Origin: an uncultured Bacilli bacterium
GTDB taxonomy: Bacteria > Bacillota_I > Bacilli_A > RF39 > UBA660
Direction: 5' to 3'
Length of the DNA stretch: 47,257 bases
Assembly (NCBI GenBank): GCA_944358135.1
Contig: CALVQN010000002.1
Span: forward strand, 1 to 47,257
Shown here: positions 1-47,257 of the stretch, piece after piece
How the letters are laid out: the number at the start of each line of letters is the position of its first letter
How positions within the stretch are numbered: the first letter of the stretch is position 1
Made by a program: the position numbers and the translations under genes
The notes under the pieces: generated by a model
The model's input: the letters and a program-made list of their open reading frames with translations, nothing else
Databases searched by the model: none
Told to the model about the DNA's origin: nothing

Positions 1-423
1 GCTATTCCTCCATCTTTGCAAAACATTTATAAAGAGTTGCAGGACGACTTAGGAATTCCCCCAGCACACACGGGTGACTTAACTAATTGGGCTCGTGAAG
101 GAGTATTAATGCTTAATGCTGTTTTAACAGTAATTAAAGATACTCCAGCATCCCACAGGAAACTAGGATGGGAACGTCTTACTGATTATATTATTAGACT
201 TTTAAATGAAAAAGAAGAACCAGTAGTATTTATTTTATGGGGAAATTTTGCTAAAGAAAAAGCCAAATATATCACTAATCCTAAACATCTAGTATTAACC
301 AGTCCGCATCCATCTCCATTTTCTGCTAGATATGGTTTCTTTGGTTCAAAACCATTTAGTAAAACGAATGAATTCTTAAGAAAAAATGGTTTAAAAGAAA
401 TTGATTGGCGCGTAGAAAAATAG
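1..423 (+). CDS. ung: Uracil-DNA glycosylase, family 1 (5' end lies outside the window)
   Basis: Frame 1 is open from base 1 (AIPPSLQNIYKEL...). It carries family-1 UDG signatures read by eye: IPPSLxNI, GVLMLNAVLTV, WGNFA and the C-terminal HPSPFSA loop motif. Confidence 0.9.
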   Translation, partial: AIPPSLQNIYKELQDDLGIPPAHTGDLTNWAREGVLMLNAVLTVIKDTPASHRKLGWERLTDYIIRLLNEKEEPVVFILWGNFAKEKAKYITNPKHLVLTSPHPSPFSARYGFFGSKPFSKTNEFLRKNGLKEIDWRVEK

Positions 424-447
424 ACGACTTACATTTTGAAGTCGTCT
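422..447. terminator. Hairpin between convergent ung and LemA genes
   Basis: AGACGACTT (422-430) and AAGTCGTCT (439-447) form a perfect 9-bp inverted repeat with an 8-nt loop. It overlaps the ung stop and the LemA 3' end. T-rich sequence follows on the + strand. Confidence 0.45.
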
Positions 448-983
448 ATTATTTCATCATCCATATCTTTACCATCAAAGAACAATTTTACTTTAAATCC
501 ATGAATTTTAGCAATTATATTCGTAGGAAATCTTCTTACAATAGCATTCTCCTCACTAGTATTTTTATTATAATAATTTTTCGCTGCTGTAAGTTTTTCA
601 TCCAATCTTTTAATTTGATCAATATCAGCATTAATTTCTTCATCTTGATTAAGTTTTAAATCATCTATCATTTTAAGAATCAAAGTATAACCTTCATTTA
701 ATTTTCTATCCATATCAAAATTAGTCATATTAGTACTATTTAGTTTCTCATATTCTTTAAAATAATTTTTATTACTTTCCATATGTTTTCTAATATGATT
801 ACTAACACGCATCAAAGTATCATATTTGCTTCTTAAAGCTTCATCAATAATCATTTCTGCTTCATGAATTTTCGTCTTTAAATCATTTAACATATTAAAA
901 TGAATTACATAATAAATACCTACTAAACAAATAATAATCACAATAATTAATAAAATTGATAACCACAACATATTCTTCACCAT
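429..983 (-). CDS. LemA family membrane protein
   Basis: 184 aa with a single N-terminal TM helix, then a helical domain ending in the LemA-typical RRFPTNIIAKIHGFK motif. Confidence 0.8.
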   Translation of the reverse strand: MVKNMLWLSILLIIVIIICLVGIYYVIHFNMLNDLKTKIHEAEMIIDEALRSKYDTLMRVSNHIRKHMESNKNYFKEYEKLNSTNMTNFDMDRKLNEGYTLILKMIDDLKLNQDEEINADIDQIKRLDEKLTAAKNYYNKNTSEENAIVRRFPTNIIAKIHGFKVKLFFDGKDMDDEIIDDFKM

Positions 984-1058
984 AAAAATTATAACAATTT
1001 TTTTAACTTTTTTAAAGTAGTAATTGCAACAAAAGAAAAAATCCTTAATTTAAAGGAC

Positions 1059-1349
1059 TTATCTTTTAAGTTCATCTTCGCCTAACATTTGATTAATCTC
1101 AGCAATACGCTTTTTTGTTTCTTCAAGGTCTTTTTTATGACCTTCTATTACAGGTGTCCAATCAACTAATTCAAGATCACCATAACAACCAATCTCAGGC
1201 ATAAAATGGCCATCAATAAGACCAGAGAGTGATTCCAAACAATATTCCAAATAATTTGCTCTCTTTTGCAAATGGTCTCTTAATAAAACAGGATCTAATT
1301 CTACCTCATTGATTTTACTAATTTTATCCAGTCTTTGGTTAATATCCAA
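1059..1349 (-). CDS. Hypothetical protein. This may be the 3' part of a longer gene interrupted by a frameshift (see findings).
   Basis: 96-codon ORF starting at a TTG with no obvious RBS. An ATG with an RBS at 1459 opens a different frame that joins this one if one T is added to a T6 run. Confidence 0.45.
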   Translation of the reverse strand: MDINQRLDKISKINEVELDPVLLRDHLQKRANYLEYCLESLSGLIDGHFMPEIGCYGDLELVDWTPVIEGHKKDLEETKKRIAEINQMLGEDELKR

Positions 1350-1596
1350 AATTATTCCAGCAATTTCTTTTCGGATATTCTCATCATTAGTTTGATAAAA
1401 AAGATTAATAATTCGATATTGGCATTTTGTAATTTTTCAATAACTTCTTCATTTTCCATGTTCTCAAATCCCCAACAATATTTTATCATAAAAAGAATAA
1501 TTTAACAAATGTTAACAAAACGGGCGTATTTTCCATTTAAAATTGATAGTAATAATACTGATTTTTGATATAATGTTTTTTGAAAGGAGAAGAAAA

Positions 1597-2136
1597 ATGA
1601 ATATAGGGTATAAAATAAGTGAGTTAAGAAAGAAAAATAATATGACTCAAGAAGAGTTAGCCGAAAAACTAAATGTTACTAGACAAACAATAAGCAAATG
1701 GGAACTAAATGAAACATCTCCAAGCTTGGAAGATGCAACTCATTTAGCAGAAATTCTAAAAGTTAGTTTAAATGAATTAGTAGGAAAAGAAAATATATTG
1801 GAGGAAAAAATGAGCAATGTTGAACGTTTAGCAGGTATAATCATTAAGATATTAAAAGTAATTGGCATTCTAATTATTATCTACTTTATCTTTCTAATTG
1901 GAGCTATTCTAGCCTTTACTGTTTTTAAAGAGAATACTAGTGAAGAAGTGACAGGAAGTATTACCTGTACTCTTAATGATAAGACAGAAACTTTTCTAGT
2001 TACCCAAAAAGATAATGAATTAGAAGTAAGTGAAAATGTAAAAGATATCATTGATATAACTGCATACCATAACAGTAATGATATATTAGATGCAATTACC
2101 AAGTACTACGAAGAAAATAATGGTTCTTGCGATTAA
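1597..2136 (+). CDS. XRE-family helix-turn-helix regulator with a C-terminal membrane anchor
   Basis: ATG at 1597 is preceded by AAAGGAGA. The N-terminus LRKKNNMTQEELAEKLNVTRQTISKWE is a canonical Cro/C1 HTH. One TM helix (IIKILKVIGILIIIYFIFLIGAILAF) precedes a small extracytoplasmic tail. Confidence 0.8.
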   Translation: MNIGYKISELRKKNNMTQEELAEKLNVTRQTISKWELNETSPSLEDATHLAEILKVSLNELVGKENILEEKMSNVERLAGIIIKILKVIGILIIIYFIFLIGAILAFTVFKENTSEEVTGSITCTLNDKTETFLVTQKDNELEVSENVKDIIDITAYHNSNDILDAITKYYEENNGSCD

Positions 2137-2163
2137 GAAAGTTGAAAAAAGCTTTCTTTTTTG
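2135..2163 (+). terminator. Rho-independent terminator candidate
   Basis: AAGAAAG (2135-2141) pairs with CTTTCTT (2152-2158), followed by a T run. Confidence 0.45.
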
Positions 2164-2186
2164 CTATTATGGTAAAGGTGATTAAA

Positions 2187-2687
2187 TTGAAAATAGAACA
2201 TTTAGTAGTAGGTCGTATTAGAACCAATTGTTATATAGTAAAAAAGGATAATAAATGTATCATTATTGATCCAGGAGATGAGGCAAGCAGAATAAAAGAA
2301 GCTTGTAAAGACTATGAAGTAGAAGAAATATTAGTAACCCATCATCATTGGGATCATATTTTAGCTTTAGAAGAGTTAGAGGAATATTATCATATTAAAC
2401 ATAATACTTTCCTTAGAAAGACATTTAAGTATGAAATAATTAAGACACCAGGTCATGCTAGCGACTCTTTAACTTTTTATTTTAAAGGGGAAAAAGTCAT
2501 GTTTACTGGAGACTTTTTATTCTATCATACTATTGGTAGATATGACTTAGAAACATCAAGTGTTAAAGATATGATTCAAAGTCTAGAGGAAATTAGTAAA
2601 TATCCTGATGATATAATAATTTATCCAGGTCATGGTATAGATAGTATTCTTGGCGAAGAGAAAAAATATTTTAATTCTTACTTTTAA
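2187..2687 (+). CDS. MBL-fold metallo-hydrolase (glyoxalase II-like)
   Basis: HHHWDH metal motif, later GH and TGD/PGHG motifs. The TTG at 2187 has a good RBS (AAAGGTGA). An alternative ATG at 2169 lacks one. Confidence 0.8.
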   Translation: MKIEHLVVGRIRTNCYIVKKDNKCIIIDPGDEASRIKEACKDYEVEEILVTHHHWDHILALEELEEYYHIKHNTFLRKTFKYEIIKTPGHASDSLTFYFKGEKVMFTGDFLFYHTIGRYDLETSSVKDMIQSLEEISKYPDDIIIYPGHGIDSILGEEKKYFNSYF

Positions 2688-2704
2688 CTAAAAAAGCGTT
2701 CCCA

Positions 2705-3073
2705 TTAGAACGTTTTTTCTGAATAATCATGACTATAATTAATTCTTTCTTCAAAAGTAACATAGTCTAAATAAATCATACGAAGCAGATACCAATCTCC
2801 TGTTTTAGGATCACTCATAATTAAGTGGTCACGTCCAGCTTCTTCAATCACGCCATCGTAGACTTTATCTCTCCATTCGGTAGAATCTGGATAAGAAAAA
2901 TAAGCTTTTACTTTTTTTCCTTTATTAAGTCGTAAAATATTTTCAATATAACTTTGTTCTATAGGTAAAGATTCCATATAGCTATAATTACCTGGAGGAC
3001 TAGTCATATTAGAAGTATTATTCGTATTATTAGTTGGAAAAGTAGGATTTCCAAAAAAATTACCGTTCATCAT
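2705..3073 (-). CDS. gerQ: Spore coat protein GerQ
   Basis: N/T/P-rich N-terminus followed by a block remembered from Bacillus GerQ: SYIENILRLNKGK ... EEAGRDHLIMSDPKTGDWYLLRMIYLDYVTFEE. Confidence 0.8.
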   Translation of the reverse strand: MMNGNFFGNPTFPTNNTNNTSNMTSPPGNYSYMESLPIEQSYIENILRLNKGKKVKAYFSYPDSTEWRDKVYDGVIEEAGRDHLIMSDPKTGDWYLLRMIYLDYVTFEERINYSHDYSEKTF

Positions 3074-3160
3074 TTCACCTCAATCTATTATATGTAAAGG
3101 TCTTATTTTTATGTTGACTTTTGTATTTAAGAGAACTATTATTTTAATAGAGGTAGAGTT

Positions 3161-3346
3161 ATGAAAGATGTTTTTATTGGTTTAATTATAGCAATTGTTG
3201 TTTTTTTTATAGTTGATTTTATTTATACAGAGAAAAACACATGTCTAGCCAGTACTTGTGTTAATTGCCCTGAAACGGAAGAAAAGTGCGGAATAATAAA
3301 AAAATTATTAGACATAGATATCTATTTATTTGATCGCTTTTGGTAA
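3161..3346 (+). CDS. Small Cys-containing membrane protein, function unknown
   Basis: 61 aa with one N-terminal TM helix, then CLASTCVNCPETEEKC. GGTAGAG lies upstream of the ATG. Confidence 0.45.
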   Translation: MKDVFIGLIIAIVVFFIVDFIYTEKNTCLASTCVNCPETEEKCGIIKKLLDIDIYLFDRFW

Positions 3347-3416
3347 AAGAAACAAGGTTTTCTATTGACTTTTAATTAAATTATCGATATTATTTTATTA
3401 GAAAGATAGGGATGAT

Positions 3417-4322
3417 ATGGATATACCAAAGATATTAAAAAAAGTATTAGATAAAAATCGTATACCAAGATTAGTATTAATGATTTTAGGAACATTTTTG
3501 CTTGGCTTAAATTATAATGTATTTTTAAAACCAAATGATCTAATTGTCGGTGGAACAACAAGTTTAGCTATTATCTTTAATGACTTATTTGGATGGAATG
3601 ATCAAATATTTATTTATGTTACAGCGATACTTTTAATTGGGATTAGTTTTATCTTTTTGGGAAAAGAAAAGACAACGAAGAGTATATTTGGTAGTATTTT
3701 ATATCCAGTAATGATTACACTTACAGCACCATTGGGAGAGATGTTAGCTACTAAATTTGTATTTGAAGATATGATTACAACAGTAGCATTTACCAGTATT
3801 TTATATGGTATAGCTTATGGTATTGTGTATAAAATGGAATATACAACTGGAGGTAGTGATATCATTATGCAAATTGTCTGTAAATATATGCATATGCCAG
3901 AAGGACAAGCAACAATATTAAGTAATGTGTTTATAATTTTATTTGGTGGAATAGTATTTGGAATACCAAAAGTAGTATATGGTATCATTATTTTATATGT
4001 GTCTAGTATTATTGTAGATAAGATGGTAATTGGTATATCTGAAAGTAAAATGTTTATTATAAATAGTAGTAAAATAGATGAGATAGAAAATGTTATTATC
4101 AATGAATTAAAATTAGGAGTAACAAGGATCAAAGCAGAAGGAGGATATACAAGTAAAAAGCAAGATGTTTTACTATGTGTAGTTCCCAATAGAGATTATT
4201 ATATGTTTAAACAAATTATATTAGAATTAGACAAGAATGCCTTTTTTATCATTAATGACTGTTATGATATTGAAGGAGGAACAACCAAAAAAAAGAATAT
4301 CGGATTAAATAATTTTTACTAA
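3417..4322 (+). CDS. YitT-family membrane protein with a C-terminal DUF2179 domain
   Basis: Multi-TM N-terminal part with GGTTSLAII. The C-terminal soluble domain reads GVTRIKAEGGYT...LLCVV...F..I....D..AFFIINDCYDIEGG, typical of YitT/DUF2179. Confidence 0.85.
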   Translation: MDIPKILKKVLDKNRIPRLVLMILGTFLLGLNYNVFLKPNDLIVGGTTSLAIIFNDLFGWNDQIFIYVTAILLIGISFIFLGKEKTTKSIFGSILYPVMITLTAPLGEMLATKFVFEDMITTVAFTSILYGIAYGIVYKMEYTTGGSDIIMQIVCKYMHMPEGQATILSNVFIILFGGIVFGIPKVVYGIIILYVSSIIVDKMVIGISESKMFIINSSKIDEIENVIINELKLGVTRIKAEGGYTSKKQDVLLCVVPNRDYYMFKQIILELDKNAFFIINDCYDIEGGTTKKKNIGLNNFY

Positions 4323-4331
4323 GGTGATCAT

Positions 4332-6923
4332 GTGAAAGTTTATAATTTAAATAAAGAAGAAGTATTAGAAAAACTAAAGAGTAATGAAAACGGATTAACT
4401 GAGGAAGAAGCAAAAAAAAGATTAGCAGAAGATGGTCTTAATAAATTAAAGGAATCAAAGAAAGAATCAAATCTAGTTAAGTTTCTAAGTCAATTTAAAA
4501 ATTTAATGATTCTAGTTTTACTTATAGCGGCAGTAGTTTCTTTCATTATTTCTTATATAAACAAAGAATCATACTTAGATAGTATAATCATTTTATTAAT
4601 TGTTATCATTAATGCTGTTTTAGGCTATATAGAAGAAAGAAAAGCAGATGAAGCAATAGAATCATTAAAGAAAATGCAAACAACAAAAGTAAAAGTACGA
4701 AGAGAGGGTACAGTAGAATATATAAATAGCGAAAATTTGGTTAGAGGAGATATTGTTTTATTAGAAGCTGGAGATACAATATCAGCAGATGCTAGATTAC
4801 TTACTGTAAATTCTTTAAAAGTAGATGAATCATCTTTAACAGGCGAATCAGATTCTGTAATGAAAAGTATAATTCCAATTGAAAAAGAAGTAGCTTTAAG
4901 TGATCGAAATAATATGGTATATGCGGGTACAAATGTTGTTTATGGAAAAGGCAAATGTGTTGTCACATCTACAGGTATGTCTACAGAGATAGGCCTTATT
5001 GCTAATTCGCTAATAGATACTAAACCTGAACTTACTCCATTGCAAAAGAAAATTAATGGTATCAGTAAAGTTTTAACTATAATTATTTCCATAGTAATAT
5101 TAGCAATGTTTATTGTAAGTATAATTAAAGATATGCCGATAACAGAAGCTTTATTACTAGCTATATCTTTAGCTGTAGCTGCTATACCAGAAGGACTTCC
5201 AGCAGTTATTACTGTTATTTTATCATTAGGAATGAATGCTTTAGCTAAGAAAAAAGCTATAGTAAGGAAAATGTCTAGTGTTGAAACATTGGGAAGTACT
5301 GAAATTATTTGTACTGATAAAACAGGTACAATTACAGAAAATAAAATGGAATTAAAAGAAATATATTATAATGGTAAAACTTTAACTAATGATGATGTAA
5401 TAGAAGAAAATATGTTTTTATATAACATGGCTTTAAATAATGATATTGAAGAAAATGAACAAGGAATAATTGGAGATCCAACAGAGGTTGCTATTATTAA
5501 CTATTTAAAAAAGAGCACTGATCCTTTTAAGTTAAAAAAAGAGTTTTCAAGAATAAATGAAATTCCTTTTGATTCTGAGCGAAAAATGATGTCAGTAGTA
5601 TGTGTAATAAATAATAAAAAGTATTTATTAACTAAAGGAAGTTTTGATTCAGTAATAAATGTTTGTACACAAATTGAAATAGAAGGAAAAATAAAACCAT
5701 TAGATAAAAAAGAAATTCAAAAATTAGCTGAAGTAGAAAAAGAAAAATCTAATAGAGCTTTAAGATTACTAGCTTTTGCTTATAAAGAGTTAAATAATGA
5801 TAAAATGGAAGAAAATAATTTGATTTTCCAAGGATTAACAGGGGTAATAGATCCACCAAGAGACGATGTAAAAGAATCAATTGAGTTATGTAAAAGTGCT
5901 CACATAAGACCAATTATGATTACAGGAGACTCTCTAAATACTGCAGTAGCTATAGCTAAAGATATTGGTATATTAACCAATGATTTTGAAGCAATTACTG
6001 GTAAAGAGTTAGACAAATTAAGTGATAAAGAATTAGAAGAGAATATAGAAAAATATAAAGTTTACGCCAGAGTAAGTCCTATGAATAAATTATCCATTGT
6101 AAATGCTTGGAAGAAAAAAGGAAAAATTGTTGCGATGACTGGTGATGGAGTAAATGATGCTCCTGCTATTAAAGCAAGCGACATTGGAATAGGTATGGGT
6201 TTTACTGGTACAGAAGTAAGCAAGAGTGTAGCTGATATTATTCTGGTTGATGATTCTTTTTCAACCATTGTTAGTGCAGTAAAAGAGGGAAGAAGAATAT
6301 TTGACAATATTAGAAACGTTATTACTTATTTATTAATTGGAAATATAACAGAAGTAATTGCAGTATTTGTTGGTTTACTATTTGGTTATACAATATTTTT
6401 TCCTATCCAATTATTATTTATTAATTTAATAACAGATTCTATACCAGCTATATCACTAGCGTTTGAAGAAGCAGCCAGTGATATCATGAAAAGAGAAGTT
6501 AGAAAAAAAGATAGTTCTTTCTTTACACCATTTTTAATTAGTAAAATATTAGTATCTTCTATTCTAAAAAGTATAGCTATACTATTTGTCTATTTCTTAA
6601 ATCTTCATATTAGTGGCCCAGAAGTAGCGGGAACTATGGCATTCTTATGTTTAATGATTTTAGAATTATGCTTTGCTTATTCTTGTAAAAATATTAAAAA
6701 AACAGTAATAGGTAAAAATATTTTTAATAATAAAAAACTAAATTTAAGTATATTAGGTTTAATAATTATAGGAGTAATTATTTTCATTACTCCATTAAAA
6801 TCTATATTCAGTTTAACTAGTATATCTATAATTGAATTCTTATACTGTATAATAATTATAATCGTAATGATAGTTATAGATGAATTATTAAAAGTAGAAT
6901 TAGCAAAAAGATTCAAAGATTGA
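4332..6923 (+). CDS. P-type cation-transporting ATPase, Ca2+-type (P2A-like)
   Basis: 863 aa. Motifs TGES, phosphorylation site CTDKTGTITENKM, MITGD, TGDGVNDAPAIK and PEGLP in M4. GTG start after AAGGTGA. Confidence 0.9.
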   Translation: MKVYNLNKEEVLEKLKSNENGLTEEEAKKRLAEDGLNKLKESKKESNLVKFLSQFKNLMILVLLIAAVVSFIISYINKESYLDSIIILLIVIINAVLGYIEERKADEAIESLKKMQTTKVKVRREGTVEYINSENLVRGDIVLLEAGDTISADARLLTVNSLKVDESSLTGESDSVMKSIIPIEKEVALSDRNNMVYAGTNVVYGKGKCVVTSTGMSTEIGLIANSLIDTKPELTPLQKKINGISKVLTIIISIVILAMFIVSIIKDMPITEALLLAISLAVAAIPEGLPAVITVILSLGMNALAKKKAIVRKMSSVETLGSTEIICTDKTGTITENKMELKEIYYNGKTLTNDDVIEENMFLYNMALNNDIEENEQGIIGDPTEVAIINYLKKSTDPFKLKKEFSRINEIPFDSERKMMSVVCVINNKKYLLTKGSFDSVINVCTQIEIEGKIKPLDKKEIQKLAEVEKEKSNRALRLLAFAYKELNNDKMEENNLIFQGLTGVIDPPRDDVKESIELCKSAHIRPIMITGDSLNTAVAIAKDIGILTNDFEAITGKELDKLSDKELEENIEKYKVYARVSPMNKLSIVNAWKKKGKIVAMTGDGVNDAPAIKASDIGIGMGFTGTEVSKSVADIILVDDSFSTIVSAVKEGRRIFDNIRNVITYLLIGNITEVIAVFVGLLFGYTIFFPIQLLFINLITDSIPAISLAFEEAASDIMKREVRKKDSSFFTPFLISKILVSSILKSIAILFVYFLNLHISGPEVAGTMAFLCLMILELCFAYSCKNIKKTVIGKNIFNNKKLNLSILGLIIIGVIIFITPLKSIFSLTSISIIEFLYCIIIIIVMIVIDELLKVELAKRFKD

Positions 6924-6928
6924 GTTTA

Positions 6929-6952
6929 ATAGAGATATTTTCTCTATTTTTT
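6929..6952 (+). terminator. Rho-independent terminator after the ATPase gene
   Basis: ATAGAGA (6929-6935) pairs with TCTCTAT (6941-6947), followed by TTTTT. Confidence 0.6.
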
Positions 6953-7117
6953 CTTTACATAAATAAATATTTTATTACAACATATATGAAGAATACCATG
7001 ATAATTTAACGATAAAGATATTATTCCTCTAAATTACAAATTAAAAAAACAAAAATTATTAAATTAAAGATAGAATATCATATTTATTTTTGATACAATA
7101 AAAAAGGAGGTATAAAA

Positions 7118-9298
7118 ATGTATGCATACTGTATAATAGAATATCCAATTAAAACCCTTGATAAAGCATTTACTTATTTAGTACCTAACCATTTACAAGA
7201 AAAATTAAAAGTAGGAATGAAAGTTTTAGTATCTTTTAATCACAGACAAGTTCATGGAATTGTCCTAAAAATTACGAATACTTTTGATGGAGACTATGAA
7301 CTAAAAGAAATTGAAAGAATAGAAGATGAATTTCTAATTTTAAATAAAGAATTATTATTATTAGGAAGTTATATGCAAGAAGAGACTTTATGTAACTTAA
7401 TCACAGCTTACCAAACTATGCTTCCTAGTGCTTTAAAGGTTAAAGAACAAAAAATAGATTATAATGACTATGAAATATGGATAAAATTAAATAATGAAAC
7501 AGAAGCAAAAGAGTTTATTAAAAATCATAGGAAAAGTAATAAAACAAAAATATTAGAATACTTATTAGAAAGAGGCGAAATACCAAAGAAAGAGTTAAAT
7601 GCTTCTAGTTTAAGAGAATTAAGCAAATTAAATTTAGTAATAGAAGAAAAAAGAATAAAAAAGAAAACTTACTACAAAGAAAAACAAGAAGATAATAAAA
7701 AATTAAATGAAGAACAACAACATGCCTTTAATACTATAATAAATTCATTAAATATAAATAAAACATTTCTTTTATATGGAGTAACAGGAAGCGGTAAAAC
7801 ATTAATTTATATTCATTTGATCAAAGAAGTAATCAAAAAAGGAAAAACTGCTATTTTATTAGTCCCAGAAATCAGTTTAACTGAACAAATAGTAAGTATT
7901 TTTTATCAAAATTTTGGTAGTGATGTTGCTATATTACATAGTGGCTTATCAAACAAAGAAAAATATGAAGAATATATTAAAATATTAAATAATGAGATTA
8001 AAATTGTTATCGGAACAAGAAGCGCAATTTTTGCACCCTTAAAAAATATAGGAATTATTATTATTGATGAAGAACACTCTGATACATATAAGCAAGAAAA
8101 TACACCTAGGTATCATGCTAGAGACATAGCAATGCATAGATGTGAGTTTAATAGGTGTCCCTTAATATTAGGAAGTGCTACTCCTTCATTAGAATCAATG
8201 GCAAGAGCAAAGAAAAACGTATATGAATTAGTTACTCTTAAAAATCGTGCTAACAACTTACCACTTCCTGAAGTATCCATTGTTGATATGAAGATGGAAC
8301 TAGAAAAAAGAAATTTTACTATTAGCGAACTTTTAGATAAAAAAATAAAAGAATGTTTAGATAAAGGTGAACAAGTAATATTATTATTAAATAGAAGGGG
8401 ATTTTCAACCTTTATTACTTGTAGTAACTGTGGATTTACTTATAAGTGTCCTCATTGTGAAATTTCTTTAACTTATCACAAGAGTTCTAATACTTTAAGA
8501 TGTCATTATTGTGGATACACCAAAATAAAAGATGATTTATGTCCTGAATGTCATGAAAAAGGATTAAATTATATGGGAATGGGTACGGAAAAATTAGAAG
8601 AAATAATTAAAGAAAAATATGAAAGTGCGAAAGTAATTCGTATGGATGCGGATACAACTACTAGAAAAGGAGCTCACGATAAAATAATTAAAGCTTTCAA
8701 AAATGAAGAATATAATATTTTAATTGGTACCCAAATGATTAGTAAAGGCCTTGATTTTCCTAAATGTACTTTAGTTGGTGTAATTAATGCTGATACTTCT
8801 CTAAATATTCCTGATTTTAGAAGTAGTGAAAAAACTTTTAGTTTACTAGATCAAGCTGCAGGTAGAGCAGGAAGAAGTACGACTCCTGGAAGTGTAATCA
8901 TCCAAACATTTAACCCAGATAATGAAACAATAAAGGCTGTAAAAAAACATGACTATAACTCATTTTATGAGCAAGAAATGCAAGTAAGAAAAATACTAAA
9001 ATATCCTCCATACTATTATTTAGCAAATATAAAAATAGCTAGCAAAGAATATACTCTAGCAAGTACTGAATCTACAAAAGTAAAAAACTATTTAGAAAAA
9101 AACTTAGATCCTAAAAGTATTATTCTAGGCCCTTCAACAGCATCTAATTTTAAAAGAAATAATATCTATCGCTTTAGTATTACGATTAAATATCGTTTTG
9201 ATGAACATTTAATGAAAGTGCTAAAAGAGCTAGATAATATTTATGCAACGAACAAGAATGTCTTTTTAGAAATAGATATTAATCCTCTTCGAATATAG
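7118..9298 (+). CDS. priA: Primosomal replication-restart helicase PriA
   Basis: 726 aa. Walker A GVTGSGKT, DEEH box, the double Cys4 zinc-binding insert (CSNCGF..CPHCE..CHYCG..CPEC), and helicase motif VI QAAGRAGR. Strong RBS AAAGGAGG. Confidence 0.95.
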   Translation: MYAYCIIEYPIKTLDKAFTYLVPNHLQEKLKVGMKVLVSFNHRQVHGIVLKITNTFDGDYELKEIERIEDEFLILNKELLLLGSYMQEETLCNLITAYQTMLPSALKVKEQKIDYNDYEIWIKLNNETEAKEFIKNHRKSNKTKILEYLLERGEIPKKELNASSLRELSKLNLVIEEKRIKKKTYYKEKQEDNKKLNEEQQHAFNTIINSLNINKTFLLYGVTGSGKTLIYIHLIKEVIKKGKTAILLVPEISLTEQIVSIFYQNFGSDVAILHSGLSNKEKYEEYIKILNNEIKIVIGTRSAIFAPLKNIGIIIIDEEHSDTYKQENTPRYHARDIAMHRCEFNRCPLILGSATPSLESMARAKKNVYELVTLKNRANNLPLPEVSIVDMKMELEKRNFTISELLDKKIKECLDKGEQVILLLNRRGFSTFITCSNCGFTYKCPHCEISLTYHKSSNTLRCHYCGYTKIKDDLCPECHEKGLNYMGMGTEKLEEIIKEKYESAKVIRMDADTTTRKGAHDKIIKAFKNEEYNILIGTQMISKGLDFPKCTLVGVINADTSLNIPDFRSSEKTFSLLDQAAGRAGRSTTPGSVIIQTFNPDNETIKAVKKHDYNSFYEQEMQVRKILKYPPYYYLANIKIASKEYTLASTESTKVKNYLEKNLDPKSIILGPSTASNFKRNNIYRFSITIKYRFDEHLMKVLKELDNIYATNKNVFLEIDINPLRI

Positions 9299-9343
9299 TT
9301 TATAATAGCAAAATTTTATGATATAATTAAAACTATAAAGGAT

Positions 9344-10003
9344 GTGATTTTAGTGCAAGATTTATATAAATTAACCCAGGAGCAAAATATATTTATTGCT
9401 AAAAGAAATATTGTGGATTATATATGGAAAAGCGCTAATTTAGAAGGTATTGCTGTAACGTATCCTGATACGCAAGTAATTTTTGATGGATATAGTGTCC
9501 AAGGTTATAAAATTGAAGAAATAACAGCCATTAACAATTTAAAGAAAGCTTGGCAATTCATTTTAAATGATATCGATTTAGAACTAAATTTAGCTTATAT
9601 TTGCAAAATAAATGGGATAGTAGGGGAAGGCATTTTTTATAATTCTGGAATGATTCGTTCTACACCAGTGAAAATAGGCGGTACAACTTGGCAACCAACT
9701 ATACCATTTGAAAGTCAAATTAAAGAAGAATTAGATAAAGTATCTGGTGAGTCTAATACTGAAAGAGCGATTAATATGATGCTTTATTTAATGAGAAAAC
9801 AAATATTTTTAGATGGTAATAAGAGAACCGCCATGTTAATTGCCAATAAAATAATGATTGAAAACGGTTGCGGAATTATCAGCATTCCTATTGATAAACA
9901 ACCCGAATTTTATAAATTATTAATCAAATATTATGAAACAAGCAATAAAGAAGAAATAAAAGAATACATATATAACTATTGTATTGACGGTATGACCTTT
10001 TAA
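9344..10003 (+). CDS. Fic/Doc-family protein with a Doc-type motif lacking the catalytic His (QIFLDGNKRTA)
   Basis: 219 aa. Fic-fold hallmarks read by eye: G..R...V.IGG, then helix-loop QIFLDGNKRTAML. This matches HxFx(D/N)(A/G)NKR except that His is Gln (CAA at 9800-9802). Confidence 0.6.
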   Translation: MILVQDLYKLTQEQNIFIAKRNIVDYIWKSANLEGIAVTYPDTQVIFDGYSVQGYKIEEITAINNLKKAWQFILNDIDLELNLAYICKINGIVGEGIFYNSGMIRSTPVKIGGTTWQPTIPFESQIKEELDKVSGESNTERAINMMLYLMRKQIFLDGNKRTAMLIANKIMIENGCGIISIPIDKQPEFYKLLIKYYETSNKEEIKEYIYNYCIDGMTF

Positions 10004-10160
10004 TGGAAGGAAATTTTATTATGACAAAACCCACTATTGAAGATTTATTTTATGAGATGATAATTGATGAAAAATTTTGAAACAAAAGCACTTGAATTAA
10101 TAAATAATGGAGTAGATATTAATGCTTAACAAGAAAGCTAAATTATTATAATAAAAAAAT

Positions 10161-10191
10161 GAATAAAAACAAGACTTCTTTCCCATAAATA
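10161..10191 (+). promoter_or_regulatory. Possible forespore (SigF/SigG-type) promoter upstream of sigG
   Basis: GAATA (10161-10165), an 18-nt spacer, then CATAAATA (10184-10191). This resembles the GnATA / CATnnTA pattern recalled for SigF/SigG promoters and is not a rigorous match. Confidence 0.25.
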
Positions 10192-10210
10192 AAAGGAAAG
10201 GAGTTTTTAA

Positions 10211-10987
10211 ATGGCTAGATACAAAGTAGATATTACAGGAATTAACACCAATGAATTAAAAGTATTAAATAGTAGCGAAATGATTAAATTATTTGAAAGG
10301 TATCAAAATGGGGATTTAAGTGCAAAAGAAGAATTAATAAATGGTAATTTAAAATTAGTATTAAGTATTTTACGTAGCTTTAACAAAGGAAATTACAATA
10401 TGGATGATTTATTCCAAGTAGGAGTAATAGGTTTAATTAAAGCCATAGATAATTTTGATTTATCTTATAATTTAAAGCTGTCAACTTATGCAGTGCCTTT
10501 AATACTAGGTGAGATAAAAAGATATATTAGAGACAATAACAGTATAAGAATTAGTAGAAGTATTAAAGATTTAGCTTATAATATCTTAAGATACAAAGAA
10601 TCCTATTTTAATGTCCATGGGAAAGATCCAACTAATGAAGAAATAGCAGAATATTTAGGAGTAGAAGAATATAAAATAGCTCAAGCTTTAGATAGTCTAA
10701 AAGAACCCATGAGTATTTTTGAACCAATTTATAATGATGGTGGTGATACGATTTATTTAATGGATCAGATAGCAGACAAAAAAGATTTAAACAGTGATAA
10801 GGATATGCTAATTTCTCTTAGAAGAGGGTTAAATAAGATTAAAGAAAGAGAAAGGGAAATATTAATAGAACGTTACATTATTGGTAAAACGCAAATGGAA
10901 ATCGCAGCATCTTTAAATATAAGCCAAGCCCAAGTATCCAGAATTGAAAAAAATGCCATTTTAAGTTTAAAAAGAATGATTAAATAG
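10211..10987 (+). CDS. sigG: Sporulation sigma factor SigG (forespore, late)
   Basis: 258 aa and collinear by eye with Bacillus SigG: KV.I.G..T..L.VL, NGNLKLVLS, DDLFQVG.IGL.K..DNFD, STYAVP.I.GEI.RY.RDN, FEPIYNDGGD.IY.MDQI, GKTQMEIA..L.ISQAQVSRIEK. Confidence 0.85.
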   Translation: MARYKVDITGINTNELKVLNSSEMIKLFERYQNGDLSAKEELINGNLKLVLSILRSFNKGNYNMDDLFQVGVIGLIKAIDNFDLSYNLKLSTYAVPLILGEIKRYIRDNNSIRISRSIKDLAYNILRYKESYFNVHGKDPTNEEIAEYLGVEEYKIAQALDSLKEPMSIFEPIYNDGGDTIYLMDQIADKKDLNSDKDMLISLRRGLNKIKEREREILIERYIIGKTQMEIAASLNISQAQVSRIEKNAILSLKRMIK

Positions 10988-11039
10988 CTTTACAATACTC
11001 CTAAAAAATAATATAATTAGACTTAAGGAGTTGATATAT

Positions 11040-11747
11040 TTGACAAGTAATGTTGCATTAAAAAGAATTATTGCGTATTTAATTGACTATTTAATAATTA
11101 CGTTAATTTCATCAGCTTTAACTTACATAACATTCATTAATCCTAGATATGATGAATATATAGAGACATCACAAGCTTATAATGAAATATTACAAGATTA
11201 TTATGATAGAGAAATTGATGCAAATGAATTAACAGAAAGGACACAAGAACTTAGTTATGAGTTAAATAGTAATGGATATGTATACACAATAGGTAGCATT
11301 GTCATTACATTCTTATATTTTAGTGTATTTGTCTATTTTACAAAAGGACAAACTCTAGGAAAAAAGATCATGGGAATCAGAATTGTAAGTAATAAAGGCA
11401 AAGAATTAAAGATGCATAATTATTTAATTAGGACCTTTATCTTAAATGGAGTAATTATGAATTTACTTACTTTAATTGCTATATGTTTTAAAGAAAGTAC
11501 ATACTTAACCATTTATACTGTTGCTTCCAATTTTGATATGATTTTAATGATTATCATATTCTTAATGATTTTATTCTACAAAGATGGAAGAGGACTTCAT
11601 GACATCCTAGCAGGAACAAAAGTAATTGATGTTAGAGATGAAGCAAATCTAGCAGTAGAAGAAGAACACAAAGAAGAAAAAGAAGAAGTAGAAGTAATTA
11701 AACCGAAAAAAACAACAAAAGGAAGTAAGAAAAACAGTGAAGATTAA
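11040..11747 (+). CDS. RDD-family membrane protein
   Basis: Starts KRIIAYLIDYLII. Three to four TM helices and the family-typical GQTLGKKIMGIRIV and RGLHDILAGTKV motifs. Charged K/E tail. TTG at 11040 sits 9 nt after AAGGAG. The track start at 11031 abuts the RBS. Confidence 0.8.
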   Translation: MTSNVALKRIIAYLIDYLIITLISSALTYITFINPRYDEYIETSQAYNEILQDYYDREIDANELTERTQELSYELNSNGYVYTIGSIVITFLYFSVFVYFTKGQTLGKKIMGIRIVSNKGKELKMHNYLIRTFILNGVIMNLLTLIAICFKESTYLTIYTVASNFDMILMIIIFLMILFYKDGRGLHDILAGTKVIDVRDEANLAVEEEHKEEKEEVEVIKPKKTTKGSKKNSED

Positions 11748-12165
11748 AGAAGTAGTAGGAATAGCTTTTATTGAAGAGGGTAAACTCTTAATTGTCCAAT
11801 CAAAGAAAAGTAGCAAAACAAACTCATATACTTTTATCGGTGGTGGGGTAGAAGAAGGAGAGACTTTAATAGAAGCTGCCAAAAGAGAAGTTAGTGAAGA
11901 AATTCATAGCGGATTTACCATTGAAGATAATGAACTAGAACTAGTTTTTGAACAAACAGAACAAGCAGCAAGTGATCCTAATCTAACGATTAGAATGCAT
12001 GTTTTTCTAGCTCATAAAAAAATAGACGTACCTCTTATACCAAATGAGGAAATATTAATCTATCATTGGTATACTCCTGGAGAGAACTATCATGTATCAA
12101 ATTCTATAAGAGATTTTCTAGCATATGCTAAAGAAAACAATATTATAGAAACAAAACAAAGATAA
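11737..12165 (+). CDS. NUDIX hydrolase
   Basis: The Nudix box GGGVEEGETLIEAAKREVSEEI matches GX5EX7REUXEEXGU. GTG start overlaps the RDD gene stop. Confidence 0.85.
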   Translation: MKIKEVVGIAFIEEGKLLIVQSKKSSKTNSYTFIGGGVEEGETLIEAAKREVSEEIHSGFTIEDNELELVFEQTEQAASDPNLTIRMHVFLAHKKIDVPLIPNEEILIYHWYTPGENYHVSNSIRDFLAYAKENNIIETKQR

Positions 12166-12188
12166 GCTTGAAATATAGCTTATCTTTT
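12161..12188 (+). terminator. Rho-independent terminator
   Basis: GATAAGCT (12161-12168) pairs with AGCTTATC (12177-12184), followed by TTTT. It overlaps the NUDIX stop codon. Confidence 0.6.
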
Positions 12189-12277
12189 ACATTTGTTTTA
12201 CATAAAATAGCGAACTCTACCTTTAGTATATTTCTTTTTTTAAAGTTTTTTATATAATAGGCATCAGAGGTGTGAAT

Positions 12278-13027
12278 ATGAACCAAGAAAAAATAGGTAA
12301 GTTTATAAAAACTGAGCGAAAGAAAAAGAATTTAACACAAGAAGAACTAGCTAGTATTTTGGAAGTAACAGATAAAGCAGTTTCTAAGTGGGAAAATGGC
12401 AGATGTTTACCTGATGTATCCTTATTTACTAAATTATGCAAAGCACTAGATATTACGGTAAATGAATTGTTGAATGGTGAAAAACTAAATAAGGATAATT
12501 ATCAGGAAAAGACAGAAGAGATAACCATAAATCTAATGAAAAAAATAAAAAAGAACAAAAAAAGATATATCAAAATAACTATCATAATGATTGTGTTATT
12601 TTTTCTCATAACTCTATTAATTAATGTTATTCCTTATTTTGAATTGGCTGTTCCCTACGATAATAGAATTATGAAGTGTCATATAGATAATGATGAACTT
12701 GTTTTTGAGGTGGCGGGATTAAGCGTAATTAATGAGTATTATGTATTAATAGAAAGCGAAAAAGAGGATGTGTATTTTTTTACAACTAAAATATATCTTT
12801 CTAACAAGCAAAGAAGTCACTTTGAAGCTTGGGATAGTATGGCTAAATTGATAGATGGAAAAAATTTATCATTTGGTTACTATCATAAATTAGATATTGA
12901 TAAAGCTAAAAAAGTGAAAGTCTATCATACTGATACTTCTCTAGATCAGATTAAAAATGCAAATAAAAAAGAATTAGAGGAAATTATAAAAAAATCAAAT
13001 CTAATGTGTGAAAGGGAAGAATTATGA
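12278..13027 (+). CDS. XRE-family HTH regulator with a transmembrane segment and extracytoplasmic domain
   Basis: ATG at 12278 lies 7 nt after GAGG. NLTQEELASILEVTDKAVSKWENG is the HTH. A TM helix sits around residues 100-125. Confidence 0.8.
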   Translation: MNQEKIGKFIKTERKKKNLTQEELASILEVTDKAVSKWENGRCLPDVSLFTKLCKALDITVNELLNGEKLNKDNYQEKTEEITINLMKKIKKNKKRYIKITIIMIVLFFLITLLINVIPYFELAVPYDNRIMKCHIDNDELVFEVAGLSVINEYYVLIESEKEDVYFFTTKIYLSNKQRSHFEAWDSMAKLIDGKNLSFGYYHKLDIDKAKKVKVYHTDTSLDQIKNANKKELEEIIKKSNLMCEREEL

Positions 13028-13704
13028 AAAAAACATTAATGATTATAGGTAGTATCATCTTTTATTTAATAGGATTAACTATTTTAAGTTTTTATTTATA
13101 TTTAGAATTAGCTCCAAAAGTAAGTATGGATGAAATAGATAGAATAATTCTCTTATTTTTGTTAGCATTTTTCTGCTATTTGGGAACATTTTTATTATCC
13201 AAATTTTTTAAAAATAATAAGCCTATGCAAATATATTTATATGGGATATTCATTTTATATATCATAACATTAATAAAACTAACTTTATTTGATAGTGATT
13301 ATGGTAGAGTTGGAATCAATATCTTTGATTGGAGCAAAGAAAATTTGGAAGTTTATTTAAGAAATAATAATTTAATTCCTTTTAAAACAATTATCGAATA
13401 TATTGCAAGACAAGATAGAATAGCTATAATCAATCTATTAGGAAATATCATTGCCTTTGCTCCCATGGGATTTTTCTTACCACTATTATTTAAAAAGCAA
13501 AATAAATTAAAAGTATTTATTTTTACAAATATAATGATAATTTTAACTATTGAACTTTTACAATTCCTAAGTCTATCAGGTAGTTTTGATATTGATGATT
13601 TTCTTTTAAATATATTAGGAGCATTAATTACTTATGGATTATTTAGAATAAGGAAAATAAAAAGCATATTAAACAAAATATTTTTAATAGAAAAAAACAA
13701 CTAA
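13024..13704 (+). CDS. VanZ-family membrane protein
   Basis: ATGA overlap with the upstream regulator gene. Motifs NLIPFKTI, NLLGNIIAFAPMGFFLP and E.LQF......FDIDDFLLNILGALI.YG are typical of VanZ-like proteins. Confidence 0.8.
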   Translation: MKKTLMIIGSIIFYLIGLTILSFYLYLELAPKVSMDEIDRIILLFLLAFFCYLGTFLLSKFFKNNKPMQIYLYGIFILYIITLIKLTLFDSDYGRVGINIFDWSKENLEVYLRNNNLIPFKTIIEYIARQDRIAIINLLGNIIAFAPMGFFLPLLFKKQNKLKVFIFTNIMIILTIELLQFLSLSGSFDIDDFLLNILGALITYGLFRIRKIKSILNKIFLIEKNN

Positions 13705-13722
13705 TTGATAATTATAGTTGTC

Positions 13723-14220
13723 TTAAATGATTATATTCATTTTTCCTTCTTGAAAAATTCTTTCATCCATTAATTTTAACTCATGAGAAATAATTGGTTT
13801 AAATTCCATTTGCTCTAATATATCTTTTTCAAGATCAACACCTGGAGCGATTTCAATTAAAGTGAGCCCATTACTTTCAAGTTTAAAAACTGCTCTTTCT
13901 GTTACAAATAAAATATTTTGTTGATGAATAGTTGCATATTTAGCAGAAAAAGTAATTTGTTCCACATTCTTTTTAAATTTCTTATATTTACCTTCCTGTA
14001 AAATATTTAATTTACCATCTTTAACTTCAACTTTAAGTCCTCCAGCTGTAAATGAACCCATGAAGATAATATTTTTTGTACTTTGAGTGATATTGATAAA
14101 ACCGCCTGGACCAGAAACACGGTTTTCAAGTTTTGAAACGTTAACATTTCCTCTAAAATCTACCTCGGCAAGTCCCAAAACAGCTTCATCAAGAATACCA
14201 CCATCATAAATATCAAACAT
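13723..14220 (-). pseudogene. C-terminal remnant of an acyl-CoA:acetate/propionate CoA-transferase (Pct-like)
   Basis: 165 aa matching only the C-terminal third of enzymes that are about 500 aa (GPGGFINITQ, FMGSFTAGGLKVEV.DGKL.I..EGK..KF, VTERAVF.L...GL.L.EIAPGVD). No N-terminal domain and no RBS. It abuts another truncated gene. Confidence 0.65.
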
Positions 14221-14221
14221 A

Positions 14222-14821
14222 TCCGTAGTTTTATATAACGCTATTGGATTAATTGCCCTATTTTCATTCTTAATCGCTTATGGTTATTTTCATATTAATA
14301 GAATTAGTCCAATGTGGTATGAGACAATGGCAGGAGGATATTTAAATCAAGCATTTGTTCAAGCATTTGTTTGTATGGGACTTGGATGTTTATTTAATGT
14401 ATGGATTACTAAATTAAAAGAACATAAATTTAGTACGACAACAAGAGTTTTATTAACAATTGCTCAACTAGTTTGTGCAGGAATTGTTGTATATCACACA
14501 CTATTTACAACTAACTTTACAACTATTCATGCTTTATGTGCAATATTAATTTTCTTAACATTATTAAACGAAGATTATCTAACAAAATTATTAAATCACA
14601 GAATTTGGAAATATCCAGGAAAGTTAGCATTATATATTTATATGCTCCATTTCCCAATTATTGATGTCTTATATAAATCTTTCAATATTACAAATCTTGC
14701 TTGTTTAGCAATCATTACAGTAGTTGTAACAGTCGGCTTATCTATGCTTTTGATGTTTATTGTCGACTATGTAATAACACCTAGATTAAACCGTAAAAAA
14801 GAAGTTGTAGCAAGCAAATAA
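14222..14821 (+). pseudogene. C-terminal remnant of an acyltransferase-3 (OatA-like) family membrane protein
   Basis: The frame is open from about 14210 with TM-helix-like sequence before the first ATG (14312), which has no RBS. It ends with the family-typical G..ALYIYMLHFPII block. Only about half the expected length is present. Confidence 0.5.
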
Positions 14822-14827
14822 AGAAAA

Positions 14828-14855
14828 AGTCCTAATTAAACGTTAGGATTTTTTT
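14828..14855. terminator. Bidirectional terminator hairpin
   Basis: AGTCCTAA pairs with TTAGGATT around a 7-nt loop, followed by TTTTTT on the + strand. It lies between convergent genes. Confidence 0.55.
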
Positions 14856-14875
14856 AATGTAAATAAATCATTTTT

Positions 14876-15070
14876 TTAATCAGCATTGTCACCATAAACA
14901 TATATTTCTGTTACTTTACCAAGTAAAGCTTTATTATAGTGAAGTTCTTTAATATTTGTTGGCGCATCTTCTGCAATTCCTTCATAAACAACTTCCTTAT
15001 CATTTACAATAACTTTAATATTCATTTTTTTAAAACCATCAATTTTACCATATGTTTTCAAAAATAGCAC
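14876..15070 (-). CDS. Small hypothetical protein
   Basis: 61-64 codons. The most plausible start is the TTG at 15061, 8 nt after GAGGTG. No recognisable motif. Confidence 0.4.
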   Translation of the reverse strand: MLFLKTYGKIDGFKKMNIKVIVNDKEVVYEGIAEDAPTNIKELHYNKALLGKVTEIYVYGDNAD

Positions 15071-15170
15071 CTCTTTAATACTTTTATTTTATCACGGTCT
15101 AAACAGCTTTTAAATAAAAAATTGCATTTATTATAAAAATGTTGTAAAGTATTTAACTGAGGTGAAAAGC

Positions 15171-16073
15171 ATGAAGAAAATAATTAGAGAACTTTTAAAT
15201 CAAAAAAGCTTTTATCAAGTATTAAAAGACTATGAGTTAGATAAATATGAATTACTTTCAGAAATGAGTGGAGAAATGTATGCTTATGATTCAACAGTTA
15301 CTTCTACAGAAAAAGAAATATTAGAAAATATTTATAAAAGAGAAGCTAGTATGTTTAATTTGACTGATGAAAAAGTTATGTTTATTTCTGATACTCATAT
15401 GGCGAGTGAACGTGAAGAATTAACTTATTTTAAAGAGGTATTACATTTTTGTAAGGATAATAACATACAATATTTAATTCATGCTGGAGATATTGCAGAT
15501 GGTACTGTTCTTGTCCAAATAGGAGAAGAACAAATAAAGAAAAATATTGCTTTTAGTGAGATCAAACAAAATACAGTTGATGCCCAAGTAAAGAGTATTT
15601 TAGATAATTATTTAACTACTCCTGAGGTTGTACAATTTGTATTAGGAGGAAATCATGATGAAAGATATTTAGAAAGAGATATAGATATCTTAAAGTTATT
15701 AGCTAAGCAAAAAAATATAGTTCCCTTAGGATATCTACAAGCCTTTTTTACTATATATGGCTATCCAATTTCCTTAGAACACGGTAGTAGAAATATTTAT
15801 CCATTGTCAGTTGTACCTAATTTATTTCCACAAAGTGTAAAAATAAAAGGACACTCTCATATATGGCTTTTAGAAAATAATAAAATATATTTACCAACAT
15901 TAAGTAAAGACATAAAATATGAAAAAGGTGCAACTGGCTTACCAGGATTTATTGTCATGAACTCATCAAAAACAGGAAATGTTTTAACTTTGAAATTTGA
16001 ACGATTTTATTACATAGAGGATAATCTTTATTTAGATCAAAAGCCTTACGTATTACAAAGAAAAATAAATTAA
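15171..16073 (+). CDS. Metallophosphoesterase (calcineurin-like fold)
   Basis: ATG at 15171 after GAGGTGA. Motifs ISDTHM, HAGDIADG, GGNHDE and GHSH are the classic metallophosphoesterase metal ligands. Confidence 0.8.
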   Translation: MKKIIRELLNQKSFYQVLKDYELDKYELLSEMSGEMYAYDSTVTSTEKEILENIYKREASMFNLTDEKVMFISDTHMASEREELTYFKEVLHFCKDNNIQYLIHAGDIADGTVLVQIGEEQIKKNIAFSEIKQNTVDAQVKSILDNYLTTPEVVQFVLGGNHDERYLERDIDILKLLAKQKNIVPLGYLQAFFTIYGYPISLEHGSRNIYPLSVVPNLFPQSVKIKGHSHIWLLENNKIYLPTLSKDIKYEKGATGLPGFIVMNSSKTGNVLTLKFERFYYIEDNLYLDQKPYVLQRKIN

Positions 16074-16087
16074 GTAAAAATAAAAAA

Positions 16088-16103
16088 CTCCGTAAATACG
16101 GAG
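16088..16103 (-). terminator. Intrinsic terminator reading on the minus strand, directly downstream of the tRNA-Thr 3' remnant
   Basis: CTCCGT-AAAT-ACGGAG hairpin. On the minus strand it is followed by TTTTTTA (complement of 16082-16087). It may also stop the + strand metallophosphoesterase transcript. Confidence 0.5.
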
Positions 16104-16114
16104 AATAAAACATA

Positions 16115-16131
16115 ATGGTGCTGAATGACTG
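16115..16131 (-). repeat. Distal direct repeat (att-like): a copy of the 3' end of tRNA-Thr
   Basis: ATGGTGCTGAATGACTG is identical to 29465-29481. On the minus strand this is the 3' T-stem strand, the acceptor strand, the discriminator and CCA of the tRNA at 29466-29539. Confidence 0.7.
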
Positions 16132-16164
16132 TTTAGAGTTTTAGTTTTTTATTAGAAAAAGTAC

Positions 16165-16198
16165 AACCCAAAATGCCTTAAAATGGGCATTTTGGGTT
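16165..16198 (+). repeat. Perfect 13-bp inverted repeat (hairpin) just inside the left island end
   Basis: AACCCAAAATGCC (16165-16177) pairs with GGCATTTTGGGTT (16186-16198) around an 8-nt loop, followed by ATTTTTG. No upstream + strand gene needs it as a terminator. Confidence 0.45.
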
Positions 16199-16246
16199 AT
16201 TTTTGATTAAAGCAAAATAAAAAAATTAAAAAAAATCATGTTTTTT

Positions 16247-16258
16247 TAAGGCGTAAAA
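16247..16258 (+). repeat. TAAGGCGTAAAA motif, left-end copy
   Basis: The same 11-mer, TAAGGCGTAAA, occurs twice in tandem at 29395-29416 near the other island end, in the same orientation. Confidence 0.4.
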
Positions 16259-16444
16259 CAAAAAAATGGATGGCAAATTATAGCAAGATAAAAAATATAT
16301 TTTTACACTATTAATTCATTTAAAATTGCCCATGTTACATTGGTATATTAAGTTTTTCAATTTATTGAAATAAACCTGCTGTTTTTTAGTTAAAAATTTG
16401 ATACAATATAGTAGAAGTAAATCAAATTGAAACAGAGGGATGGT

Positions 16445-17428
16445 ATGAACAAATTAGCTGAAAGACAAAAAGAACTACTTTTTGGAAATCTTAATGAGCA
16501 AGAATATAAAATAAAGCAAAAAGAATTTTTAGAATTATATTATAAGTTAAGAAAAAAAGAGGAAAGTGCATGGTATAGCAAATTATCTTTAGAGCAAAGG
16601 AAAAAAATCCATAAATTCATTTTAGCTCTTTATAAAGTTAAAAATAGATTAGGTGGTTTTTCATATCAAATCTTGGGAGATGAAAGAACTGCGACAGATA
16701 GACCAATCATTTTTGTAGTAAGTCATGTAGGTAAGTTTGATGTTGAAGTAGTTAGTGAAGCAATAAAAGATCATTATTATTTATTATCTGGAGATTTTGA
16801 ACATATTCAAGGTATTATGGACGTTCCATTCTTGGGATTAAATGGTGTATTTTACTTTAATGAAAAAGTAAAAGAAGATCGTAAATTAGTATCTAAAAAA
16901 ATGATAGACCATTTATGTTCTGGGGGAAACCTCATGTATTTTATTGAAGGAACTTGGAATATTACTCCCAATTTACCAATGCTACCATGTTATTGGGGAA
17001 TAGTTGATATAGCAAAAGAGGGAAATGCAATTATTGTCCCTATTGCAGCCGAACAATATGGTAAATTATTTAAAATCAAAATTGGCAAGAATTTTGATAT
17101 GAATTTATATGGCTCTGGAAATGCTGAAAAATCAAGGGCAATTGAAGATCTGCGAGATGTAATATCTACATTAAAATGGGATATTTGGGAAACAGAAAAG
17201 GTTAGTAGAAAAGAAATTCCAGACGATTATTGGATAAAATATGTAGGTGATAGATTCAAAGAATGGCCATATTTTAACGAAGAATATATAGATGGTTTAA
17301 TCTATAAGCCTAAAGGAATTTATACAGAAAATGAAGTCTTTGAGCCGATAAGAGCTTTGATTCCACAAGAAAAAGCAGAATATGTAGTTAAGTTAGAGAG
17401 AAATAAAGTGGTCACCAAGGAAATATAA
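16445..17428 (+). CDS. Lysophospholipid (PlsC-type) acyltransferase family protein
   Basis: HX4D motif (SHVGKFD) and FIEGTWN (compare FPEGTR) motif. ATG at 16445 after AGAGGGA. Confidence 0.65.
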   Translation: MNKLAERQKELLFGNLNEQEYKIKQKEFLELYYKLRKKEESAWYSKLSLEQRKKIHKFILALYKVKNRLGGFSYQILGDERTATDRPIIFVVSHVGKFDVEVVSEAIKDHYYLLSGDFEHIQGIMDVPFLGLNGVFYFNEKVKEDRKLVSKKMIDHLCSGGNLMYFIEGTWNITPNLPMLPCYWGIVDIAKEGNAIIVPIAAEQYGKLFKIKIGKNFDMNLYGSGNAEKSRAIEDLRDVISTLKWDIWETEKVSRKEIPDDYWIKYVGDRFKEWPYFNEEYIDGLIYKPKGIYTENEVFEPIRALIPQEKAEYVVKLERNKVVTKEI

Positions 17429-17516
17429 AATTTAATAAAATATTTATTTAATGAACTTTAATTTTTATTAAATATATAGTATAATTTTTATAAGATAGTG
17501 TAAAGGTAGTGATCAT

Positions 17517-18920
17517 ATGTCTAATGGATATATTGTTGGGTGTGCATTAGTAATTTCAATATTAATTACTATTATGTTTAGTATCAAATCAAAGGTTACA
17601 AATATAGAAACAAAAATATTTAAGAAAATGCTTTTTGTTAATATTTTAGAATCCCTTATGACAAATCTGATTTTCATAGTCGCCATTACAATTGATTCTA
17701 CTTTTATTTTAAAAATTCTAAACCGAATCGATGTTATTTTAATTGTTGTTTGGTGTAGCTTAATGTTTTATTATATATATTCAATTACAAGCAAAAAAGT
17801 GGAACAACGTATTAAAAAGTTTGTTATCTTATTGGATATTATTATAGTTTTTTTTGCTTTATTTTTAGATGTTACCATTATTAATGAAAATGGGATTATG
17901 AACTCAACAGGAATGCTTACATATTTAGGTTTTATTGGTGCGAGTTTATATATAATATTTATGATTTTAACATTGATTATGATTAGAGATAAAAAAGATA
18001 ATTTAGATAAAAATAAATATATTCCACTATATTTTTTGATAGGTATGCTTATCTTAGTAGCAGTTTTAAGATTAATTATACCAGAGATTAATTTTATATC
18101 TATTGTTATTAGTTTAGTTGATATGATTATGATTTTTACAGTAGAGAATCCAGATGTAAAAATGCTTAATCAAGTACTACTAGCAAAAGAACAGGCTGAA
18201 AAGTCCAATAAAGTAAAATCGGATTTTTTGTCAAGTATGTCACATGAGATTAGAACTCCATTAAATGCCATTGTGGGGTTTAGTGAGTTAATAGATAGTG
18301 CCGAAACTTTAGAAGAAGCAAAAGAAAATAGTAAAGAAATTTTAGAAGCTTCTAATACATTATTAAATATGCTATCTAATGTAATTGATATTGCTCAAGT
18401 AGAAGTGGATAGTGTAGAAATAAAAGAAGTTTCATATGATTTAGAAAAAGAACTTAAAAATATATGTAGGTTGTACCAATATAAATTAGAAGAAAAACAT
18501 TTAGACTTAGATATAGATATAAATGTTCCCAAAATGCTAAAAGGGGATATTGATAAAATTAAAAGAATTGTTGCTAATTTATTAGATAATGCAATTAAAT
18601 ATACTGACATGGGCTATATCTCGCTAGTAGTTAATTCATCAATTAAGAATAACCTTTGTAATTTAGAAATACGTATACAAGACACAGGAATTGGTATTGA
18701 TCAGAAAGTAATAAATCACTTGTTTGAAAATTTTGTTAGATCTAGTGAACATAAGGATTCCAATAAATCAGGCATGGGGTTAGGATTATCAATTACCAAA
18801 AAACTTGTCGATTTAATGAATGGAAGTATTGAGTGTGAATCAAAAGAAGGTACAGGAACAACATTTATTGTTAGAATATCTCAAAAAGTAGGTGATGAAT
18901 CTGAAAGCATTAGTAGTTGA
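17517..18920 (+). CDS. Sensor histidine kinase with a polytopic membrane N-terminal domain
   Basis: Six to seven TM helices, then the H-box SHEIRTPLNAI, the N-box LLDNAIKYT, and G-boxes DTGIGI and GMGLGLSI. Confidence 0.85.
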   Translation: MSNGYIVGCALVISILITIMFSIKSKVTNIETKIFKKMLFVNILESLMTNLIFIVAITIDSTFILKILNRIDVILIVVWCSLMFYYIYSITSKKVEQRIKKFVILLDIIIVFFALFLDVTIINENGIMNSTGMLTYLGFIGASLYIIFMILTLIMIRDKKDNLDKNKYIPLYFLIGMLILVAVLRLIIPEINFISIVISLVDMIMIFTVENPDVKMLNQVLLAKEQAEKSNKVKSDFLSSMSHEIRTPLNAIVGFSELIDSAETLEEAKENSKEILEASNTLLNMLSNVIDIAQVEVDSVEIKEVSYDLEKELKNICRLYQYKLEEKHLDLDIDINVPKMLKGDIDKIKRIVANLLDNAIKYTDMGYISLVVNSSIKNNLCNLEIRIQDTGIGIDQKVINHLFENFVRSSEHKDSNKSGMGLGLSITKKLVDLMNGSIECESKEGTGTTFIVRISQKVGDESESISS

Positions 18921-19257
18921 TGATAGTTTAATCAATCTTAGAGTAGCTCAAAAATTGTTGGAACACTTAAATTTAGAAGTAGATACTGCCCTTAGTGGTA
19001 AAGAGTGCTTAGAAAAAGTTAAGAGTAATTCATATGATATTATTTTTATGGATATAATGATGCCTGAAATGGATGGCGTGCAAACATTTCAAAATTTAAA
19101 GTCAATAGAAGGTTTTTCTACTCCGGTTGTTTCTTTAACAGCGGACGCAAAAACTGGAGCAAAAGAAAGATACCTAGGCTTAGGGTTTAGTGACTACATT
19201 TCTAAACCGATTGATTTAAAATTATTAGAGAATATTATTAAAAAGTTCTCAAATTAA
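18895..19257 (+). CDS. Stand-alone receiver-domain response regulator (CheY-like, no output domain)
   Basis: LVVDDS, phospho-acceptor FMDIMMPEMDG, SLTAD and SKP motifs. It overlaps the kinase stop by about 26 nt. Confidence 0.8.
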   Translation: MNLKALVVDDSLINLRVAQKLLEHLNLEVDTALSGKECLEKVKSNSYDIIFMDIMMPEMDGVQTFQNLKSIEGFSTPVVSLTADAKTGAKERYLGLGFSDYISKPIDLKLLENIIKKFSN

Positions 19258-19268
19258 ATTTGAAGATT

Positions 19269-19296
19269 TTGCATTTTATATGAATTGTGGTATAAT
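19269..19296 (+). promoter_or_regulatory. SigA-type promoter for the greA-like/lysR pair
   Basis: TTGCAT (19269-19274), a 16-nt spacer ending in TGG, then TATAAT (19291-19296). This is an extended -10. Confidence 0.5.
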
Positions 19297-19325
19297 ATTT
19301 GTCAACAGGAGGGGGATTTTTATAT

Positions 19326-19871
19326 ATGAAGGAAACAGAAAAAATTTATTTGGATCAAAAAGGATACCAACAATACTTGCAAGAAATTGAAGATTTAAAA
19401 GAAAGACTAAACGAGAATAGTAGGCAAAAATCATCTGCCTACACAAATGCTGTTGGGGATGGATGGCATGATAACTTTGAATTCGAAGAAGCAAAAAGAG
19501 AAGAATTTAAAATTATGGGATTACTTCGAGACAAAGTTGAAGGATTAAGTAGGATTGTGATTATAGATAAAAATGAAAAATCACAAAATGAAAACGATCT
19601 TGTGGATATTGACGATTATGTAAGTGTTTTATTATTAATGCCAGATGATGAAACAGAACATATGGTCTTTAGATTGGTTGCTTCGTTAAGTACCAATAGA
19701 GGCATAAAAGAAGTTTCTCTGAATAGTCCAATGGGAAAAGCAGTATATGGTAAAAAAGTAGGAGAAACTGGAAAATATCAAGTAAATGGAAATGCTTTTT
19801 TAGTTCAAATACTGGCTAAATCAAAAGATTTAACTGAAGATTTGGAAAATAATAATTCATTAAAAAGGTAA
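19326..19871 (+). CDS. GreA/GreB-family transcript cleavage factor paralog
   Basis: ATG at 19326 after GGAGGGGG. N-terminal coiled coil with tip GDGWHDNFEFEEAK (compare GreA GDLxENAEYxAAK). C-terminal SPMGKAVYGKKVGE (compare SPIARALIGKxVGD). Confidence 0.65.
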   Translation: MKETEKIYLDQKGYQQYLQEIEDLKERLNENSRQKSSAYTNAVGDGWHDNFEFEEAKREEFKIMGLLRDKVEGLSRIVIIDKNEKSQNENDLVDIDDYVSVLLLMPDDETEHMVFRLVASLSTNRGIKEVSLNSPMGKAVYGKKVGETGKYQVNGNAFLVQILAKSKDLTEDLENNNSLKR

Positions 19872-19873
19872 GT

Positions 19874-20764
19874 ATGAATTTTAATTATTTAGTAAATTTA
19901 AATTTATACAGAACATTTTACTTTGTCGCCACTTCTTCGTCTTTTAAGGAGGCATCAGTAAAATTATATATGTCTCAACCTGCAATAAGTAAGCAGATAA
20001 AAGAATTGGAAGATATTTTAGGTGTGAAACTATTTACTAGGTTTAATAAAGGAATCGAGCTAACAAAAATAGGTAGAATTCTTTTTAACCAATTAGAGAA
20101 TGCTAATTTTTATCTAAAAGAATCTATTAATCAGATAGAACAAATTAAAGACTTAAAAGCGGGAGAATTAATTATAGGATGTCCATCTCATATTACTTCG
20201 TTTTATTTATTAGATAAAATAGAAAAATTTAAAACGAATTATGGTAATGTTGAGATAAAAGTGGTCAATGGTTCTACGAGCGAAATGCTAAATGATTTAT
20301 ATCATCATAAAATAGATTTTATGATTGATTTTGATCCAATAGATAATAAATACCATGATTTTAAGATTGAAGTTCTAGATTATTATGATACAGTATTAAT
20401 TGCTAATTATAAATTTGATAAAAAAATAAAGAATTTAAATGATCTAATTGATCAGAATTTTGTTTTACCTTTGCCAAGGAGTTCTGTACGAAAGAACTTT
20501 GAAAAAATATTATTAAATAATGGCATTTCAATTAACGTAGGATTGGATTTAGATACAACTGATCTAATAATTTCGGCTGTAAAAAGAAATTTTGGTATCG
20601 GATATGTAATAAAAGAATCTGTAAAGGAAGAATTAAAGCAAAAGTCTATAAAAGAATTAAAATTAAATTATGACCTTCCAAAATTAAAATTAAATTTAGT
20701 ATATAATGAAAATTTTTTAACACCCTCAGCAAAAGTGTTTATTGATAACTATATTAGAGTTTAA
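19874..20764 (+). CDS. LysR-family transcriptional regulator
   Basis: N-terminal wHTH F..VA...SF..AS..L.MSQPAISKQIKELE..LGVKLF.R, followed by a substrate-binding domain of about 200 aa. Confidence 0.85.
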   Translation: MNFNYLVNLNLYRTFYFVATSSSFKEASVKLYMSQPAISKQIKELEDILGVKLFTRFNKGIELTKIGRILFNQLENANFYLKESINQIEQIKDLKAGELIIGCPSHITSFYLLDKIEKFKTNYGNVEIKVVNGSTSEMLNDLYHHKIDFMIDFDPIDNKYHDFKIEVLDYYDTVLIANYKFDKKIKNLNDLIDQNFVLPLPRSSVRKNFEKILLNNGISINVGLDLDTTDLIISAVKRNFGIGYVIKESVKEELKQKSIKELKLNYDLPKLKLNLVYNENFLTPSAKVFIDNYIRV

Positions 20765-20776
20765 CAATTTTTAAAA

Positions 20777-20813
20777 AAGATGTCAAACCTTAAGTGTTAG
20801 ACATCTTTTTTTT
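20777..20813 (+). terminator. Rho-independent terminator after lysR
   Basis: AAGATGTC (20777-20784) pairs with GACATCTT (20800-20807), followed by a T run. Confidence 0.6.
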
Positions 20814-20824
20814 ACTATAACCTC

Positions 20825-20860
20825 CAGTTATTTCAAATTAAAAAACAGTTATTTGAATTT
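20825..20860 (+). promoter_or_regulatory. Repeated candidate LysR-binding site upstream of the viperin operon
   Basis: CAGTTATTTCAAATT (20825-20839) and CAGTTATTTGAATTT (20846-20860) are direct repeats 21 nt apart. They also contain the inverted pair TTCAAAT/ATTTGAA. The second copy overlaps the -35. Confidence 0.35.
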
Positions 20861-20881
20861 ATATCAATATAAAGGTATAAT
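20853..20881 (+). promoter_or_regulatory. SigA-type promoter of the viperin-centred operon
   Basis: TTGAAT (20853-20858), a 17-nt spacer, then TATAAT (20876-20881), about 20 nt upstream of the HAD gene start. Confidence 0.45.
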
Positions 20882-20901
20882 GTTTCTAGTAGGTGATTGT
20901 G

Positions 20902-21765
20902 ATGTCCAAAATTAAATTGATAGCAATTGATATTGGTGGGACTTTAATTGATGATAACAATAATATTCCGCCGGAAAATATTGAAATATTAAAAAAAATG
21001 AAGAAGCAAGGCATAAAAATAGCACTAGTTACTGCAAGAATGCTATCCTCAACAAAATACATTAGTAACGTAATTGAATGTGATTATGGAGTATATGGAA
21101 ATGGAAGCAATATCATAGACTTAAACAATAACAAAGTGCTTTATTTAGAAAAGTTATCAAATAGAAATTTAGAAAGTTTGGTAAATTTTGGAAAAAAACA
21201 AAATTTATATATTCACTTAAATCAAGTTTTTCAAGAAGTATCAGATCAAAAAAAATATTTTGCTTTAAAGCATATTCTTTTAAACAAAAAATATCCTAGT
21301 AATCTTCAAAGCAATGTAGAAGTTGTTTCGAGTTTAAAAGATTACATTAATAATACCGATAATATTGTAAAATTAGTTTTTGTATCAAAGAAGAATTTAG
21401 ATGTAATAAAAGAAAAAATATCAAAAGAGTTTCCAGACATTTTCATAACTGAATATAATACGAATCTAAAAGAAACTGCAATTAATGAGATTATTAATTA
21501 CATTGAGATAGGAGCGAAAGCTACAACTAAAGCAGAAGGTGTTAAAAAATTGGCAAATATACTCAATTTAAATCAAGAGGAGATTCTAGTTATCGGAGAT
21601 GGAAACAACGATATAGAAATGTTTAAAGCATTTAAGAATTCAGGTTGTTTAAAAAATGGAACATCAGAAGCTAAAGTTAATGCTAATTATGTTTCAGAAA
21701 AAAACAATAATGAAGGCGGATTAAGTGAAATAATAGAATATTATATTAATAAAGAGGAGGAGTAA
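20902..21765 (+). CDS. HAD-IIB (Cof-type) phosphatase-like protein with an atypical motif I (DIGGT)
   Basis: KLIAIDIGGTLID (motif I), VTAR (motif II region) and GDGNNDIEMF (motif IV). Cap-domain size is typical of Cof. ATG at 20902 after AGGTGA. Confidence 0.75.
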   Translation: MSKIKLIAIDIGGTLIDDNNNIPPENIEILKKMKKQGIKIALVTARMLSSTKYISNVIECDYGVYGNGSNIIDLNNNKVLYLEKLSNRNLESLVNFGKKQNLYIHLNQVFQEVSDQKKYFALKHILLNKKYPSNLQSNVEVVSSLKDYINNTDNIVKLVFVSKKNLDVIKEKISKEFPDIFITEYNTNLKETAINEIINYIEIGAKATTKAEGVKKLANILNLNQEEILVIGDGNNDIEMFKAFKNSGCLKNGTSEAKVNANYVSEKNNNEGGLSEIIEYYINKEEE

Positions 21766-21771
21766 TGAATA

Positions 21772-22380
21772 ATGAAAATAGCGATTGAGGGTATGGATGG
21801 AGTTGGAAAAACCACTTTAGCAAAAAAATTGGCTCAAGAATATAATTTTAAATATATTGAAAAGCCACTAATGGACTTTTTTGAAATTGATAATTTAGAT
21901 ACTAAAGCAATTTATGGCCAAATTTGTGATAAATTATATCAATTTAATAGCGAAATTCCTAAAGCTTGGTTTTTCGGACTAGGTAATGTCTATACATTTT
22001 TAAAATATAAGGATGAAAATATAATTATTGACAGGCATTTTGCCTCAAATTATTTTTGGAATGGAACAGAAGAAACAAATTGCATTTTTAAAACTATGAT
22101 TGATCTTGTAGGTGTGCCGGATCTTACTATTGTACTGTATGCTTCCATTGAAACTAGAAATAATAGATTAAAAAGAAGGGATGCTTTAGATAGAGATATA
22201 TACGATCCTGAAAAACAAGTATTGGGAAGTGATAAAATGATAAATTTTTTAGAGAATTTTCACATCCCTTATGTTCTCATTAATACTGAAGGAAAAACAA
22301 AAGAAGAGGTTTTTAATGAATCCAAATTAATTATAGATGGATTACAATTAGATAGTTTTTCAAGAAAACGTAGGAGGTAA
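21772..22380 (+). CDS. Thymidylate-kinase-fold nucleoside/nucleotide monophosphate kinase
   Basis: P-loop IEGMDGVGKTT, DRHFASNY (compare TMPK DRY..S) and lid-like RLKRRD. The RBS is embedded in the end of the HAD gene. Confidence 0.65.
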   Translation: MKIAIEGMDGVGKTTLAKKLAQEYNFKYIEKPLMDFFEIDNLDTKAIYGQICDKLYQFNSEIPKAWFFGLGNVYTFLKYKDENIIIDRHFASNYFWNGTEETNCIFKTMIDLVGVPDLTIVLYASIETRNNRLKRRDALDRDIYDPEKQVLGSDKMINFLENFHIPYVLINTEGKTKEEVFNESKLIIDGLQLDSFSRKRRR

Positions 22381-22381
22381 A

Positions 22382-23095
22382 ATGTTACAGTTTTTGGGAA
22401 TAGGTGGTGCTTTTTCAGTTGATCTAGGAAATACATCCGCATTTTATAAAAAAGAGAATGAATTATTTTTATTGGATTGTGGTGAAGATGTCTTTGGCAA
22501 TATATTGAAAAACCATTTATTAGAAGGAGTCACTAAAATTAATATTCTTATTACTCATTTTCATAGTGATCATGTTGGTAGTTTAGGTACTTTGGTATTT
22601 TACTGTGATGCAAGCAATTTAGAGGAAATTAATATTGTTTTTCCAAATAGAGAAAAATTGGTTGAATTAATTAGGCAGTTTGGTATACAAAATTGTAATA
22701 TTAATATCTATACACCGAAAGAGTTCGCTAGATTAAAAATTAAAGAATATCGTCAAGAACATGATGTGATTGAGGCTTATGGGTATATAATAAAATTGGA
22801 TGGAAAAACAATTTATTATTCTGGAGATACTAAATCTCTTCCTGATGAAGTTTTCGCTCTTTTGATTAAAGGAAAAATAGATTATTTTTTTCAAGATGTT
22901 AGATTAAAACAAAACCCATATCATTTATCATTAGAAGAATTAGAAAGTAAAATACCATTTAATTTAAGAAAACAAATTAATTGTATGCACTTTGTATCAG
23001 AAGCAGAAATCAACGAAGTTACAGAACATGGTTTTTCGAGAGTTAGAAGGTTTGAAAGCGAGGAAAAAAATGGAAATATTAAGTCCAGCAAGTAA
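22382..23095 (+). CDS. MBL-fold metallo-hydrolase (RNase Z / PhnP-like phosphodiesterase subgroup)
   Basis: LGIGGAF...LLDCGE...ILITHFHSDHVGSLG (HxHxDH), with later YSGDT and MHF motifs. Its start lies 1 nt after the kinase stop. Confidence 0.7.
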   Translation: MLQFLGIGGAFSVDLGNTSAFYKKENELFLLDCGEDVFGNILKNHLLEGVTKINILITHFHSDHVGSLGTLVFYCDASNLEEINIVFPNREKLVELIRQFGIQNCNINIYTPKEFARLKIKEYRQEHDVIEAYGYIIKLDGKTIYYSGDTKSLPDEVFALLIKGKIDYFFQDVRLKQNPYHLSLEELESKIPFNLRKQINCMHFVSEAEINEVTEHGFSRVRRFESEEKNGNIKSSK

Positions 23096-25151
23096 TATGA
23101 GACATATACAGGTTGCAATTGATAATAAGGCAAATGCTGTATATGGAGGTTTGAAAAATTGGAATGCTAGAAATAAGGCAATTAATTTTACAGAAGCCGA
23201 ATATAATCAATTAATAACAATGTTACATCAAAATAATATAAAATTCTTTTTGACTTTAAATATTCTAATGCTTGATAATGAAATTGAAGAAGTAATAACA
23301 TTTTTGAAGAAAAATTCTTTGCCCGATGCTTTCATAGTCACAGATATTGGATTAATACAGGTATTAAAGCAAGAATTTCCTAATGTTCCATTACATTTTT
23401 CAACACAATTTGGTTGTCATTGTATTGACGATGTTAATTTTGTAAAGGCTATTGGCGGAACAAGGGCTATTTTATCTAGGGAACTTACATTAAAAGAAGT
23501 GGAAAAAATCAGAAATAATACAGATATTGAGTTAGAGTGCTTTATTTGGGGATCTCAATGTCTAAGTTTTTCTGGGTTATGTTTTTTTGGCAGTTTGATC
23601 AATGGCGGAAGTGGTAATAGGGGGAAATGTATCACTTTATGCAGAGATGTTTACTCGGTTAATGAAAATGGTCATTTGTTATATGTTCCAGATATGGATT
23701 GTATAAATTTAATAAGTAAATTAGATAAAATAGATTGCCTAAAATTGGAGGGACGTCGTAGAGATCCTAAAGAAATTGAAAAAATTTTACAACAAATTTC
23801 TAATAAAGAAACATCGGACCAAAATGTAGGATATTTATATGGAACAAATAGTAAGGATAATAATCAATATGAACTAATTAATTCTAGAATTAAGCCAGTA
23901 TTTCAAGCAAATGAACTAAAGAATCGAGACGACTATGATGTGTTTATAGAATACCAAAATGGTAAGCCAATTAGATTTTCGAATAATTATAATAATCCAA
24001 ATGTATTTTATGTATACTCAGAAATTAAAAGGAAATATAGCTTGACTAAAAAGAATATTAGTATCGATTTAACTTTTGATGAGAATGTTGTATCTGAAGT
24101 ATTATATGTCAATTATAAAGGGGATGGACATACATTTTTTAGAGATAATAATAGTAATGATGATCAAATTGTGTTAGATTTTGATGAATTGATTCGGCGA
24201 TTATCTTTAAATGATAAAATAAATATTTATAAAATAAAATTCAAAAAGGGGCAATATGATAAATATCTAGTCAGTAAATCTATGTATGATAAAATGATAA
24301 ATTATATTCTAGATGATTGTAAAAATACACGTGAAACTTATCCAACAATTCCTTTAAAACTTAATAAAATATTATTAGAAACTCAACAGGAAGAGATTTT
24401 AACCGAATTTGTTAAAGATAAATTCGTAAAAGTGATATATGATATAAGTACAATAGATAAACTAAAAAATATTCAAAATATTATAGATCAATATGGTGAT
24501 AAGATAATTTATAAATTACCTTTATTCAATTGGGATAGTGAAGATGTTATACCTTATATTTCTAAGCTTGAAAACAAAGAAATTATGTTTACTAGAATGT
24601 CCCAAATATATCTATCAAAAAATATTCATTTTAAAAAGAAATATGCGGATTATACAATATACGTTTGGAATAAAGAAAGTTTAAATTTTTTAAAAAATAT
24701 GGGAATTCAAGAGTTTACTTTATCACCAGAATTAGATTATGAAACTAATATGAAAATTTATAATGCTGAAAAAGTACAAGCCCTGTTGTGTGGCAAATTT
24801 CCTCTTGTTTATACAAGAAATTGCTTTAAAGAGGTTTTTAATTGTAACAATTGTATTAGAGAACAATCATGCTTAAAAACAATAGTAAATGTAGACAAAG
24901 GAATAGATTTTGAAATATTGTGTAATACTGATTATCGTTATGTATTAAGTAAAATCCCTGTGTTAAATGATTATTCAAGATTTAAAATAGGAGAAAATGT
25001 AAACTTTAGGTATATTGCACTTGGCGATAATGCAGAAAACATTAGAAAAACATTAAATATTTTAAAAGAAGTTAATTTTTATGAAAAATTAAAAGCAAAT
25101 GATTATTGGAAAGATTCTTATGAATGTAACATTATAGAAAGTAAAAGTTAG
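23070..25151 (+). CDS. U32-family protein (RlhA/TrhP/UbiU-UbiV-type putative Fe-S hydroxylase), apparently with two U32-like modules
   Basis: The ATG at 23070 (RBS GAGGAAAAAAA) gives MEILSPASN....AI...ANAVYGG, the canonical U32 N-terminus. The Cys cluster is E.FIWGSQCLSFSGLCFFGS....GSGNRGKCITLCR. The C-terminal half repeats a similar pattern (LSPELDYE....LLCGKFPLVYTRNCF...CNNC). It overlaps the MBL gene by 26 nt. Confidence 0.75.
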   Translation: MEILSPASNMRHIQVAIDNKANAVYGGLKNWNARNKAINFTEAEYNQLITMLHQNNIKFFLTLNILMLDNEIEEVITFLKKNSLPDAFIVTDIGLIQVLKQEFPNVPLHFSTQFGCHCIDDVNFVKAIGGTRAILSRELTLKEVEKIRNNTDIELECFIWGSQCLSFSGLCFFGSLINGGSGNRGKCITLCRDVYSVNENGHLLYVPDMDCINLISKLDKIDCLKLEGRRRDPKEIEKILQQISNKETSDQNVGYLYGTNSKDNNQYELINSRIKPVFQANELKNRDDYDVFIEYQNGKPIRFSNNYNNPNVFYVYSEIKRKYSLTKKNISIDLTFDENVVSEVLYVNYKGDGHTFFRDNNSNDDQIVLDFDELIRRLSLNDKINIYKIKFKKGQYDKYLVSKSMYDKMINYILDDCKNTRETYPTIPLKLNKILLETQQEEILTEFVKDKFVKVIYDISTIDKLKNIQNIIDQYGDKIIYKLPLFNWDSEDVIPYISKLENKEIMFTRMSQIYLSKNIHFKKKYADYTIYVWNKESLNFLKNMGIQEFTLSPELDYETNMKIYNAEKVQALLCGKFPLVYTRNCFKEVFNCNNCIREQSCLKTIVNVDKGIDFEILCNTDYRYVLSKIPVLNDYSRFKIGENVNFRYIALGDNAENIRKTLNILKEVNFYEKLKANDYWKDSYECNIIESKS

Positions 25152-25160
25152 GAGGCTTCT

Positions 25161-25871
25161 ATGAAGACAAAAAGTATATGGGGAAATCCCCCAAAAAGAT
25201 TATATAAGTTAATGAAGATAGCCGAAAGGGATTTTGGCAAAAAGTATACAGCTTGTATTGTAGGTTGTTCTGATGGTAAATTTTTATTACCATTTGCTAG
25301 AAAGAAAATAAGAGTTGCCGGTTATGATATTGATGATATTGCCTTATATGGTGGTCAAAAATTATTTCCAATTGTTAATGAAAAAAATAAGTATCAATAT
25401 AATAAAAATTTTAAATCTCCAGAATATGAATTGGTTGAAAAAAGAGTATTAGGAATTACAGAAAGGTTAGAGATAGAAAATTTATCTGATTATGCTTTAA
25501 TTGAAAAAAGAGATTTTTATCGTAATGTACCCAAAAAGACTTTCGATGTAGTTTTTACTAGCTGTTCTTTACATTATACAGCTAATAAAGATTTTAGTTT
25601 GGAAGATAAAACAAAAAAATTACAAAGCATTGTTTCTGTTGGAGGATATTTATATATAGATTATATGATGGCAATAGAAGAAGGAGATTATACATTATAT
25701 CCGAAAGAAAAGTTCTATCGTAAGGGTGAAATTTTAAAATATTTTGATAATAATTGGAAAATTATTTCATGCAAAGAAAACAACCTTCCATCTTTTGAGG
25801 GAGCGCATGTTGATTGTGTTAAAGATCATTTTCATAGATTTGGATATCTATTGGCAAAGAGGATTAAATAA
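25161..25871 (+). CDS. Class I SAM-dependent methyltransferase (TehB-like)
   Basis: Motif I IVGCSDGK, acidic loop GYDID and motif IV region FDVVFTSCSLHY. RBS TTAGGAGG. Confidence 0.6.
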   Translation: MKTKSIWGNPPKRLYKLMKIAERDFGKKYTACIVGCSDGKFLLPFARKKIRVAGYDIDDIALYGGQKLFPIVNEKNKYQYNKNFKSPEYELVEKRVLGITERLEIENLSDYALIEKRDFYRNVPKKTFDVVFTSCSLHYTANKDFSLEDKTKKLQSIVSVGGYLYIDYMMAIEEGDYTLYPKEKFYRKGEILKYFDNNWKIISCKENNLPSFEGAHVDCVKDHFHRFGYLLAKRIK

Positions 25872-26641
25872 TGACGAAAGAAATTTGTTGGAATATTACC
25901 GCTTTATGTAATCAAAGTTGTAAGTACTGTCATCGATTTTTAAATCTTAAAAATTTATCTTATGAAGAAAATTTAAAAATTTTGTATAATTTAATTGATT
26001 CAGGTGTGGATCATATTACCTGGACAGGTGGTGAAGCTTTGATGTTAGATTATCTTGACGATTTATTGAAGATTTCTTATGATAAAGGAATTAAAAATAA
26101 ATTGATAACTAATGGCAGGCTTTTAACAAGAAACAGAATAGACAAAATCTATAAATACTTGGATAATATTACATTATCAATTGATTCAATAGATAATGTA
26201 ATAAACGAAGCATTAGGGCGAGGAAAGTATCATTTTAAAGAAATACAAAGCATTTTAGAATATATTACAGAAAAAAAGTATGACATAAAAATTAGTATTA
26301 ATACTGTAATATGCAAGCTTAATTTACACGATGTTTGCTCTTTATCCAATTTCTTAAATATTTATAATATTTGGAGTTGGAGAATTTTCAAATTTATGCC
26401 ATTACGAGAAAAAGCAATTACTAATAAGGAAATATTTGATATTTCAATGGATGAATTTTCTAAAATTGTCAATGAAATAAGGAAGAAAAGTTTAATTCAA
26501 AATATTGATACTAGGGTTGAAGAAGATATGGAGAAAAAATATGTTTTAATACTTGCCAATGGAGATATAGTAATTACAAATCAGGGAAAAGATGAAAAAG
26601 TTGGTAATGCTTTAATAGATCGCATGGAGAAATATATATGA
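25871..26641 (+). CDS. Viperin-like radical SAM enzyme (prokaryotic viperin candidate)
   Basis: CNQSCKYC (CxxxCxxC). It is collinear by eye with vertebrate viperin: N....CN..C.YC; ITWTGGEAL vs INFSGGEPF; LITNG.LL vs IVSNGSLI; LSIDSID..IN..LGRGK vs ISCDSFDEEVN.LIGRGQ; ISINTVI...N vs FKINSVIN..N; WRIFKFMP vs WKVFQCLL; KYVLIL vs SYLILD. TAATG overlap with the methyltransferase gene. Confidence 0.65.
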   Translation: MTKEICWNITALCNQSCKYCHRFLNLKNLSYEENLKILYNLIDSGVDHITWTGGEALMLDYLDDLLKISYDKGIKNKLITNGRLLTRNRIDKIYKYLDNITLSIDSIDNVINEALGRGKYHFKEIQSILEYITEKKYDIKISINTVICKLNLHDVCSLSNFLNIYNIWSWRIFKFMPLREKAITNKEIFDISMDEFSKIVNEIRKKSLIQNIDTRVEEDMEKKYVLILANGDIVITNQGKDEKVGNALIDRMEKYI

Positions 26642-27525
26642 TTGAATATACTGGAAAACAAGTTACAATAATGGCTTGTTCAGATTGCAATGCTAATTGT
26701 GAGCACTGTTATATATCATATACTGGAAATATGACAGGCAAATATTTATTGCAAATGTGTAGATTGTTTAAAAATAAATACAAAATAATTATAAATGGAA
26801 CAGAACCATTATTGCATGAAGATTATTTTGAAGCATTCAAATTATCTGATCAAAATCGAATTTTAACAAATGGTCTCATAATTAATAGTGATGAAACAAT
26901 ATTAGATAAAATAAAAGAAACTGGTATAAAAAATATAGCAATGTCTTATCATTTTGGAACCGAAATATCTACTGTGCCACAAGATATTGTTGAACAAGCT
27001 ATAATTAAAATAAAAAAACACAATTTAAATCCAGAATTAATGTGTACAATAACTGTAGAAAACTATGATAAATTAGATGATATATGTAAAAAGACAATTG
27101 ATTTAGAAGTTAATACGATAAGATTTTTTAATTGTATTAATACTGGAAAATGCGAATCAAATTGCTCAAATTTCTGCCTTGATGACGAACAAATTAATCA
27201 TTTTTTTGATCAATTAGTTGAGGTAAGAAAAAAATATGGCAAAGATATTTTAAAAATTAAAAGAAATGGTCTATTTGGTAAAGATAGTAATAATACTAAT
27301 TATAATTTTAAGTGTGTTGCCAGTATTGATGAAGTTGTTATCACACCAGATGGAAATGTTTATCCTTGTATATTTATGGCAAAACCGGGATTTGAAATTG
27401 GTCATTATGAGAATGGCAAAATTCTGCTTTATTATCAATTAGACAATAATGAGGATAGATGTATTGCACATGATATTTTTAATAAAAAAGAATATTCCTT
27501 TTCAAAAAAACTTGTAAAAAGGTAA
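26638..27525 (+). CDS. Second radical SAM enzyme with a Cys-rich SPASM/twitch-like C-terminal region
   Basis: CNANCEHC at residues 17-24, NGTEPLL and LTNG. C-terminal Cys clusters CINTGKCESNCSNFC and C........VITPDGNVYPC. ATGA overlap with the viperin-like gene. Confidence 0.7.
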   Translation: MIEYTGKQVTIMACSDCNANCEHCYISYTGNMTGKYLLQMCRLFKNKYKIIINGTEPLLHEDYFEAFKLSDQNRILTNGLIINSDETILDKIKETGIKNIAMSYHFGTEISTVPQDIVEQAIIKIKKHNLNPELMCTITVENYDKLDDICKKTIDLEVNTIRFFNCINTGKCESNCSNFCLDDEQINHFFDQLVEVRKKYGKDILKIKRNGLFGKDSNNTNYNFKCVASIDEVVITPDGNVYPCIFMAKPGFEIGHYENGKILLYYQLDNNEDRCIAHDIFNKKEYSFSKKLVKR

Positions 27526-27626
27526 ATTTTGTTGAATAATATAAGCATATTTAATGTATGAATTAGGAGGCTTTTAATAAATTTATAAAAATAATTCTAA
27601 AATTAAATTAAAAAAAATAAAATTCG

Positions 27627-27635
27627 TGATATAAT
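27627..27635 (+). promoter_or_regulatory. Possible internal extended -10 promoter for the CYTH gene pair
   Basis: TGATATAAT in the 135-bp gap after the second rSAM gene. There is no convincing -35. Confidence 0.3.
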
Positions 27636-27659
27636 TATTATAGTTAAAGGAGTGATTTT

Positions 27660-28451
27660 ATGCCAAAGATTGAAAAAGAAATAAAAGTACTTAATATAAA
27701 CGTTGATCAAGTACAAGATAAACTTAAAGAAATTGGAGCAAAAGCCAAAGGAAAAAAAGAACAAAAAATTTATGTTTATGACGTTCCAGCTTTATACTAT
27801 CGCTTTTTAGAAATAAGAGAATTAATTAACTCTTCTAATGGGTTACTGGTAGAAACAAATTTAAAGAAATTAGAAGTGTTATTATTAGAATACATTGATT
27901 TAGAAAACGAAGAAGAATTAGCCATAGAAAAAACTTTGCTTGGACTAAACGATTTGATGGATATATTAAAATTAGATATTGATAATATTAGAGAAATATT
28001 AAACAATCAAACGTTAGAGGCTAATATGAAGAAGTTTTTAATTAATCCTAATAAGTGGGTTAGACTTAGAAAAAGTAATGATAAAATTGAACTAACCACA
28101 AAACATATTCTCAATAAAAAGCATGGTGATTACCAGAACGTTTTGGAAACTGAAATTGAAGTATCTTCATTTGAAGAAGCAAATAACTTATTAGAAAGCA
28201 TTGGCATATGTAAAAGAAATTATCAAGAAAAAATAAGATATAGTTTCGTTTATAAGGATGCACAGATTGAAATAGATATTTGGCCTATGTTAGATCCATA
28301 TTTAGAAATTGAATGCGATAACAATAAAACTATCGAAGAAATTTTAGAAAAATTGAATTTAAAAGAAAATGAAATAGTTTCTACTAATACAGAGTCATTA
28401 TATAAAAGAAAAAATATTGATATTTTACAAATTTCTACATTAAAATTTTAG
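27660..28451 (+). CDS. CYTH-domain (triphosphate tunnel metalloenzyme; CyaB/ThTPase-like) protein with an internal insertion
   Basis: N-terminal ExExK (EKEIK). Later blocks: WVRLRK....ELT.KH, ETEIEV..FEEA...LE.IG, and K.R.SF......IEIDIWP.L.PYLEIE. About 75 extra residues lie between the first and second conserved blocks. Confidence 0.65.
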   Translation: MPKIEKEIKVLNINVDQVQDKLKEIGAKAKGKKEQKIYVYDVPALYYRFLEIRELINSSNGLLVETNLKKLEVLLLEYIDLENEEELAIEKTLLGLNDLMDILKLDIDNIREILNNQTLEANMKKFLINPNKWVRLRKSNDKIELTTKHILNKKHGDYQNVLETEIEVSSFEEANNLLESIGICKRNYQEKIRYSFVYKDAQIEIDIWPMLDPYLEIECDNNKTIEEILEKLNLKENEIVSTNTESLYKRKNIDILQISTLKF

Positions 28452-28459
28452 GGGGATTA

Positions 28460-29134
28460 ATGAAAAAGAAACAAACCATTTTATGCTCTAATGACGAGAA
28501 TATAAATAAATTGATAAGTACTTTGGCTAATAAAAAAGTTTTTAATCAACTTTTAGAAGTGTTAAGAAGTATAGGCACTTTTGATACAAAAATTGAGATT
28601 TTTAAAGACGAAAGTAATTTAGATGATGAAAAGATCAAAGTGTGGTGTTTTGATCAAAATAATAATATATTTGTTTTTTGCTTATTTTCAGATGCTAAGC
28701 AAGACTTCTTTAAAATTTCTGAAGAAAGAGATGATGGAGTCTCTGTTTACTATGACTTTTCTTTATCAAAAAATTATCCATTAAGTTCCAATAATATTAG
28801 TTTTATAAAATGTGAACACATTTACAATTTTAAGCATGGAAGATTAATAACTACTAGTGAAAATGATTATAACTTATTTATACAGAATGATAATATAATA
28901 AGCATCCATGTAGATCCCTTAGATCAGAAGTTGGATGTAGATATGCTTTTAAAAGGTTTAAATTCATGCGAAACAATCAATTTAAAAAATTATATCGAAA
29001 TAGTTAATTCAATAATTACATTTCATCATTTAAACATTAATTATATTAAAGTTAGTATAGTAAGTAAATTTCAAGTTGTTAATGAATTTAAGATAAACTT
29101 TGAACCAGTACATAAAGAGACGATCAATTTGTAA
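28460..29134 (+). CDS. Hypothetical protein, last gene of the viperin-associated operon
   Basis: 224 aa. RBS GGGGGA. No TM segment and no motif I can recognise. Confidence 0.5.
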   Translation: MKKKQTILCSNDENINKLISTLANKKVFNQLLEVLRSIGTFDTKIEIFKDESNLDDEKIKVWCFDQNNNIFVFCLFSDAKQDFFKISEERDDGVSVYYDFSLSKNYPLSSNNISFIKCEHIYNFKHGRLITTSENDYNLFIQNDNIISIHVDPLDQKLDVDMLLKGLNSCETINLKNYIEIVNSIITFHHLNINYIKVSIVSKFQVVNEFKINFEPVHKETINL

Positions 29135-29183
29135 ATTGTAAGTTTTTTGAAAACATAAAGTTAGATTTTTTAGATCATTTTGG

Positions 29184-29205
29184 TACACATTAATTGTGTA
29201 TTTTT
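29184..29205 (+). terminator. Rho-independent terminator candidate ending the operon
   Basis: TACACA-TTAAT-TGTGTA followed by TTTTT. Confidence 0.4.
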
Positions 29206-29394
29206 AATTTTAAAAATATAAAATCCTTTGTTAAAAAGTGCTTTTTTGTATTTTACAGAAATGCACATGGGAAAATCTGTGATACAGACAATTAGAAAAG
29301 ATAATATGTAATATATTAAATACTATAATGACACAAGAAAAAATTAAATACATTGGATAAAAAACGACTTATAAAAAACAAAACAAGACCTAAA

Positions 29395-29416
29395 TAAGGC
29401 GTAAATAAGGCGTAAA
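29395..29416 (+). repeat. Tandem TAAGGCGTAAA x2 near the right island end
   Basis: Exact 11-nt tandem duplication. The same 11-mer occurs at 16247-16257. Confidence 0.45.
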
Positions 29417-29433
29417 AACATTTTTAAAAAGCA

Positions 29434-29455
29434 AAAGCCTTTAAATAAAGGCTTT
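29434..29455 (-). terminator. Terminator hairpin downstream of tRNA-Thr (minus strand)
   Basis: AAAGCCTTT pairs with AAAGGCTTT around a 4-nt loop. On the minus strand it is followed by TGCTTTTT. Confidence 0.5.
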
Positions 29456-29465
29456 CAAAGACATA

Positions 29466-29539
29466 TGGTGCTGAATGACTGAATTGAACAGTCCTCTGAT
29501 GCTTACCATGCATCCGTTTTACCACTAAACTAAATCAGC
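29466..29539 (-). tRNA. tRNA-Thr (anticodon GGU)
   Basis: Hand-folded 74-nt cloverleaf: acceptor GCTGATT/ATTCAGC (one U-U mismatch at 6:67), D arm GTTT-AGTGGTA-AAAC, anticodon arm GATGC-AT GGT AA-GCATC, variable loop AGAG, T arm GACTG-TTCAATT-CAGTC, discriminator A, encoded CCA. Confidence 0.8.
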
Positions 29540-29547
29540 ATATCTAA

Positions 29548-29556
29548 ATTATAACA
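29548..29556 (-). promoter_or_regulatory. Extended -10 promoter for tRNA-Thr
   Basis: The minus strand reads TGTTATAAT, ending 8 nt upstream of the mature tRNA 5' end. Confidence 0.4.
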
Positions 29557-29582
29557 AATATATAGTTTTCATGCAATATCTA

Positions 29583-29591
29583 TGTTATAAT
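29583..29591 (+). promoter_or_regulatory. Extended -10 promoter candidate for uppS
   Basis: TGTTATAAT lies about 22 nt upstream of the GTG start. The -35 is weak. Confidence 0.3.
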
Positions 29592-29613
29592 TTATGCGAA
29601 AGGATGTGTTTTC

Positions 29614-30324
29614 GTGAATGTACCAAAGCATGTAGCAATTATTATGGATGGTAATGGTAGATGGGCAGAAAAACGCGGTTTAAAAAGAAGTATGGGTCAT
29701 TTAGAGGGAAGTAAGACTCTAGAAAAATTAGCTATTCATGCAATAGATATGGGAGTAAGTATTTTAAGTGTTTATGCTTTTTCAACAGATAATTTTAAAA
29801 GAGATGAAGAAGAAGTTAAATATTTAATGGATCTTGTGGTAAAATATTTTAATACCAAATTTGAAAAAATAAATAAAAAAGGAGTAAGAGTTATAGTTTC
29901 TGGTCGTAAAGAAAACTTAAGAAGTGATGTAGTTGAAGCAATAAATAATATTGAAGAAAAAACGAAAAATAATACTGCAGGAATTCTAAATATATGCCTA
30001 AATTATGGTGGCCAAGAAGAGATTATTGATGGAGCAATAAAACTTGCGGAAGATATCAAAAATGGTTTAGACGTAAGAAATTTTAAAAGAGAAGATTTTT
30101 ATTCTTATTTATATCATAGCCTTCCACCAATTGATTTACTAATTCGTACAGGAGGGGAATTAAGAGTAAGTAATTTTATGTTATACCAAATGAGTTATAG
30201 TGAATTTTACTTTACCAATACTCTTTTTCCTGACTTCGATAAATCAGAATTTAACAAAGCAATATTTATGTATGAAAATAGAGACAGAAGGTTTGGCGGA
30301 ATAAATGAGAAAAAGAGTAGTTAA
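29614..30324 (+). CDS. uppS: Undecaprenyl-diphosphate synthase (cis-isoprenyl transferase)
   Basis: HVAIIMDGNGRWA, AFSTDNFKR, LIRTGGE.R.SNF..YQ..YSE.YF and DF motifs. Confidence 0.9.
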   Translation: MNVPKHVAIIMDGNGRWAEKRGLKRSMGHLEGSKTLEKLAIHAIDMGVSILSVYAFSTDNFKRDEEEVKYLMDLVVKYFNTKFEKINKKGVRVIVSGRKENLRSDVVEAINNIEEKTKNNTAGILNICLNYGGQEEIIDGAIKLAEDIKNGLDVRNFKREDFYSYLYHSLPPIDLLIRTGGELRVSNFMLYQMSYSEFYFTNTLFPDFDKSEFNKAIFMYENRDRRFGGINEKKSS

Positions 30325-30760
30325 CTTCTTTGATGAGCATCGAGTAGTTCTCATTTTTCTGATTCTGATTCTGATTGTTATAATCTTTCTAAGTATAAAT
30401 TCATATCTATTTTTTCATCATGAATTTGAGTCTTTAACTTGTACAGAAGAAATAGATGATGAATATTGTTATCATAATGATATAAAGATATTTGTTAATC
30501 CAGAAAAGAGTAAAGAAGATTTTTTTACAAGATATGATGATGAAATAGAAAAATTAATAGATGATTATCATTTAGACGAATTTGACTTTTATACAGCATA
30601 TTACTATTTAGTTGCATCCAGACTAAATTATGATATCAATAGTGAATATAAAATATTACAAGATTTTTTTGAAACTTATGTAAATACTTATAATTTAGAA
30701 GAATTTTATATGGAAAATAATTTCTATTTTAATTTATTTTATCGCTACAAAATCAATTAA
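30305..30760 (+). CDS. Hypothetical single-pass membrane protein
   Basis: 151 aa with a TM helix at residues about 14-35. It overlaps the end of uppS. No recognisable domain. Confidence 0.5.
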   Translation: MRKRVVNFFDEHRVVLIFLILILIVIIFLSINSYLFFHHEFESLTCTEEIDDEYCYHNDIKIFVNPEKSKEDFFTRYDDEIEKLIDDYHLDEFDFYTAYYYLVASRLNYDINSEYKILQDFFETYVNTYNLEEFYMENNFYFNLFYRYKIN

Positions 30761-30822
30761 TCTCTTTTCCTTTTCTATGATTTGTAGTATAATACTTTTA
30801 GTTTATGTACGGGAGGGAAACT

Positions 30823-33123
30823 ATGAAATTTAAAATATCACCAAAAGACTTTTTAATGTTTTGTTTATATTGCATTTTATTATTATATTTATGTGCTATC
30901 GCTGTTTTAAATTTCTCATCTTTTATCAATGAAGGTGAATTTTATGGATTACTTCCCTTTGAAGCTTTTACAGGAGAATACATAGGCCTTACATTATTCA
31001 TGTTTGTTGTCGCTTTAATTCTTATTTTTACTAGTGTATCTTCTTATATTTTTAATAAAGAAAAAGGAAAAGGTTTTGGTCTAAAATTTGGGGAAAAGCA
31101 AGAAAGTGGTTATGCTAGATGGGCAACAGATAAAGAGATTAAAAATGATACAAATATTGAACGTGTTGATCCAAAAGCAGATACTTTAAATGCCGCAGGT
31201 ATCCCTTTAATTAATAATGGCAAAGAAATATGGGTTGATAATGGCGAATATCATAACTTAGTAATAGGTTCAACTGGTTCAGGTAAAACACAAACCATAG
31301 TTAAACCAATGGTAAACCTTCTTGCCAAAAAAGGAGAATCAATGATTATCACTGACCCTAAAGGTGAGATTTATAAATATGCAGCATCTGCTCTAAAAGA
31401 GCGTGGATATAAAATCATTGTCTTAAACTTCAGAGAACCAGCTCATGGTAACGCTTGGAATCCGTTAACGCTACCTTACAGATATTACAAAGAGGGAAAT
31501 ACTGATAAATCAACAGAATTACTAGATGACGTAGCCCTAAATATTTTATATGACCAATCAAAGAAAAGTAATGACTCTGATTTCTGGGAAAAAAGTGCAG
31601 CTGATTATTTCTCAGGTTTAGCTTTAGGCTTATTTTATGATGCCAATGAAAAAGAAGTAAACTTAAATAGTATTAATTATATGTCAAGTGTAGGGGAAGA
31701 ACGTTATGCAACTAGTAATTATATTAAGGAATACTTTAATTTAAAAGGACCAGAATCAAGCCCATACATCTTCGCTTCTAATACAATAAATGCTCCAAAT
31801 GAAACAAAGGGTGGTATTTTATCTACATTTAGACAAAAAATTCGTCTTTTCTCATCAAGAGAAAGTTTAAGTGAAATGCTAGCTTACAGTGATTTTAACA
31901 TGCAAGATATTGGAAGAGAAAAAACAGCAGTATTCATGATTATTCATGACGAAAAGAAAACATATCACTCATTAATGACAATATTTATTAAGCAATGTTA
32001 TGAAACTTTAATTGATGTTGCTCAAGAAAATGGGGGAAAACTACCATTTAGAACAAACTTTATATTAGATGAATTTGCCAATATGCCACCACTTAAAGAT
32101 GTAGACTCTATGGTTAGTGCAGCCCGTTCAAGAGACATCAGATTTACCTTTATTATTCAAAACTTTGCGCAGTTAAATGATGTATATGGTAAAGAAGTAG
32201 CAGAGATTATCAAAGGAAACTGTGGTAACTTAGTATACTTAATTTCAACAGAATTAGCAGCTTTAGAAGAAATATCAAAAATGTGTGGAGAGGTAAAATC
32301 AAAAGAAAAAGACAAAACGGCCTCAACACCACTTGTAACAGTATCTGACTTACAAAAATTAAAACTATTTCAAGCGATCATTATTCGTTTACGTATGAAT
32401 CCATTCAAAACTAAATTAGAACCTGACTTTAAAATGGATTGGGGAATAAAACGTGAAGAAGCTGAATACCCAAATAGAGAAATAAAGAAAATAGAATTAT
32501 TTGATTTAAAGAAATTTGTTACTGAAGAAAAGAGAAAACAGATGATGAGCAATCTTGAAAATAGTGGTAAAGAGCCAAGTCCATTTAGTAATAATTTTGG
32601 GAATCCTTTTACTTCTGGAGGCATGATGAATCCATTTGGCAATACTAAACCAAATGAATCTTTATTTAATACAGGAAGTCCATTAGGAGTTACACCATCT
32701 TCCCAAAACTCTTCACCATTTAGTTCAAATCCAATGTTTAACAAACCAATGAGTAGTTTATCAGATATGGATATCGACCAAATGATGAAAGATATTGATC
32801 GAAGATTAAAAGAATTAGATGAAGAAGAAGAAAGACAAAAGAAAGAGATGGAAAAAGCGAATACTATAGGAAAACCTACAGAACAAATTATAGAAAGTCC
32901 AAAAGAAGAAGCACCAATTGAAACATTAAATACACCAAGTAATATTCAAGAAACCAAAATTGAAGAATTACCAAAAGAAACTGAATCAGAAGTAAAAACA
33001 ACTCCAGCATCCCCAATAAACAAAGAAAATAAACCCAAAATAAATGTAGATGCTGATAGTATTATTGTCAATGACAGTGGAATCACAGATGATGAATTCT
33101 TTGATGATTTCTTTGGAGAATGA
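30823..33123 (+). CDS. Type IV secretion coupling protein (VirD4/TraG/TcpA-like ATPase) with a long low-complexity C-terminal tail
   Basis: ATG at 30823 after GGGAGGGA. Two N-terminal TM helices, Walker A GSTGSGKTQT and Walker B FILDEFANM. The C-terminal region of about 195 aa is N/P/S/E-rich and ends DDEFFDDFFGE. Confidence 0.8.
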   Translation: MKFKISPKDFLMFCLYCILLLYLCAIAVLNFSSFINEGEFYGLLPFEAFTGEYIGLTLFMFVVALILIFTSVSSYIFNKEKGKGFGLKFGEKQESGYARWATDKEIKNDTNIERVDPKADTLNAAGIPLINNGKEIWVDNGEYHNLVIGSTGSGKTQTIVKPMVNLLAKKGESMIITDPKGEIYKYAASALKERGYKIIVLNFREPAHGNAWNPLTLPYRYYKEGNTDKSTELLDDVALNILYDQSKKSNDSDFWEKSAADYFSGLALGLFYDANEKEVNLNSINYMSSVGEERYATSNYIKEYFNLKGPESSPYIFASNTINAPNETKGGILSTFRQKIRLFSSRESLSEMLAYSDFNMQDIGREKTAVFMIIHDEKKTYHSLMTIFIKQCYETLIDVAQENGGKLPFRTNFILDEFANMPPLKDVDSMVSAARSRDIRFTFIIQNFAQLNDVYGKEVAEIIKGNCGNLVYLISTELAALEEISKMCGEVKSKEKDKTASTPLVTVSDLQKLKLFQAIIIRLRMNPFKTKLEPDFKMDWGIKREEAEYPNREIKKIELFDLKKFVTEEKRKQMMSNLENSGKEPSPFSNNFGNPFTSGGMMNPFGNTKPNESLFNTGSPLGVTPSSQNSSPFSSNPMFNKPMSSLSDMDIDQMMKDIDRRLKELDEEEERQKKEMEKANTIGKPTEQIIESPKEEAPIETLNTPSNIQETKIEELPKETESEVKTTPASPINKENKPKINVDADSIIVNDSGITDDEFFDDFFGE

Positions 33124-33202
33124 GCATAGCTAAGCTATCGCTTTTTCTTTACTTTCTTTAATAGAAGTGATATGATAAAGCTATAAAAGAAAGGAATATT
33201 TT

Positions 33203-33664
33203 ATGAACGAAAAGAAATATGAAGTAGGATATGATATGATGGGTCAAAAAATTATAATTGATGAACAAAATAATTTTATTACTCATATTCCTGATGACCT
33301 ATCGCCTAGAGAAGTAATAGAAAAATTAGAAGCAAAAGAAAGCATCCATTATAAAAGACAAAGCCAAAAGACAGAAAGCATTCCTGTAGAAGTAGCACCA
33401 AAAGAAATGTGGCCATTATTTTATGCTTGGAACCAAAATTGTCTTTCAAACACAGATGATATAAGAACATTTGATGAATTTGCTAGTGAGTTTACTGAAG
33501 CTAATTTAACTACAGAACAAGAATGGGAAATTATCCATTATTGGCAAAATTATATGGCTAGTCCTGAAGCAATGAAAATTAGTCTAGAAGAATTTAGAAA
33601 AAAATGTTTAAAAAATATTTATAAAACCAATCCAGAAGAATCTAAAGGAACACTAAAAAGATAA
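33203..33664 (+). CDS. Hypothetical protein
   Basis: 153 aa, soluble. RBS AAAGGA. No recognisable motif. Confidence 0.5.
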   Translation: MNEKKYEVGYDMMGQKIIIDEQNNFITHIPDDLSPREVIEKLEAKESIHYKRQSQKTESIPVEVAPKEMWPLFYAWNQNCLSNTDDIRTFDEFASEFTEANLTTEQEWEIIHYWQNYMASPEAMKISLEEFRKKCLKNIYKTNPEESKGTLKR

Positions 33665-33732
33665 AAAATAAGAAAATAAGGCTTTTTCATTAAGTCTTAT
33701 TTTTTATATCACATAAAATACATTGTGATAAT

Positions 33733-33990
33733 ATGAAAAGATTAAATATAAAAGATTATTACAAAAACATGGGTACATTAATAGATATTCAACATCCTCT
33801 AGATTATGCTACCTTTCACCACCCTGATAGCATTAACATCCCTTACGAAAAATTAATGCTGAATTATAAAACTTTATTAGATAAAAACAAAAAATATTTT
33901 ATTGTCTGCAACAAAGGAACCAAATCTCGAAAAGCAGTTAGTATATTAGAGTATTATGGATACGATGTTACCCAAATGAGCTATGAATAA
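33733..33990 (+). CDS. Single-domain rhodanese-like sulfurtransferase
   Basis: 85 aa. DIQ....Y...H...SINIP, then the active-site loop CNKGTKSR. Confidence 0.65.
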   Translation: MKRLNIKDYYKNMGTLIDIQHPLDYATFHHPDSINIPYEKLMLNYKTLLDKNKKYFIVCNKGTKSRKAVSILEYYGYDVTQMSYE

Positions 33991-34020
33991 ATTGATACTG
34001 TAAAAAAGTATCAATTTTTT
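33991..34020 (+). terminator. Rho-independent terminator
   Basis: ATTGATACT (33991-33999) pairs with AGTATCAAT (34007-34015), followed by TTTTTT. Confidence 0.7.
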
Positions 34021-34021
34021 C

Positions 34022-34050
34022 TTGCAAAGTATATATTTTCGTGGTATATT
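34022..34050 (+). promoter_or_regulatory. SigA-type promoter of the ABC/GntR operon
   Basis: TTGCAA (34022-34027), a 17-nt spacer, then TATATT (34045-34050). Confidence 0.5.
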
Positions 34051-34054
34051 ATAA

Positions 34055-34077
34055 TTGTATTAGTACATATAATACAA
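34055..34077 (+). promoter_or_regulatory. Palindromic operator, probable site for the YtrA-type GntR regulator encoded at 36915
   Basis: TTGTATTA-GTACATA-TAATACAA has perfect 8-nt arms with the GT..AC core typical of GntR operators. It lies immediately downstream of the -10. Confidence 0.45.
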
Positions 34078-34092
34078 TTAAGGAGAGAGAAT

Positions 34093-34992
34093 ATGATTGA
34101 AATTAAGAATTTATCTAAAAGTTTCAACAACAAAGATTATGTTTTAGAAAACCTGAATTGTAAAATTAATGATAATGCAATTTATGGTTTAGTGGGAGCC
34201 AATGGAGCTGGCAAATCAACATTATTAAGATTAATTAATAGTATTTATTTGCAAGATGAAGGAACAATTTTAATAGACAATGAAAATGTTTATGACAACG
34301 AAAAATTAAAGCAAGAGATGGTTTTTGTTCCCGATGATTTATATTTTTATCCAGCCTACACCCTTATGGATATGGCCGAGTACTACAAATCTTTATATCA
34401 AAATTTTGATATGAAATATGTAATAAATACGGCAAGTACTTTAAAATTAAATCCCAATGCCAAGATAAGCAGTTTTTCCAAAGGAATGAAAAGACAGTGT
34501 GCTCTTATTTGTGCTTTAGCTAGCAATGCTAAATATATGTTCTTTGATGAAACTTTTGACGGCTTAGATCCCGTAGTAAGAAAGTATTTTAAAAAACTTT
34601 TGTCAGAAGCGATGAGTAAAAAAGACACAACAATTATTATGACTTCTCATAATTTGCGAGAATTGGAAGATATTTGTGACAATCTAGGATTATTATATAA
34701 AGGAAATATTCTATTTGAAAGTGATATTGATTCATTGAAAACAAATATGTTTAAAGTTCAAATATCCTTAAAAGAAGATTTTAATAAATCAACATTCAAG
34801 AAACTAAAAATTCTATCTTATAAAAAAGTGGGAAGTGTAGCCACTCTAATCATTGATGAAGAAGGGCGAGATTCTAGAAAATATTTAGAAAGTTTAAATC
34901 CAATTATTTTAGATTATTTACCTCTTACTTTAGAAGAAGTATTTATTTATCAAATGGAGGCGTTAGGTTATGAATTTGAAAGCGTTCTTTAA
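34093..34992 (+). CDS. ABC transporter ATP-binding protein
   Basis: Walker A GANGAGKST, signature FSKGMKRQ, Walker B MFFDETFDGLD and an H-loop. Confidence 0.9.
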   Translation: MIEIKNLSKSFNNKDYVLENLNCKINDNAIYGLVGANGAGKSTLLRLINSIYLQDEGTILIDNENVYDNEKLKQEMVFVPDDLYFYPAYTLMDMAEYYKSLYQNFDMKYVINTASTLKLNPNAKISSFSKGMKRQCALICALASNAKYMFFDETFDGLDPVVRKYFKKLLSEAMSKKDTTIIMTSHNLRELEDICDNLGLLYKGNILFESDIDSLKTNMFKVQISLKEDFNKSTFKKLKILSYKKVGSVATLIIDEEGRDSRKYLESLNPIILDYLPLTLEEVFIYQMEALGYEFESVL

Positions 34993-36925
34993 TAAAAATT
35001 ATTTTAAAGAAAATATTAGAAAATCAAAAGGATTACTAGCATTTTTCTTTGGAGTAGTTCCTTTAATTAATATATTAATATTTATTGTAGTTTTATCAAG
35101 TGGAAACAGCACACTAGTAGATTTTAATAGTATAAGTATAGTAACATATTTAGGTTTATTTTTCATTCCTATTGTTCTATCAATATCTTTATTCGGTTTT
35201 ATTTTTAAGAAAAAGAGTGTCGACTTTGTTATGTCTAAACCGATTAGTAGAAAAAGCATATTTCTAACAAACACAATAGGAGGAATAGCTCTAATTATTT
35301 TATTTATGCTGATTAACACCTTAATTTGTGGCTTATTTTCTTTGATATCAGCAAATTTAGTGATACCATTTAATCTATTATTAGATTACTTTATATTTTG
35401 GACAGTTTCTTATATTTTCTTATTTATTGTATCTAATTTATGTGTTTCTTTAGCAGGAAATTTTATCATGAGTATAATCCTCATTTTAATTGTAATTTGC
35501 CTCATTCCTTTTTTAGGATTTACTAGATATTTCTTTAGTGATTATTATAACTATGATAACTATATTAAATGCACAGATGAAGAATGTATTCCTGACAATT
35601 ATTACTGCTATGATAATGAAAATTGTATAGAGCATTTATCTAATGATGAATACAGCCTATCTTTTTCTAAAGAATTTACCCATAATTATCCAGCTCCTTT
35701 ATTAAGCACAGATGCTACAGGAACTTTATATAATGGAATAAGTTTAATAAAAATGATTATTTTAAGTATAATTTATGCTATTATAGGTTATTTTATCTTT
35801 AAACGCAGAAAGATGGAAAACAATGAAACTGATTTCCGCAGTGAATTTGCTCATTATTTAGTAAAGACAATAACTTTAATTCCAGTATGTTTATTAACTT
35901 ATTTGGTACTATTAGAAACAGATGCTATAGGCTGGTTAATTGCTCTAGCAATAGTAATCATTTATTATATTGTTTATGATTTGATTGTAAGAAGAGAAAT
36001 ATATAAATTAAGAAAATCCTTACTTATTGCTTTAATTTCCTTTGGAATAATTACTGGAGTATATGCCAGTTGGGATTCTTTAAGTAGTAAAAGTACGACA
36101 ATAGAAAAAGTTGATAAAATTATTCTTAACTCTAATTGGGATAATCTAGAGATTACTAATACTTCATTAATTAACCAAGTTATAAAAACTTCTTTAGAGT
36201 CATCAGAAGTTTATTATGTTACTGATGCAACTATGATTAGTGGTAATAAATCTTACTCATTTATGATTGTGGTAACAAGTGAATTAGAGTCAATGCTTGA
36301 TCAACTAGTAATAGAAGATAATAAAAAGAAACTAGAAGAGTTTAATTATAACAGCATAGATTATATAGATTATCAAAATACTAAAATACCTGTAACTAAT
36401 GAGATAAAATCTTTATTAAAAGATAATTTAGACAGTATAGTAGATAATTATAATGAAAACTCAAGTTTAATGACAATCTATGATTATAATAACCATCAAT
36501 ATCAAAAATTATCAATTCCTGTTCGTAGTAATGCTGAATTATATAACATAGTGATTAGTTATCAAAATGAAGAATTTATGAAAAAATTAGAAAAATATAA
36601 AGGAAGTTTAGATCTAAACTTAAATGTAGAAAATTATGAAATATTTACTGAAGAAGATGTTTATGTATTTAGTTATGTAATTAACAGCAACAAAGAAGCT
36701 TTTATTAAGTATATGAATACCGAAAATGATATTGATATGAATGGAGATAATGCTTCAATTGGTTTATATATAAATAATTATATAAGAGGGTCTATTAGTG
36801 ATTTAACAGAGTTTAAAAAAGAATTTGATACTTATAAAGAAAATATCAAAGATAATGCAGAATATCAAAGCTTATTAAATGAATATAAAGAAATGAAGCT
36901 TTTAGAGGATTCCTATGAACATTAA
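34970..36925 (+). CDS. ABC-2-type permease-like membrane protein with a large C-terminal soluble domain
   Basis: It overlaps the ATPase gene. About 8 TM helices lie in the first 370 aa or so, followed by a hydrophilic domain of about 280 aa with no recognisable motif. Confidence 0.55.
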   Translation: MNLKAFFNKNYFKENIRKSKGLLAFFFGVVPLINILIFIVVLSSGNSTLVDFNSISIVTYLGLFFIPIVLSISLFGFIFKKKSVDFVMSKPISRKSIFLTNTIGGIALIILFMLINTLICGLFSLISANLVIPFNLLLDYFIFWTVSYIFLFIVSNLCVSLAGNFIMSIILILIVICLIPFLGFTRYFFSDYYNYDNYIKCTDEECIPDNYYCYDNENCIEHLSNDEYSLSFSKEFTHNYPAPLLSTDATGTLYNGISLIKMIILSIIYAIIGYFIFKRRKMENNETDFRSEFAHYLVKTITLIPVCLLTYLVLLETDAIGWLIALAIVIIYYIVYDLIVRREIYKLRKSLLIALISFGIITGVYASWDSLSSKSTTIEKVDKIILNSNWDNLEITNTSLINQVIKTSLESSEVYYVTDATMISGNKSYSFMIVVTSELESMLDQLVIEDNKKKLEEFNYNSIDYIDYQNTKIPVTNEIKSLLKDNLDSIVDNYNENSSLMTIYDYNNHQYQKLSIPVRSNAELYNIVISYQNEEFMKKLEKYKGSLDLNLNVENYEIFTEEDVYVFSYVINSNKEAFIKYMNTENDIDMNGDNASIGLYINNYIRGSISDLTEFKKEFDTYKENIKDNAEYQSLLNEYKEMKLLEDSYEH

Positions 36926-37268
36926 TATTGACTATGGAAAAAGAGAACCGATCTATGAGCAAATAGTAAAAGAAATAGAAAAGCAAATTACACTAGGAGT
37001 TTTAAAACCAGATGAACAAATTCCTAGTGTACGCACTCTTGCTTATGATCTGGGAATAAACCCTAATACAGTAAAAAAAGCTTATGATATTCTAGAAGAA
37101 AATGGCCTAATTATTTCTAAATCTACGAAAGGAACATTTATCGGAAATAACATTAAACAAGCCAAAGAGCAAAAAGTAGAAGAATTAATTTCTAAAATTA
37201 ATGATTTAGTAAGCGAATTAAAAAATTATGAAATAACCAAAGAAGAAATAATAAAAAGGATGAAGTAA
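36915..37268 (+). CDS. GntR-family transcriptional regulator, YtrA subfamily
   Basis: 117 aa. PIYEQI...I...I..G.L....IPSVRTLA.DLGINPNTV.KAY..LE..G.I, then the short helical C-terminus typical of YtrA. Confidence 0.85.
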   Translation: MNINIDYGKREPIYEQIVKEIEKQITLGVLKPDEQIPSVRTLAYDLGINPNTVKKAYDILEENGLIISKSTKGTFIGNNIKQAKEQKVEELISKINDLVSELKNYEITKEEIIKRMK

Positions 37269-37269
37269 T

Positions 37270-38469
37270 ATGATTATAGTATATAATATAGTAATGGTTC
37301 TATGTCTTTTATTTAGTATTTATTTTATCACAACTTCTCTTTTTACTTTTAAAAAGTTGAAAAAGAAAATAAAAGATAACAAAATACACAAATTTGGAAT
37401 CTTAATTCCTTGTCGAAACGAAGAAGAAGTAATTGGTGATATTATTGACAGTGTTTATAATTTAAAGTATCCCAAAGATTTATATGATTGTATTGTAATA
37501 CCGAATAATTGCACAGACCAAACAAGAGACATTGCCTTAAAGAAAAAAGCAAGAATTATCGATGTAGATATTCCCGTAAAAACAAAAGGGGAAGTCTTAA
37601 AATATACATTTGATTATTTAAAAAGTGAAGATTATGATGCTTATATTATTTTTGATGCTGATAATTTAATTGATGAAAATTTTTTACAACATATGAATGA
37701 AGCATTAAATGAAGGATATTTAGTAGCTCAAGGATTCCGCGATGCCAAAAATCCAAGTGATAATTATTTAACAGGAAGTTACACGATGTTTTATTATTTG
37801 CAAAATTTCTTTTTAAACAGATCTCGTCGCAATTTAGGAGCATCGGCGGTCATCAACGGGACAGGCTTTTGCGTAAAAAAAGAAGTGATTGAAGAATATG
37901 GTTTTAATGTAAAAACTTTAACAGAAGACAGTGAATTCACTGGACTATGCGCTCTTAATCAAGTGAAAATTGCTTATGTAGAGGATGCCATAACTTATGA
38001 TGAACATCCAACTAGTTTTAAAACTAGCTGGAATCAAAGAAAAAGATGGAGTAGTGGATGTTTTGCTTGCTTAGAAAGATTAGGGAGAAGTTTATGGAAA
38101 AAGGGAAATTTTATTTCTTTAGACTGTTTATTATATTATCTATCTCCCTTAGTACAAATTACATCTTTTATCTTACCGCTTCTATTATGTATATTTAAAT
38201 TTTTAAAAGGATTAATGAATAATACCATAGTAGTTGATTTATCTAGTCTATATTTTTTCATTATATTATATATTGGCAGTATTATTATTAATATCTTTGT
38301 AGTAAAAATGCTTCATAAGAAGATTAAAGATCATTACAAAGGAATATTTGGTTTTTCCTTCTTTATTCTCACATGGATTCCAATAAATATTCTCTGCTTA
38401 TTTAAAAAAACGAAAAAGTGGGAACAAGTTAAACACACAAAAGCGATTAGCATAAAAATTATGGAATAG
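37270..38469 (+). CDS. Family 2 glycosyltransferase, processive-synthase type
   Basis: N-terminal TM helix, IPCRNEE, FDADN, TEDSEF and QRKRWSSG (QxxRW). Three to four C-terminal TM helices. Confidence 0.8.
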   Translation: MIIVYNIVMVLCLLFSIYFITTSLFTFKKLKKKIKDNKIHKFGILIPCRNEEEVIGDIIDSVYNLKYPKDLYDCIVIPNNCTDQTRDIALKKKARIIDVDIPVKTKGEVLKYTFDYLKSEDYDAYIIFDADNLIDENFLQHMNEALNEGYLVAQGFRDAKNPSDNYLTGSYTMFYYLQNFFLNRSRRNLGASAVINGTGFCVKKEVIEEYGFNVKTLTEDSEFTGLCALNQVKIAYVEDAITYDEHPTSFKTSWNQRKRWSSGCFACLERLGRSLWKKGNFISLDCLLYYLSPLVQITSFILPLLLCIFKFLKGLMNNTIVVDLSSLYFFIILYIGSIIINIFVVKMLHKKIKDHYKGIFGFSFFILTWIPINILCLFKKTKKWEQVKHTKAISIKIME

Positions 38470-38515
38470 ATTCGACATTTTTTTTGATAACTAAAACTTT
38501 TTTCATATTTAAGAG

Positions 38516-38543
38516 TTGACTAAAGCTAGATTTTTGATATAAT
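38516..38543 (+). promoter_or_regulatory. Near-consensus SigA promoter of the pilin gene
   Basis: TTGACT (38516-38521), a 16-nt spacer ending in TGA, then TATAAT (38538-38543). Confidence 0.55.
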
Positions 38544-38563
38544 TATTCTAGAAGGTGACAATT

Positions 38564-38986
38564 ATGAATTTAAATAAAAAAGGTTTTACATTAGTGGAAT
38601 TATTAAGTGTAATTGTAATTTTATCTGTTATTGTTTTAATTGCAACGAACGCTGTAGTTCCAATGGCAGATAGTGCTAGAAAACAAGTACTTGCAATGGA
38701 AGCGAATACTTTAGTTACAGCAGCACAAACTTTATATGTCCAAAACAATGCTTCAGGATCTGCTTGTTATACATATGATGAATTAATTAATTCAGGATTA
38801 ATAGAAAAAGATGATGAATCTTATACAGGAAGTATTTCTATTGAGGTAGACGGTAGTGGAAATTATTCATATAAAATATGGTTATCTAATGGACAATATA
38901 TTGTTAATGGTGTTTCTCCAGATGTAACTAGTGATAATGTAGAGGCATCAGCAGAAAGTGCATCTACAGTATGTGGAGTTAATTAA
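38564..38986 (+). CDS. Prepilin-type (type IV pilin / ComGC-like) protein
   Basis: MNLNKKGFTLVELLSVIVILSVI is a class III signal peptide with the G/F cleavage site and Glu at +5. ATG at 38564 after AAGGTGA. Confidence 0.8.
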   Translation: MNLNKKGFTLVELLSVIVILSVIVLIATNAVVPMADSARKQVLAMEANTLVTAAQTLYVQNNASGSACYTYDELINSGLIEKDDESYTGSISIEVDGSGNYSYKIWLSNGQYIVNGVSPDVTSDNVEASAESASTVCGVN

Positions 38987-39012
38987 TCTAGTTTAAAGCT
39001 AGATTTTTTTTT
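38985..39012 (+). terminator. Rho-independent terminator after the pilin gene
   Basis: AATCTAG pairs with CTAGATT, followed by a T8 run. Confidence 0.65.
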
Positions 39013-39044
39013 GAAATTATTGTATACTGAATTAGGTGATAAAA

Positions 39045-39974
39045 ATGATTATAGGTTCACATGTATCTTTTGGGAAAGAAGGTCTACTTGGAAGTGTAAA
39101 AGAAGCTTTAAGTTACGGGGCAAATACATTTATGTTTTATACAGGAGCTCCTCAAAATACTTTAAGAAAGCCAATAGATAAAACAAGTACTTTAGAAGCC
39201 CAAAAATTAATGGAAGAAAATAATATAGATATCAATACCGTAATATGTCATGCCCCATATATTGTAAATTTAGCCAATAACCTAGATGAAAGAAAATATG
39301 ATTTTAGTATTAATTTTTTATTAGGAGAAATCAAAAGATGTGAAGAGATGGGAATAAAATACATTGTTCTTCATCCAGGATCTAGTGTAGGAATTGAACG
39401 CTCCATTGCTTTAGACAATATTGTTTTTGCTTTAAATCAAGTATTGAAAGAGGCAACTTCGACAATGATTCTTCTTGAGACAATGGCAGGAAAGGGTACA
39501 GAAATAGGATGTAATTTAGATGAAATAAAATATTTAATTGAGCATGTTGAAAGAAAGGAATTCATAGGGGTATGTATAGATACATGCCATTTAAATGATG
39601 CTGGATATGATATGACTAAATTTAATGATTTTCTAAATGTGTTTAATGAGAAAATTGGTCTAAATTATCTTAAATGTGTTCATGTAAATGATAGCAAAAA
39701 TCCTCTTGGAGCTCATAAAGATCGCCATGCTAATATTGGTTATGGAACTCTTGGATTTGACACATTGATAAAAATCATTAATCATGAATCATTAAAAGAT
39801 ATTCCAAAAATTCTAGAAACTCCCTATATAGGAGACATTGATGAAGACACAGCAAGAATATATCCTCCATATAAATTTGAAATAGCCATGATTAAAGAAG
39901 GAATATTTAATCCTAATATGATGAATGATATTAGAGCTTTTTATCAAGAAAAAGACAAAGTAAAAGGTCTGTAG
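39045..39974 (+). CDS. nfo: Deoxyribonuclease IV (endonuclease IV)
   Basis: IGSHVS, HAPYI.NL, VLHPGS, LE.MAGKG.E.G, CIDTCH, and HVNDSKN..G..KDRH..IG.G motifs. Confidence 0.85.
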   Translation: MIIGSHVSFGKEGLLGSVKEALSYGANTFMFYTGAPQNTLRKPIDKTSTLEAQKLMEENNIDINTVICHAPYIVNLANNLDERKYDFSINFLLGEIKRCEEMGIKYIVLHPGSSVGIERSIALDNIVFALNQVLKEATSTMILLETMAGKGTEIGCNLDEIKYLIEHVERKEFIGVCIDTCHLNDAGYDMTKFNDFLNVFNEKIGLNYLKCVHVNDSKNPLGAHKDRHANIGYGTLGFDTLIKIINHESLKDIPKILETPYIGDIDEDTARIYPPYKFEIAMIKEGIFNPNMMNDIRAFYQEKDKVKGL

Positions 39975-39997
39975 GGAACATCTTACAGACCTGTTTT
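39965..39997. terminator. Bidirectional terminator between nfo and the Rpn-family gene
   Basis: AGGTCTGTA pairs with TACAGACCT around a 10-nt loop, followed by GTTTTATTTT. Confidence 0.6.
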
Positions 39998-40826
39998 ATT
40001 TTATATTTTCAATTTCTTCTTGTGATAAGCCAGTTACATTAACTATATCCTTTATAGACATATTCATTTTAAGAAGATTTCTAGCTGCTTTAATCAGTTT
40101 TTGATGTTCTTCAAGCCTTCCTTCTTCTTTAGCATAGTATTCAATATCGGTTATTTTATCAAACTCATCTTGTAGTTCTTCATCATTTAAGAAATCTTCC
40201 ATTAATCTTATTGCACTTTCCATTACTTCATCCTCCTTTGCAATATTTTTTAGTTCCTTCATATCTTTAGCATTAATCATTTTAAGCCACCTTACAAATC
40301 TTTCTTCTTTATCTTGATTGTATACGATATCCTTGATTTTGTCAAGTTTGATAAAGTACATCTCTAAACACCCATTATGGGTTACTTGATAATCAAACTT
40401 ATCAATAAGTGAATAATCATTAATTAAAGATCGATTAGATTCATAATAGTTTGTTTTAATAATATTAAGGCTTGTTATTTTTTTAGCATTCTGATAATTT
40501 TTACCCCGTTTAAACTGATTAGAAAATTTTCTAGAGATATAAGCCATACTTTTATTAAATTCTCTTAAACTAAATTTTTTGTACATTTCAATAGACATTA
40601 TTTTTTCATGTTCAAGATAAGCCATAATATCTCCATAATAAAGTTTGTATTTTCTTTTATCTCCACTAATTCTTTCATCCGTATTTACTCTGATTTTAAC
40701 AACACTTTTATTTTCCTTGATAAAATGAAAGAAAGAATTAAGAAAATCAATTAAAATAGTTTCATTACTAAAAATATGTTTAAAGGTTGAGTCATCAGAT
40801 AAGCCTAAAAATGCATTCTTTTCCAT
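39996..40826 (-). CDS. Rpn-family recombination-promoting nuclease / PD-(D/E)XK putative transposase
   Basis: The real start is the ATG at 40826 (RBS GAAAGGAGAAAG). DDSTFKHIFSNE..LIDFLN, D......YLEHEKIMSIEMYKK, and a C-terminal helical region ending LSQEEIENI resemble the PDDEXK_2/Rpn family. Confidence 0.65.
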   Translation of the reverse strand: MEKNAFLGLSDDSTFKHIFSNETILIDFLNSFFHFIKENKSVVKIRVNTDERISGDKRKYKLYYGDIMAYLEHEKIMSIEMYKKFSLREFNKSMAYISRKFSNQFKRGKNYQNAKKITSLNIIKTNYYESNRSLINDYSLIDKFDYQVTHNGCLEMYFIKLDKIKDIVYNQDKEERFVRWLKMINAKDMKELKNIAKEDEVMESAIRLMEDFLNDEELQDEFDKITDIEYYAKEEGRLEEHQKLIKAARNLLKMNMSIKDIVNVTGLSQEEIENIK

Positions 40827-41050
40827 AAACTTTCTCCTTTCTAGAAGCACTATACTAAAAAGGGAAAAGTAAGTCAAATTGCCAATTTTATCAATTTCAA
40901 AGATCAAATTAACAATTTGCTGTATGAAATTAATAAATTGATGTATGAAATAGCCAAAAGGTAGAGTGAAATTAATAGAATTAGTAAATTTTAAAAAAAT
41001 AGTAATTTGTTGCAAAATTTGTTGAAAAGAAAAAACTTCTTAAAAAGAAG

Positions 41051-41311
41051 TTAAATAAGTGAAGAATAGCGAGCACTATATTCTAGAAATAATCTTTTAA
41101 TTTTTTCAAAATTTTCTGCACTAAAACGATCTTTATATCGATCTAAGTTAAGTAATTGAGGATTTCTTATCACTTGTTCCCAATTCTTTTTGATAAAATC
41201 ATAGACAAAATTTAATTCTTCTAAACTTAAATGAATATTTTTACTAATAGCAAAACTATTCACATCTTCTATCGTCATTCTTCCCATATAAGCTTTAATT
41301 AAATTATACAT
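41051..41311 (-). CDS. Small helical hypothetical protein (possibly DUF2624-like)
   Basis: 86 aa. The domain assignment is only a recollection-level resemblance. Confidence 0.4.
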   Translation of the reverse strand: MYNLIKAYMGRMTIEDVNSFAISKNIHLSLEELNFVYDFIKKNWEQVIRNPQLLNLDRYKDRFSAENFEKIKRLFLEYSARYSSLI

Positions 41312-41372
41312 GATATCACCTAATATATTGTATGAAAAGTTTATTTTTTTAAATACTAATAATGGTGATTTT

Positions 41373-43334
41373 ATGCCAAAAAAGGTATTTATTTTTGTAA
41401 GTATTCTAGGTCTTATTTTTATTTTATTTTTATATCGTGTATATTCGCTAGCTTATCAAAATAAAGATTATTATTTAAACAAAGCTAGAAGTATTAATGA
41501 AGTCTATGTAACAGGGTCTACTGCACCAAGAGGAAGAATCCTAGATATTAATGGGAATGTTTTAGTAGATAATATAGGAGTAAATACAATTTATTATCAT
41601 AAACCATCAGGAGTAACACTAAAAGAAGAACTAGTTATTGCCTTAAAACTTGCCGAATTAACTAATTATGAATATGAATATAATGAATCTTATTTAAAAG
41701 AGTTCTATTTAATTAAATATAGTACTAAAGCAGATTTATTAATTACTCCCGAGGAATATGAATTATATAATGAAAGAAAAATAACAAGTGAAGAACTAAA
41801 ACAAAGAAAATTAGAAAGAATTACTGAGGAAATGCTAAGTGAAATGAGTGAAGAAGAAAAATATAGCTCTTATTTTTATTATTTAATGAATGAAGGATAT
41901 AGTTATGATAATAAATGTTTAATAAGTGATGTAAGTGATGAGGTATATGCAAGCATTTTAGAAAGTGATTTACCAGGAATATTTGGAGAAATGGAGTGGT
42001 CTAGAGTATATTTATATGGGGATAGTTTAAAAACAGTTTTTGGCGAAATATCAAATAGTTTACCTGCTGAAAAAGAAGAATTATTAAAAAAAGGATATAG
42101 TCTAACAGACAAAGTAGGCATTAGTGGATTAGAAGAATATTATGAAGAGTATTTAAAAGGAGAAAAAGCAATATATAAAGTAGGAAAAGGAAATACTTTA
42201 GAGTTAGTGAGTGAAGCGAAAAGAGGAAATGATTTAATTTTAGAAATCGATATCAATATCCAAACAGAAGTAGAAAATATTATCAAAGAAGAAATGTTAA
42301 AAGCAAAGAAAACGGCGAATACAGAATTTTATAAAGAATCTTTTGCATTAGTAAGTGATCCTACAACAGGAGCTGTAAAAGCCATTGCAGGAATTCGCCT
42401 AATCACCAATGGTAAAAATTATTCTTTTCAAGATGTAAGTATTAACGTAATTAAAAACGCTTATACTGTCGGAAGTGCTGTAAAAGGAGCATCAATGACG
42501 GTTGGTTATGAACAAGAGATTATTGATATAGGTACGACAATGACAGATTCTTGTGTAAAACTTGCTAATATTCCTGCTAAATGTTCATTTAAAAGACTTG
42601 GAGTAGTAGATGATGTTGAAGCTCTAGCTATGAGTTCTAATTATTATCAATTTATTATTGCTTTAGGTATCATGGGCTACAATTACACATATAATATGAA
42701 AGCAGAAGCAACAGAAGAGAACTTCGAGCTTTATCGAGATACTTTTGCTAAATATGGCTTAGGTACTTCTACAGGAATAGATTTGCCTGGTGAAACTACT
42801 GGCCTAAAAGGAGAATTAGTAGCACCTGACCTCCTAATGAACTTAGCCATTGGCCAATATGATTTATATACACCAGTGGGAATGCTTCAATATATTAATA
42901 CGATAGCAAGCGGGGGTACAAGATTAAAATTAAGTTTAATGAACAGTATTAAGGATAATGATGAAATAATAGTAAAAAATGAAGTAGAGGTCTTAAATGA
43001 AGTAGGACTTGAAAACAAGTATATGGAAAGAATTCAAGAGGGATTTCATAGTGTAATGAAGCATGGTACAGGATACTGGTATATAAATCAAAATATAGAT
43101 GCAGCGGGAAAAACAGGAACAAGTGAATCTTATATTGATAGTGATTATGATGGTGTGTTAGAGTCTTATGTTTTAAGTAACAGCTTTCTTATGTATGCGC
43201 CCTATGATAATCCTAAGTATTCTATCGTCGTAATTAGTCCCAATATTAGAAATTTAAATAGTCCTAGTGACTATCAATCTCCTGTAAATCGCTTAATTGC
43301 TAGAAGTATCAACGATTTTCTCTTTTCAAGTTGA
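41373..43334 (+). CDS. Class B penicillin-binding protein (PBP2/SpoVD-type transpeptidase)
   Basis: ATG at 41373 gives an N-terminal TM anchor. Motifs RG.I.D.NG..L, the SxxK site (GSAVK) and KTGT(SE). Confidence 0.85.
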   Translation: MPKKVFIFVSILGLIFILFLYRVYSLAYQNKDYYLNKARSINEVYVTGSTAPRGRILDINGNVLVDNIGVNTIYYHKPSGVTLKEELVIALKLAELTNYEYEYNESYLKEFYLIKYSTKADLLITPEEYELYNERKITSEELKQRKLERITEEMLSEMSEEEKYSSYFYYLMNEGYSYDNKCLISDVSDEVYASILESDLPGIFGEMEWSRVYLYGDSLKTVFGEISNSLPAEKEELLKKGYSLTDKVGISGLEEYYEEYLKGEKAIYKVGKGNTLELVSEAKRGNDLILEIDINIQTEVENIIKEEMLKAKKTANTEFYKESFALVSDPTTGAVKAIAGIRLITNGKNYSFQDVSINVIKNAYTVGSAVKGASMTVGYEQEIIDIGTTMTDSCVKLANIPAKCSFKRLGVVDDVEALAMSSNYYQFIIALGIMGYNYTYNMKAEATEENFELYRDTFAKYGLGTSTGIDLPGETTGLKGELVAPDLLMNLAIGQYDLYTPVGMLQYINTIASGGTRLKLSLMNSIKDNDEIIVKNEVEVLNEVGLENKYMERIQEGFHSVMKHGTGYWYINQNIDAAGKTGTSESYIDSDYDGVLESYVLSNSFLMYAPYDNPKYSIVVISPNIRNLNSPSDYQSPVNRLIARSINDFLFSS

Positions 43335-43383
43335 TAAATTAATGATATAATACTACTAGCTTTTATTAAAGGAGGTGCTTTTC

Positions 43384-43548
43384 ATGGCTAAAAATGAAAG
43401 TAGAAATTATGTAATTTTAAAATGTACTGTATGTGGTGAAGAACTTAGATGTACAAGTAAAAACAAAAAGAATACTCCTGATCGTCTAGAAATAAAGAAG
43501 TATTGTCCAAAATGTCATAAACACCAAGTAGTTAGAGAAAAGAAGTAA
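43384..43548 (+). CDS. rpmG: 50S ribosomal protein L33 (absent from the supplied ORF track because it is under 60 aa)
   Basis: [54 protein letters not shown]. The pattern C..C....Y.T.KNKKNTP.RLE.KKYCP.C.KH is the L33 signature. RBS AAAGGAGGTG. Confidence 0.9.
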
Positions 43549-43572
43549 TAAAATTAAGAAAGTGGTGTGAGG

Positions 43573-43740
43573 ATGAAAAAAAGAGTAAAACACAAATTAA
43601 AAAGAGTAGCAGGATTTCCAACTGTTGTTGCCATTTATGGACGTAAAAAAACAGATAATGTTAATCCGAATTTAACAACCAAATCAATGGCAAAACAAAG
43701 AAAAAGAACATTTGGAATATTTAAAAAGAGTGAGGAGTGA
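43573..43740 (+). CDS. Small, highly basic hypothetical protein (55 aa)
   Basis: MKKRVKHKLKRVAGFPTVVAIYGRKKTDNVNPNLTTKSMAKQRKRTFGIFKKSEE. It lies between rpmG and efp, and its stop is 4 nt before the efp GTG. The RBS is weak. Confidence 0.3.
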   Translation: MKKRVKHKLKRVAGFPTVVAIYGRKKTDNVNPNLTTKSMAKQRKRTFGIFKKSEE

Positions 43741-43744
43741 GATA

Positions 43745-44305
43745 GTGAATATTAATATTAATGATATAAAAAATGGTATGACCATTATCATGGATAACAA
43801 TTTATATCAAATAGTAGAATTTCAACATGTAAAACCAGGTAAAGGTTCAGCTTTTGTTAGAATGAAACTTCGTAACTTAAGAACTGGTTCTATTACTGAA
43901 GATACATACAATACCAATATTAAAATTGAAAAAGCTCATATAGATAGAATGCCAATGCAATATTTATATTCAGCTGGAGACAATTATGTATTTATGAACA
44001 ATGATACTTATGAACAAGTAGAAATTTCTACTAAAGTACTAGGTGATCAAGTAAAATTCATTAAAGAAGGAATGGATATTACAATTGATTATTATGAAGG
44101 AGAAATTCTAGGGATTACTTTACCAGAAAAAGTAGAATATGAAGTAATTGAAACAGAACCAGCTGTAAGAGGAAATACAACCAATAATGCAATGAAAGAT
44201 GCTAAGATTGAAACTGGTTATGTTGTAAAAGTACCACTATTTATTAATCAAGGAGAAAAAATAATTGTATCTACCAAAGATGGTAAATACTCATCTAGAG
44301 CTTAA
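43745..44305 (+). CDS. efp: Translation elongation factor P
   Basis: GTG at 43745, 7 nt after GAGGAG. Motifs NDIKNG, EFQHVKPGKGSAFVR.KLRNL.TG, and the C-terminal ETGYVVKVPLFI..GEKI.V.T..G.Y..RA. Confidence 0.9.
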   Translation: MNININDIKNGMTIIMDNNLYQIVEFQHVKPGKGSAFVRMKLRNLRTGSITEDTYNTNIKIEKAHIDRMPMQYLYSAGDNYVFMNNDTYEQVEISTKVLGDQVKFIKEGMDITIDYYEGEILGITLPEKVEYEVIETEPAVRGNTTNNAMKDAKIETGYVVKVPLFINQGEKIIVSTKDGKYSSRA

Positions 44306-44343
44306 ATTTTACAATTTAAGTTTTTTTAGTAAGGAAAACAAAA

Positions 44344-46056
44344 ATGGAAAAATTTGCTTATATGAATTATGACGATGTATATAAAAAAATAACAGAAATC
44401 ATAAATAATCAAAATAGCAAAAACAAAGTAACAAAAGAAAAACCAATTGGTTACTCAGAATATGGATTACCAATTGATCACTATACAATAGGAACTGGCC
44501 CCAAGCATATTGTAGTAAGTGGATCTTATCACGCTGCAGAAATCATTACTACTATTTTTGTAGTTCGCTTAATGGAAGCAATGTCCAAAGATGATAGTTT
44601 TAAGGTTGATGAATACACAATTGATTTTATTCCAATAGTAAATCCTGAAGGGTATTTAATTACAACTTCTATGCAGGATTTATACTTAAATAAATATCAA
44701 ACAGAAGAAGAAAAAATAGCGGCTGCCAAAGTTTATTGGGCAAGTTATAGAGCGGATGCAACAATTCCTGTCAAAGTAAAAAAAGGAGAACTACCTGAAA
44801 GCAGCCTGAGGGAAAAAAAGAGCTACCAAGCATTATTTGATGATGTAAATCTAGATGAATATTTGCGTGATTATCCTGAAATTAAAGAAAGTGTTTTAGA
44901 TATTGTTAATAAAAATAATTATCCTATCGGTGTTTTGGCTGCATGGACGGCAAATGCTAGTGGTATTGATTTAAGCCAAAATGTTCCGTATAATCCAGCG
45001 ATAAAAAAATTGATTGAAGCAGAAGAATCAGTTTATAATCATCTAGCTTATGCTAATACAAGAAAAGATGTACCAGGACCAGTAAATACACCATGTAGGA
45101 ATCTAAAAAGTTTTTCTTTTGAATCAGAAAATTTAGCTATTTTAAATTTCTTTGAGAATTTATATCATGAAAAAGGAACAGAAATTATTGCTTACTTTAA
45201 TTATCATAGTGTTATGGGGAAAATGTATCAAAGACCAGTTAAAGAAGAAGGAATGATTAATTTATATGATATAGATTATGAAAAGAAAGTTATTGAAAAT
45301 TATGTTTCCTCTAAGATATTTAGAACAGGTAATGCTTATGATATTATTGAGTCTGAAGATCCATACAGTTACATAAATGAATTTTTAAGACTTAGATATG
45401 GTATAGATATACAAGTAGAATTATCAAGAATGGGTTCAAATCCTATTGGCCCTCTAGCTGATCCTGATACATTTGAAAATGTTACGGTAAAACCAAACAT
45501 TAACGCTTTTGATTGTTTTATAAAGAATTATGATTTTATAAAAAATTATTCTGCTTTTATAGGCTCTTTAATAAGTAAATTAAAAGAAGATAATCTAGAA
45601 TTTGATGTTTTGAATATTTATGATTTAATTGATAAAATAACTAAAGAAAATCCAACTCTCTATACAAGATTACAAGAAGAATTGAGAAATAAAGAAAGTC
45701 ATAATGCTCATGTAATTAGTTATTTTTATGATGAACTTAAAAAGGCTTTAGAAAGTAATAAAAAAGAGAATGAAGAAGTAAAAGGGTTAGATGTCGAAGA
45801 TAAATTTAATATGAGTTTTCATCTATTCTTATCCAAAATAATTGAAGAAGTAAATAGTAAAAGAAAAGAAGATTTAACTAAAGAAGAAATTGATTTATTA
45901 ATTGATAATATTTTTAGAGATTATCCTGAATTAATAACAAATATCAAATACAATTCTCTAAATAATTTATCAACCAATAATTTATATCAAGAATTATCAT
46001 TAATCATCCATAATCAAATAAAAATGGGAAATTTATTAAATAAACCAAGGAGATAA
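44344..46056 (+). CDS. M14-family zinc carboxypeptidase-like protein with a C-terminal helical extension
   Basis: IGYSEYGLPI, HAAE (HxxE zinc ligands), IPIVNPEGY and FNYHS (third ligand region). The last 180 aa or so are K/E/N-rich and helical. Confidence 0.6.
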   Translation: MEKFAYMNYDDVYKKITEIINNQNSKNKVTKEKPIGYSEYGLPIDHYTIGTGPKHIVVSGSYHAAEIITTIFVVRLMEAMSKDDSFKVDEYTIDFIPIVNPEGYLITTSMQDLYLNKYQTEEEKIAAAKVYWASYRADATIPVKVKKGELPESSLREKKSYQALFDDVNLDEYLRDYPEIKESVLDIVNKNNYPIGVLAAWTANASGIDLSQNVPYNPAIKKLIEAEESVYNHLAYANTRKDVPGPVNTPCRNLKSFSFESENLAILNFFENLYHEKGTEIIAYFNYHSVMGKMYQRPVKEEGMINLYDIDYEKKVIENYVSSKIFRTGNAYDIIESEDPYSYINEFLRLRYGIDIQVELSRMGSNPIGPLADPDTFENVTVKPNINAFDCFIKNYDFIKNYSAFIGSLISKLKEDNLEFDVLNIYDLIDKITKENPTLYTRLQEELRNKESHNAHVISYFYDELKKALESNKKENEEVKGLDVEDKFNMSFHLFLSKIIEEVNSKRKEDLTKEEIDLLIDNIFRDYPELITNIKYNSLNNLSTNNLYQELSLIIHNQIKMGNLLNKPRR

Positions 46057-46060
46057 AACT

Positions 46061-46636
46061 ATGAATAATGATATATTAGTAAATAAAGATCATCCATTAC
46101 CAGAAGACTTTATACCAGAAAACATTGTCTTATTAGATAATCCTTATTATCAGTCTTTTATACCAAATACACCACTTAGAGTAAGTGATGTTGTATCATT
46201 TGCTTTTCAGAACTTAAAAGAAGATGCTAAAAAAGAAGGATATGAATTATGGATAGATTCGGGATATCGCACACGTTATTATCAAGAAGAGGTATTAAAA
46301 TATTATTTAAAAGAAATGGGAGAGTCTGCTTATGAAAAAGTAGCTCTACCTGGAACTAGTGAACATGAAACGGGTTTAGCTATAGATTGTGCAACAGTAA
46401 TAGATGGTAAATACATAGATGAATTAACTGATGATTTACCAGTAACAAAATGGTTACATGCTAATTGTCACCACTATGGTTTTATTTTAAGATATCCCAA
46501 AGATAAAGTAGAAATAACAGGTTATAATTATGAACCATGGCACTTAAGATATGTAGGAAAAGAGTTAGCAAAGTATTTAACAGAAAATAACCTAACATTA
46601 GATGAATATCATTTAAATAGAGGAATAACTAGATAA
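46061..46636 (+). CDS. M15B (VanY-type) D-alanyl-D-alanine carboxypeptidase
   Basis: VNK.HPLP.DF.P, SGYR....Q, SEHETGLAID and EPWHLRYVG motifs. Confidence 0.85.
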   Translation: MNNDILVNKDHPLPEDFIPENIVLLDNPYYQSFIPNTPLRVSDVVSFAFQNLKEDAKKEGYELWIDSGYRTRYYQEEVLKYYLKEMGESAYEKVALPGTSEHETGLAIDCATVIDGKYIDELTDDLPVTKWLHANCHHYGFILRYPKDKVEITGYNYEPWHLRYVGKELAKYLTENNLTLDEYHLNRGITR

Positions 46637-46775
46637 CCTCTATTTTTATTTTGCTTTACACAAACTTTAAGAGATATTGTCGAAGACATAAAAATTGAGA
46701 CCCATTTGGATTATTAGACCTTTACATATTTAATTATTGTATGATATATAGGTCTTAGAGGGGAGCAATATAGCT

Positions 46776-47257
46776 ATGAATGAAGAACAATATTATTCTG
46801 AAATAGAGCATTTAATTAAAAGGAATGAAATACAAAAACAAGCAAGAAGATTAGAAGAAACCCATACCCTAGTAACAACCTATTGGACAATAGGAAAAAT
46901 ACTTGTTGAGGCCCAAGGAGGTTCATCACGTGCCAAATATGGAAATGAACTGATTAAGAAATGGTCTAAAAGATTAACAGAACTTTATGGTAAAGGATAT
47001 GATGCTACAAACTTAAGAAGGTTTCGTCAATTTTATATAGCATTTCAAAAACGCGGCCCACTGGCCCGCACTTTGACTTGGTCACATTATCTTTGTTTGT
47101 TACCTATAAAAGATGAAAATAAAAGAAATTACTATATAAATTTATGTATTAAAAATAATTTGTCTAAAAGAGAACTTGTAAAAGAAATCAAATCTAATAG
47201 TTATGAAAGATTAGTTAATAAACCCGATAAGATAGATATTATAGTGCCTGAGAAATA
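46776..47257 (+). CDS. YhcG/DUF1016-family PD-(D/E)XK nuclease, N-terminal part (3' end outside the window)
   Basis: The ORF is open to the window edge. The block YW.IGK.L.E.Q......YG..LIK..S..L...YGKGY...NLRRFRQFY......LSWSHY..LL is typical of the DUF1016 N-terminal domain. Confidence 0.7.
   Translation, partial: MNEEQYYSEIEHLIKRNEIQKQARRLEETHTLVTTYWTIGKILVEAQGGSSRAKYGNELIKKWSKRLTELYGKGYDATNLRRFRQFYIAFQKRGPLARTLTWSHYLCLLPIKDENKRNYYINLCIKNNLSKRELVKEIKSNSYERLVNKPDKIDIIVPEK

Follow-up and report, generated by a model that had tools for sequence, protein, structure and literature searches.

Within the window analysed here, a stretch of DNA of 47,257 nt, a gene block is located between a metallophosphoesterase gene and tRNA-Thr(GGU), and the question raised by this locus is how the block arrived. 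We consider it likely, with good confidence, that 16132-29464 is an integrated element for which the 3' end of tRNA-Thr(GGU) served as the target of conservative site-specific recombination. Integration into the tRNA 3' end had been proposed in a sequence-only reading of the same DNA, and is now largely supported by sister-species junctions, the limits of homology, a prophage at the same tRNA end, and a mosaic relative (L076). The features of the locus are collected in Table 1.

Table 1. Features of the island, its two junctions and the target tRNA gene (positions are those of the window).
Feature	Position	Strand	Basis
Orphan intrinsic terminator, CTCCGTATTTACGGAG then TTTTTT	16088..16103	-	Terminator scan, minus strand only
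Distal attachment-site copy, 17-nt duplicate of the tRNA-Thr 3' end	16115..16131	+	Exact repeat, far junction
Left arm of the island, non-coding	16132..16444	+	Bidirectional terminator and one TAAGGCGTAAA
PlsC-like acyltransferase	16445-17428	+	Pfam
Histidine kinase	17517-18920	+	Pfam
Receiver-only response regulator	18895-19257	+	Pfam, NCBIfam
GreA-like factor	19326-19871	+	Pfam, NCBIfam
LysR regulator	19874-20764	+	Pfam, NCBIfam
Nine-gene operon	20902..29134	+	Pfam, NCBIfam, PADLOC
Right, tRNA-proximal arm (arm b)	29375..29464	+	Tandem TAAGGCGTAAA x2 and minus-strand terminator
Proximal attachment-site copy, 3' end of the intact tRNA-Thr	29465..29481	+	Exact repeat, sister homology restart
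tRNA-Thr(GGU), integration target	29466..29539	-	ARAGORN; Rfam tRNA, 61.3 bits

The island is bracketed by tRNA-derived direct repeats. With up to two mismatches allowed, the 17-mer ATGGTGCTGAATGACTG matches the window at two sites only, both on the plus strand, and none of 100 dinucleotide-preserving shuffles contained any match (chance expectation 0), so the exact, same-orientation repeat described earlier stands. The 17-mer is G+C-rich against surroundings of 26% GC. A single tRNA was found in the window by ARAGORN, tRNA-Thr(GGT), which is intact at one of the island junctions and is also the sole RNA family match of Rfam within 15-31 kb. The right copy of the repeat consists of one flanking base and the final 16 nt of this tRNA, that is, the T-stem 3' strand, the acceptor 3' strand, the discriminator, and the encoded CCA, as had been claimed. 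The DNA between the two copies measures 13,333 nt and lies 3' of the intact tRNA-Thr, again in agreement with the earlier description. The left copy was found at the same junction in 9 conspecific contigs. Among 70+ fetched loci, the 17-mer was confined to tRNA-Thr and the far end of the island, which is not the distribution of a dispersed repeat family. The 16-mer core had 23 matches in IMG/VR, all of them rejected, being either other tRNA-Thr(UGU) genes or fortuitous occurrences in contigs of high GC.

Homology to sister species agrees with these limits. In blastn comparisons (flanks 74-83% identical), homology ends at 16067, the stop codon of the metallophosphoesterase gene, 48 nt before the left repeat, and resumes at exactly 29465, and the island interior matched only mobile modules. 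The metallophosphoesterase ORF is 303 aa long in the window; gene callers start it later. In three sister-species loci (L022, L033 and L034), arm a, the core, and tRNA-Thr are contiguous. Together with the two junctions of the window, arm a-core-island left end and arm b-core-tRNA-Thr, they form a complete junction set. When the window flanks are joined with one core copy, the product is collinear with the sister loci without a break at the junction, and an estimate by eye on the printed alignment puts the identity of this virtual empty site to L033 at ~95%. The claim that removal of the island would restore a simple site holds in this respect. No genome with exactly the order metallophosphoesterase-terminator-tRNA-uppS was found, because the slot holds other cargo in every relative seen; the unoccupied tRNA-Thr 3' end is seen in sister species only, with the other cargo further out. 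None of the related genomes shares the gene order of the window. Metallophosphoesterase homologues in L026 and L031 lie in non-syntenic contexts, L028 stops just after the gene, and a genome-contig scan with the metallophosphoesterase returned only an unrelated Muribaculaceae match. In L022, a possible decayed core, ATGGTGaTG, follows the metallophosphoesterase gene; it is weakly significant (rough estimate p ~0.05) and was not relied on.

Each core copy is followed by its own minus-strand terminator, of which the left one is orphaned and now 13.4 kb from tRNA-Thr. The same hairpin is found directly 3' of tRNA-Thr in L022, L033, and L034, and a comparison of the printed sequences by eye shows 1 difference between window 16083-16131 and L033 9820-9868. 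This orphan terminator appears to be the former terminator of tRNA-Thr or that of an earlier element's arm (arm a), and the arm a hairpin may itself be element-borne. As arm a is phage-side in L034, the left flank of the window may be an older element and not native chromosome. At the other junction, tRNA-Thr is now terminated by an island-borne minus-strand terminator (29432-29457) within arm b. The left arm carries a strong bidirectional terminator (16163-16200).

Both arms also carry a short motif that resembles arm-type sites. The 11-mer TAAGGCGTAAA occurs exactly 3 times in 47 kb, always in direct orientation and <=120 nt from an island end, once in the left arm (16247-16257) and twice in tandem in arm b (29395-29416); a role of these copies as arm sites is putative. 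Comparable tandem repeats, with a period of 9-11 nt, are present in all the other arm types, and the motifs differ by element type (TAAGGCGTAAA, TGTTACGTAAA, TTTTCGACCAC, and AGTTCGAAY). Arm b is homologous to the tRNA-proximal arm of a different island in L060 (blastn homology from 29374).

The tRNA-Thr slot is a busy integration hotspot used by several other elements and at least one prophage. Its flanks are conserved, with PriA...VanZ/metallophosphoesterase on one side and tRNA-Thr-uppS-T4CP on the other, and its cargo changes from relative to relative: TetR/CMD/flavodoxin genes in L022, an AIPR gene with genes for 831-aa and 167-aa proteins in L033, and a GreA-like/WYL/nucleotide-enzyme operon in L060. 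In L034 (ERZ25890737 NODE_35), a prophage encoding a tape measure protein, tail fibres, and an endolysin abuts the same tRNA-Thr end. A further arm (arm c) is found at tRNA-Thr in conspecific strains, namely L008 (sample ERZ24773479) and run X8.

The island belongs to a family of cargo islands whose make-up is mosaic. In L076 (sample ERZ16268071), the island left end is joined through a core copy with 1 mismatch to the 17-mer to a different, arm-c-like outside flank. From the core inwards this left end is 94.6% identical to the window (the left arm alone ~96%, by eye from the alignment), and outside the core the two are unrelated. The downstream part of L076 is 97.5% identical to the L060 cargo, which makes the locus a mosaic of two island types. 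The core flanks of these species share no more than 76-82% identity, so the modules have crossed species. A second recombination hotspot is located just upstream of the GreA-like gene, where the left contexts of L060, L062, and L076 differ within 40 nt. In the L060 island, no second core copy was found with <=5 mismatches allowed, a point against the integration reading. Neither the arm c junction nor an 'ATGGTGC|CRTTGAG' junction had a match in IMG/VR.

The cargo is probably in part of defence type. The first part of the nine-gene operon encodes a HAD phosphatase, a VakA-like nucleotide kinase, an MBL hydrolase, a double U32 protein, and a methyltransferase, and the rest encodes a viperin-like radical SAM protein (25871-26641), a second radical SAM/SPASM protein, a CYTH-like protein, and an unknown 224-aa protein. 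The prokaryotic viperin (pVip) defence system is built on a radical SAM enzyme of the viperin family, which is often accompanied by a nucleotide kinase. PADLOC matched the viperin-like protein to its pVip model (4.7e-45) and the nucleotide kinase to VakA (6.6e-16), and the match to the NCBIfam model viperin_w_prok, at 134 bits, fell short of the 180-bit cut-off of that model. In L060, the alternative cargo begins with a GreA-like gene, whose product shares 45% identity with the GreA-like protein of the island. Neither the GreA-like nor the viperin-like protein had relatives in IMG/VR, and a JGI metagenome scan with the GreA-like alignment returned unrelated contexts without a tRNA and nothing else.

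The acyltransferase-kinase module is of another kind. All island genes had been called accessory-type, and this is only partly right: the claim is overstated for the acyltransferase-kinase pair, which is 87.8% identical at the nucleotide level to an ordinary chromosomal pair in another MAG (L073). There the pair adjoins tRNA-Arg and sporulation/EzrA genes, and the homology with the island is confined to the two ORFs. The module is 94.6% identical in L076, and 424 homologues were found at E<=1e-20, mostly at 63-73% identity among the matches listed. By its sequence relatives, the module was probably captured from a chromosome. The pair looks like core genes, which are unusual in a foreign island, and this counts against integration of the block as one element.

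No gene for mobility was found in the island. Searches of its 14 genes against Pfam, NCBIfam, and PHROGs returned no integrase, recombinase, transposase, excisionase, phage, or conjugation domain, which bears out the earlier statement that no integrase, excisionase, or recombinase ORF is present; PHROGs and Pfam gave generic enzyme and regulator families only, and no phage structural, packaging, replication, or repressor-integrase module. The non-coding gaps of the island are <=330 nt and thus too small to conceal an integrase. Relatives of the L034 phage in IMG/VR have their integrase gene immediately before the att-adjacent 154-aa gene, on its upstream side, so that in a prophage the integrase ends up distal to the tRNA. 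In the island, the end distal to the tRNA is occupied by the chromosomal-type acyltransferase-kinase module. A plasmid megablast with 14-31 kb gave no match. As neither an integrase nor a cognate element with TAAGGCGTAAA arms was found, we infer the type of recombinase and the role of the arm sites.

The following course of events would account for the locus. A circular form of the element would have carried an attP composed of arm b (tandem TAAGGCGTAAA and terminator), the 17-nt identity block, and the left arm with a third TAAGGCGTAAA, and would have recombined with an attB in which the hairpin terminator came after the tRNA-Thr 3' end. A tyrosine integrase is the most likely recombinase. 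The tRNA-Thr would thereby have been rebuilt from element-borne sequence with an element-borne terminator, and its original 3' end and terminator would have been displaced by 13.3 kb. The integrase was presumably lost afterwards, leaving an island without one, which seems to behave as a fixed chromosomal island in this species and would move only if an arm-recognising integrase were supplied in trans.

Cis-mobilizable elements (CIMEs) retain attL and attR, and genes for integration and transfer are absent from them (PMC5704250). CIMEs and tandem accretion at tRNA genes or 3' gene ends are described for ICESt1/ICESt3-related elements of Streptococcus thermophilus (PMC5704250). The island fits this definition, since both att sites are retained and integration and transfer genes are absent, and a CIME-like, integrase-less island, ordinary in kind, is the best fit. 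As in CIMEs, attL and attR derive from the 3' end of the target gene, same-site elements occur in tandem or in the island's place (arm c in L008, X8, and L076; the L034 prophage), and there is modular mosaicism and gene capture. We also infer that integration and transfer genes were once present in the island. Unlike for the known CIMEs, no ICE or IME that could be its parent, with an integrase or conjugation module to match, was found, and mobilisation in cis is putative. Moreover, the host belongs to an uncultured low-GC chicken-gut lineage (Bacilli/Erysipelotrichales-like), in which the co-resident elements are phages or unknown and not ICEs.

Integrase-less tRNA-linked islands are a textbook class of object. 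Classical tRNA-linked islands and temperate phages, such as P4-like and lambda-like elements, use tyrosine integrases for insertion into tRNA 3' ends. The island shares with them an identity block that runs from the T-stem 3' strand through CCA, a regenerated tRNA with a partial copy at the far end, motifs on both arms ~50-120 nt from the core, and cargo of putative defence type. It differs from them in that the defining integrase gene and a GC deviation are lacking, and in that it is known from sequence, with its excision predicted. Defence islands and hotspots offer a further comparison: here too, one slot is filled, depending on the relative, by a viperin-like operon, an AIPR abortive-infection protein, a nucleotide-enzyme operon, or a prophage. 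In contrast to these, the boundaries and the insertion mechanism (att core) are directly readable at this locus, and the cargo is partly regulatory or metabolic. Exact boundaries and a mechanism of arrival are set for a block with an unusual nine-gene viperin-like operon. Being horizontally acquired cargo in a slot shared with other defence or nucleotide-enzyme cassettes supports a defence-type role of this operon. In addition, an att junction data set for an uncultured chicken-gut lineage, with four arm types, one core, and a candidate 7-nt overlap, is useful for finding cognate integrases.

Codon usage and conspecific diversity may be signals of a separate history of the island. The GC content is flat and gives no signal (26.3% in island genes vs 27.3% in flank genes), whereas the distance in synonymous codon usage is above 99.85% of random gene partitions (p ~0.0015), although the flanks compared may themselves be old islands. 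The conspecific SNP density is ~3-fold lower in the island, at 0.88/kb vs 2.9 and 2.6/kb in the flanks.

A lower diversity than in the flanks suggests recent spread. The island could be a live integrase-less hitchhiker (satellite-like or an active CIME) that is routinely moved by the integrases of co-resident phages or elements sharing the tRNA-Thr core. Neither att copy has a mismatch and the arm motifs are intact, the left end sits on a different flank in L076 with modules exchanged across species, and the same communities harbour further elements with this core specificity, namely the L034 prophage and the arm c of L008 and X8. An integrase is also absent from all three of the window, the L076 left end, and the L060 right end. 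Nevertheless, we regard routine movement as unlikely. The arm motifs differ by element type, so the island would probably be out of reach of a phage integrase that uses other arm sites, and no element with matching arms and an integrase was found. Essentially all conspecific contigs carry the island, namely 9/9 of those crossing the left junction and 9/10 of those crossing the right one (the exception is L008), and no conspecific empty site was seen among contigs crossing either junction. In run X1, the island unitig has a depth of 15.4 vs 15.6 and 14.2 for the flanks, i.e. 1:1. The missing empty site and the even depth also count against the reading as an integrated element. Neither empty-site nor circle joints occurred in the Logan contigs of 7 runs, which are assembled contigs and drop rare forms.

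A broader version concerns the whole family. The islands might be integrase-less, att-flanked cargo cassettes that spread between gut-lineage species by means of integrases from phages that have the same 7-17-nt tRNA-Thr core as their target; they would in effect be defence-cassette "satellites" of temperate phages. Each cassette would then consist of a GreA-like factor, a regulator, an interchangeable nucleotide-chemistry operon, its own arm sites, and a replacement tRNA terminator, and cassettes would swap modules at the second hotspot upstream of the GreA-like gene. We give this idea rather little credence.

It is improbable that the bracketed DNA is not one entry at all, with the left 17-mer and hairpin as the scar of another event (a deleted prophage or an integrase-mediated rearrangement) and much of 16132-29464 as relocated native chromosome. 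The core-context acyltransferase-kinase pair in L073, which belongs to a clade-wide family, would suit such a history, as would the mosaic nature of the island family with its second recombination hotspot and the phage-side position of arm a in L034. However, integration at a tRNA always lands between the tRNA and its neighbour, so a core copy and the old terminator beyond the island are a prediction of the island's own integration. Furthermore, the L076 homology starts exactly at the core, TAAGGCGTAAA is present on both island arms, and arm b is common to another island at the same tRNA-Thr (L060).

A chance match or an assembly artefact might be suspected in a very AT-rich, metagenome-derived genome, but this is effectively refuted by the shuffles, by the G+C-rich 17-mer in 26% GC DNA, and by the recurrence of both junctions in ~19 contigs that were assembled independently in several studies, as well as in the Logan contigs from several runs.

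A genomic island linked to tRNA-Thr is a known kind of object, and the island described here is a further case. Its integration into the 3' end of the tRNA gene, as a sequence-only reading had proposed, is supported by att-type junctions and by comparison with sister species. The 17-mer ATGGTGCTGAATGACTG is present as two same-strand copies, with no third copy in the window at up to two mismatches and no match in shuffled versions of it. The window's sole tRNA is a tRNA-Thr(GGT) (Rfam, 61.3 bits), and its position makes the right copy one flanking base plus the final 16 nt of the gene, including the encoded CCA. The copies bracket 13,333 nt on the 3' side of the intact tRNA. The repeat, its identity with the end of a minus-strand tRNA-Thr(GGU) and the side on which the island lies had all been read correctly.

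Features of the window and of related loci, including the cargo found 3' of tRNA-Thr (the slot) in other species
Feature	Position	Strand	Content
Hairpin AAAAAACTCCGTAAATACGGAGAA	16083-16110	-	Just outside left 17-mer
Left 17-mer (core)	16115-16131	+
Right 17-mer (core)	29465-29481	+
tRNA-Thr(GGT)	29466-29539	-
Present tRNA-Thr terminator	29432-29457	-	Island-borne
Right arm of island (arm b)	29375-29464
TAAGGCGTAAA, single copy	16247-16257
TAAGGCGTAAA, tandem pair	29395-29416
SNP clusters	28000-29000		CYTH-like and 224-aa genes
uppS	29614-30324
151-aa ORF	30305-30760
Orphan coupling protein	30805-33123		VirD4/TraG-type
Fic-domain gene	9306-10149
165-aa gene	13723-14220	-	Interrupted in L018
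ISL3-family transposase	L018 10330-12341		Inserted at window ~14010
Slot cargo, L022			TetR, CMD, flavodoxin and amidohydrolase genes
Slot cargo, L033	L033 4100-9269		831-aa, 167-aa and 653-aa AIPR (abortive infection) proteins
Slot cargo, L034			Real prophage: tape measure (1e-76), tail fibres, endolysin
Slot cargo, L060 (also L061, L062)	L060 3668-9603		GreA-like gene heading operon, WYL regulator, Vut_1 transporter, phosphoribosyltransferase, guanylate kinase, FemAB-like protein, 431-aa nucleotide-kinase/methyltransferase fusion, Ham1-type NTP pyrophosphatase
Split histidine kinase	L076 1535-2975		191-aa and 303-aa ORFs
Prophage with reverse transcriptase	L062 1-3625		RVT_1, DGR-like

Loci for comparison were gathered by exact-protein look-ups and from homologue contexts. 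When the window's flanks are joined via one core copy, they are collinear with the sister-species loci L033, L022, and L034 and unbroken at the junction. In these three loci, the hairpin AAAAAACTCCGTAAATACGGAGAA lies directly 3' of tRNA-Thr, and window positions 16083-16131 differ by one base from the tRNA-proximal sequence of L033. A terminator scan called the window's copy on the minus strand alone, where it is placed to end a transcript from the tRNA's position were the island absent. The tRNA now has another minus-strand terminator behind it, which belongs to the island. The junctions have the attB/attL/attR relationship expected of integration at the 17-nt block, and they supply a clean att-junction set for an uncultured lineage.

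Contigs of the same species, drawn from many separate assemblies, all have the island. Nine span the left junction and ten the right, with the island's right arm in 9 of the 10; the remaining contig, L008, has a different arm at the tRNA and does not extend into the island. Sister-species flanks share 74-83% nucleotide identity with the window, and homology ends at 16067 and resumes exactly at 29465. The slot there holds other cargo. The L033 type recurs in about 30 similar contigs, and within the 'Mycoplasma sp. CAG:776' group it represents a candidate defence island; the L060-type operon, from another species, may be another nucleotide-analogue system. A CI-like HTH gene adjoins the L033-type AIPR cargo.

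The 14 island genes share one orientation. They encode a PlsC-like acyltransferase, a histidine kinase, a receiver-only response regulator, a GreA-like factor, a LysR regulator, and a nine-gene operon comprising a HAD phosphatase, a VakA-like kinase, an MBL hydrolase, a double U32 protein, a methyltransferase, a viperin-like radical SAM enzyme (PADLOC pVip, 4.7e-45, yet under the NCBIfam cut-off), a second radical SAM/SPASM enzyme, a CYTH-like protein, and an unknown 224-aa protein. The integration reading casts the viperin-like operon as acquired hotspot cargo. None of the 14 genes has an integrase, excisionase, transposase, phage, or conjugation function, and non-coding gaps of at most 330 nt leave no room for an integrase, which bears out the reported lack of a recombinase ORF. 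The island is thus CIME-like, a possible descendant of an ICE or IME that might be mobilised in cis.

Among IMG/VR relatives of the L034 phage, the gene just upstream of the counterpart of the att-adjacent 154-aa gene encodes an integrase, of the tyrosine type in L083 and a serine recombinase in L077; in a prophage, the integrase therefore comes to lie at the tRNA-distal end. The tRNA-distal end of the island consists of 295 nt of non-coding sequence and then the acyltransferase-kinase pair. This pair is 87.8% identical to one in another MAG (L073), where it sits between tRNA-Arg and sporulation/EzrA genes; homology is confined to the two ORFs, and the acyltransferase family is found throughout related MAGs. 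We infer that the pair is a chromosomal segment captured by the island, and it may have taken the place of the integration module. The view that all island genes are accessory is consequently only partly right, since this pair has chromosomal-type relatives. In the mosaic contig L076, the kinase is split, probably by a frameshift, and the response-regulator gene is absent, which suggests decay of this kinase-regulator module in the L076 lineage.

Several observations indicate that recombination still takes place at the core in this clade. L076 holds the island's left end (core with one mismatch, 295-nt left arm, acyltransferase, and kinase) at 94.6% identity to the window, and homology starts precisely with the core. 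Beyond the core comes different sequence of arm-like build, with tandem TTTTCGACCAC repeats, a hairpin, and then ...AGATTTCCCA. An arm much like this one (arm c) lies directly against the intact tRNA in L008 and is found in sequencing run X8 together with an island-type junction. Downstream, L076 changes to L060-type cargo at 97.5% identity; core flanks of the window species and the L060 species are only 76-82% identical, and therefore at least one module crossed a species boundary. The island's right arm shares homology with the arm next to the tRNA in the L060 island, which otherwise differs, and the GreA-like proteins of the two islands are 45% identical. The L062 prophage is inserted about 40 nt before the GreA-like gene. 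Near that point, within about 40 nt, the left contexts of L060, L062, and L076 are all different, and this is a second recombination hotspot within the island family.

Arm-type sites flank the core recognized by lambda-family integrases. The motif TAAGGCGTAAA has exactly three copies in 47 kb, all in the same orientation, which would similarly flank the core in a circular form and are putative arm-type sites. Every other arm type carries a tandem motif of its own, repeating every 9-11 nt, beside a terminator hairpin, implying an element family with a common core and differing arm specificities. Contigs from runs X1 and X8 (depths 9.4 and 18.9) follow window positions 29442-29471, the last 30 nt of arm b through ATGGTGC, and continue into unrelated sequence, C(A/G)TTGAG(A/G)AAGTTATCTACAAC..., instead of the tRNA. 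This junction may be the far end of another element between island and tRNA. It would then imply a 7-nt crossover segment, and these short unitigs tentatively place the overlap region at ATGGTGC, the very last bases of the tRNA 3' end.

The proposed comparison of composition gave a divided answer: GC content does not set the island apart from its flanks, whereas the codon usage difference exceeds 99.85% of random gene partitions. Conspecifics differ from the window at 0.88 sites per kb in the island versus 2.92 and 2.64 in the flanks, and this roughly threefold deficit suggests either that the island's common origin is more recent or that a sweep took place. SNP clusters of 4-13 per kb occur near the right end in L003, L005, L006, L007, and L009; the rest of the island is nearly invariant. 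In run X1, the island is a single 13.3-kb unitig with a depth equal to the flanks. Empty-site or circle joints were seen in none of the runs examined, as assembled contigs from which rare excision could escape.

Outside the island, the window is ordinary chromosome (PriA, sigma factor, EF-P, PBP2) of an uncultured, spore-former-like chicken-gut bacterium with 26% GC, whose relatives carry the labels 'Mycoplasma sp. CAG:776', Bacilli MAG, or Erysipelotrichales MAG. The orphan coupling protein, beside uppS and the 151-aa ORF, is found at the equivalent site in every sister species examined (L022, L033, L060); the gene is a stable part of the clade's chromosome, not something left in this genome by a recent conjugative element. 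The Fic-domain gene, which separates PriA from the sigma-factor gene, is a small insertion specific to this lineage: it has no counterpart in L022, L033, and L060, where the sigma gene directly follows PriA. In the conspecific L018, an ISL3-family transposase interrupts the 165-aa gene.

Follow-up and report, generated by a model that had tools for sequence, protein, structure and literature searches.

The window, from a gut bacterium, carries a chromosomal operon under activation by a dedicated LysR-type regulator; its most likely function, proposed with middling confidence, is the synthesis of a tailored nucleotide or nucleoside. The radical SAM (rSAM) enzyme at 25871-26641 resembles the antiviral enzyme viperin in sequence and predicted fold and is an undescribed relative thereof. 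The preliminary description had read the locus as a nine-gene, translationally coupled operon around this enzyme; its gene coordinates, tight packing and junctions were re-derived as claimed and nearly all of its domain calls were reproduced by Pfam, NCBIfam, PADLOC and PDB searches. The features considered here locate to the following positions of the window, i.e., the whole 47,257-nt stretch of DNA that was analysed:

17517-18920, + strand: membrane histidine kinase (HisKA and HATPase_c, Pfam on the identical gene in locus L001; translation)
18892-19257, + strand: stand-alone canonical receiver, REC (DD, MD, T and K residues; Pfam Response_reg, L001)
19326-19871, + strand: divergent Gre-factor (GreA/GreB-fold) paralogue, tip motif GDGWHDN, 2 nt 5' of lysR
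19874-20764, + strand: LysR-type transcriptional regulator, LTTR (Pfam HTH_1 63.7, LysR_substrate 89.3 bits)
20779-20813, + strand: terminator-like hairpin and T-run 3' of lysR (stem GATGTCAAAC / GTTAGACATC, one mismatch, 7-nt loop, T8)
20817-20831, + strand: predicted LTTR recognition box ATAACctccaGTTAT, a T-N11-A palindrome centred ~64 nt 5' of the predicted start site
20825-20881, + strand: operon promoter (-35 TTGAAT, 20853-20858; -10 TATAAT, 20876-20881)
20902-21765, + strand: Cof-type HAD-IIB phosphatase (Pfam Hydrolase_3 155.7 bits)
21772-22380, + strand: TMPK/dNK-fold nucleotide kinase (P-loop GMDGVGKT, DRH motif, Arg-rich lid)
22382-23095, + strand: MBL-fold phosphodiesterase-like protein, accessory (HxHxDH; Pfam Lactamase_B_2 53 bits)
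23070-25151, + strand: U32-family protein, 693 aa (Pfam Peptidase_U32 153 bits, N half only)
25161-25871, + strand: TehB-like class I SAM methyltransferase-like protein (motif I VGCSDGKF, acidic GYDID)
25871-26641, + strand: viperin-like rSAM enzyme, 256 aa, centre of the system (cluster motif CNQSCKYC; GGE, GRG, Y224)
26638-27525, + strand: second rSAM protein (rSAM2) with SPASM/twitch-like Cys-rich tail, accessory (Pfam Radical_SAM 27.9, SPASM 19.2 bits)
27608-27635, + strand: promoter-like site TTAAAA-16-TG-TATAAT with TG-extended -10
27660-28451, + strand: CYTH (triphosphate tunnel) protein, CyaB-like (N-terminal EKEIK (ExExK) motif, ~85-aa insertion)
28460-29134, + strand: 224-aa protein, accessory (no match in Pfam, NCBIfam or PADLOC)

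The proposed grouping of the rSAM enzyme with viperins, and not with MoaA, QueE or PflA, was borne out by profile HMMs, PDB sequence searches and the predicted fold. The enzyme scored 134 bits on NCBIfam viperin_w_prok (next-best family 70 bits) and 152 bits on PADLOC pVip, and phmmer searches of the PDB returned viperins at 5e-14 as compared to 2e-7 for MoaA, the respective values for the rSAM family profile being 4e-41 and 6e-26. With its AF2 model (pLDDT 96.9), the top 18 Foldseek matches were all viperins (TM 0.78-0.86; MoaA ~0.7). Viperins are hence its nearest relatives, but membership of the curated family was not upheld, as 134 bits fall below the curated NCBIfam cut-off of 180 bits, below which all ten of ten sampled relatives were likewise found. 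Furthermore, the enzyme has no counterpart to the final ~30 positions of this model, and equivalents of mouse viperin K120, K220, R245, N77 and H79, several NTP-binding basic residues among them, are not kept; the catalytic or binding positions retained are R194 (here R117), N222 (N144), K247 (R171), S124 (T52) and Y302 (Y224). As the enzyme lies outside the curated family and lacks both the C-terminus and NTP-site residues, it is uncertain whether it uses an NTP and performs ddh chemistry, and the ddhNTP formation assumed earlier is an extrapolation.

The genes are ordered HAD, kinase, MBL, U32, methyltransferase-like, viperin-like rSAM and rSAM2, followed by CYTH and the 224-aa ORF. Junctions within the packed genes span -26 to +9 nt: gaps of 6 nt (HAD/kinase) and 1 nt (kinase/MBL), a 26-nt overlap of MBL and U32 with GAGGAAAAAA just before the U32 ATG, a 9-nt gap between U32 and the methyltransferase-like gene, a TAATG junction (1-nt overlap) from there to the viperin-like rSAM and an ATGA junction (4-nt overlap) to rSAM2. 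Shine-Dalgarno-like motifs lie upstream of nearly all starts; the longest HAD ORF begins at GTG 20893. A gap of 134 nt separates rSAM2 from CYTH, and 8 nt separate CYTH from the 224-aa ORF. Since the promoter-like site, a consensus match only, resides within the 134-nt gap, the last two genes may also possess their own promoter; the genes and their coupling were confirmed, the nine genes as one single unit were not. The unit also reaches further upstream, to the Gre-factor paralogue, which is co-conserved with the cluster.

The LysR gene and repeat-bearing promoter reported upstream of the operon are both present. The hairpin 3' of lysR was missed by a consensus scan because its stem has too few G-C pairs. 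The motif ATAAC-N5-GTTAT occurs once in the 47-kb window, and either this motif or a one-step variant lies 3' of lysR in 16 of 16 Bacilli-type loci. A direct repeat, CAGTTATTT[C/G]AA[A/T]TT, is present in two copies (20825-20839 and 20846-20860) and absent elsewhere in the window, whereby the GTTAT half-site of the second copy abuts the -35 element. In its layout the promoter follows the pattern long known for LTTRs, with a recognition site at about -65 and an activation site at about -35.

Comparison with 80 related loci from uncultured gut MAGs identified the CyaB-like CYTH protein and the LysR regulator as the most constant partners of the rSAM. Both had been treated as peripheral, a view which does not hold: 62 of 67 Clostridia-type and all Bacilli-type loci have a LysR homologue beside the rSAM, rSAM::LysR fusions occur in four 50%-identity clusters, and the rSAM of both locus types and of the fusion lineages has a CYTH gene as partner. 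The triad of viperin-fold rSAM, CyaB-like CYTH and LysR is more universal than the large Bacilli cluster, extending to Clostridia and to fusion proteins, the rSAM being fused to LysR, to a receiver-like domain or to a PfkB kinase in different lineages. Clostridia-type loci hold only CYTH, LysR and rSAM::receiver-like proteins, hence the core function can do without the tailoring enzymes. The large cluster is found in Bacilli MAGs, with a core of Gre-factor paralogue, LysR, HAD, kinase, U32, two methyltransferases, rSAM and CYTH, and this core is shared at different chromosomal sites in other genomes; within this species the cluster is present on every sufficiently long contig. One of the two class I methyltransferases that are core in the relatives is missing from the window, where it has been lost. 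Conservation of the gene neighbourhood applies to the core, but not to the MBL, rSAM2 and 224-aa genes, three of the nine, which are accessory. NUDIX genes flank the cluster in loci L021 and L024.

Among the core proteins, the HAD phosphatase (14 of 16 Bacilli-type loci) reaches 135 bits on the NCBIfam Cof-subfamily, slightly below the cut-off of 137. The kinase gene is present in 16 of 16 such loci and conserved among kinase homologues; besides Pfam Thymidylate_kin (46 bits) and dNK (36 bits), the protein matches PADLOC PDC-M51B (60 bits) and VakA (57 bits), the latter confirming its likeness to viperin-associated kinases. The U32 protein (16 of 16 loci, 689-703 aa) scores 148 bits on NCBIfam TrhP and 119 bits on UbiU, both far under cut-off. 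Four conserved Cys in its N-terminal domain and a second conserved Cys cluster in the C-terminal half render the suggested double U32 architecture plausible, but a second domain was not substantiated, as hhalign of both halves gave E=0.3 only and no Pfam domain was found in the C half. The methyltransferase-like gene is very highly conserved and in 16 of 16 loci always immediately 5' of the rSAM; Pfam gave weak matches only (<=24.7 bits), and hhalign aligned the protein over motif I with the relatives' clear class I methyltransferase family (probability 86%, E 4.6e-6). CYTH scores 24.5 bits on NCBIfam cyaB, under cut-off, and matches the Saci_0718 TTM in the PDB (E 6.7e-6); its L011 orthologue matches Pfam CYTH and its L094 orthologue reaches 53 bits on cyaB. 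The U32, methyltransferase-like and CYTH assignments are generic or sub-threshold matches, which do not reveal substrates. As for the accessory proteins, the RNase Z/PhnP-like nature of the MBL protein (5 of 16 related loci) was reproduced weakly, by sub-threshold matches to RNase Z (56 bits), PhnP (42 bits) and Apyc1 (35 bits). Likewise reproduced was rSAM2 with its SPASM-like tail, the tail being weak; both Pfam scores are below GA, the best NCBIfam score is <=43 bits, the gene is confined to the window and loci L014, L015 and L026, and no conserved precursor-peptide ORF was found adjoining it. The 224-aa protein has weak homologues in L015 and L016 only.

The neighbourhood as first described was incomplete, since it also includes Gre-factor paralogues and two-component proteins. 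The Gre-factor paralogue matches the Pfam GreA_GreB C-terminal domain at 33.5 bits (GA 26.9) and the N-terminal domain at 16.9 bits (below GA), and its AF2 model (pLDDT 84; coiled coil and beta domain) has GreA, GreB and Gfh1 as top Foldseek matches (E 1.7e-10 to 3.4e-7). Most Bacilli-type loci have such a copy 5' of lysR, and eight have a second one 5' of U32; more distant family members reside in housekeeping contexts, so that the link could partly reflect lineage history. The REC and histidine kinase genes overlap by 29 nt. In L014, L022 and L023, a REC gene is the immediate 5' neighbour of the Gre-like gene, and histidine kinase or REC genes are 5' of it also in L014 and L017; their absence in L011 and others renders membership uncertain, and the histidine kinase is a possible signal input, only loosely part of the system. 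In other lineages, REC-like domains are fused to the rSAM or adjoin it.

The best reading is an inducible pathway with a tailored, possibly ddh-type, nucleotide as end product. Eukaryotic viperins are reported with fusions to COG1437/CYTH-type domains and links to kinases (bioRxiv 10.1101/2023.09.13.557418); these viperin-CYTH fusions, the VakA-like kinase, the rSAM::PfkB fusion and the flanking NUDIX genes constitute the nucleotide theme, and the earlier nucleotide-tailoring interpretation is partly supported. In the suggested pathway, kinase and HAD phosphatase would determine how far a nucleoside or nucleotide is phosphorylated, and CYTH would act on its triphosphate, either removing or cyclising it to yield the true rSAM substrate or processing the product. 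The viperin-fold rSAM would abstract a ribose hydrogen, followed by a viperin-type radical dehydration or elimination, and U32 may add a hydroxyl group independently of O2, which the methyltransferases would then cap. LysR is assumed to sense a pathway metabolite and to switch the operon on. The presence of Gre-factor paralogues hints at an encounter of the product with RNA polymerase; these paralogues might, e.g., rescue host transcription complexes stalled by a chain-terminating nucleotide.

As to the role of the product, a signal is a live rival to an antiviral or antimetabolite nucleotide, as the constant link of the rSAM to a transcription factor, and its fusions to one, are as fitting for signalling as for biosynthesis. 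An intracellular antiviral or toxic-nucleotide role had been favoured; given the universal CYTH and LysR partners, fusions included, regulated metabolism or signalling is at least as well indicated as defence, and no defence-island, phage or plasmid context was found within the window.

No description of this system was found in the searchable literature, and in the literature searched no paper combined viperin with U32 or viperin with CYTH. On the best reading, the operon does not represent the canonical pVip defence module.

The cluster is encoded on the forward strand, as is every gene of interest in the window (G+C about 26%).

Genes of the cluster with coordinates, strand, product and junction
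20902-21765 (+): HAD protein, first gene of the series
21772-22380 (+): kinase, 6 nt after the HAD gene
22382-23095 (+): MBL protein, 1 nt after the kinase gene
23070-25151 (+): U32 protein, overlapping the MBL gene by 26 nt
25161-25871 (+): methyltransferase-like protein, 9 nt after the U32 gene
25871-26641 (+): viperin-like radical SAM enzyme (rSAM, 256 aa), TAATG junction, overlapping the methyltransferase-like gene by 1 nt
26638-27525 (+): second radical SAM protein (rSAM2), ATGA junction, overlapping the rSAM gene by 4 nt
27660-28451 (+): CYTH protein, 134 nt after the rSAM2 gene
28460-29134 (+): 224-aa ORF, 8 nt after the CYTH gene

Purine-rich Shine-Dalgarno motifs precede nearly all of these starts. 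The ORF table and the junction print-out agree with the gene layout of the preliminary description, and the domain families assigned there were supported by Pfam, NCBIfam and PADLOC scans. Of the nine-gene operon proposed at that time the layout stands, but a single transcript is not assured, as a TG-extended -10 promoter-like site was identified in the 134-nt gap. The same gap holds a 7-codon ORF (MYELGGF, 27554-27577), which was taken as a chance occurrence, its position not being kept in relatives. In two metagenome contigs a 922-aa product (P0382) was found to cluster with the 693-aa U32 protein, alongside 237-aa members; its length approximates that of the MBL protein (237 aa) plus the U32 protein, the genes of which overlap in the window, so that read-through or a frameshift may have joined both in this variant.

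The rSAM groups with the viperins and not with MoaA, QueE or PflA, as documented by HMM scores, PDB ranks and fold ranks, and its earlier assignment as viperin-like is thereby sustained. Its best NCBIfam model is viperin_w_prok (NF038283) with 134 bits, the next family reaching 70 bits; positions 3-250 of the 281 model positions were aligned and the score lies below the 180-bit cut-off, as do those of ten sampled representatives of neighbouring 50%-identity clusters (103-166 bits). The PADLOC models for prokaryotic viperins (pVips; PDLC02903/02904) gave 139-152 bits and Pfam Radical_SAM 73.8 bits. The nine top sequences of a PDB sequence search are viperins (E 5e-14 to 3e-11), with SkfB and MoaA ranking behind them (about 1e-8 to 1e-7), and a profile of 105 relatives matched PDB viperins at 4e-41 versus 6e-26 for MoaA. 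The AlphaFold2 model (pLDDT 96.9) possesses the viperin fold, i.e., a partial beta/alpha barrel with C-terminal closure, and its top 18 Foldseek matches in the PDB are all viperins (query-normalised TM-score 0.78-0.86, rmsd 2.1-2.9 A), the TM-scores for SkfB and MoaA being 0.81 and 0.69-0.72. Neither C13-x3-C17-x2-C20 nor G53-G54-E55 varies among 14 relatives or within the alignment of 105 sequences, and the relatives share the clade signature W-[RK]-x-F-K-F-M-P-[LIV]-R-E.

To our knowledge, the sole known viperin chemistry is the conversion of an NTP to the corresponding 3'-deoxy-3',4'-didehydro-NTP (ddhNTP), whereby the C-terminal tail of the enzyme, as known from mouse structures, binds the triphosphate. 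The rSAM stops at residue 256 and leaves the last ~30 positions of the NCBIfam and PADLOC viperin models unmatched; longer relatives (283-301 aa) do match these C-terminal positions. The substrate-contact residues of mouse viperin, which we take from the 6Q2P work to be N77, H79, K120, S124, R194, K220, N222, R245, K247 and Y302, were mapped by alignment (chain numbering plus 44, the numbering being checked on the alignment). Retained in the rSAM are R194 (R117), N222 (N144), K247 (R171), S124 (T52) and Y302 (Y224), and replaced are N77 (C6), H79 (N8), K120 (H48), K220 (S142) and R245 (S169), the replaced positions being variable among the relatives, with R or G at the K220 site. As the C-terminal tail and several basic residues are lost, the sequence suggests that the substrate would be other than a free NTP held as in viperin. 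By every comparison the rSAM is viperin-like; of the viperin family proper it is at most a putative member.

The exact rSAM protein was found on many gut-metagenome contigs with identical synteny, and a scan covering one genome per species yielded 80 related loci, all of them from uncultured gut MAGs. Within the related loci ORFs were called with an own caller and searched with the window proteins by phmmer (E<=1e-5); the relatives are MAGs or metagenome contigs throughout, and taxon labels such as Muribaculaceae may be binning errors. Loci of the Bacilli type (n=16, counting L011-L013; rSAM identity 55-79%) are ordered as Gre-like gene, LysR, HAD, kinase, (MBL), (second Gre-like gene), U32 protein of ~690 aa, methyltransferase-like gene, rSAM, a class I methyltransferase (MT2), (rSAM2) and CYTH, brackets marking genes that are not always present. 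Their flanks vary by species, with tRNA synthetases and RelA in L011 and NUDIX, FtsK, M20 or FtsW elsewhere, and hence the block is conserved as a unit. The expected co-conservation of neighbours therefore holds for this core block and fails for the MBL, rSAM2 and 224-aa ORF genes, which are accessory and occur in 5, 3 and 2 (weak) of the related loci, respectively. No empty site in the same species was seen among ~23 contigs, and with the cluster present in every long contig of the window species it is apparently fixed there. IMG/VR viral contigs, searched with two peptide patterns taken from an alignment of 14 close relatives, contained no relatives of the Bacilli type, and a phage origin was rejected on these grounds; of the Clostridia type one 11.8-kb IMG/VR contig was found, which ends in recombinases.

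Clostridia-type loci (n=67; rSAM identity 42-55%) comprise only a ~190-aa protein, a LysR regulator and an rSAM which, in about 60 loci, carries a C-terminal receiver-like domain; the rSAM is followed by a divergent Spo0A-like regulator and then by small sigma/HTH proteins, MazF-like genes and recombinases. The Spo0A-like gene is convergent with the rSAM::receiver-like gene in Clostridia MAGs (L027-L093, e.g. L070 10001-11182). Inspected by eye, the fused domain has A-K-Y-N-M in place of the expected L-L-D-I-M and no usual phospho-acceptor Asp; judged by this, it would be a pseudo-receiver. Sigma-r4/HTH proteins, MazF-like toxins and one to two large serine recombinases or a tyrosine integrase lie 1-5 kb from the module, and a ToxN domain was found upstream of it in some loci; an integrative element may carry the module as cargo at its end, or else the module may adjoin an integration hotspot. 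An exhaustive representative search further identified rSAM::LysR fusions of ~563 aa in four separate 50%-identity clusters, each with a complete LysR regulator, preceded by a CYTH gene and followed by a separate operon for an ABC importer, a PEP-utilising phosphotransferase and a phosphatase. In L094 (10049-17227), one such locus, the region 3' of CYTH and rSAM::LysR encodes an SsuA-like ABC importer, a 763-aa PEP synthase/rifampicin-phosphotransferase-like protein, two unknowns and a histidine-phosphatase, and this operon is a candidate regulon of the fused LysR. Among the other architectures, an rSAM::PfkB-kinase fusion adjoins a REC-like gene and a divergent LysR, and in two further ones the gene directly after the rSAM is LysR or a CYTH gene of the window's subfamily, respectively. 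Taken over all architectures, the invariant unit is the viperin-like rSAM with a CyaB-like CYTH protein and LysR, kinases and receiver domains being frequent extras.

The lysR gene of the window (19874-20764; Pfam HTH_1 and LysR_substrate) is followed by a hairpin with a T-run and then by the promoter region. LysR-type transcriptional regulators (LTTRs) bind a recognition site, a T-N11-A palindrome, near -65 and an activation site near -35. The palindrome ATAAC-N5-GTTAT, or a one-step variant of it, lies downstream of lysR in every Bacilli-type locus (16 loci), and in the 47-kb window it occurs once, at 20817-20831, ~64 nt upstream of the start site predicted from a -10 element at 20876-20881. 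A second GTTAT at 20848 abuts the -35 element at 20853; promoter matches as such are, in this AT-rich DNA, not above shuffled expectation. The predicted layout is that of textbook LTTR recognition and activation sites, and the direct repeat already observed upstream of the operon is present, being composed of the right half of the palindrome and the activation-site copy. Neither Clostridia-type nor fusion loci contain the palindrome (0/57), hence a different operator must serve their regulators. Only 2 nt separate the Gre-like gene from lysR, and the two have their own promoter-like site (19268-19296); immediately upstream of the Gre-like gene a membrane histidine kinase and a canonical stand-alone receiver are encoded, a place taken by REC or HK genes in four further loci of the Bacilli type (L014, L017, L022, L023). 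A search for riboswitches or other RNA elements with Rfam (gathering thresholds for the whole window; E<=1 for 19000-29700) gave only tRNA-Thr.

The Gre-like protein (181 aa) matches the GreA/GreB C-terminal Pfam domain above the gathering threshold (GA) and the N-terminal one below it, and its predicted structure, a coiled coil plus a beta domain, matched GreA, GreB and Gfh1 in Foldseek. The tip loop GD[GN]WHDN is nearly invariant and holds two acidic residues (GDGWHDN in the window). Homologues are rare, with 93 found in 5.8 billion clusters, and since the distant ones reside in housekeeping neighbourhoods, a lineage-specific GreA seems to be the source from which the paralogues in the cluster were recruited. 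In backtracked RNA polymerase the 3' end of the RNA is cleaved under stimulation by Gre factors, so that one or two copies dedicated to the cluster would be understandable if its product were incorporated as a chain terminator, a thought reached by inference only. A Ham1/ITPase-like gene (L104 8379-8936) adjoins a member of the Gre-like family in housekeeping context, and NUDIX hydrolase genes were found immediately upstream of the cluster in two further loci (L021 2975-4024; L024 210-710); together these neighbours are a hint at sanitation of non-canonical nucleotides.

Among the partner enzymes, the window CYTH protein possesses the conserved ExExK motif (E5-K-E7-I-K9), with Saci_0718 TTM as best PDB match (6.7e-6), and carries an ~85-aa insertion; it reached 24.5 bits on NCBIfam cyaB (cut-off 57.95) and no Pfam match, though its orthologues do match Pfam CYTH. 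Another CYTH partner came nearer to the cut-off on the class IV adenylate cyclase model (53 versus 58 bits). The ~190-aa protein encoded upstream of lysR in Clostridia had been considered as Gre-like, a candidate rejected as BLASTP and hhalign gave no similarity, and it was identified as a divergent CYTH protein: the top PDB matches of its profile are CYTH proteins only (2een at 6e-7, 1yem, 7ns8 and the class IV cyclases 3n0y and 2fjt), and a Pfam-positive CYTH of another lineage matches both the window-type and the ~190-aa set. These Clostridia-type copies have E-I-T instead of ExE. For the U32 protein, PF01136 was matched with 153 bits (GA 22.4) by residues 97-265 of the long ORF, the four Cys of the domain (a 4Fe-4S type set) are invariant in 17 sequences and the best NCBIfam match is TrhP (148 bits versus a 534-bit cut-off). 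The preliminary description had proposed a double U32 protein, of which the N-half domain was recovered; a second domain in the C half is not demonstrable, this half giving no Pfam match at 1e-4 and an hhalign E of 0.3 to the N half, in which RELT...C...C and SPEL...C motifs were aligned, but it is plausible in view of a conserved Cys cluster there. In almost all relatives the rSAM gene is separated from its next neighbour by MT2, a clear class I methyltransferase of ~215 aa; the window lacks MT2, and the stop of its rSAM gene overlaps the start of rSAM2, whereas the 79%-identical L014 has both MT2 (10267-10908) and rSAM2. The product of the window organism may thus bear one methyl group fewer. 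PDB sequence searches returned no match for the U32 and methyltransferase-like proteins and P-loop matches only for the kinase, which was matched by the PADLOC model for the viperin-associated kinase, VakA; the MBL protein has RNase Z-like similarity. A role of rSAM2 as RiPP maturase was rejected, there being no precursor peptide and a SPASM score of 19-21 bits, below cut-off; the only small ORF nearby is 7 aa long, and in L015 and L026 rSAM2 abuts a methyltransferase gene and leaves no room for a peptide.

Downstream of the cluster a 480-nt spacer leads to uppS and holds a tRNA-Thr(GGT) gene (29466-29539, minus strand), followed by a terminator-like hairpin (29432-29457, minus strand); in one sample (L008/L116) the assembly breaks within this spacer and different genes follow the cluster. 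A 772-aa TraG/VirD4-type type IV coupling protein (30805-33123) stands alone among housekeeping genes, with UppS upstream, a rhodanese and an ABC transporter downstream and no other conjugation genes among the scanned neighbours. A transposase-like gene of the PD-(D/E)XK family at 39996-41015, alone among the sizeable genes of that part of the window in lying on the minus strand, coincides with a local GC-skew reversal (40-41 kb), and a Fic/DOC-domain protein (9344-10003) directly follows priA and is followed by a sigma-70 family factor (10211-10987).

As to function, the combination of kinase, phosphatase, CYTH protein and viperin-fold rSAM points to a probable nucleoside or nucleotide substrate, as do the PfkB-kinase fusion, the NUDIX neighbours and the published fusions of eukaryotic viperins to kinase and COG1437-type domains. 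That the cluster encodes a LysR-induced pathway to a tailored nucleotide is given about even chances, and within this reading a ddh-type product is plausible. In such a pathway the CYTH protein might, speculatively, first convert an NTP, e.g., to a cyclic or less-phosphorylated form, and the U32 protein and the two methyltransferases would carry out hydroxylation and then methylation, by analogy with TrhP/TrmR.

Rather unlikely, though the next to be considered, is a signalling circuit in which rSAM and the CyaB-like CYTH protein make a nucleotide-derived ligand that is read by the partner LysR. Two-component proteins or receiver-like domains would control the rSAM as input, the output would include the Gre-like factors of the RNA polymerase secondary channel and the nucleotide-tailoring enzymes, and the extra Bacilli enzymes would be either regulated output or serve for modification or degradation of the signal. 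The rSAM::LysR fusions in four 50%-identity clusters, with CYTH before and a separate transporter/kinase/phosphatase operon after each, are in line with this, the more so as fusions whose enzyme makes the ligand of its regulator exist (BirA, NadR). Likewise the receiver-like domain fused to rSAM in ~60 Clostridia loci, the REC-like gene adjoining the rSAM::PfkB fusion, the HK and REC genes upstream in the window, L014, L017, L022 and L023 and a CYTH partner nearest to class IV adenylate cyclases by score and PDB matches would fit. However, a LysR gene beside a biosynthetic or catabolic operon is commonplace and needs no dedicated signal, the fused receiver-like domain appears, by eye, to be without phospho-acceptor Asp, one SAM used per radical SAM turnover is costly for a signal, no effector protein besides LysR is evident, and kinase, phosphatase, hydroxylase and methyltransferases resemble a pathway more than a regulon.

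A canonical pVip defence, in which kinase and pVip make anti-phage ddhNTP chain terminators and the neighbours are passengers or minor helpers, is considered improbable. It would account for the viperin fold, for the matches of rSAM and kinase to the PADLOC pVip and VakA models and for the Clostridia-type loci beside recombinases, ToxN and MazF-like genes, one of them on an IMG/VR contig (L108), but it conflicts with an rSAM that stays under the NCBIfam equivalog cut-off and misses the C-terminal tail and several NTP-binding residues. Moreover, the genes around the cluster are those of an ordinary chromosome (PriA, P-type ATPase, sigma factor, UppS, PBP2), defence genes are absent nearby and the pVip and kinase models gave the only PADLOC matches on the window genes; the species apparently carries the cluster as a fixed trait, the viral-contig scan yielded no relatives of the Bacilli type, and an obligate LysR and CYTH as well as the conserved U32/methyltransferase set are foreign to described pVip systems.

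Decidedly improbable is an inducible pathway that salvages or catabolises a (modified) nucleoside or sugar-phosphate from diet or host, with LysR sensing the substrate, the kinase trapping it and the rSAM acting as radical dehydratase toward central metabolism. LTTRs typically govern catabolic operons, HAD, kinase and MBL proteins fit phosphate-ester turnover and the rSAM::LysR lineage adjoins an ABC importer with SsuA-like binding protein, a PEP-utilising phosphotransferase and a phosphatase; yet the window cluster contains no transporter, two SAM-dependent methyltransferases and a hydroxylase are tailoring rather than catabolic enzymes, one SAM per turnover is expensive for bulk catabolism and the Gre-factor paralogues are left unexplained. 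An RNA-modification module, in which a pyrimidine of tRNA or rRNA is hydroxylated by the U32 protein and methylated by the methyltransferases, with RNA also as the target of the rSAM, is most improbable, for although TrhP is the best NCBIfam match of the U32 domain, the order of U32 and methyltransferase mirrors the ho5U to mo5U chemistry (cf. TrhP/TrmR, RlhA) and the MBL protein is RNase Z-like, the TrhP score is far under the cut-off, kinase, HAD and CYTH proteins act on small phosphate esters and not on RNA, a dedicated LysR is unusual for housekeeping RNA-modification genes and the core triad of CYTH, LysR and rSAM occurs without U32 or methyltransferases.

Viperins are a textbook immune enzyme common to bacteria and animals. 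The rSAM relatives described here are a probable viperin sister group, abundant in uncultured gut Firmicutes, which lost part of the NTP-binding apparatus and gained an obligate CYTH protein and LysR, in Bacilli also a hydroxylase, methyltransferases, a kinase, a phosphatase and Gre-factor paralogues. Public sources held no names for 10 window proteins or 120 rSAM homologues, and for the 93 Gre-like homologues none but one generic 'GreA/GreB family' label. Literature searches did not find the combination of prokaryotic viperin and U32, nor that of viperin-like, gene cluster, methyltransferase and nucleoside, and returned nothing relevant for viperin, CYTH and radical SAM or for CYTH/radical SAM/LysR; already known nearby are only the kinase linkage and rare cyclase/triphosphatase fusions of eukaryotic viperins. 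If the product is a decorated ddh-type nucleotide, it would be a new class of natural nucleotide antimetabolite, possibly with built-in transcription rescue. If instead the product is a ligand for LysR, this would be a new kind of nucleotide signalling, categorically new, and with such a signal-generating pair bacteria would have their first second messenger or regulatory nucleotide circuit made by a radical SAM enzyme. Either way, a clonable gene set with a defined promoter/operator is at hand to probe viperin-like enzymes outside immunity.

Among known systems, the pVips, which Bernheim et al. 2021 are said to have described with associated nucleotide kinases, are resembled by the viperin fold of the window rSAM with its CxxxCxxC, GGE and GRG motifs and the Tyr equivalent to mouse Y302, and by the TMPK-like kinase in the operon. 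Unlike pVips, the rSAM scores below the curated cut-off, has 256 aa and no C-terminal tail, does not keep the equivalents of K120, K220, R245, N77 and H79, and always occurs with CYTH and LysR, in a multi-enzyme cluster on an ordinary chromosome and not in a defence island. Eukaryotic viperins were reported to be linked to kinases and, in few cases, fused to a COG1437/CYTH (triphosphatase-or-cyclase) domain; LysR, U32, methyltransferase and Gre partners are not reported for them (bioRxiv 10.1101/2023.09.13.557418). The vertebrate RSAD2 (viperin)-CMPK2 pair likewise links a viperin-type enzyme genetically to a TMPK-family kinase, but RSAD2 and the eukaryotic viperins are, unlike the window rSAM, bona fide viperins with full C-terminal extension and proven ddhNTP output. 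With CyaB and Saci_0718 TTM the window CYTH protein shares the ExExK start, and its PDB and NCBIfam matches are solely CYTH proteins; all cluster CYTH scores are, however, below cut-off, and cyclase and hydrolase are indistinguishable by sequence. The U32 family comprises O2-independent hydroxylases, namely TrhP, the product of which is methylated in turn (TrhP/TrmR, ho5U to mo5U in tRNA), RlhA and UbiU-UbiV. As for TrhP/TrmR, the window shows a U32 domain with four-Cys Fe-S motif followed by a SAM methyltransferase-like gene, and a pair of the UbiU-UbiV type may be mimicked by the single chain of the 693-aa protein; unlike in TrhP, RlhA and UbiU-UbiV, the score lies far below every equivalog cut-off, a second domain is not demonstrable and free nucleotides, rather than RNA or quinones, are what the context indicates. 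BirA and NadR are fusions in which an enzyme makes the ligand of its regulator, and comparably, four clusters of relatives have the rSAM joined to a complete LysR, whereas the window has the two as separate genes. Finally, the cluster protein resembles Gre factors and Gfh1 in its coiled coil, C-terminal globular domain and two acidic tip residues, but differs from Gre factors in a tip (GD[GN]WHDN) with a one-residue insertion compared with the canonical GDLxEN, in a sub-threshold N-terminal Pfam match and in residing, with one or two copies, inside a metabolic cluster.

Follow-up and report, generated by a model that had tools for sequence, protein, structure and literature searches.

We describe here the domain architecture, Cys motifs, family relationships, and conserved gene linkage of a two-module U32 protein. 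It is encoded in a stretch of 47,257 nucleotides from an uncultured Bacilli bacterium (GenBank GCA_944358135.1, contig CALVQN010000002.1; hereafter the window), where its gene is followed by a methyltransferase-like gene (MT1) and by a gene for a viperin-like radical SAM enzyme (Vip). Because the conserved operon combines MT1 and the viperin-like enzyme with nucleotide kinases and phosphatases, its product is probably a base-modified nucleotide, and the cluster probably yields, without oxygen, an antiviral or antibiotic nucleotide that has not been described. The more specific reading that we prefer, to which we give about an even chance, is that a free pyrimidine (ddh)nucleotide is hydroxylated at C5 independently of O2 and then O-methylated, the product being a chain terminator. 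An earlier note on this DNA had called such a pathway undescribed; in agreement with this, our literature searches found no viperin-U32 link, and the genomic context of a two-module U32 protein with MT1 and pVip appears to be new. The features of the cluster, which is surrounded by chromosomal housekeeping genes with a LysR regulator above it, are the following.

19299..19871, + strand: GreA/GreB-like paralogue at the cluster head (NCBIfam GreA E 2.5e-17, below cut-off)
19874..20764, + strand: LysR-family regulator (Pfam HTH_1 and LysR_substrate), in the window lineage kept upstream of the operon
20893..21765, + strand: Cof-type HAD-IIB phosphatase (Pfam Hydrolase_3 E 2.5e-45; TIGR00099 135 bits vs cut-off 137)
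21772..22380, + strand: VakA / thymidylate-kinase-type nucleoside-monophosphate kinase (PADLOC VakA E 6.6e-16; Pfam Thymidylate_kin E 5e-12)
22382..23095, + strand: MBL-fold hydrolase, RNase Z / Apyc1-like phosphodiesterase (Pfam Lactamase_B_2 E 4e-14; Anti-Pycsar_Apyc1 sub-threshold)
23070..25151, + strand: U32 gene, 693-aa product (N module, middle domain, C module)
23850..24359, + strand: beta-rich middle domain of the U32 protein, residues 261-430, possibly divergent DUF3656
23070..23849, + strand: N-terminal U32 module, residues 1-260 (Pfam PF01136; C164-x6-C171-x15-C187-x3-C191)
24360..25151, + strand: C-terminal second U32 module, residues 431-693 (C585-x6-C592-x2-C595-x22-C618; hhalign, module HMM, Foldseek)
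25161..25871, + strand: MT1, orphan class-I SAM-methyltransferase-like protein, 236 aa (sub-threshold Pfam matches; 10/11 diverse members match)
25871..26641, + strand: Vip, viperin-like radical SAM enzyme, 256 aa, CNQSCKYC (PADLOC pVip E 4.7e-45)
26638..27525, + strand: second radical SAM/SPASM enzyme, 295 aa, variable accessory (weak Pfam Radical_SAM and SPASM matches)
27660..28451, + strand: CYTH / triphosphate-tunnel-like protein, 263 aa (NCBIfam cyaB E 2e-5, below cut-off)
28460..29134, + strand: 224-aa protein, occasional cluster member (no Pfam or NCBIfam family match; homologues only in L009, as a fragment, and L010)

The U32 ORF starts at an ATG at 23070 that is preceded by GAGGA, and its N-terminus (MEILSPASN) has the same start in 36 homologues. 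The ORF shares 26 nt with the MBL gene, a 9-nt gap containing GGAGG separates its stop from the start of MT1, and the MT1 stop overlaps the start of the viperin-like gene (TAATG). The ORF, product length, overlap, and spacing reported previously were all correct on re-check. Residues 71-239 match Pfam Peptidase_U32 (PF01136) with an E value of 8e-45, and 86 of 87 family representatives have all four residues of the CX6CX15CX3C motif, bearing out the canonical N-terminal U32 module and Cys motif that had been proposed. RlhA, TrhP, and UbiU are the E. coli U32 proteins that the N module resembles, and it is 33% identical to the RlhA N-domain over 245 residues (E 3e-36). Its top NCBIfam match is TrhP, at 146 bits, far below the cut-off of 534; the scores of the U32 protein for UbiU (119 vs 440) and UbiV (44 vs 275) are likewise far under the cut-offs.

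When the isolated C-terminal half was searched against Pfam there was no match, and a shallow hhalign comparison of the N and C modules was not significant (E 0.45). A comparison of the N and C modules of 87 diverse relatives by hhalign gave a probability of 98.8 (E 6.5e-17, 222 columns), and an HMM of the C module matched E. coli TrhP (2e-16), UbiV (1e-15), the RlhA N-domain (1e-12), and UbiU (3e-9). Moreover, the AF2 model of the C module is a beta/alpha barrel (pLDDT 86.5), for which the only near-full-length structural match found by Foldseek was 5d88 (E 4.9e-3), the sole solved U32 structure. Judged by these profiles and this model, the C-terminal half is a true second U32 domain, with a resemblance far beyond chance. 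Thus, when the halves are mapped separately, the N half is recognized by Pfam and the C half by the profile comparisons, and the predicted structure gives the C half the U32-like barrel fold that the earlier note had anticipated. The C module also has its own conserved four-Cys motif, so that each of the two modules carries one, and it is predicted to bind Fe-S. Of these residues, C585, C592, and C618 align with C572, C580, and C611 of E. coli RlhA, in which C-terminal Cys residues, namely C580 and C611, are essential (PMC5727448).

Between the modules, the AF2 model has beta strands at 290-402, and hhalign links the middle domain to the corresponding part of distant long U32 proteins (Prob 98, E 4.7e-14). 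The RlhA-subfamily hallmark, Pfam DUF3656, was not detected in the 693-aa protein, and direct comparison of the middle domain with six Pfam-verified DUF3656 segments was not significant (E 0.24); the domain is possibly a divergent DUF3656. The protein had been likened to a fused form of two-subunit U32 systems. The analogy with UbiU/UbiV is reasonable, because the C module is most like UbiV among E. coli U32 proteins and the N module is like RlhA, TrhP, and UbiU. The idea of a novel fusion was rejected: the RlhA1-(DUF3656)-RlhA2 layout of the rRNA ho5C hydroxylase family has been known since 2017, when Kimura et al. reported a second U32 motif, RlhA2, at the C-terminus of about half of the proteins in the RlhA1 subfamily (PMC5727448).

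Every Pfam methyltransferase match of the window MT1 is under the gathering score, and class-I methyltransferase Pfam families are matched by 10 of 11 diverse MT1 members (best E 5e-8). No solved structural relative of MT1 was detectable, and among the NCBIfam models there was no match to tRNA-modifying methyltransferases, only TehB at 18 bits. With a TehB cut-off of 303, the previous label "TehB-like SAM methyltransferase" is too specific; the family matches support a class-I methyltransferase fold. The MT1 family numbers 299 clusters in 5.8 billion proteins, has an invariant C-terminal motif, FE(G/A)AHVDCxxDHFHRFGY, and forms in-frame fusions with Vip in L014 (window lineage) and in L019/L020. 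(Note that MT1 could transfer a non-methyl group, or could target N or C instead of O.)

Vip matches the PADLOC pVip profile "associated with kinases", and viperins are its best PDB sequence matches (about 5e-14). It scores 134 bits against NCBIfam viperin_w_prok, under the cut-off of 180, where other radical SAM families, MoaA among them, score about 66-70 bits, and it stops approximately 30 profile positions before the C-terminus of the viperin profile. Because of the sub-cut-off score and the short C-terminus, Vip may not make a ddh-nucleotide or bind triphosphate. The designation "viperin" is upheld as pVip-like, but not at the NCBIfam family threshold; the placement of the U32 gene beside viperin-like and kinase genes is real, given the pVip and VakA profile matches.

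The order Kin-(MBL/GreA)-U32-(DAHPS)-MT1-Vip-...-CYTH is retained in the 14 species-level loci of the window lineage, which occurs in 14 of 185,579 GTDB species. In these loci the GreA-like gene is kept at the cluster head, frequently a further copy lies between the kinase gene and U32, and in some relatives a GreA-like gene replaces the MBL gene or is fused to it. The second radical SAM gene is intact in the window, L001, L004, L009, and L014, is an ~82-aa remnant in L002/L003, and is missing from the other loci. In seven more distant lineages, with U32 proteins that fall into different clusters at 50% identity, U32 and MT1 are adjacent. MT1 thus lies downstream of U32 in all eight lineages, and is adjacent to it save where a DAHP synthase gene intervenes (some window-lineage loci), indicating that the proposed pairing of hydroxylase and methyltransferase is not due to chance. 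In the seven further lineages, Vip is found in five, CYTH in four (L019, with a weak Pfam CYTH match, L021, L023, and L026), and the kinase in four (L019, L025, L027, and L031). There is no clear pVip beside U32-MT1 in L027, where the contig ends after MT1, or in L031, which also has a GreA-like gene. Nucleotide-related neighbours include NrdD/NrdG in L027, PfkB in L025, and a cytidine-deaminase-like gene in L010; L021 has ATP-grasp ligases and ABC exporters, and L026 an ATP-grasp ligase. L019 and L031 are in mobile or defence-like settings, and resolvase or relaxase genes make the DNA of some U32-MT1 loci look mobile. The housekeeping-type RlhA-like protein of L030 (U32-DUF3656-U32, next to mreBC) is without MT1, Vip, CYTH, and kinase partners.

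DAHP synthase is absent from the window and present only in some related clusters. L010 encodes a bona fide DAHP synthase, above both NCBIfam cut-offs, directly after U32; L005, L009, and L014 have ~770-bp gaps at this position that probably hold the gene, and in L001 it is split in two. With a DAHP synthase in L023 and a chorismate mutase-DAHP synthase fusion in L021, the enzyme recurs in three lineages. RlhA requires prephenate (PMC5727448), and prephenate is the oxygen donor for UbiUV (PMC10990095). The recurring DAHP synthase and chorismate mutase genes fit prephenate-dependent hydroxylation and lend independent support to the earlier suggestion of prephenate, which we infer to have a role in the U32 reaction of the window cluster. 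Alternatively, DAHP synthase could be the source of a shikimate-derived building block rather than of the oxygen donor.

The pVip and VakA profile matches, together with the CYTH, HAD, and MBL phosphohydrolases, favour a nucleotide substrate, and because of the kinase, CYTH, HAD, NrdDG, and cytidine-deaminase-like context in relatives, the substrate would be a free (ddh)pyrimidine nucleotide and the products its 5-hydroxy and 5-methoxy forms. In our preferred reading, which extends to the C5 position, order of steps, and biological role, the VakA/CMPK2-like kinase would provide a pyrimidine NTP, which the pVip-like enzyme would convert to a 3'-deoxy-3',4'-didehydro nucleotide. The U32 enzyme would then use prephenate as its oxygen source to hydroxylate the base at C5, with no need for O2, MT1 would methylate the new hydroxyl to methoxy, and the CYTH, HAD, and MBL enzymes would trim or rearrange phosphates to give a base-modified chain terminator directed against phages or competitors. 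The U32 protein would be an RlhA-type "long" Fe-S hydroxylase, with a catalytic N-terminal barrel holding one [4Fe-4S] site and a second, UbiV-like barrel with its own four-Cys site, resembling a UbiU-UbiV pair in a single chain, and its subfamily would act on a small nucleotide, not on ribosomal RNA. (Direct in vitro hydroxylase activity is yet to be demonstrated for any U32 protein; PMC10990095.)

We considered whether the cluster might instead be an ordinary pVip-kinase defence system making plain ddhNTP, with U32, MT1, and the others unrelated or regulatory, for example in detoxification or self-protection through modification of the host nucleotide pool. The pVip and VakA matches, the well-known linkage of viperins and kinases, and the settings of L019 and L031 are in keeping with this idea. 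We nevertheless think it unlikely: the strict co-inheritance of U32, MT1, and Vip and the MT1::Vip fusions point to one pathway, U32-MT1 is kept without a clear pVip in L027 (at a contig end) and L031, and the window cluster has a chromosomal, housekeeping-gene setting and a LysR regulator over it.

The two other readings keep U32 and MT1 together and change their substrate. U32-MT1 might hydroxylate and O-methylate a shikimate-derived or other aromatic compound by the logic of UbiU/V and UbiG, giving a secreted natural product, with DAHP synthase supplying the scaffold and the radical SAM enzyme performing a different chemistry. DAHP synthase or chorismate mutase in three lineages, the ligases and exporters of L021 and the ligase of L026, the scores of the N module on UbiU and the C module on UbiV, and the sub-cut-off score of Vip would all fit, yet the window and most clusters lack DAHP synthase, nucleotide enzymes (VakA-type kinase, CYTH, HAD, NrdDG, PfkB, cytidine-deaminase-like) are pervasive, and Vip is closest to viperins by a wide margin, so we hold this to be rather unlikely. 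Finally, rRNA or tRNA might be the target, with U32 and MT1 producing ho5C/mo5C or ho5U/mo5U there and the genes for the viperin-like enzyme, kinase, and phosphatases being mere neighbours. Every characterised U32 enzyme directed at nucleic acid has an RNA polymer as its substrate, RlhA has a matching architecture and matching C-terminal Cys residues, and mo5U is made by a hydroxylase plus a methyltransferase (yrrMNO/TrmR; Bacillus TrhP1/P2 with TrmR), the yrrMNO layout having U32 genes and a SAM methyltransferase in one operon. However, pVip, CYTH, NMP kinase, NrdDG, ATP-grasp ligases, and ABC exporters accompany U32-MT1 across the eight lineages, two of them have MT1::Vip fusions, the pair is sometimes on mobile-looking DNA, a family so small and patchy is unlike a housekeeping RNA modifier, and the housekeeping-type RlhA-like protein of L030 lacks these partners; we regard RNA modification as quite unlikely.

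Among known systems, RlhA (YdcP), the 23S rRNA ho5C2501 synthase (PMC5727448), shares with the window protein its length, the N-terminal CX6CX15CX3C motif, an intervening beta domain, a second C-terminal U32-like region, and, probably, Fe-S cluster and prephenate dependence. The window protein differs in having no detectable Pfam DUF3656 and a complete C module (263 aa), of which E. coli RlhA has only a remnant (residues 529-588); its gene is in a nucleotide-metabolite operon (pVip, kinase, MT1, CYTH) whereas that of RlhA stands alone, and its predicted substrate is a free nucleotide rather than a 50S assembly intermediate. The UbiU-UbiV heterodimer of anaerobic ubiquinone hydroxylation (Pelosi et al. 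2019, PMC6747719; PNAS 2024, PMC10990095) likewise has two U32 modules with a four-Cys [4Fe-4S]-type motif in each, Fe-S being predicted for the window C module. In that module, as in UbiV, the CX6C pair is without its first Cys and a distal one is recruited instead; the N module recalls UbiU (119 bits), and the ubiquinone pathway also places O-methylation after hydroxylation. In contrast, a single polypeptide holds both window modules and the middle domain, and the cluster has a nucleotide-metabolism context without a UbiT-like lipid carrier or quinone genes.

TrhP (YegQ), and TrhP1/TrhP2 with TrmR, act in the tRNA ho5U to mo5U pathway (Sakai et al. 2019, PMC6599085). TrhP is a prephenate-linked U32 hydroxylase of pyrimidine C5, and the TrhP1/TrhP2 genes share an operon with a SAM methyltransferase acting on the new hydroxyl. 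The window protein differs from TrhP in its score (146 bits vs 534), none of the NCBIfam models for tRNA-modifying methyltransferases matches MT1 (TehB alone does, at 18 bits), its partners are viperin, kinase, and CYTH genes, and tRNA is probably not the substrate. A last group comprises pVip with its viperin-associated kinase and human viperin with CMPK2: the window has a pVip-like enzyme and a VakA-type thymidylate-kinase-family kinase in the same operon, and its CYTH gene parallels the triphosphatase/cyclase domain fused to some eukaryotic viperins. The window viperin-like protein is short and under the family threshold and, whereas known pVips are one- or two-gene systems releasing unmodified ddhCTP, ddhGTP, or ddhUTP, the window cluster co-inherits four to seven more enzymes (U32, MT1, CYTH, HAD, MBL, second radical SAM).

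The DNA of the window is chromosomal (26–27% GC) and carries PriA, a sigma factor, PBP2, UppS and VanY among its genes, and its nearest relatives in public databases are MAGs from the guts of animals, labelled uncultured 'Bacilli bacterium'. The gene for the U32 protein lies in a single row of tightly packed genes on the + strand:

19299-19871, +, GreA-like gene
19874-20764, +, LysR gene
20893-21765, +, Cof-type HAD gene
21772-22380, +, NMP kinase gene (PADLOC VakA, E = 6.6e-16)
22382-23095, +, MBL hydrolase gene
23070-25151, +, U32 protein gene
25161-25871, +, methyltransferase-like gene (MT1)
25871-26641, +, viperin-like radical SAM gene (Vip; PADLOC pVip, E = 4.7e-45)
26638-27525, +, radical SAM/SPASM gene
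27660-28451, +, CYTH-like gene
28460-29134, +, gene for an unknown protein

The longest open reading frame around the U32 gene starts with a TTG at 22992. Because the ATG at 23070 is preceded by GAGGA and 36 homologues begin at the corresponding MEILSPASN, the 693-aa product read in the earlier note is correct. The 26-nt overlap with the MBL gene and the 9-nt gap before MT1 described there were also confirmed, and the gap holds GGAGG; the junction of MT1 and Vip reads TAATG. Promoter-like sites were no commoner in the window than in shuffled versions of this 26% GC DNA, in which a terminator scan was likewise uninformative, and the sole Rfam match was a tRNA-Thr (GGT) encoded on the - strand at 29466-29539, with the cluster on one side and uppS on the other. 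(In the related locus L004, whose U32 protein is 92% identical, uppS follows the CYTH gene just as it does in the window.) Downstream of the cluster, after 1.7 kb, comes a gene (30805-33123) whose product is a TraG/VirD4-type coupling protein ending in a long C-terminal tail of low complexity, rich in Pro, Ser and Asn; no other conjugation gene was recognised among the scanned neighbours. The GreA-like gene is immediately preceded, at 17517-19257, by two overlapping genes, one for a membrane histidine kinase and one for a response regulator that consists of a receiver only; no DNA-binding output domain was seen.

The N-terminal part of the U32 protein was assigned with ease. PF01136 (Peptidase U32) matches residues 71-239 with 153 bits against a cut-off of 22.4 (E = 8e-45), and the N half is 33% identical to E. 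coli RlhA, a 23S rRNA hydroxylase (E = 3e-36). Moreover, the motif C164-x6-C171-x15-C187-x3-C191 does not vary among 37 orthologues and is found in 86 of 87 family representatives; CX6CX15CX3/4C is the conserved U32 motif for a [4Fe-4S] cluster (Pelosi 2019). As judged from sequence, and as the earlier note had read it, the N module with its predicted [4Fe-4S] motif is an unambiguous U32 domain. By score it is not an equivalog of TrhP (146 bits against an NCBIfam cut-off of 534, with the match restricted to the N-terminal 200 residues), of UbiU (119 against 440) or of UbiV (43.8 against 275).

The C-terminal half had been described as again U32-like, and here the depth of the profiles mattered. 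Pfam gave no U32 match in the isolated C half (residues 240-693, three sub-ranges, E up to 10), and a phmmer comparison of the whole protein with PDB sequences gave only spurious matches. When the two halves were compared by hhalign using only orthologues of 56-94% identity (Neff 1.6), the result was not significant (E = 0.45), although the register was right: segments 117-172 and 533-586, the ones singled out in the earlier note, were aligned. Significance was reached only once distant relatives were added, and with 87 diverse relatives the N and C modules align over 222 columns (Prob 98.8%, E = 6.5e-17). Consistent with this alignment, an HMM of the C module matches E. coli TrhP (2e-16), UbiV (1e-15), the RlhA N-domain (1e-12) and UbiU (3e-9), and its alignment to UbiV passes through C180/C193/C197.

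When the full protein was modelled with AlphaFold2 (pLDDT 84, pTM 0.87), repeating beta/alpha units were seen from residue 434 on, and a model of residues 431-693 alone reached a pLDDT of 86.5. The top Foldseek match of the whole model was 5d88, the one solved U32 structure (the output does not give the matching half); 5d88 was also the sole near-full-length match of the C-half model, over 260 columns, with an E-value that is weak by itself (4.9e-3), the remaining matches being generic partial TIM barrels. A search of 1.84 billion representatives with a C-half profile found 374 proteins. In most of those listed the match lies at the C-terminus of proteins of 550-850 aa, and the remaining listed proteins are short and probably represent fragments or U32 domains standing alone; one 318-aa stand-alone match is itself a PF01136 protein. 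The more distant relatives have two U32 stretches (two PF01136 scores) plus DUF3656 in their Pfam annotation, and in about 50 of the 374 the profile weakly re-matches the N-terminal U32 domain, always in the same register. Structure, family distribution and profile comparisons together establish the C half as a second U32 module.

In the alignment of the two modules, C585, C592 and C595 fall opposite C171, C187 and C191; the C module, like UbiV, lacks the Cys with which the canonical motif begins. Among the 87 family representatives, C585 is conserved in 86, C592 in all and C595 in 74, and C618 is conserved in 69, including 31 of the 31 closest, whereas conservation of C686 is limited to close orthologues. 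Since conserved Cys residues occur in both modules, two [4Fe-4S] sites per chain are likely.

The earlier note had read the protein as a fused version of two-subunit systems such as UbiU/UbiV. We rejected the idea of a novel fusion of UbiU and UbiV: the double module is already known as the RlhA1/RlhA2 architecture. About half of RlhA1-subfamily proteins have a second U32 motif (RlhA2a/b) at the C-terminus (PMC5727448, Kimura et al. 2017), RlhA1 and RlhA2 being handled as two domains of one protein (Pelosi et al. 2019), and the U32 protein shares this feature of the subfamily. RlhA itself consists of U32 plus DUF3656 with clustered C-terminal Cys residues, of which C169, C176, C580 and C611 are essential (PMC5727448). 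The E. coli protein has Cys at 169, 176, 192 and 196 and at 572, 580, 611 and 614, and in a weak BLASTP alignment of window residues 521-629 with RlhA 523-622 (E = 0.012) C572, C580 and C611 stand opposite C585, C592 and C618; with a broad C-module HMM, RlhA 529-588 appears as a remnant of the C module. DUF3656 (PF12392) was not matched by Pfam in the U32 protein. Its middle domain (261-430) is homologous to the corresponding part of long U32 proteins that are only distantly related (E = 4.7e-14), DUF3656 being present in some of these, and a comparison with six Pfam-verified DUF3656 segments was not significant (E = 0.24). The U32 protein appears to represent a new, divergent subfamily of the RlhA1/RlhA2 kind.

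Of the neighbours, Vip has the radical SAM CxxxCxxC motif (CNQSCKYC), and viperins are its best PDB sequence matches. Its description as a viperin holds for the PADLOC pVip model ('viperins associated with kinases'), and falls short for the NCBIfam model viperin_w_prok (134 bits against a cut-off of 180, with the last ~30 profile positions unmatched). MT1, previously labelled TehB-like, scores 18 bits against 303 for the TehB equivalog, which does not support that label. Generic class-I methyltransferase families of Pfam all stay below the gathering score on MT1 of the window; 10 of 11 diverse members match such families (best E = 5e-8). Neither the single sequence nor two profiles found a solved relative in the PDB, and the 299 clusters of the family among 5.8 billion proteins are called 'hypothetical' wherever the source names them; MT1 is an orphan family. 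Residues 212-229 form an invariant end motif, FE(G/A)AHVDCxxDHFHRFGY, with H216, D222, H223 and H225 conserved in all lineages, which may be a metal or substrate site foreign to ordinary class-I methyltransferases. The CYTH-like protein scores 24.5 bits for cyaB (cut-off 57.95), its homologue in L010, a locus of the window lineage, matches cyaB with E = 5e-8, and that in the distant L019 has a weak Pfam CYTH match. The second radical SAM gene, with a SPASM-like C-terminus, overlaps Vip by 4 nt and is intact in only about one-third of related loci (a short remnant is left in L002 and L003); other loci have a TehB-type methyltransferase gene at this position, or both genes, an alternation that suggests variable tailoring of the product.

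The window lineage comprises 17 loci from 14 GTDB species. Its gene order is GreA-like, LysR, HAD, kinase, MBL and/or a second GreA-like gene, and U32, followed by DAHP synthase in some, MT1, Vip, second radical SAM and TehB-type methyltransferase where present, and CYTH. (The deposited MAG names of the L008, L014, L015 and L017 contigs point to Muribaculaceae or Bacteroides helcogenes, despite a low-GC Bacilli-type cluster; these names are probably binning errors.) Seven much more distant U32 relatives, from different 50%-identity clusters, were compared.

Gene orders or contents around the U32 gene in the distant lineages
L019/L020: kinase, U32, MT1::Vip fusion, CYTH
L021/L022: Vip, U32, MT1, ATP-grasp, chorismate mutase-DAHP synthase fusion, CYTH, ATP-grasp, ABC exporter
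L023: CYTH, Vip, U32, MT1, DAHP synthase
L025: MBL, PfkB, kinase, U32, MT1, Vip
L026: ATP-grasp, CYTH, Vip, U32, MT1
L027: NrdG, NrdD, kinase, U32, MT1 (contig ends)
L031: radical SAM, U32, MT1, kinase, B12-radical SAM, radical SAM, GreA-like

The gene directly after U32 is an MT1 homologue in all seven (E = 1e-33 to 1e-102), so that the succession of a hydroxylase-type and a methyltransferase-like gene noted in the window is kept across lineages. Moreover, two separate lineages encode MT1 and Vip as one in-frame fusion protein of ~496-500 aa (L014 12877-14376; L019 10104-11594 and L020 2962-4452). Linkage of U32 to MT1 is strict and linkage to a pVip-like enzyme near-strict, and in most cases CYTH and/or an NMP kinase accompanies them. 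A typical U32-DUF3656-U32 protein (L030), in contrast, is encoded beside sigma and mreBC genes, with none of the cluster partners. No relatives of the U32 protein were found in viral contigs (IMG/VR), and an origin in phage DNA hypermodification was set aside for that reason.

GreA/GreB-like paralogues are part of the cluster. One precedes LysR, as in the window; a second copy lies between kinase and U32 in L005, L006, L007, L009, L010, L012, L013, L015 and L016; in L001 a GreA-like protein is fused to the MBL hydrolase (8713-9969), and a GreA-like gene recurs in the distant L031 (11772-12275). We speculate that such a Gre factor could rescue the RNA polymerase of the producer by cleaving off an incorporated chain terminator, a form of self-immunity. 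L010 has in addition a cytidine-deaminase-like gene of blasticidin-S-deaminase size (15023-15391, - strand) and PLP-decarboxylase-like (16339-17283) and small pyrophosphatase-like (18027-18374) genes. In L027 the genes just before kinase-U32-MT1 encode the anaerobic ribonucleotide reductase NrdD and its activase, NrdG (1680-3904), and an NrdG-like activase gene precedes U32 in L031 (5011-5580), a hint that some versions of the cluster act on deoxynucleotides.

U32 enzymes hydroxylate C5 of cytidine (RlhA) or uridine (TrhP), and prephenate is the oxygen donor for UbiUV (PMC5727448, PMC6599085, PMC10990095). A DAHP synthase gene passing both NCBIfam cut-offs lies directly downstream of U32 in L010 (12027-12887), and L005, L009 and L014 have gaps of ~770 bp there that probably contain one as well; in L001 the gene is split in two, in L023 it follows MT1 (4447-5259), in L021, where it comes two genes after MT1 (12350-13396), its product also contains a type II chorismate mutase domain, and it is absent from the window. 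This recurrence is in keeping with prephenate being supplied locally to the U32 enzyme and offers independent genomic support for the connection between U32 proteins and prephenate.

Viperin dehydrates CTP, and CMPK2-type kinases feed viperin. Reasoning from this knowledge and from the established chemistry of RlhA, TrhP and UbiUV, we propose as the most likely reading, at about even chances, that the U32 enzyme would act without O2 on a free pyrimidine nucleotide, be it a ddh-nucleotide or the precursor of one, and hydroxylate its C5, that MT1 would methylate the new hydroxyl, and that CYTH, HAD and MBL proteins would process the phosphates. The cytidine-deaminase-like gene of L010 and the NrdDG genes of L027 fit a pyrimidine nucleotide substrate. 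A non-nucleotide aromatic substrate, which the quinone-directed UbiU/UbiV could bring to mind, is unlikely. That the cluster is a plain pVip system with unrelated neighbours is in keeping with the pVip and VakA matches, and we consider it unlikely; a chance gene neighbourhood was rejected because synteny is kept across eight lineages. The U32 protein might instead modify RNA, as its RlhA-like architecture would allow. RlhA hydroxylates C2501 of 23S rRNA, whereas the genomic context here argues for a different, small-molecule substrate, and an RNA modifier is accordingly improbable.

Taken together, and more tentatively than hydroxylation and methylation of a nucleotide as such, U32-MT1-pVip-CYTH could constitute an undescribed O2-independent pathway that decorates the base of a viperin-type nucleotide (for example 5-hydroxy- or 5-methoxy-ddhC/ddhU) with prephenate as oxygen donor; the U32 protein would then be the first U32 hydroxylase with a substrate that is free and soluble. 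ATP-grasp ligases might, in some lineages, extend the product into a peptidyl-nucleoside antibiotic for export, with the Gre paralogues shielding the RNA polymerase of the producer by excising the terminator. The biological role may be either defence (mobile contexts in L019 and L031) or that of a secreted antibiotic (L021 and L026).

As far as the searchable literature shows, the multi-gene module around U32 is undescribed: we found no relevant paper joining 'viperin' and 'U32', and no account of such a cluster in work on pVip with methyltransferases or on U32 with gene clusters and nucleosides. U32 'peptidases' are now regarded as anaerobic, prephenate-dependent hydroxylases. Hydroxylation in vitro has so far been shown for no U32 enzyme (PMC10990095), in part because those with a known substrate act on ribosome precursors, tRNA or membrane quinones. 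If the substrate is a soluble nucleotide, U32 hydroxylation becomes directly testable, and the main value of the cluster is that it may offer both such a substrate for these biochemically unproven enzymes and a new class of viperin-derived metabolites. A 2023 survey of viperins mentions kinase linkage and triphosphatase and cyclase fusions, and neither U32 proteins nor methyltransferases. Known viperin products are unmodified ddh-nucleotides. Conserved tailoring enzymes would mean that gut anaerobes make natural chain terminators or nucleoside antibiotics of a new chemical family, which, if true, would interest antiviral chemistry.

Follow-up and report, generated by a model that had tools for sequence, protein, structure and literature searches.

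A compact radical SAM enzyme, encoded in a stretch of 47,257 nucleotides from an uncultured Bacilli bacterium (contig CALVQN010000002.1, hereafter the window), is assigned by its predicted sequence to the viperin (SAM-dependent nucleotide dehydratase) lineage, within which it belongs to a distinct, tail-less subfamily. We propose, giving the proposal about an even chance, that this viperin-like enzyme would act as one step in a mobile gene cluster that makes a tailored ddh-type nucleotide targeting RNA polymerase, with Gre-type and MBL-fold proteins serving for self-protection. The genomic context, which the preliminary description of the gene had not seen, changes its likely function.

Viperins are the best-conserved antiviral enzymes common to bacteria and humans. 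To our knowledge, all characterised viperins yield plain ddh-nucleoside triphosphates. A large gut-bacterial clade devoid of the triphosphate-gripping tail, travelling with U32 proteins, methyltransferases, CYTH and Gre proteins, would instead indicate tailored chain terminators. If this is true, the clade may yield new nucleoside scaffolds with antiviral or antibacterial potential. It would also indicate explicit self-protection of RNA polymerase by the producer, a matter still open for prokaryotic viperins (pVips). Defence-annotation pipelines probably call the gene 'pVip' and overlook the pathway.

A compact enzyme of the viperin lineage

The gene is an ATG open reading frame of 256 amino acids on the forward strand (25871-26641), with C13, C17 and C20 encoded at nt 25907-25930, exactly where they had been placed before. 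All motif blocks listed in the preliminary description were found, collinear, in the translation: NITALCNQSCKYC, GGEA, TNG, LSIDS...GRG, SINTVI, WRIFK and KYVLIL. Judged by profile, their likeness to viperin far exceeds chance, because E-values reach 4.7e-45 with the PADLOC pVip model, 5.7e-39 with NCBIfam viperin_w_prok and 1.3e-62 with hhalign against the viperin profile (probability 100%).

Two PADLOC pVip models score 152 and 139 bits. The NCBIfam model, NF038283, gives 134 bits over profile positions 3-250 of 281, which falls short of its equivalog cutoff of 180 bits; tail-bearing relatives, at 139-171 bits, remain below it as well. Other NCBIfam radical SAM families reach at most 70 bits, so none scored better than viperin. 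Against the PDB, the profile gives 118-127 bits for viperins and 85 bits for MoaA, and the top nine matches of a sequence search are all viperin or viperin-like.

The AF2 model of the protein has a pLDDT of 95.7. Its top 17 Foldseek matches are viperin or viperin-like, with TM 0.84-0.86; RSAD2 and fungal viperin (5VSL, 6Q2P, 7N7H, 7N7I, 9DFW) align with TM 0.84-0.86 and rmsd 2.2-2.9 Å over ~256 columns. The model has the viperin fold, a partial (β-α)6 barrel with C-terminal closure, and keeps the β-hairpin 232-246, while the final tail is missing. Viperins thus rank first by sequence profile, by profile-profile comparison and by AlphaFold fold, ahead of MoaA and SkfB, and the earlier lineage call stands. 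The sequences share the collinear motif blocks, yet identity to RSAD2 and fungal viperin is only ~20%, and three RSAD2 residues are changed (N77 to Cys, H79 to Asn, Q250 to Lys). The amphipathic N-terminal extension is indeed absent, since only 5 residues precede strand β1; the C-terminus, also described as short, coincides with mouse I334.

MoaA (GTP 3',8-cyclase) is the usual outgroup of viperins. It shares the radical SAM core and the general barrel and constitutes the second-best group (85 bits; TM 0.72). However, the protein scores only 66 bits on the MoaA model, against a cutoff of 284, and does not possess the C-terminal Cys triad that holds the auxiliary [4Fe-4S] cluster in MoaA: its cysteines lie at positions 6, 13, 17, 20, 148 and 156.

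In nucleotide sequence, the gene is 0.90-0.93 identical to that of the closest relative, L001. As this is similar to the flanks, we rejected the idea of a divergence hot spot at the viperin-like gene.

Changes in the nucleotide pocket

Work by Fenwick and colleagues in 2017 and 2020 reportedly implicates mouse K120, K220, R245 and K247, together with a P-loop tail, in triphosphate binding; the C-terminal P-loop is said, in the 2020 study, to bind the γ-phosphate. The nucleotide-binding part of the viperin reading holds only partially, since the protein lacks the tail as well as the equivalents of K120 and R245, and has Ser in place of K220. The missing tail comprises mouse residues 335-362, among them R347, W353 and the GGK loop; the open reading frame is ~28 residues (28-30) shorter, and the hhalign alignment extends over columns 11-265 of the 291 in the template. 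Mouse K120, K220, R245 and K247 correspond to H48, S142, S169 and R171.

These changes are largely a property of the whole tail-less clade (n=122). At the K120 position, Ser occurs in 105 members, Asn in 10 and His in 5. R245 is replaced by Ser in 117/122, and K247 by Arg in all 122, while the K220 position holds Arg in 114 and Ser in the window protein. Among tail-bearing relatives (n=15), by contrast, the K120 equivalent is kept in 14 and the R245 equivalent in 13. In the set of viperins plus tail-bearing relatives (A3), K120, K220 and R245 never vary, and K247 hardly does. Some tail-less relatives nevertheless retain the complete K/K/R set.

The catalytic core is preserved. Both C13/C17/C20 (CX3CX2C) and G53-G54-E55 are invariant across the 122 clade members. 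Residues N81, D105, R117, N144 and Y224, equivalent to mouse N158, D182, R194, N222 and Y302, are invariant or nearly so; mouse W246 is also kept, and K247 persists as R171.

Base selection in viperins involves residues of the β8 loop, Cys314/Lys319 for CTP and Arg257 for UTP. Mapping residues with hhalign, we identified no CTP-selective pocket of the Cys314/Lys319 type in the protein. The alignment of this loop is ambiguous: hhalign places N237 at C314, whereas the conservation pattern (V/I)G(N/D) favours N246. The latter better suits the conserved Asn/Asp that Shomar et al. describe in the base pockets of prokaryotic viperins.

One alternative to our proposal is an ordinary pVip with its kinase, which would convert CTP, UTP or GTP to the ddhNTP against phages, its neighbours being unrelated or loosely accessory; we consider this unlikely. 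The PADLOC match, to a pVip model 'associated with kinases' (E = 4.7e-45), agrees with it, and so does the fold. The clade has also gained basic residues (K174, K240 and K243) that might offset the losses and keep an NTP as a possible substrate. However, the score lies under the NCBIfam equivalog cutoff, and the whole clade has lost the tail together with its counterparts of K120 and R245, all of which close tail-bearing relatives keep.

Organisation of the gene cluster

The viperin-like gene sits among genes that all lie on the forward strand. The first encodes a paralogue of the Gre factors, which bind the secondary channel of RNA polymerase (19299..19871, probable ATG at 19326; Pfam GreA_GreB C-terminal domain), and the second a LysR-type regulator (19874..20764; HTH_1 and LysR_substrate). 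A Cof-type HAD-fold protein follows (20893..21765; Hydrolase_3, E = 2.5e-45). Its motif I reads D(I/V)GGTL in all orthologues (DIGGT in the window), thus without the Asp+2 general acid/base, and therefore it may not be a phosphatase.

Next comes a P-loop nucleoside/nucleotide kinase of the viperin-associated type (21772..22380; Thymidylate_kin E = 5e-12, dNK E = 8e-9). It matches PADLOC VakA with 57 bits over positions 3-158 of 163 and carries the P-loop GMDGVGKT. Bernheim et al. reportedly described, in 2021, pVips with associated kinases. The position of this gene, four genes upstream of the viperin-like one, speaks for the ordinary pVip. Indeed, pVips (PADLOC PDLC02903/02904, VakA) share with the window protein the radical SAM core, the SAM motif, the Tyr302 equivalent and the WKxF block, and have a linked VakA-type kinase and a mobile accessory setting in common with it. 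They differ in that the window protein is ~28-30 residues shorter at the C-terminus, has K120/R245 replaced and scores under the equivalog cutoff, and in that its gene stands inside an 8-12-gene cluster with U32, methyltransferases, CYTH, Gre, MBL and a second radical SAM enzyme. In vertebrates, too, the viperin gene is linked to one for a nucleotide kinase, CMPK2 (Shomar 2023).

The adjacent gene (22382..23095) encodes an MBL-fold hydrolase/phosphodiesterase (Lactamase_B_2, E = 4e-14) with an HFHSDH (HxHxDH) motif. It resembles Apyc1 below threshold, with 35 bits on Anti-Pycsar_Apyc1 for a cutoff of 50. Then follows a U32-family protein with a TrhP/UbiU-like N-terminal domain (22992..25151; Peptidase_U32, E = 9e-45), whose true start is likely near 23070 (~693 aa). 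Its Fe-S motif CX6CX15CX3C is intact (residue 190), and ~450 aa of uncharacterised sequence form the C-terminus. On NCBIfam it reaches 148 bits for TrhP and 119 bits for UbiU, both sub-cutoff (148 vs 534 for TrhP).

MT1, an orphan SAM-dependent methyltransferase (25161..25871), has only weak Pfam methyltransferase matches. Its family numbers only 266 proteins, none of them named, and MT1 is confined to the viperin-like cluster. AF2 and Foldseek return a generic small-molecule class I fold (OvsM, TehB, TPMT, UbiG; TM 0.55-0.60), and we abandoned naming a substrate class from the predicted structure, the match being too generic. No PDB sequence homologues were found for MT1 or the U32 protein.

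The MT1 and viperin-like genes overlap by 1 nt (TAATG), and the viperin-like gene and the next one, for a second radical SAM enzyme, by 4 nt (ATGA). On the strength of these junctions, the viperin-like gene is predicted to be translationally coupled into the cluster; such overlapping start and stop codons, and the restriction of MT1 to the cluster, argue against loosely accessory neighbours of an ordinary pVip. The second radical SAM enzyme (26638..27525; CX3CX2C at residue 17) has a partial SPASM/twitch and occupies a variable tailoring slot. Its Pfam scores (Radical_SAM 27.9 bits, SPASM 19.2 bits) are slightly sub-cutoff.

A CYTH/triphosphate-tunnel-metalloenzyme-like protein comes next (27660..28451), with an N-terminal ExExK (EKEIK at residue 5), a sub-threshold match to NCBIfam cyaB (24.5 bits) and similarity to the TTM Saci_0718 in the PDB (E = 7e-6). 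It finds a parallel in eukaryotes, where Shomar et al. (2023) reported the fusion of viperins to a triphosphatase/cyclase domain. The last open reading frame, of 224 aa (28460..29134), has no family match. Absent from L001 and weakly matched in L002 and L003 only, it is a variable accessory and probably not core.

Besides the viperin-like gene, PADLOC defence models match only the kinase strongly (VakA, PDC-M51B), with weak partial matches for the MBL protein and a second methyltransferase, MT2 (LmuA, mad2). When the whole window was scanned with Rfam for riboswitches and other regulatory RNAs that might reveal the metabolite, the sole match was a tRNA-Thr.

Conservation and mobility of the cluster

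The cluster is conserved in at least 15 loci of gut Bacilli and Clostridia, all uncultured. Its recurring members are LysR, one or two Gre paralogues, the VakA-type kinase, U32, MT1, the viperin-like enzyme and CYTH; a second methyltransferase, the atypical HAD, the MBL hydrolase and the second radical SAM enzyme are frequent extras. Kinase, U32, MT1, viperin-like and CYTH genes are kept in 15 loci at 39-94% identity despite reordering. In all 15, the MT1 gene adjoins the viperin-like gene. By tblastn, the kinase was detected in 14 loci as well as the window; for L022, it was Pfam annotation that revealed it. Gre-like genes occur in 14 of the 15 loci, the instance in L022 being a faint Pfam match only. 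CYTH is found in all cluster loci, with two copies in L022; the second radical SAM enzyme is shared by L001, L002, L020 and the window. The co-occurrence of U32, MT1, CYTH and the Gre-like gene in 15 loci despite rearrangement weighs further against an ordinary pVip with unrelated neighbours. In the literature that we could reach by search, we found no published description of such an 8-12-gene cluster.

In L020, the cluster is the cargo of a serine-recombinase island: together with the recombinase, it interrupts a Peptidase_S11 gene. The flanking genes vary from locus to locus, and the cluster is horizontally mobile. A housekeeping, vertically inherited cluster, suggested at first by the relA/argS/tyrS neighbours in L014, was rejected on account of the L020 insertion and the varying flanks. 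A mobile context would suit an ordinary pVip. However, the setting differs from a classical defence island, and no relatives of the viperin-like protein were found in IMG/VR. We likewise rejected a phage origin, as the best INPHARED matches are 'moaA'-type genes with 24-29% identity.

The losses in the pocket admit yet another explanation, that a viperin-fold radical enzyme acts on a sugar phosphate, an NMP or another non-nucleotide or non-triphosphate substrate, in a LysR-regulated metabolic or salvage pathway that produces no chain terminator. We regard it as quite unlikely. It would account for the missing triphosphate-type residues and tail, and for the LysR gene, which is present wherever the contig reaches far enough and lies beside the viperin-like one throughout L001-L016 and in L020, the distant loci L009, L010 and L012 among them. 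Genes for a Cof-type HAD and for a DAHP-synthase-like protein in some clusters, as well as DesII and BlsE, radical SAM enzymes of sugar nucleotides, among the Foldseek neighbours, point the same way. PfkB sugar/nucleoside kinases are also fused or adjacent in relatives. However, one such neighbour adjoins P0168, a tail-bearing relative with the full basic set; PfkB is therefore not diagnostic, and its value as a sign of a monophosphate substrate is weakened. Such a pathway also fits poorly with the VakA-type kinase and CYTH protein, the preserved Y302, R194, N222 and K247 positions, and the Gre paralogues and MBL-Gre fusion, which indicate RNA polymerase. A mobile island, finally, suits an accessory role better than core metabolism.

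A proposed pathway to a tailored nucleotide

Returning to the tailored, polymerase-targeting nucleotide, we outline the steps that the gene content suggests. The VakA-type kinase would provide a phosphorylated nucleoside. The U32 Fe-S enzyme, together with one or two methyltransferases and at times the second radical SAM enzyme, would tailor it; the most plausible course is oxygen-independent hydroxylation of the ring and then O-methylation. The viperin-like enzyme would take the 4'-H and eliminate the 3'-OH, giving a 3'-deoxy-3',4'-didehydro product. The phosphate state would be set by the CYTH and HAD-like proteins, and the LysR regulator would govern expression. The product is envisaged as a modified chain terminator against the RNA polymerases of phages or competitors.

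The U32 protein has the Fe-S motif of TrhP, RlhA and UbiU/UbiV, is nearest to TrhP/UbiU and is likewise followed by SAM-dependent methyltransferases. It differs from these hydroxylases in its far sub-cutoff score (148 vs 534 bits), in ~450 extra residues and in a cluster context that suggests a free nucleotide rather than RNA or quinone. The U32 enzymes that we know to have been characterised to date act on tRNA, rRNA or quinones; if our proposal is true, this would be the first free-nucleotide substrate for the U32 anaerobic hydroxylases. DAHP synthase, for which some clusters have a related gene, is the shikimate entry leading to prephenate, the oxygen donor for these enzymes.

The similarity to TrhP (148 bits for the N-terminal domain) could also be read as RNA modification: U32 would hydroxylate a pyrimidine of tRNA or rRNA, the methyltransferases would turn the product into a methoxy-type base, and RNA ribose would be the substrate of the viperin-like enzyme. 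The adjacent methyltransferases resemble the logic of ho5U to mo5U conversion. Yet the fold of MT1 is of the small-molecule rather than the RNA methyltransferase type, and the kinase, HAD, CYTH and MBL proteins fit free nucleotides. The mobility and patchy occurrence of the cluster also speak against it, and a search of the cluster with Pfam and NCBIfam detected no RNA-binding domains. Altogether, we find this explanation highly improbable.

Gre paralogues and RNA polymerase

The target of the proposed nucleotide is suggested by the Gre paralogues. The one in the window aligns full-length with Gfh1/GreA chains, although it is very divergent (E ~1e-4 to Gfh1). Like GreA, GreB and Gfh1, it keeps an acidic coiled-coil tip, which reads GDGWHDNFEFE vs GD-LKENAEY in GreA. 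Given the one extra tip residue, it could act as an inhibitor in the manner of Gfh1. It differs from these factors also in being duplicated, with two copies in 6 loci (L002, L003, L004, L007, L008 and L020), and in its association with the MBL hydrolase, to which a Gre domain is fused in L020 and beside which one is encoded in L003. From the Gre paralogues and the MBL-Gre fusion, RNA polymerase is indicated.

The Gre paralogues and the MBL hydrolase may shield the RNA polymerase of the host or come to its rescue, for instance by excision of the terminator. TFIIS, the functional analogue of Gre, does excise chain terminators, including 3'-dAMP, from Pol II transcripts (PMC3499576).

A more far-reaching and, in our judgement, doubtful version is an undescribed system in which a nucleotide modified in both base and sugar is coupled either to Gre-like and MBL immunity or to co-effectors akin to DksA/ppGpp. 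Its builders would be the tail-less viperin-like enzyme, the U32 hydroxylase, the methyltransferases and the second radical SAM enzyme. The Gre-like and MBL proteins might then excise the terminator from host transcripts, or else carry the nucleotide to the polymerase or sense it there.

The restriction of the Gre-like protein to the cluster is only partly true. Distant members (36-42% identity), with no viperin-like gene beside them, sit in housekeeping contexts, among polA, fpg, truB or uvrD, and proS.

A viperin homologue by sequence and predicted fold

The open reading frame at 25871-26641 (+ strand) starts with ATG and encodes 256 amino acids, in a window of about 26% G+C. All the motif blocks by which the preliminary description recognised a compact viperin homologue are present and collinear: NITALCNQSCKYC, whose C13, C17 and C20 map to nt 25907-25930, GGEA, TNG, LSIDS...GRG, SINTVI, WRIFK and KYVLIL. 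The gene shares one base with its upstream neighbour (TAATG) and four with its downstream neighbour (ATGA), an arrangement suggestive of coupled translation with both.

Judged by three independent lines, namely family profiles, PDB sequences and the modelled fold, the product is a viperin homologue. Its top NCBIfam match is NF038283 viperin_w_prok (134 bits, E = 5.7e-39), well ahead of the runner-up radical SAM families, at 70 bits or less (PTO1314 70, MoaA 66). The PADLOC pVip models 'associated with kinases' and 'not associated with kinases' give 152 bits (E = 4.7e-45) and 139 bits, respectively. The best nine PDB chains in a sequence search are all viperin or viperin-like enzymes; against the PDB, the family profile scores viperins at 115-127 bits, MoaA at 85 and SkfB at 78. 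An AlphaFold2 model, with 41 homologues in the alignment, reached a mean pLDDT of 95.7 and a pTM of 0.91. Its 17 top Foldseek matches in the PDB are viperins (TM 0.84-0.86, rmsd 2.2-2.9 Å), including mouse 5VSL/6Q2P, T. virens 9DFW/9DGW/9DFN and N. vectensis 7N7H, ahead of SkfB (TM 0.80) and MoaA (0.72). Aligned by hhalign, the profile of the strict compact clade, formed by tail-less relatives, matches that of eukaryotic viperins and twelve tail-bearing relatives with a probability of 100% (E = 1.3e-62).

A modified nucleotide pocket

The protein is not a textbook viperin: it differs in its tail, its basic residues and its cutoff score. Residues were mapped with MAFFT and hhalign, using mouse (5VSL/6Q2P), N. 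vectensis and T. virens chain sequences from the PDB search output, with mouse numbering anchored on C84. The C-terminus is indeed short, stopping where mouse I334 aligns. Nothing corresponds to the final ~28 residues of viperin (KFSGFDEKMFLKRGGKYVW...W; mouse residues 335-362), or to the tail motif 'IW...F(D/N)...H..R..W' of bacterial relatives of 280-300 aa. The protein thus spans positions 3-250 of 281 in the NCBIfam profile, 5-230 of 262 in the PADLOC profile and template columns 11-265 of 291 in hhalign. In viperin, the tail reportedly becomes ordered upon nucleotide binding, and its P-loop is said to bind the gamma-phosphate.

The preliminary description had placed two of its motif blocks in the nucleotide pocket, and the pocket is kept in part. 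Besides the tail, the equivalents of K120, K220 and R245 are lost. Retained are R194 (R117 in the window protein), N158 (N81), D182 (D105), N222 (N144), K247 (as R171), W246, F249 and, in the catalytic site, Tyr302 (Y224). K120 and R245 are invariant across the tail-bearing set and both replaced in the compact clade (n = 122), the former by Ser, Asn or His (105, 10 and 5 members; H48 here), the latter by Ser in 117 (S169 here). The K220 equivalent is Arg in 114 of the 122; the window protein, with Ser at this position (S142), might represent an allele that is altered or has lower activity. The alignment at all three positions is robust because the GGE, W246 and N222 landmarks adjoin them. The clade has two new residues of its own, H21 and K174, the second at the place of Q250; C6 in place of N77 is common to bacterial relatives too. 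The nucleobase-contacting residue is placed ambiguously: hhalign aligns N237 with Cys314, and N246, in the conserved (V/I)G(N/D) motif, is the better match to the Asn and Asp pockets reported for prokaryotic viperins by Shomar et al.

The NF038283 score of 134 bits lies below the NCBI equivalog cutoff of 180 bits; tail-bearing relatives score 139-171 bits over the whole profile. We surveyed 122 sequences: the window protein, P0035, two PDB viperins and 118 representatives of clusters at 50% identity. Tail-less forms are common in this neighbourhood. The K/K/R set persists in some of them; it is lost from the clade of the window protein and from that clade's closest relatives (P0121-P0123, P0129, P0134, P0140 and P0143).

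The missing tail, K120 and R245 suggest that the substrate is bulkier or that its phosphates are fewer or differently arranged. Basic residues gained in the compact clade (K174, K240 and K243) might compensate for those lost. PADLOC would probably label the gene a plain pVip with its kinase, a defence gene; these residue losses argue against that reading, as does the conserved multi-enzyme cluster around the gene.

A conserved cluster of putative nucleotide-related enzymes

The viperin-like gene holds sixth place in an array of co-directional genes, inside which no convincing + strand terminator was found. A Gre-factor paralogue (19299-19871) and a LysR regulator (19874-20764) precede a Cof-type HAD protein (20893-21765) and a P-loop kinase of Thymidylate_kin/dNK type (21772-22380). 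The kinase matches PADLOC VakA, a model name that we read as 'viperin-associated kinase', with 57 bits over positions 3-158 of 163. Next come an MBL-fold hydrolase (22382-23095; HFHSDH motif, sub-threshold similarity to Apyc1), a U32-family protein with a TrhP/UbiU-like N-domain and an intact CX6CX15CX3C (~23070-25151), and the methyltransferase MT1 (25161-25871). Downstream of the viperin-like gene lie a second radical SAM protein with a partial SPASM domain (26638-27525), a CYTH/TTM-like protein (27660-28451; ExExK at residue 5, TTM Saci_0718 at E = 7e-6) and an ORF without family match (28460-29134), followed by tRNA-Thr (29466-29539, - strand) and uppS.

Gut metagenomes and MAGs, with labels of uncultured Bacilli or Clostridia, contain more than 600 homologues of the viperin-like protein, mostly of 256 aa and ~70% identical, none of them named. 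We tabulated the cluster genes by tblastn over the retrieved loci (L numbers). LysR, kinase, U32, MT1, viperin-like and CYTH genes occur together in L001-L008, L011, L013-L016 and L020. On the short contig L022, tblastn finds U32, MT1, the viperin-like gene and CYTH; Pfam adds the kinase and a faint Gre-like match. Gre-like genes pass the table threshold in 13 of 15 loci, with two copies in L002, L003, L004, L007, L008 and L020 and a shorter match downstream of the cluster in L006. HAD is found in 11 loci; MBL, rSAM/SPASM and DAHP-synthase-like genes each occur in subsets. The genes are ordered differently in L005, L007, L011, L013 and L022, and the same set nonetheless stays together. Protein identity to the window ranges from 28-40% (LysR, U32 and Gre-like in L011 and L013) up to 94%. 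MT1 folds as a generic small-molecule class I methyltransferase; its family has only 266 proteins, all unnamed.

A further methyltransferase, MT2, is present almost everywhere among these loci and absent from the window. In L001, the closest relative (~90% nucleotide identity), it lies at 10253-10950, between the viperin-like and rSAM/SPASM genes; this and L020:12370-13017 were compared with window interval 27526-27659 for the missing gene. L001 has no counterpart of ORF 28460-29134. In L022:111-6861 (53% identity), the cluster forms two divergent arms; CYTH is present as two short genes (184 and 189 aa), and the viperin-like gene is followed by a BPL_N (glutamine-amidotransferase-like) gene.

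The more distant compact relatives in L009, L012 and L018/19 lack U32 and MT1 and have a PfkB-family sugar/nucleoside kinase fused or directly adjacent (L009:9992-11644; L012:10894-11646; L018:1476-2429). PfkB also adjoins the gene of the tail-bearing P0168 (L024:141-1010), together with two Nuc_deoxyrib_tr-like genes. PfkB linkage is therefore a trait of the wider branch and uninformative on phosphate number.

A Gre-like factor and a mobile setting

The Gre-like protein aligns over its full length with Gfh1/GreA chains. Its coiled-coil tip reads GDGWHDNFEFE, against GD-LKENAEY in E. coli GreA, GD-LRENAGY in a cleavage-stimulating chimera and DD-YDDSGLE in anti-cleavage Gfh1; the 'WHDN' core is kept in all cluster copies. 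In L020:5836-7092, a single 418-aa protein joins an MBL-fold (Apyc1-like) hydrolase to a GreA_GreB domain, and in L003:5129-6381 the two parts are contiguous. By its domain make-up, this fusion links a secondary-channel factor of RNA polymerase with a predicted phosphodiesterase or nuclease. A rival reading is a viperin-fold radical enzyme that works on a monophosphate or non-nucleotide metabolite, in a pathway under LysR control; the Gre/MBL, VakA and CYTH genes speak against it.

The Gre-like family counts 93 proteins among 5.8 billion. Distant members (36-42% identical) have polA, fpg, truB or uvrD, proS as neighbours and no viperin-like gene, so the cluster copies look like dedicated paralogues of the lineage's own GreA, which itself appears unusually divergent. 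The most distant (L025:9001-9513 and L026:9001-9474; 157-170 aa) have housekeeping neighbours: Ham1/ITPase, TruB and PolA, or a UvrD-like helicase and ProRS.

The cluster is accessory and mobile. On the 1.24-Mb contig L020, the whole cluster and a 562-aa large serine recombinase separate two fragments of one Peptidase_S11 (D-Ala-D-Ala carboxypeptidase) gene, covering Pfam profile positions 10-107 and 126-237; L020:2166-17090 is thus an integrated island of roughly 14 kb. Genes for serine recombinases or VirD4-like coupling proteins also border the cluster in L002, L003, L004 and L012, and in the window a VirD4/TraG-type gene lies ~1.7 kb downstream of it (30805-33123). Flanks vary, from a two-component system and uppS in the window to relA/argS/tyrS in L014. 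A housekeeping cluster is ruled out by the L020 island and these differences. VirD4/TraG-type genes are similarly downstream in L001 and L002, and the window carries a PD-(D/E)XK-family transposase (39996-41015, - strand) and a Fic-domain protein (9344-10003); these genes hint at an integrative or conjugative neighbourhood. No relatives were found in viral collections.

A proposed pathway to a chain-terminating nucleotide

We infer that the cluster most likely makes a tailored nucleotide that terminates RNA chains, with rescue of the host polymerase. The kinase would supply a phosphorylated nucleoside, whose base U32 would hydroxylate. Characterised U32-family members carry out O2-independent, prephenate-using hydroxylation of pyrimidine C5 or quinone rings. 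MT1 and MT2 would then methylate the hydroxylated base, with an optional extra tailoring step by the rSAM/SPASM enzyme. The viperin-like enzyme would abstract the 4'-H and eliminate the 3'-OH, leaving a 3'-deoxy-3',4'-didehydro sugar, and CYTH and the HAD-like protein would set the phosphate state. The product would terminate RNA chains, the Gre paralogues and MBL hydrolase would rescue the producer's polymerase, and LysR would regulate the whole cluster. A precedent is TFIIS, the functional analogue in eukaryotes, which removes chain-terminating nucleotides, 3'-dAMP among them, from transcripts of Pol II; the authors of that study speculate that prokaryotic factors do likewise (PMC3499576).

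HAD does not fit neatly. Motif I is D(I/V)GGTL in every orthologue (window 20893-21765; L001-L008, L014-L016 and L020), with Gly replacing the Asp+2 general acid/base of HAD phosphatases, and the protein may not be an ordinary phosphatase.

Hydroxylation and methylation could instead belong to an RNA-modification pathway; against it speak the enzymes for free nucleotides, a methyltransferase fold of the small-molecule type and the cluster's mobility. The viperin family and its partnership with kinases are already known: Shomar et al. found kinases close to 12% of bacterial viperins and, in eukaryotes, viperins fused to a triphosphatase/cyclase domain. Our literature search, which subscription papers mostly escaped, found no account of a clade of tail-less viperins whose genes travel with those for U32, methyltransferase, CYTH and Gre-like proteins. 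Taken as a whole, the cluster has a substantial probability of being a new kind of nucleotide-based system.

A DAHP-synthase-family gene (285 aa), absent from the window, lies between U32 and MT1 in L002:7694-8551, L003:8447-9298 and L020:9156-10008, and appears as two separate ORFs in L020 and L021 (possibly through a frameshift). It may have to do with prephenate, on which U32 hydroxylases depend, or with a PEP-aldose condensation.
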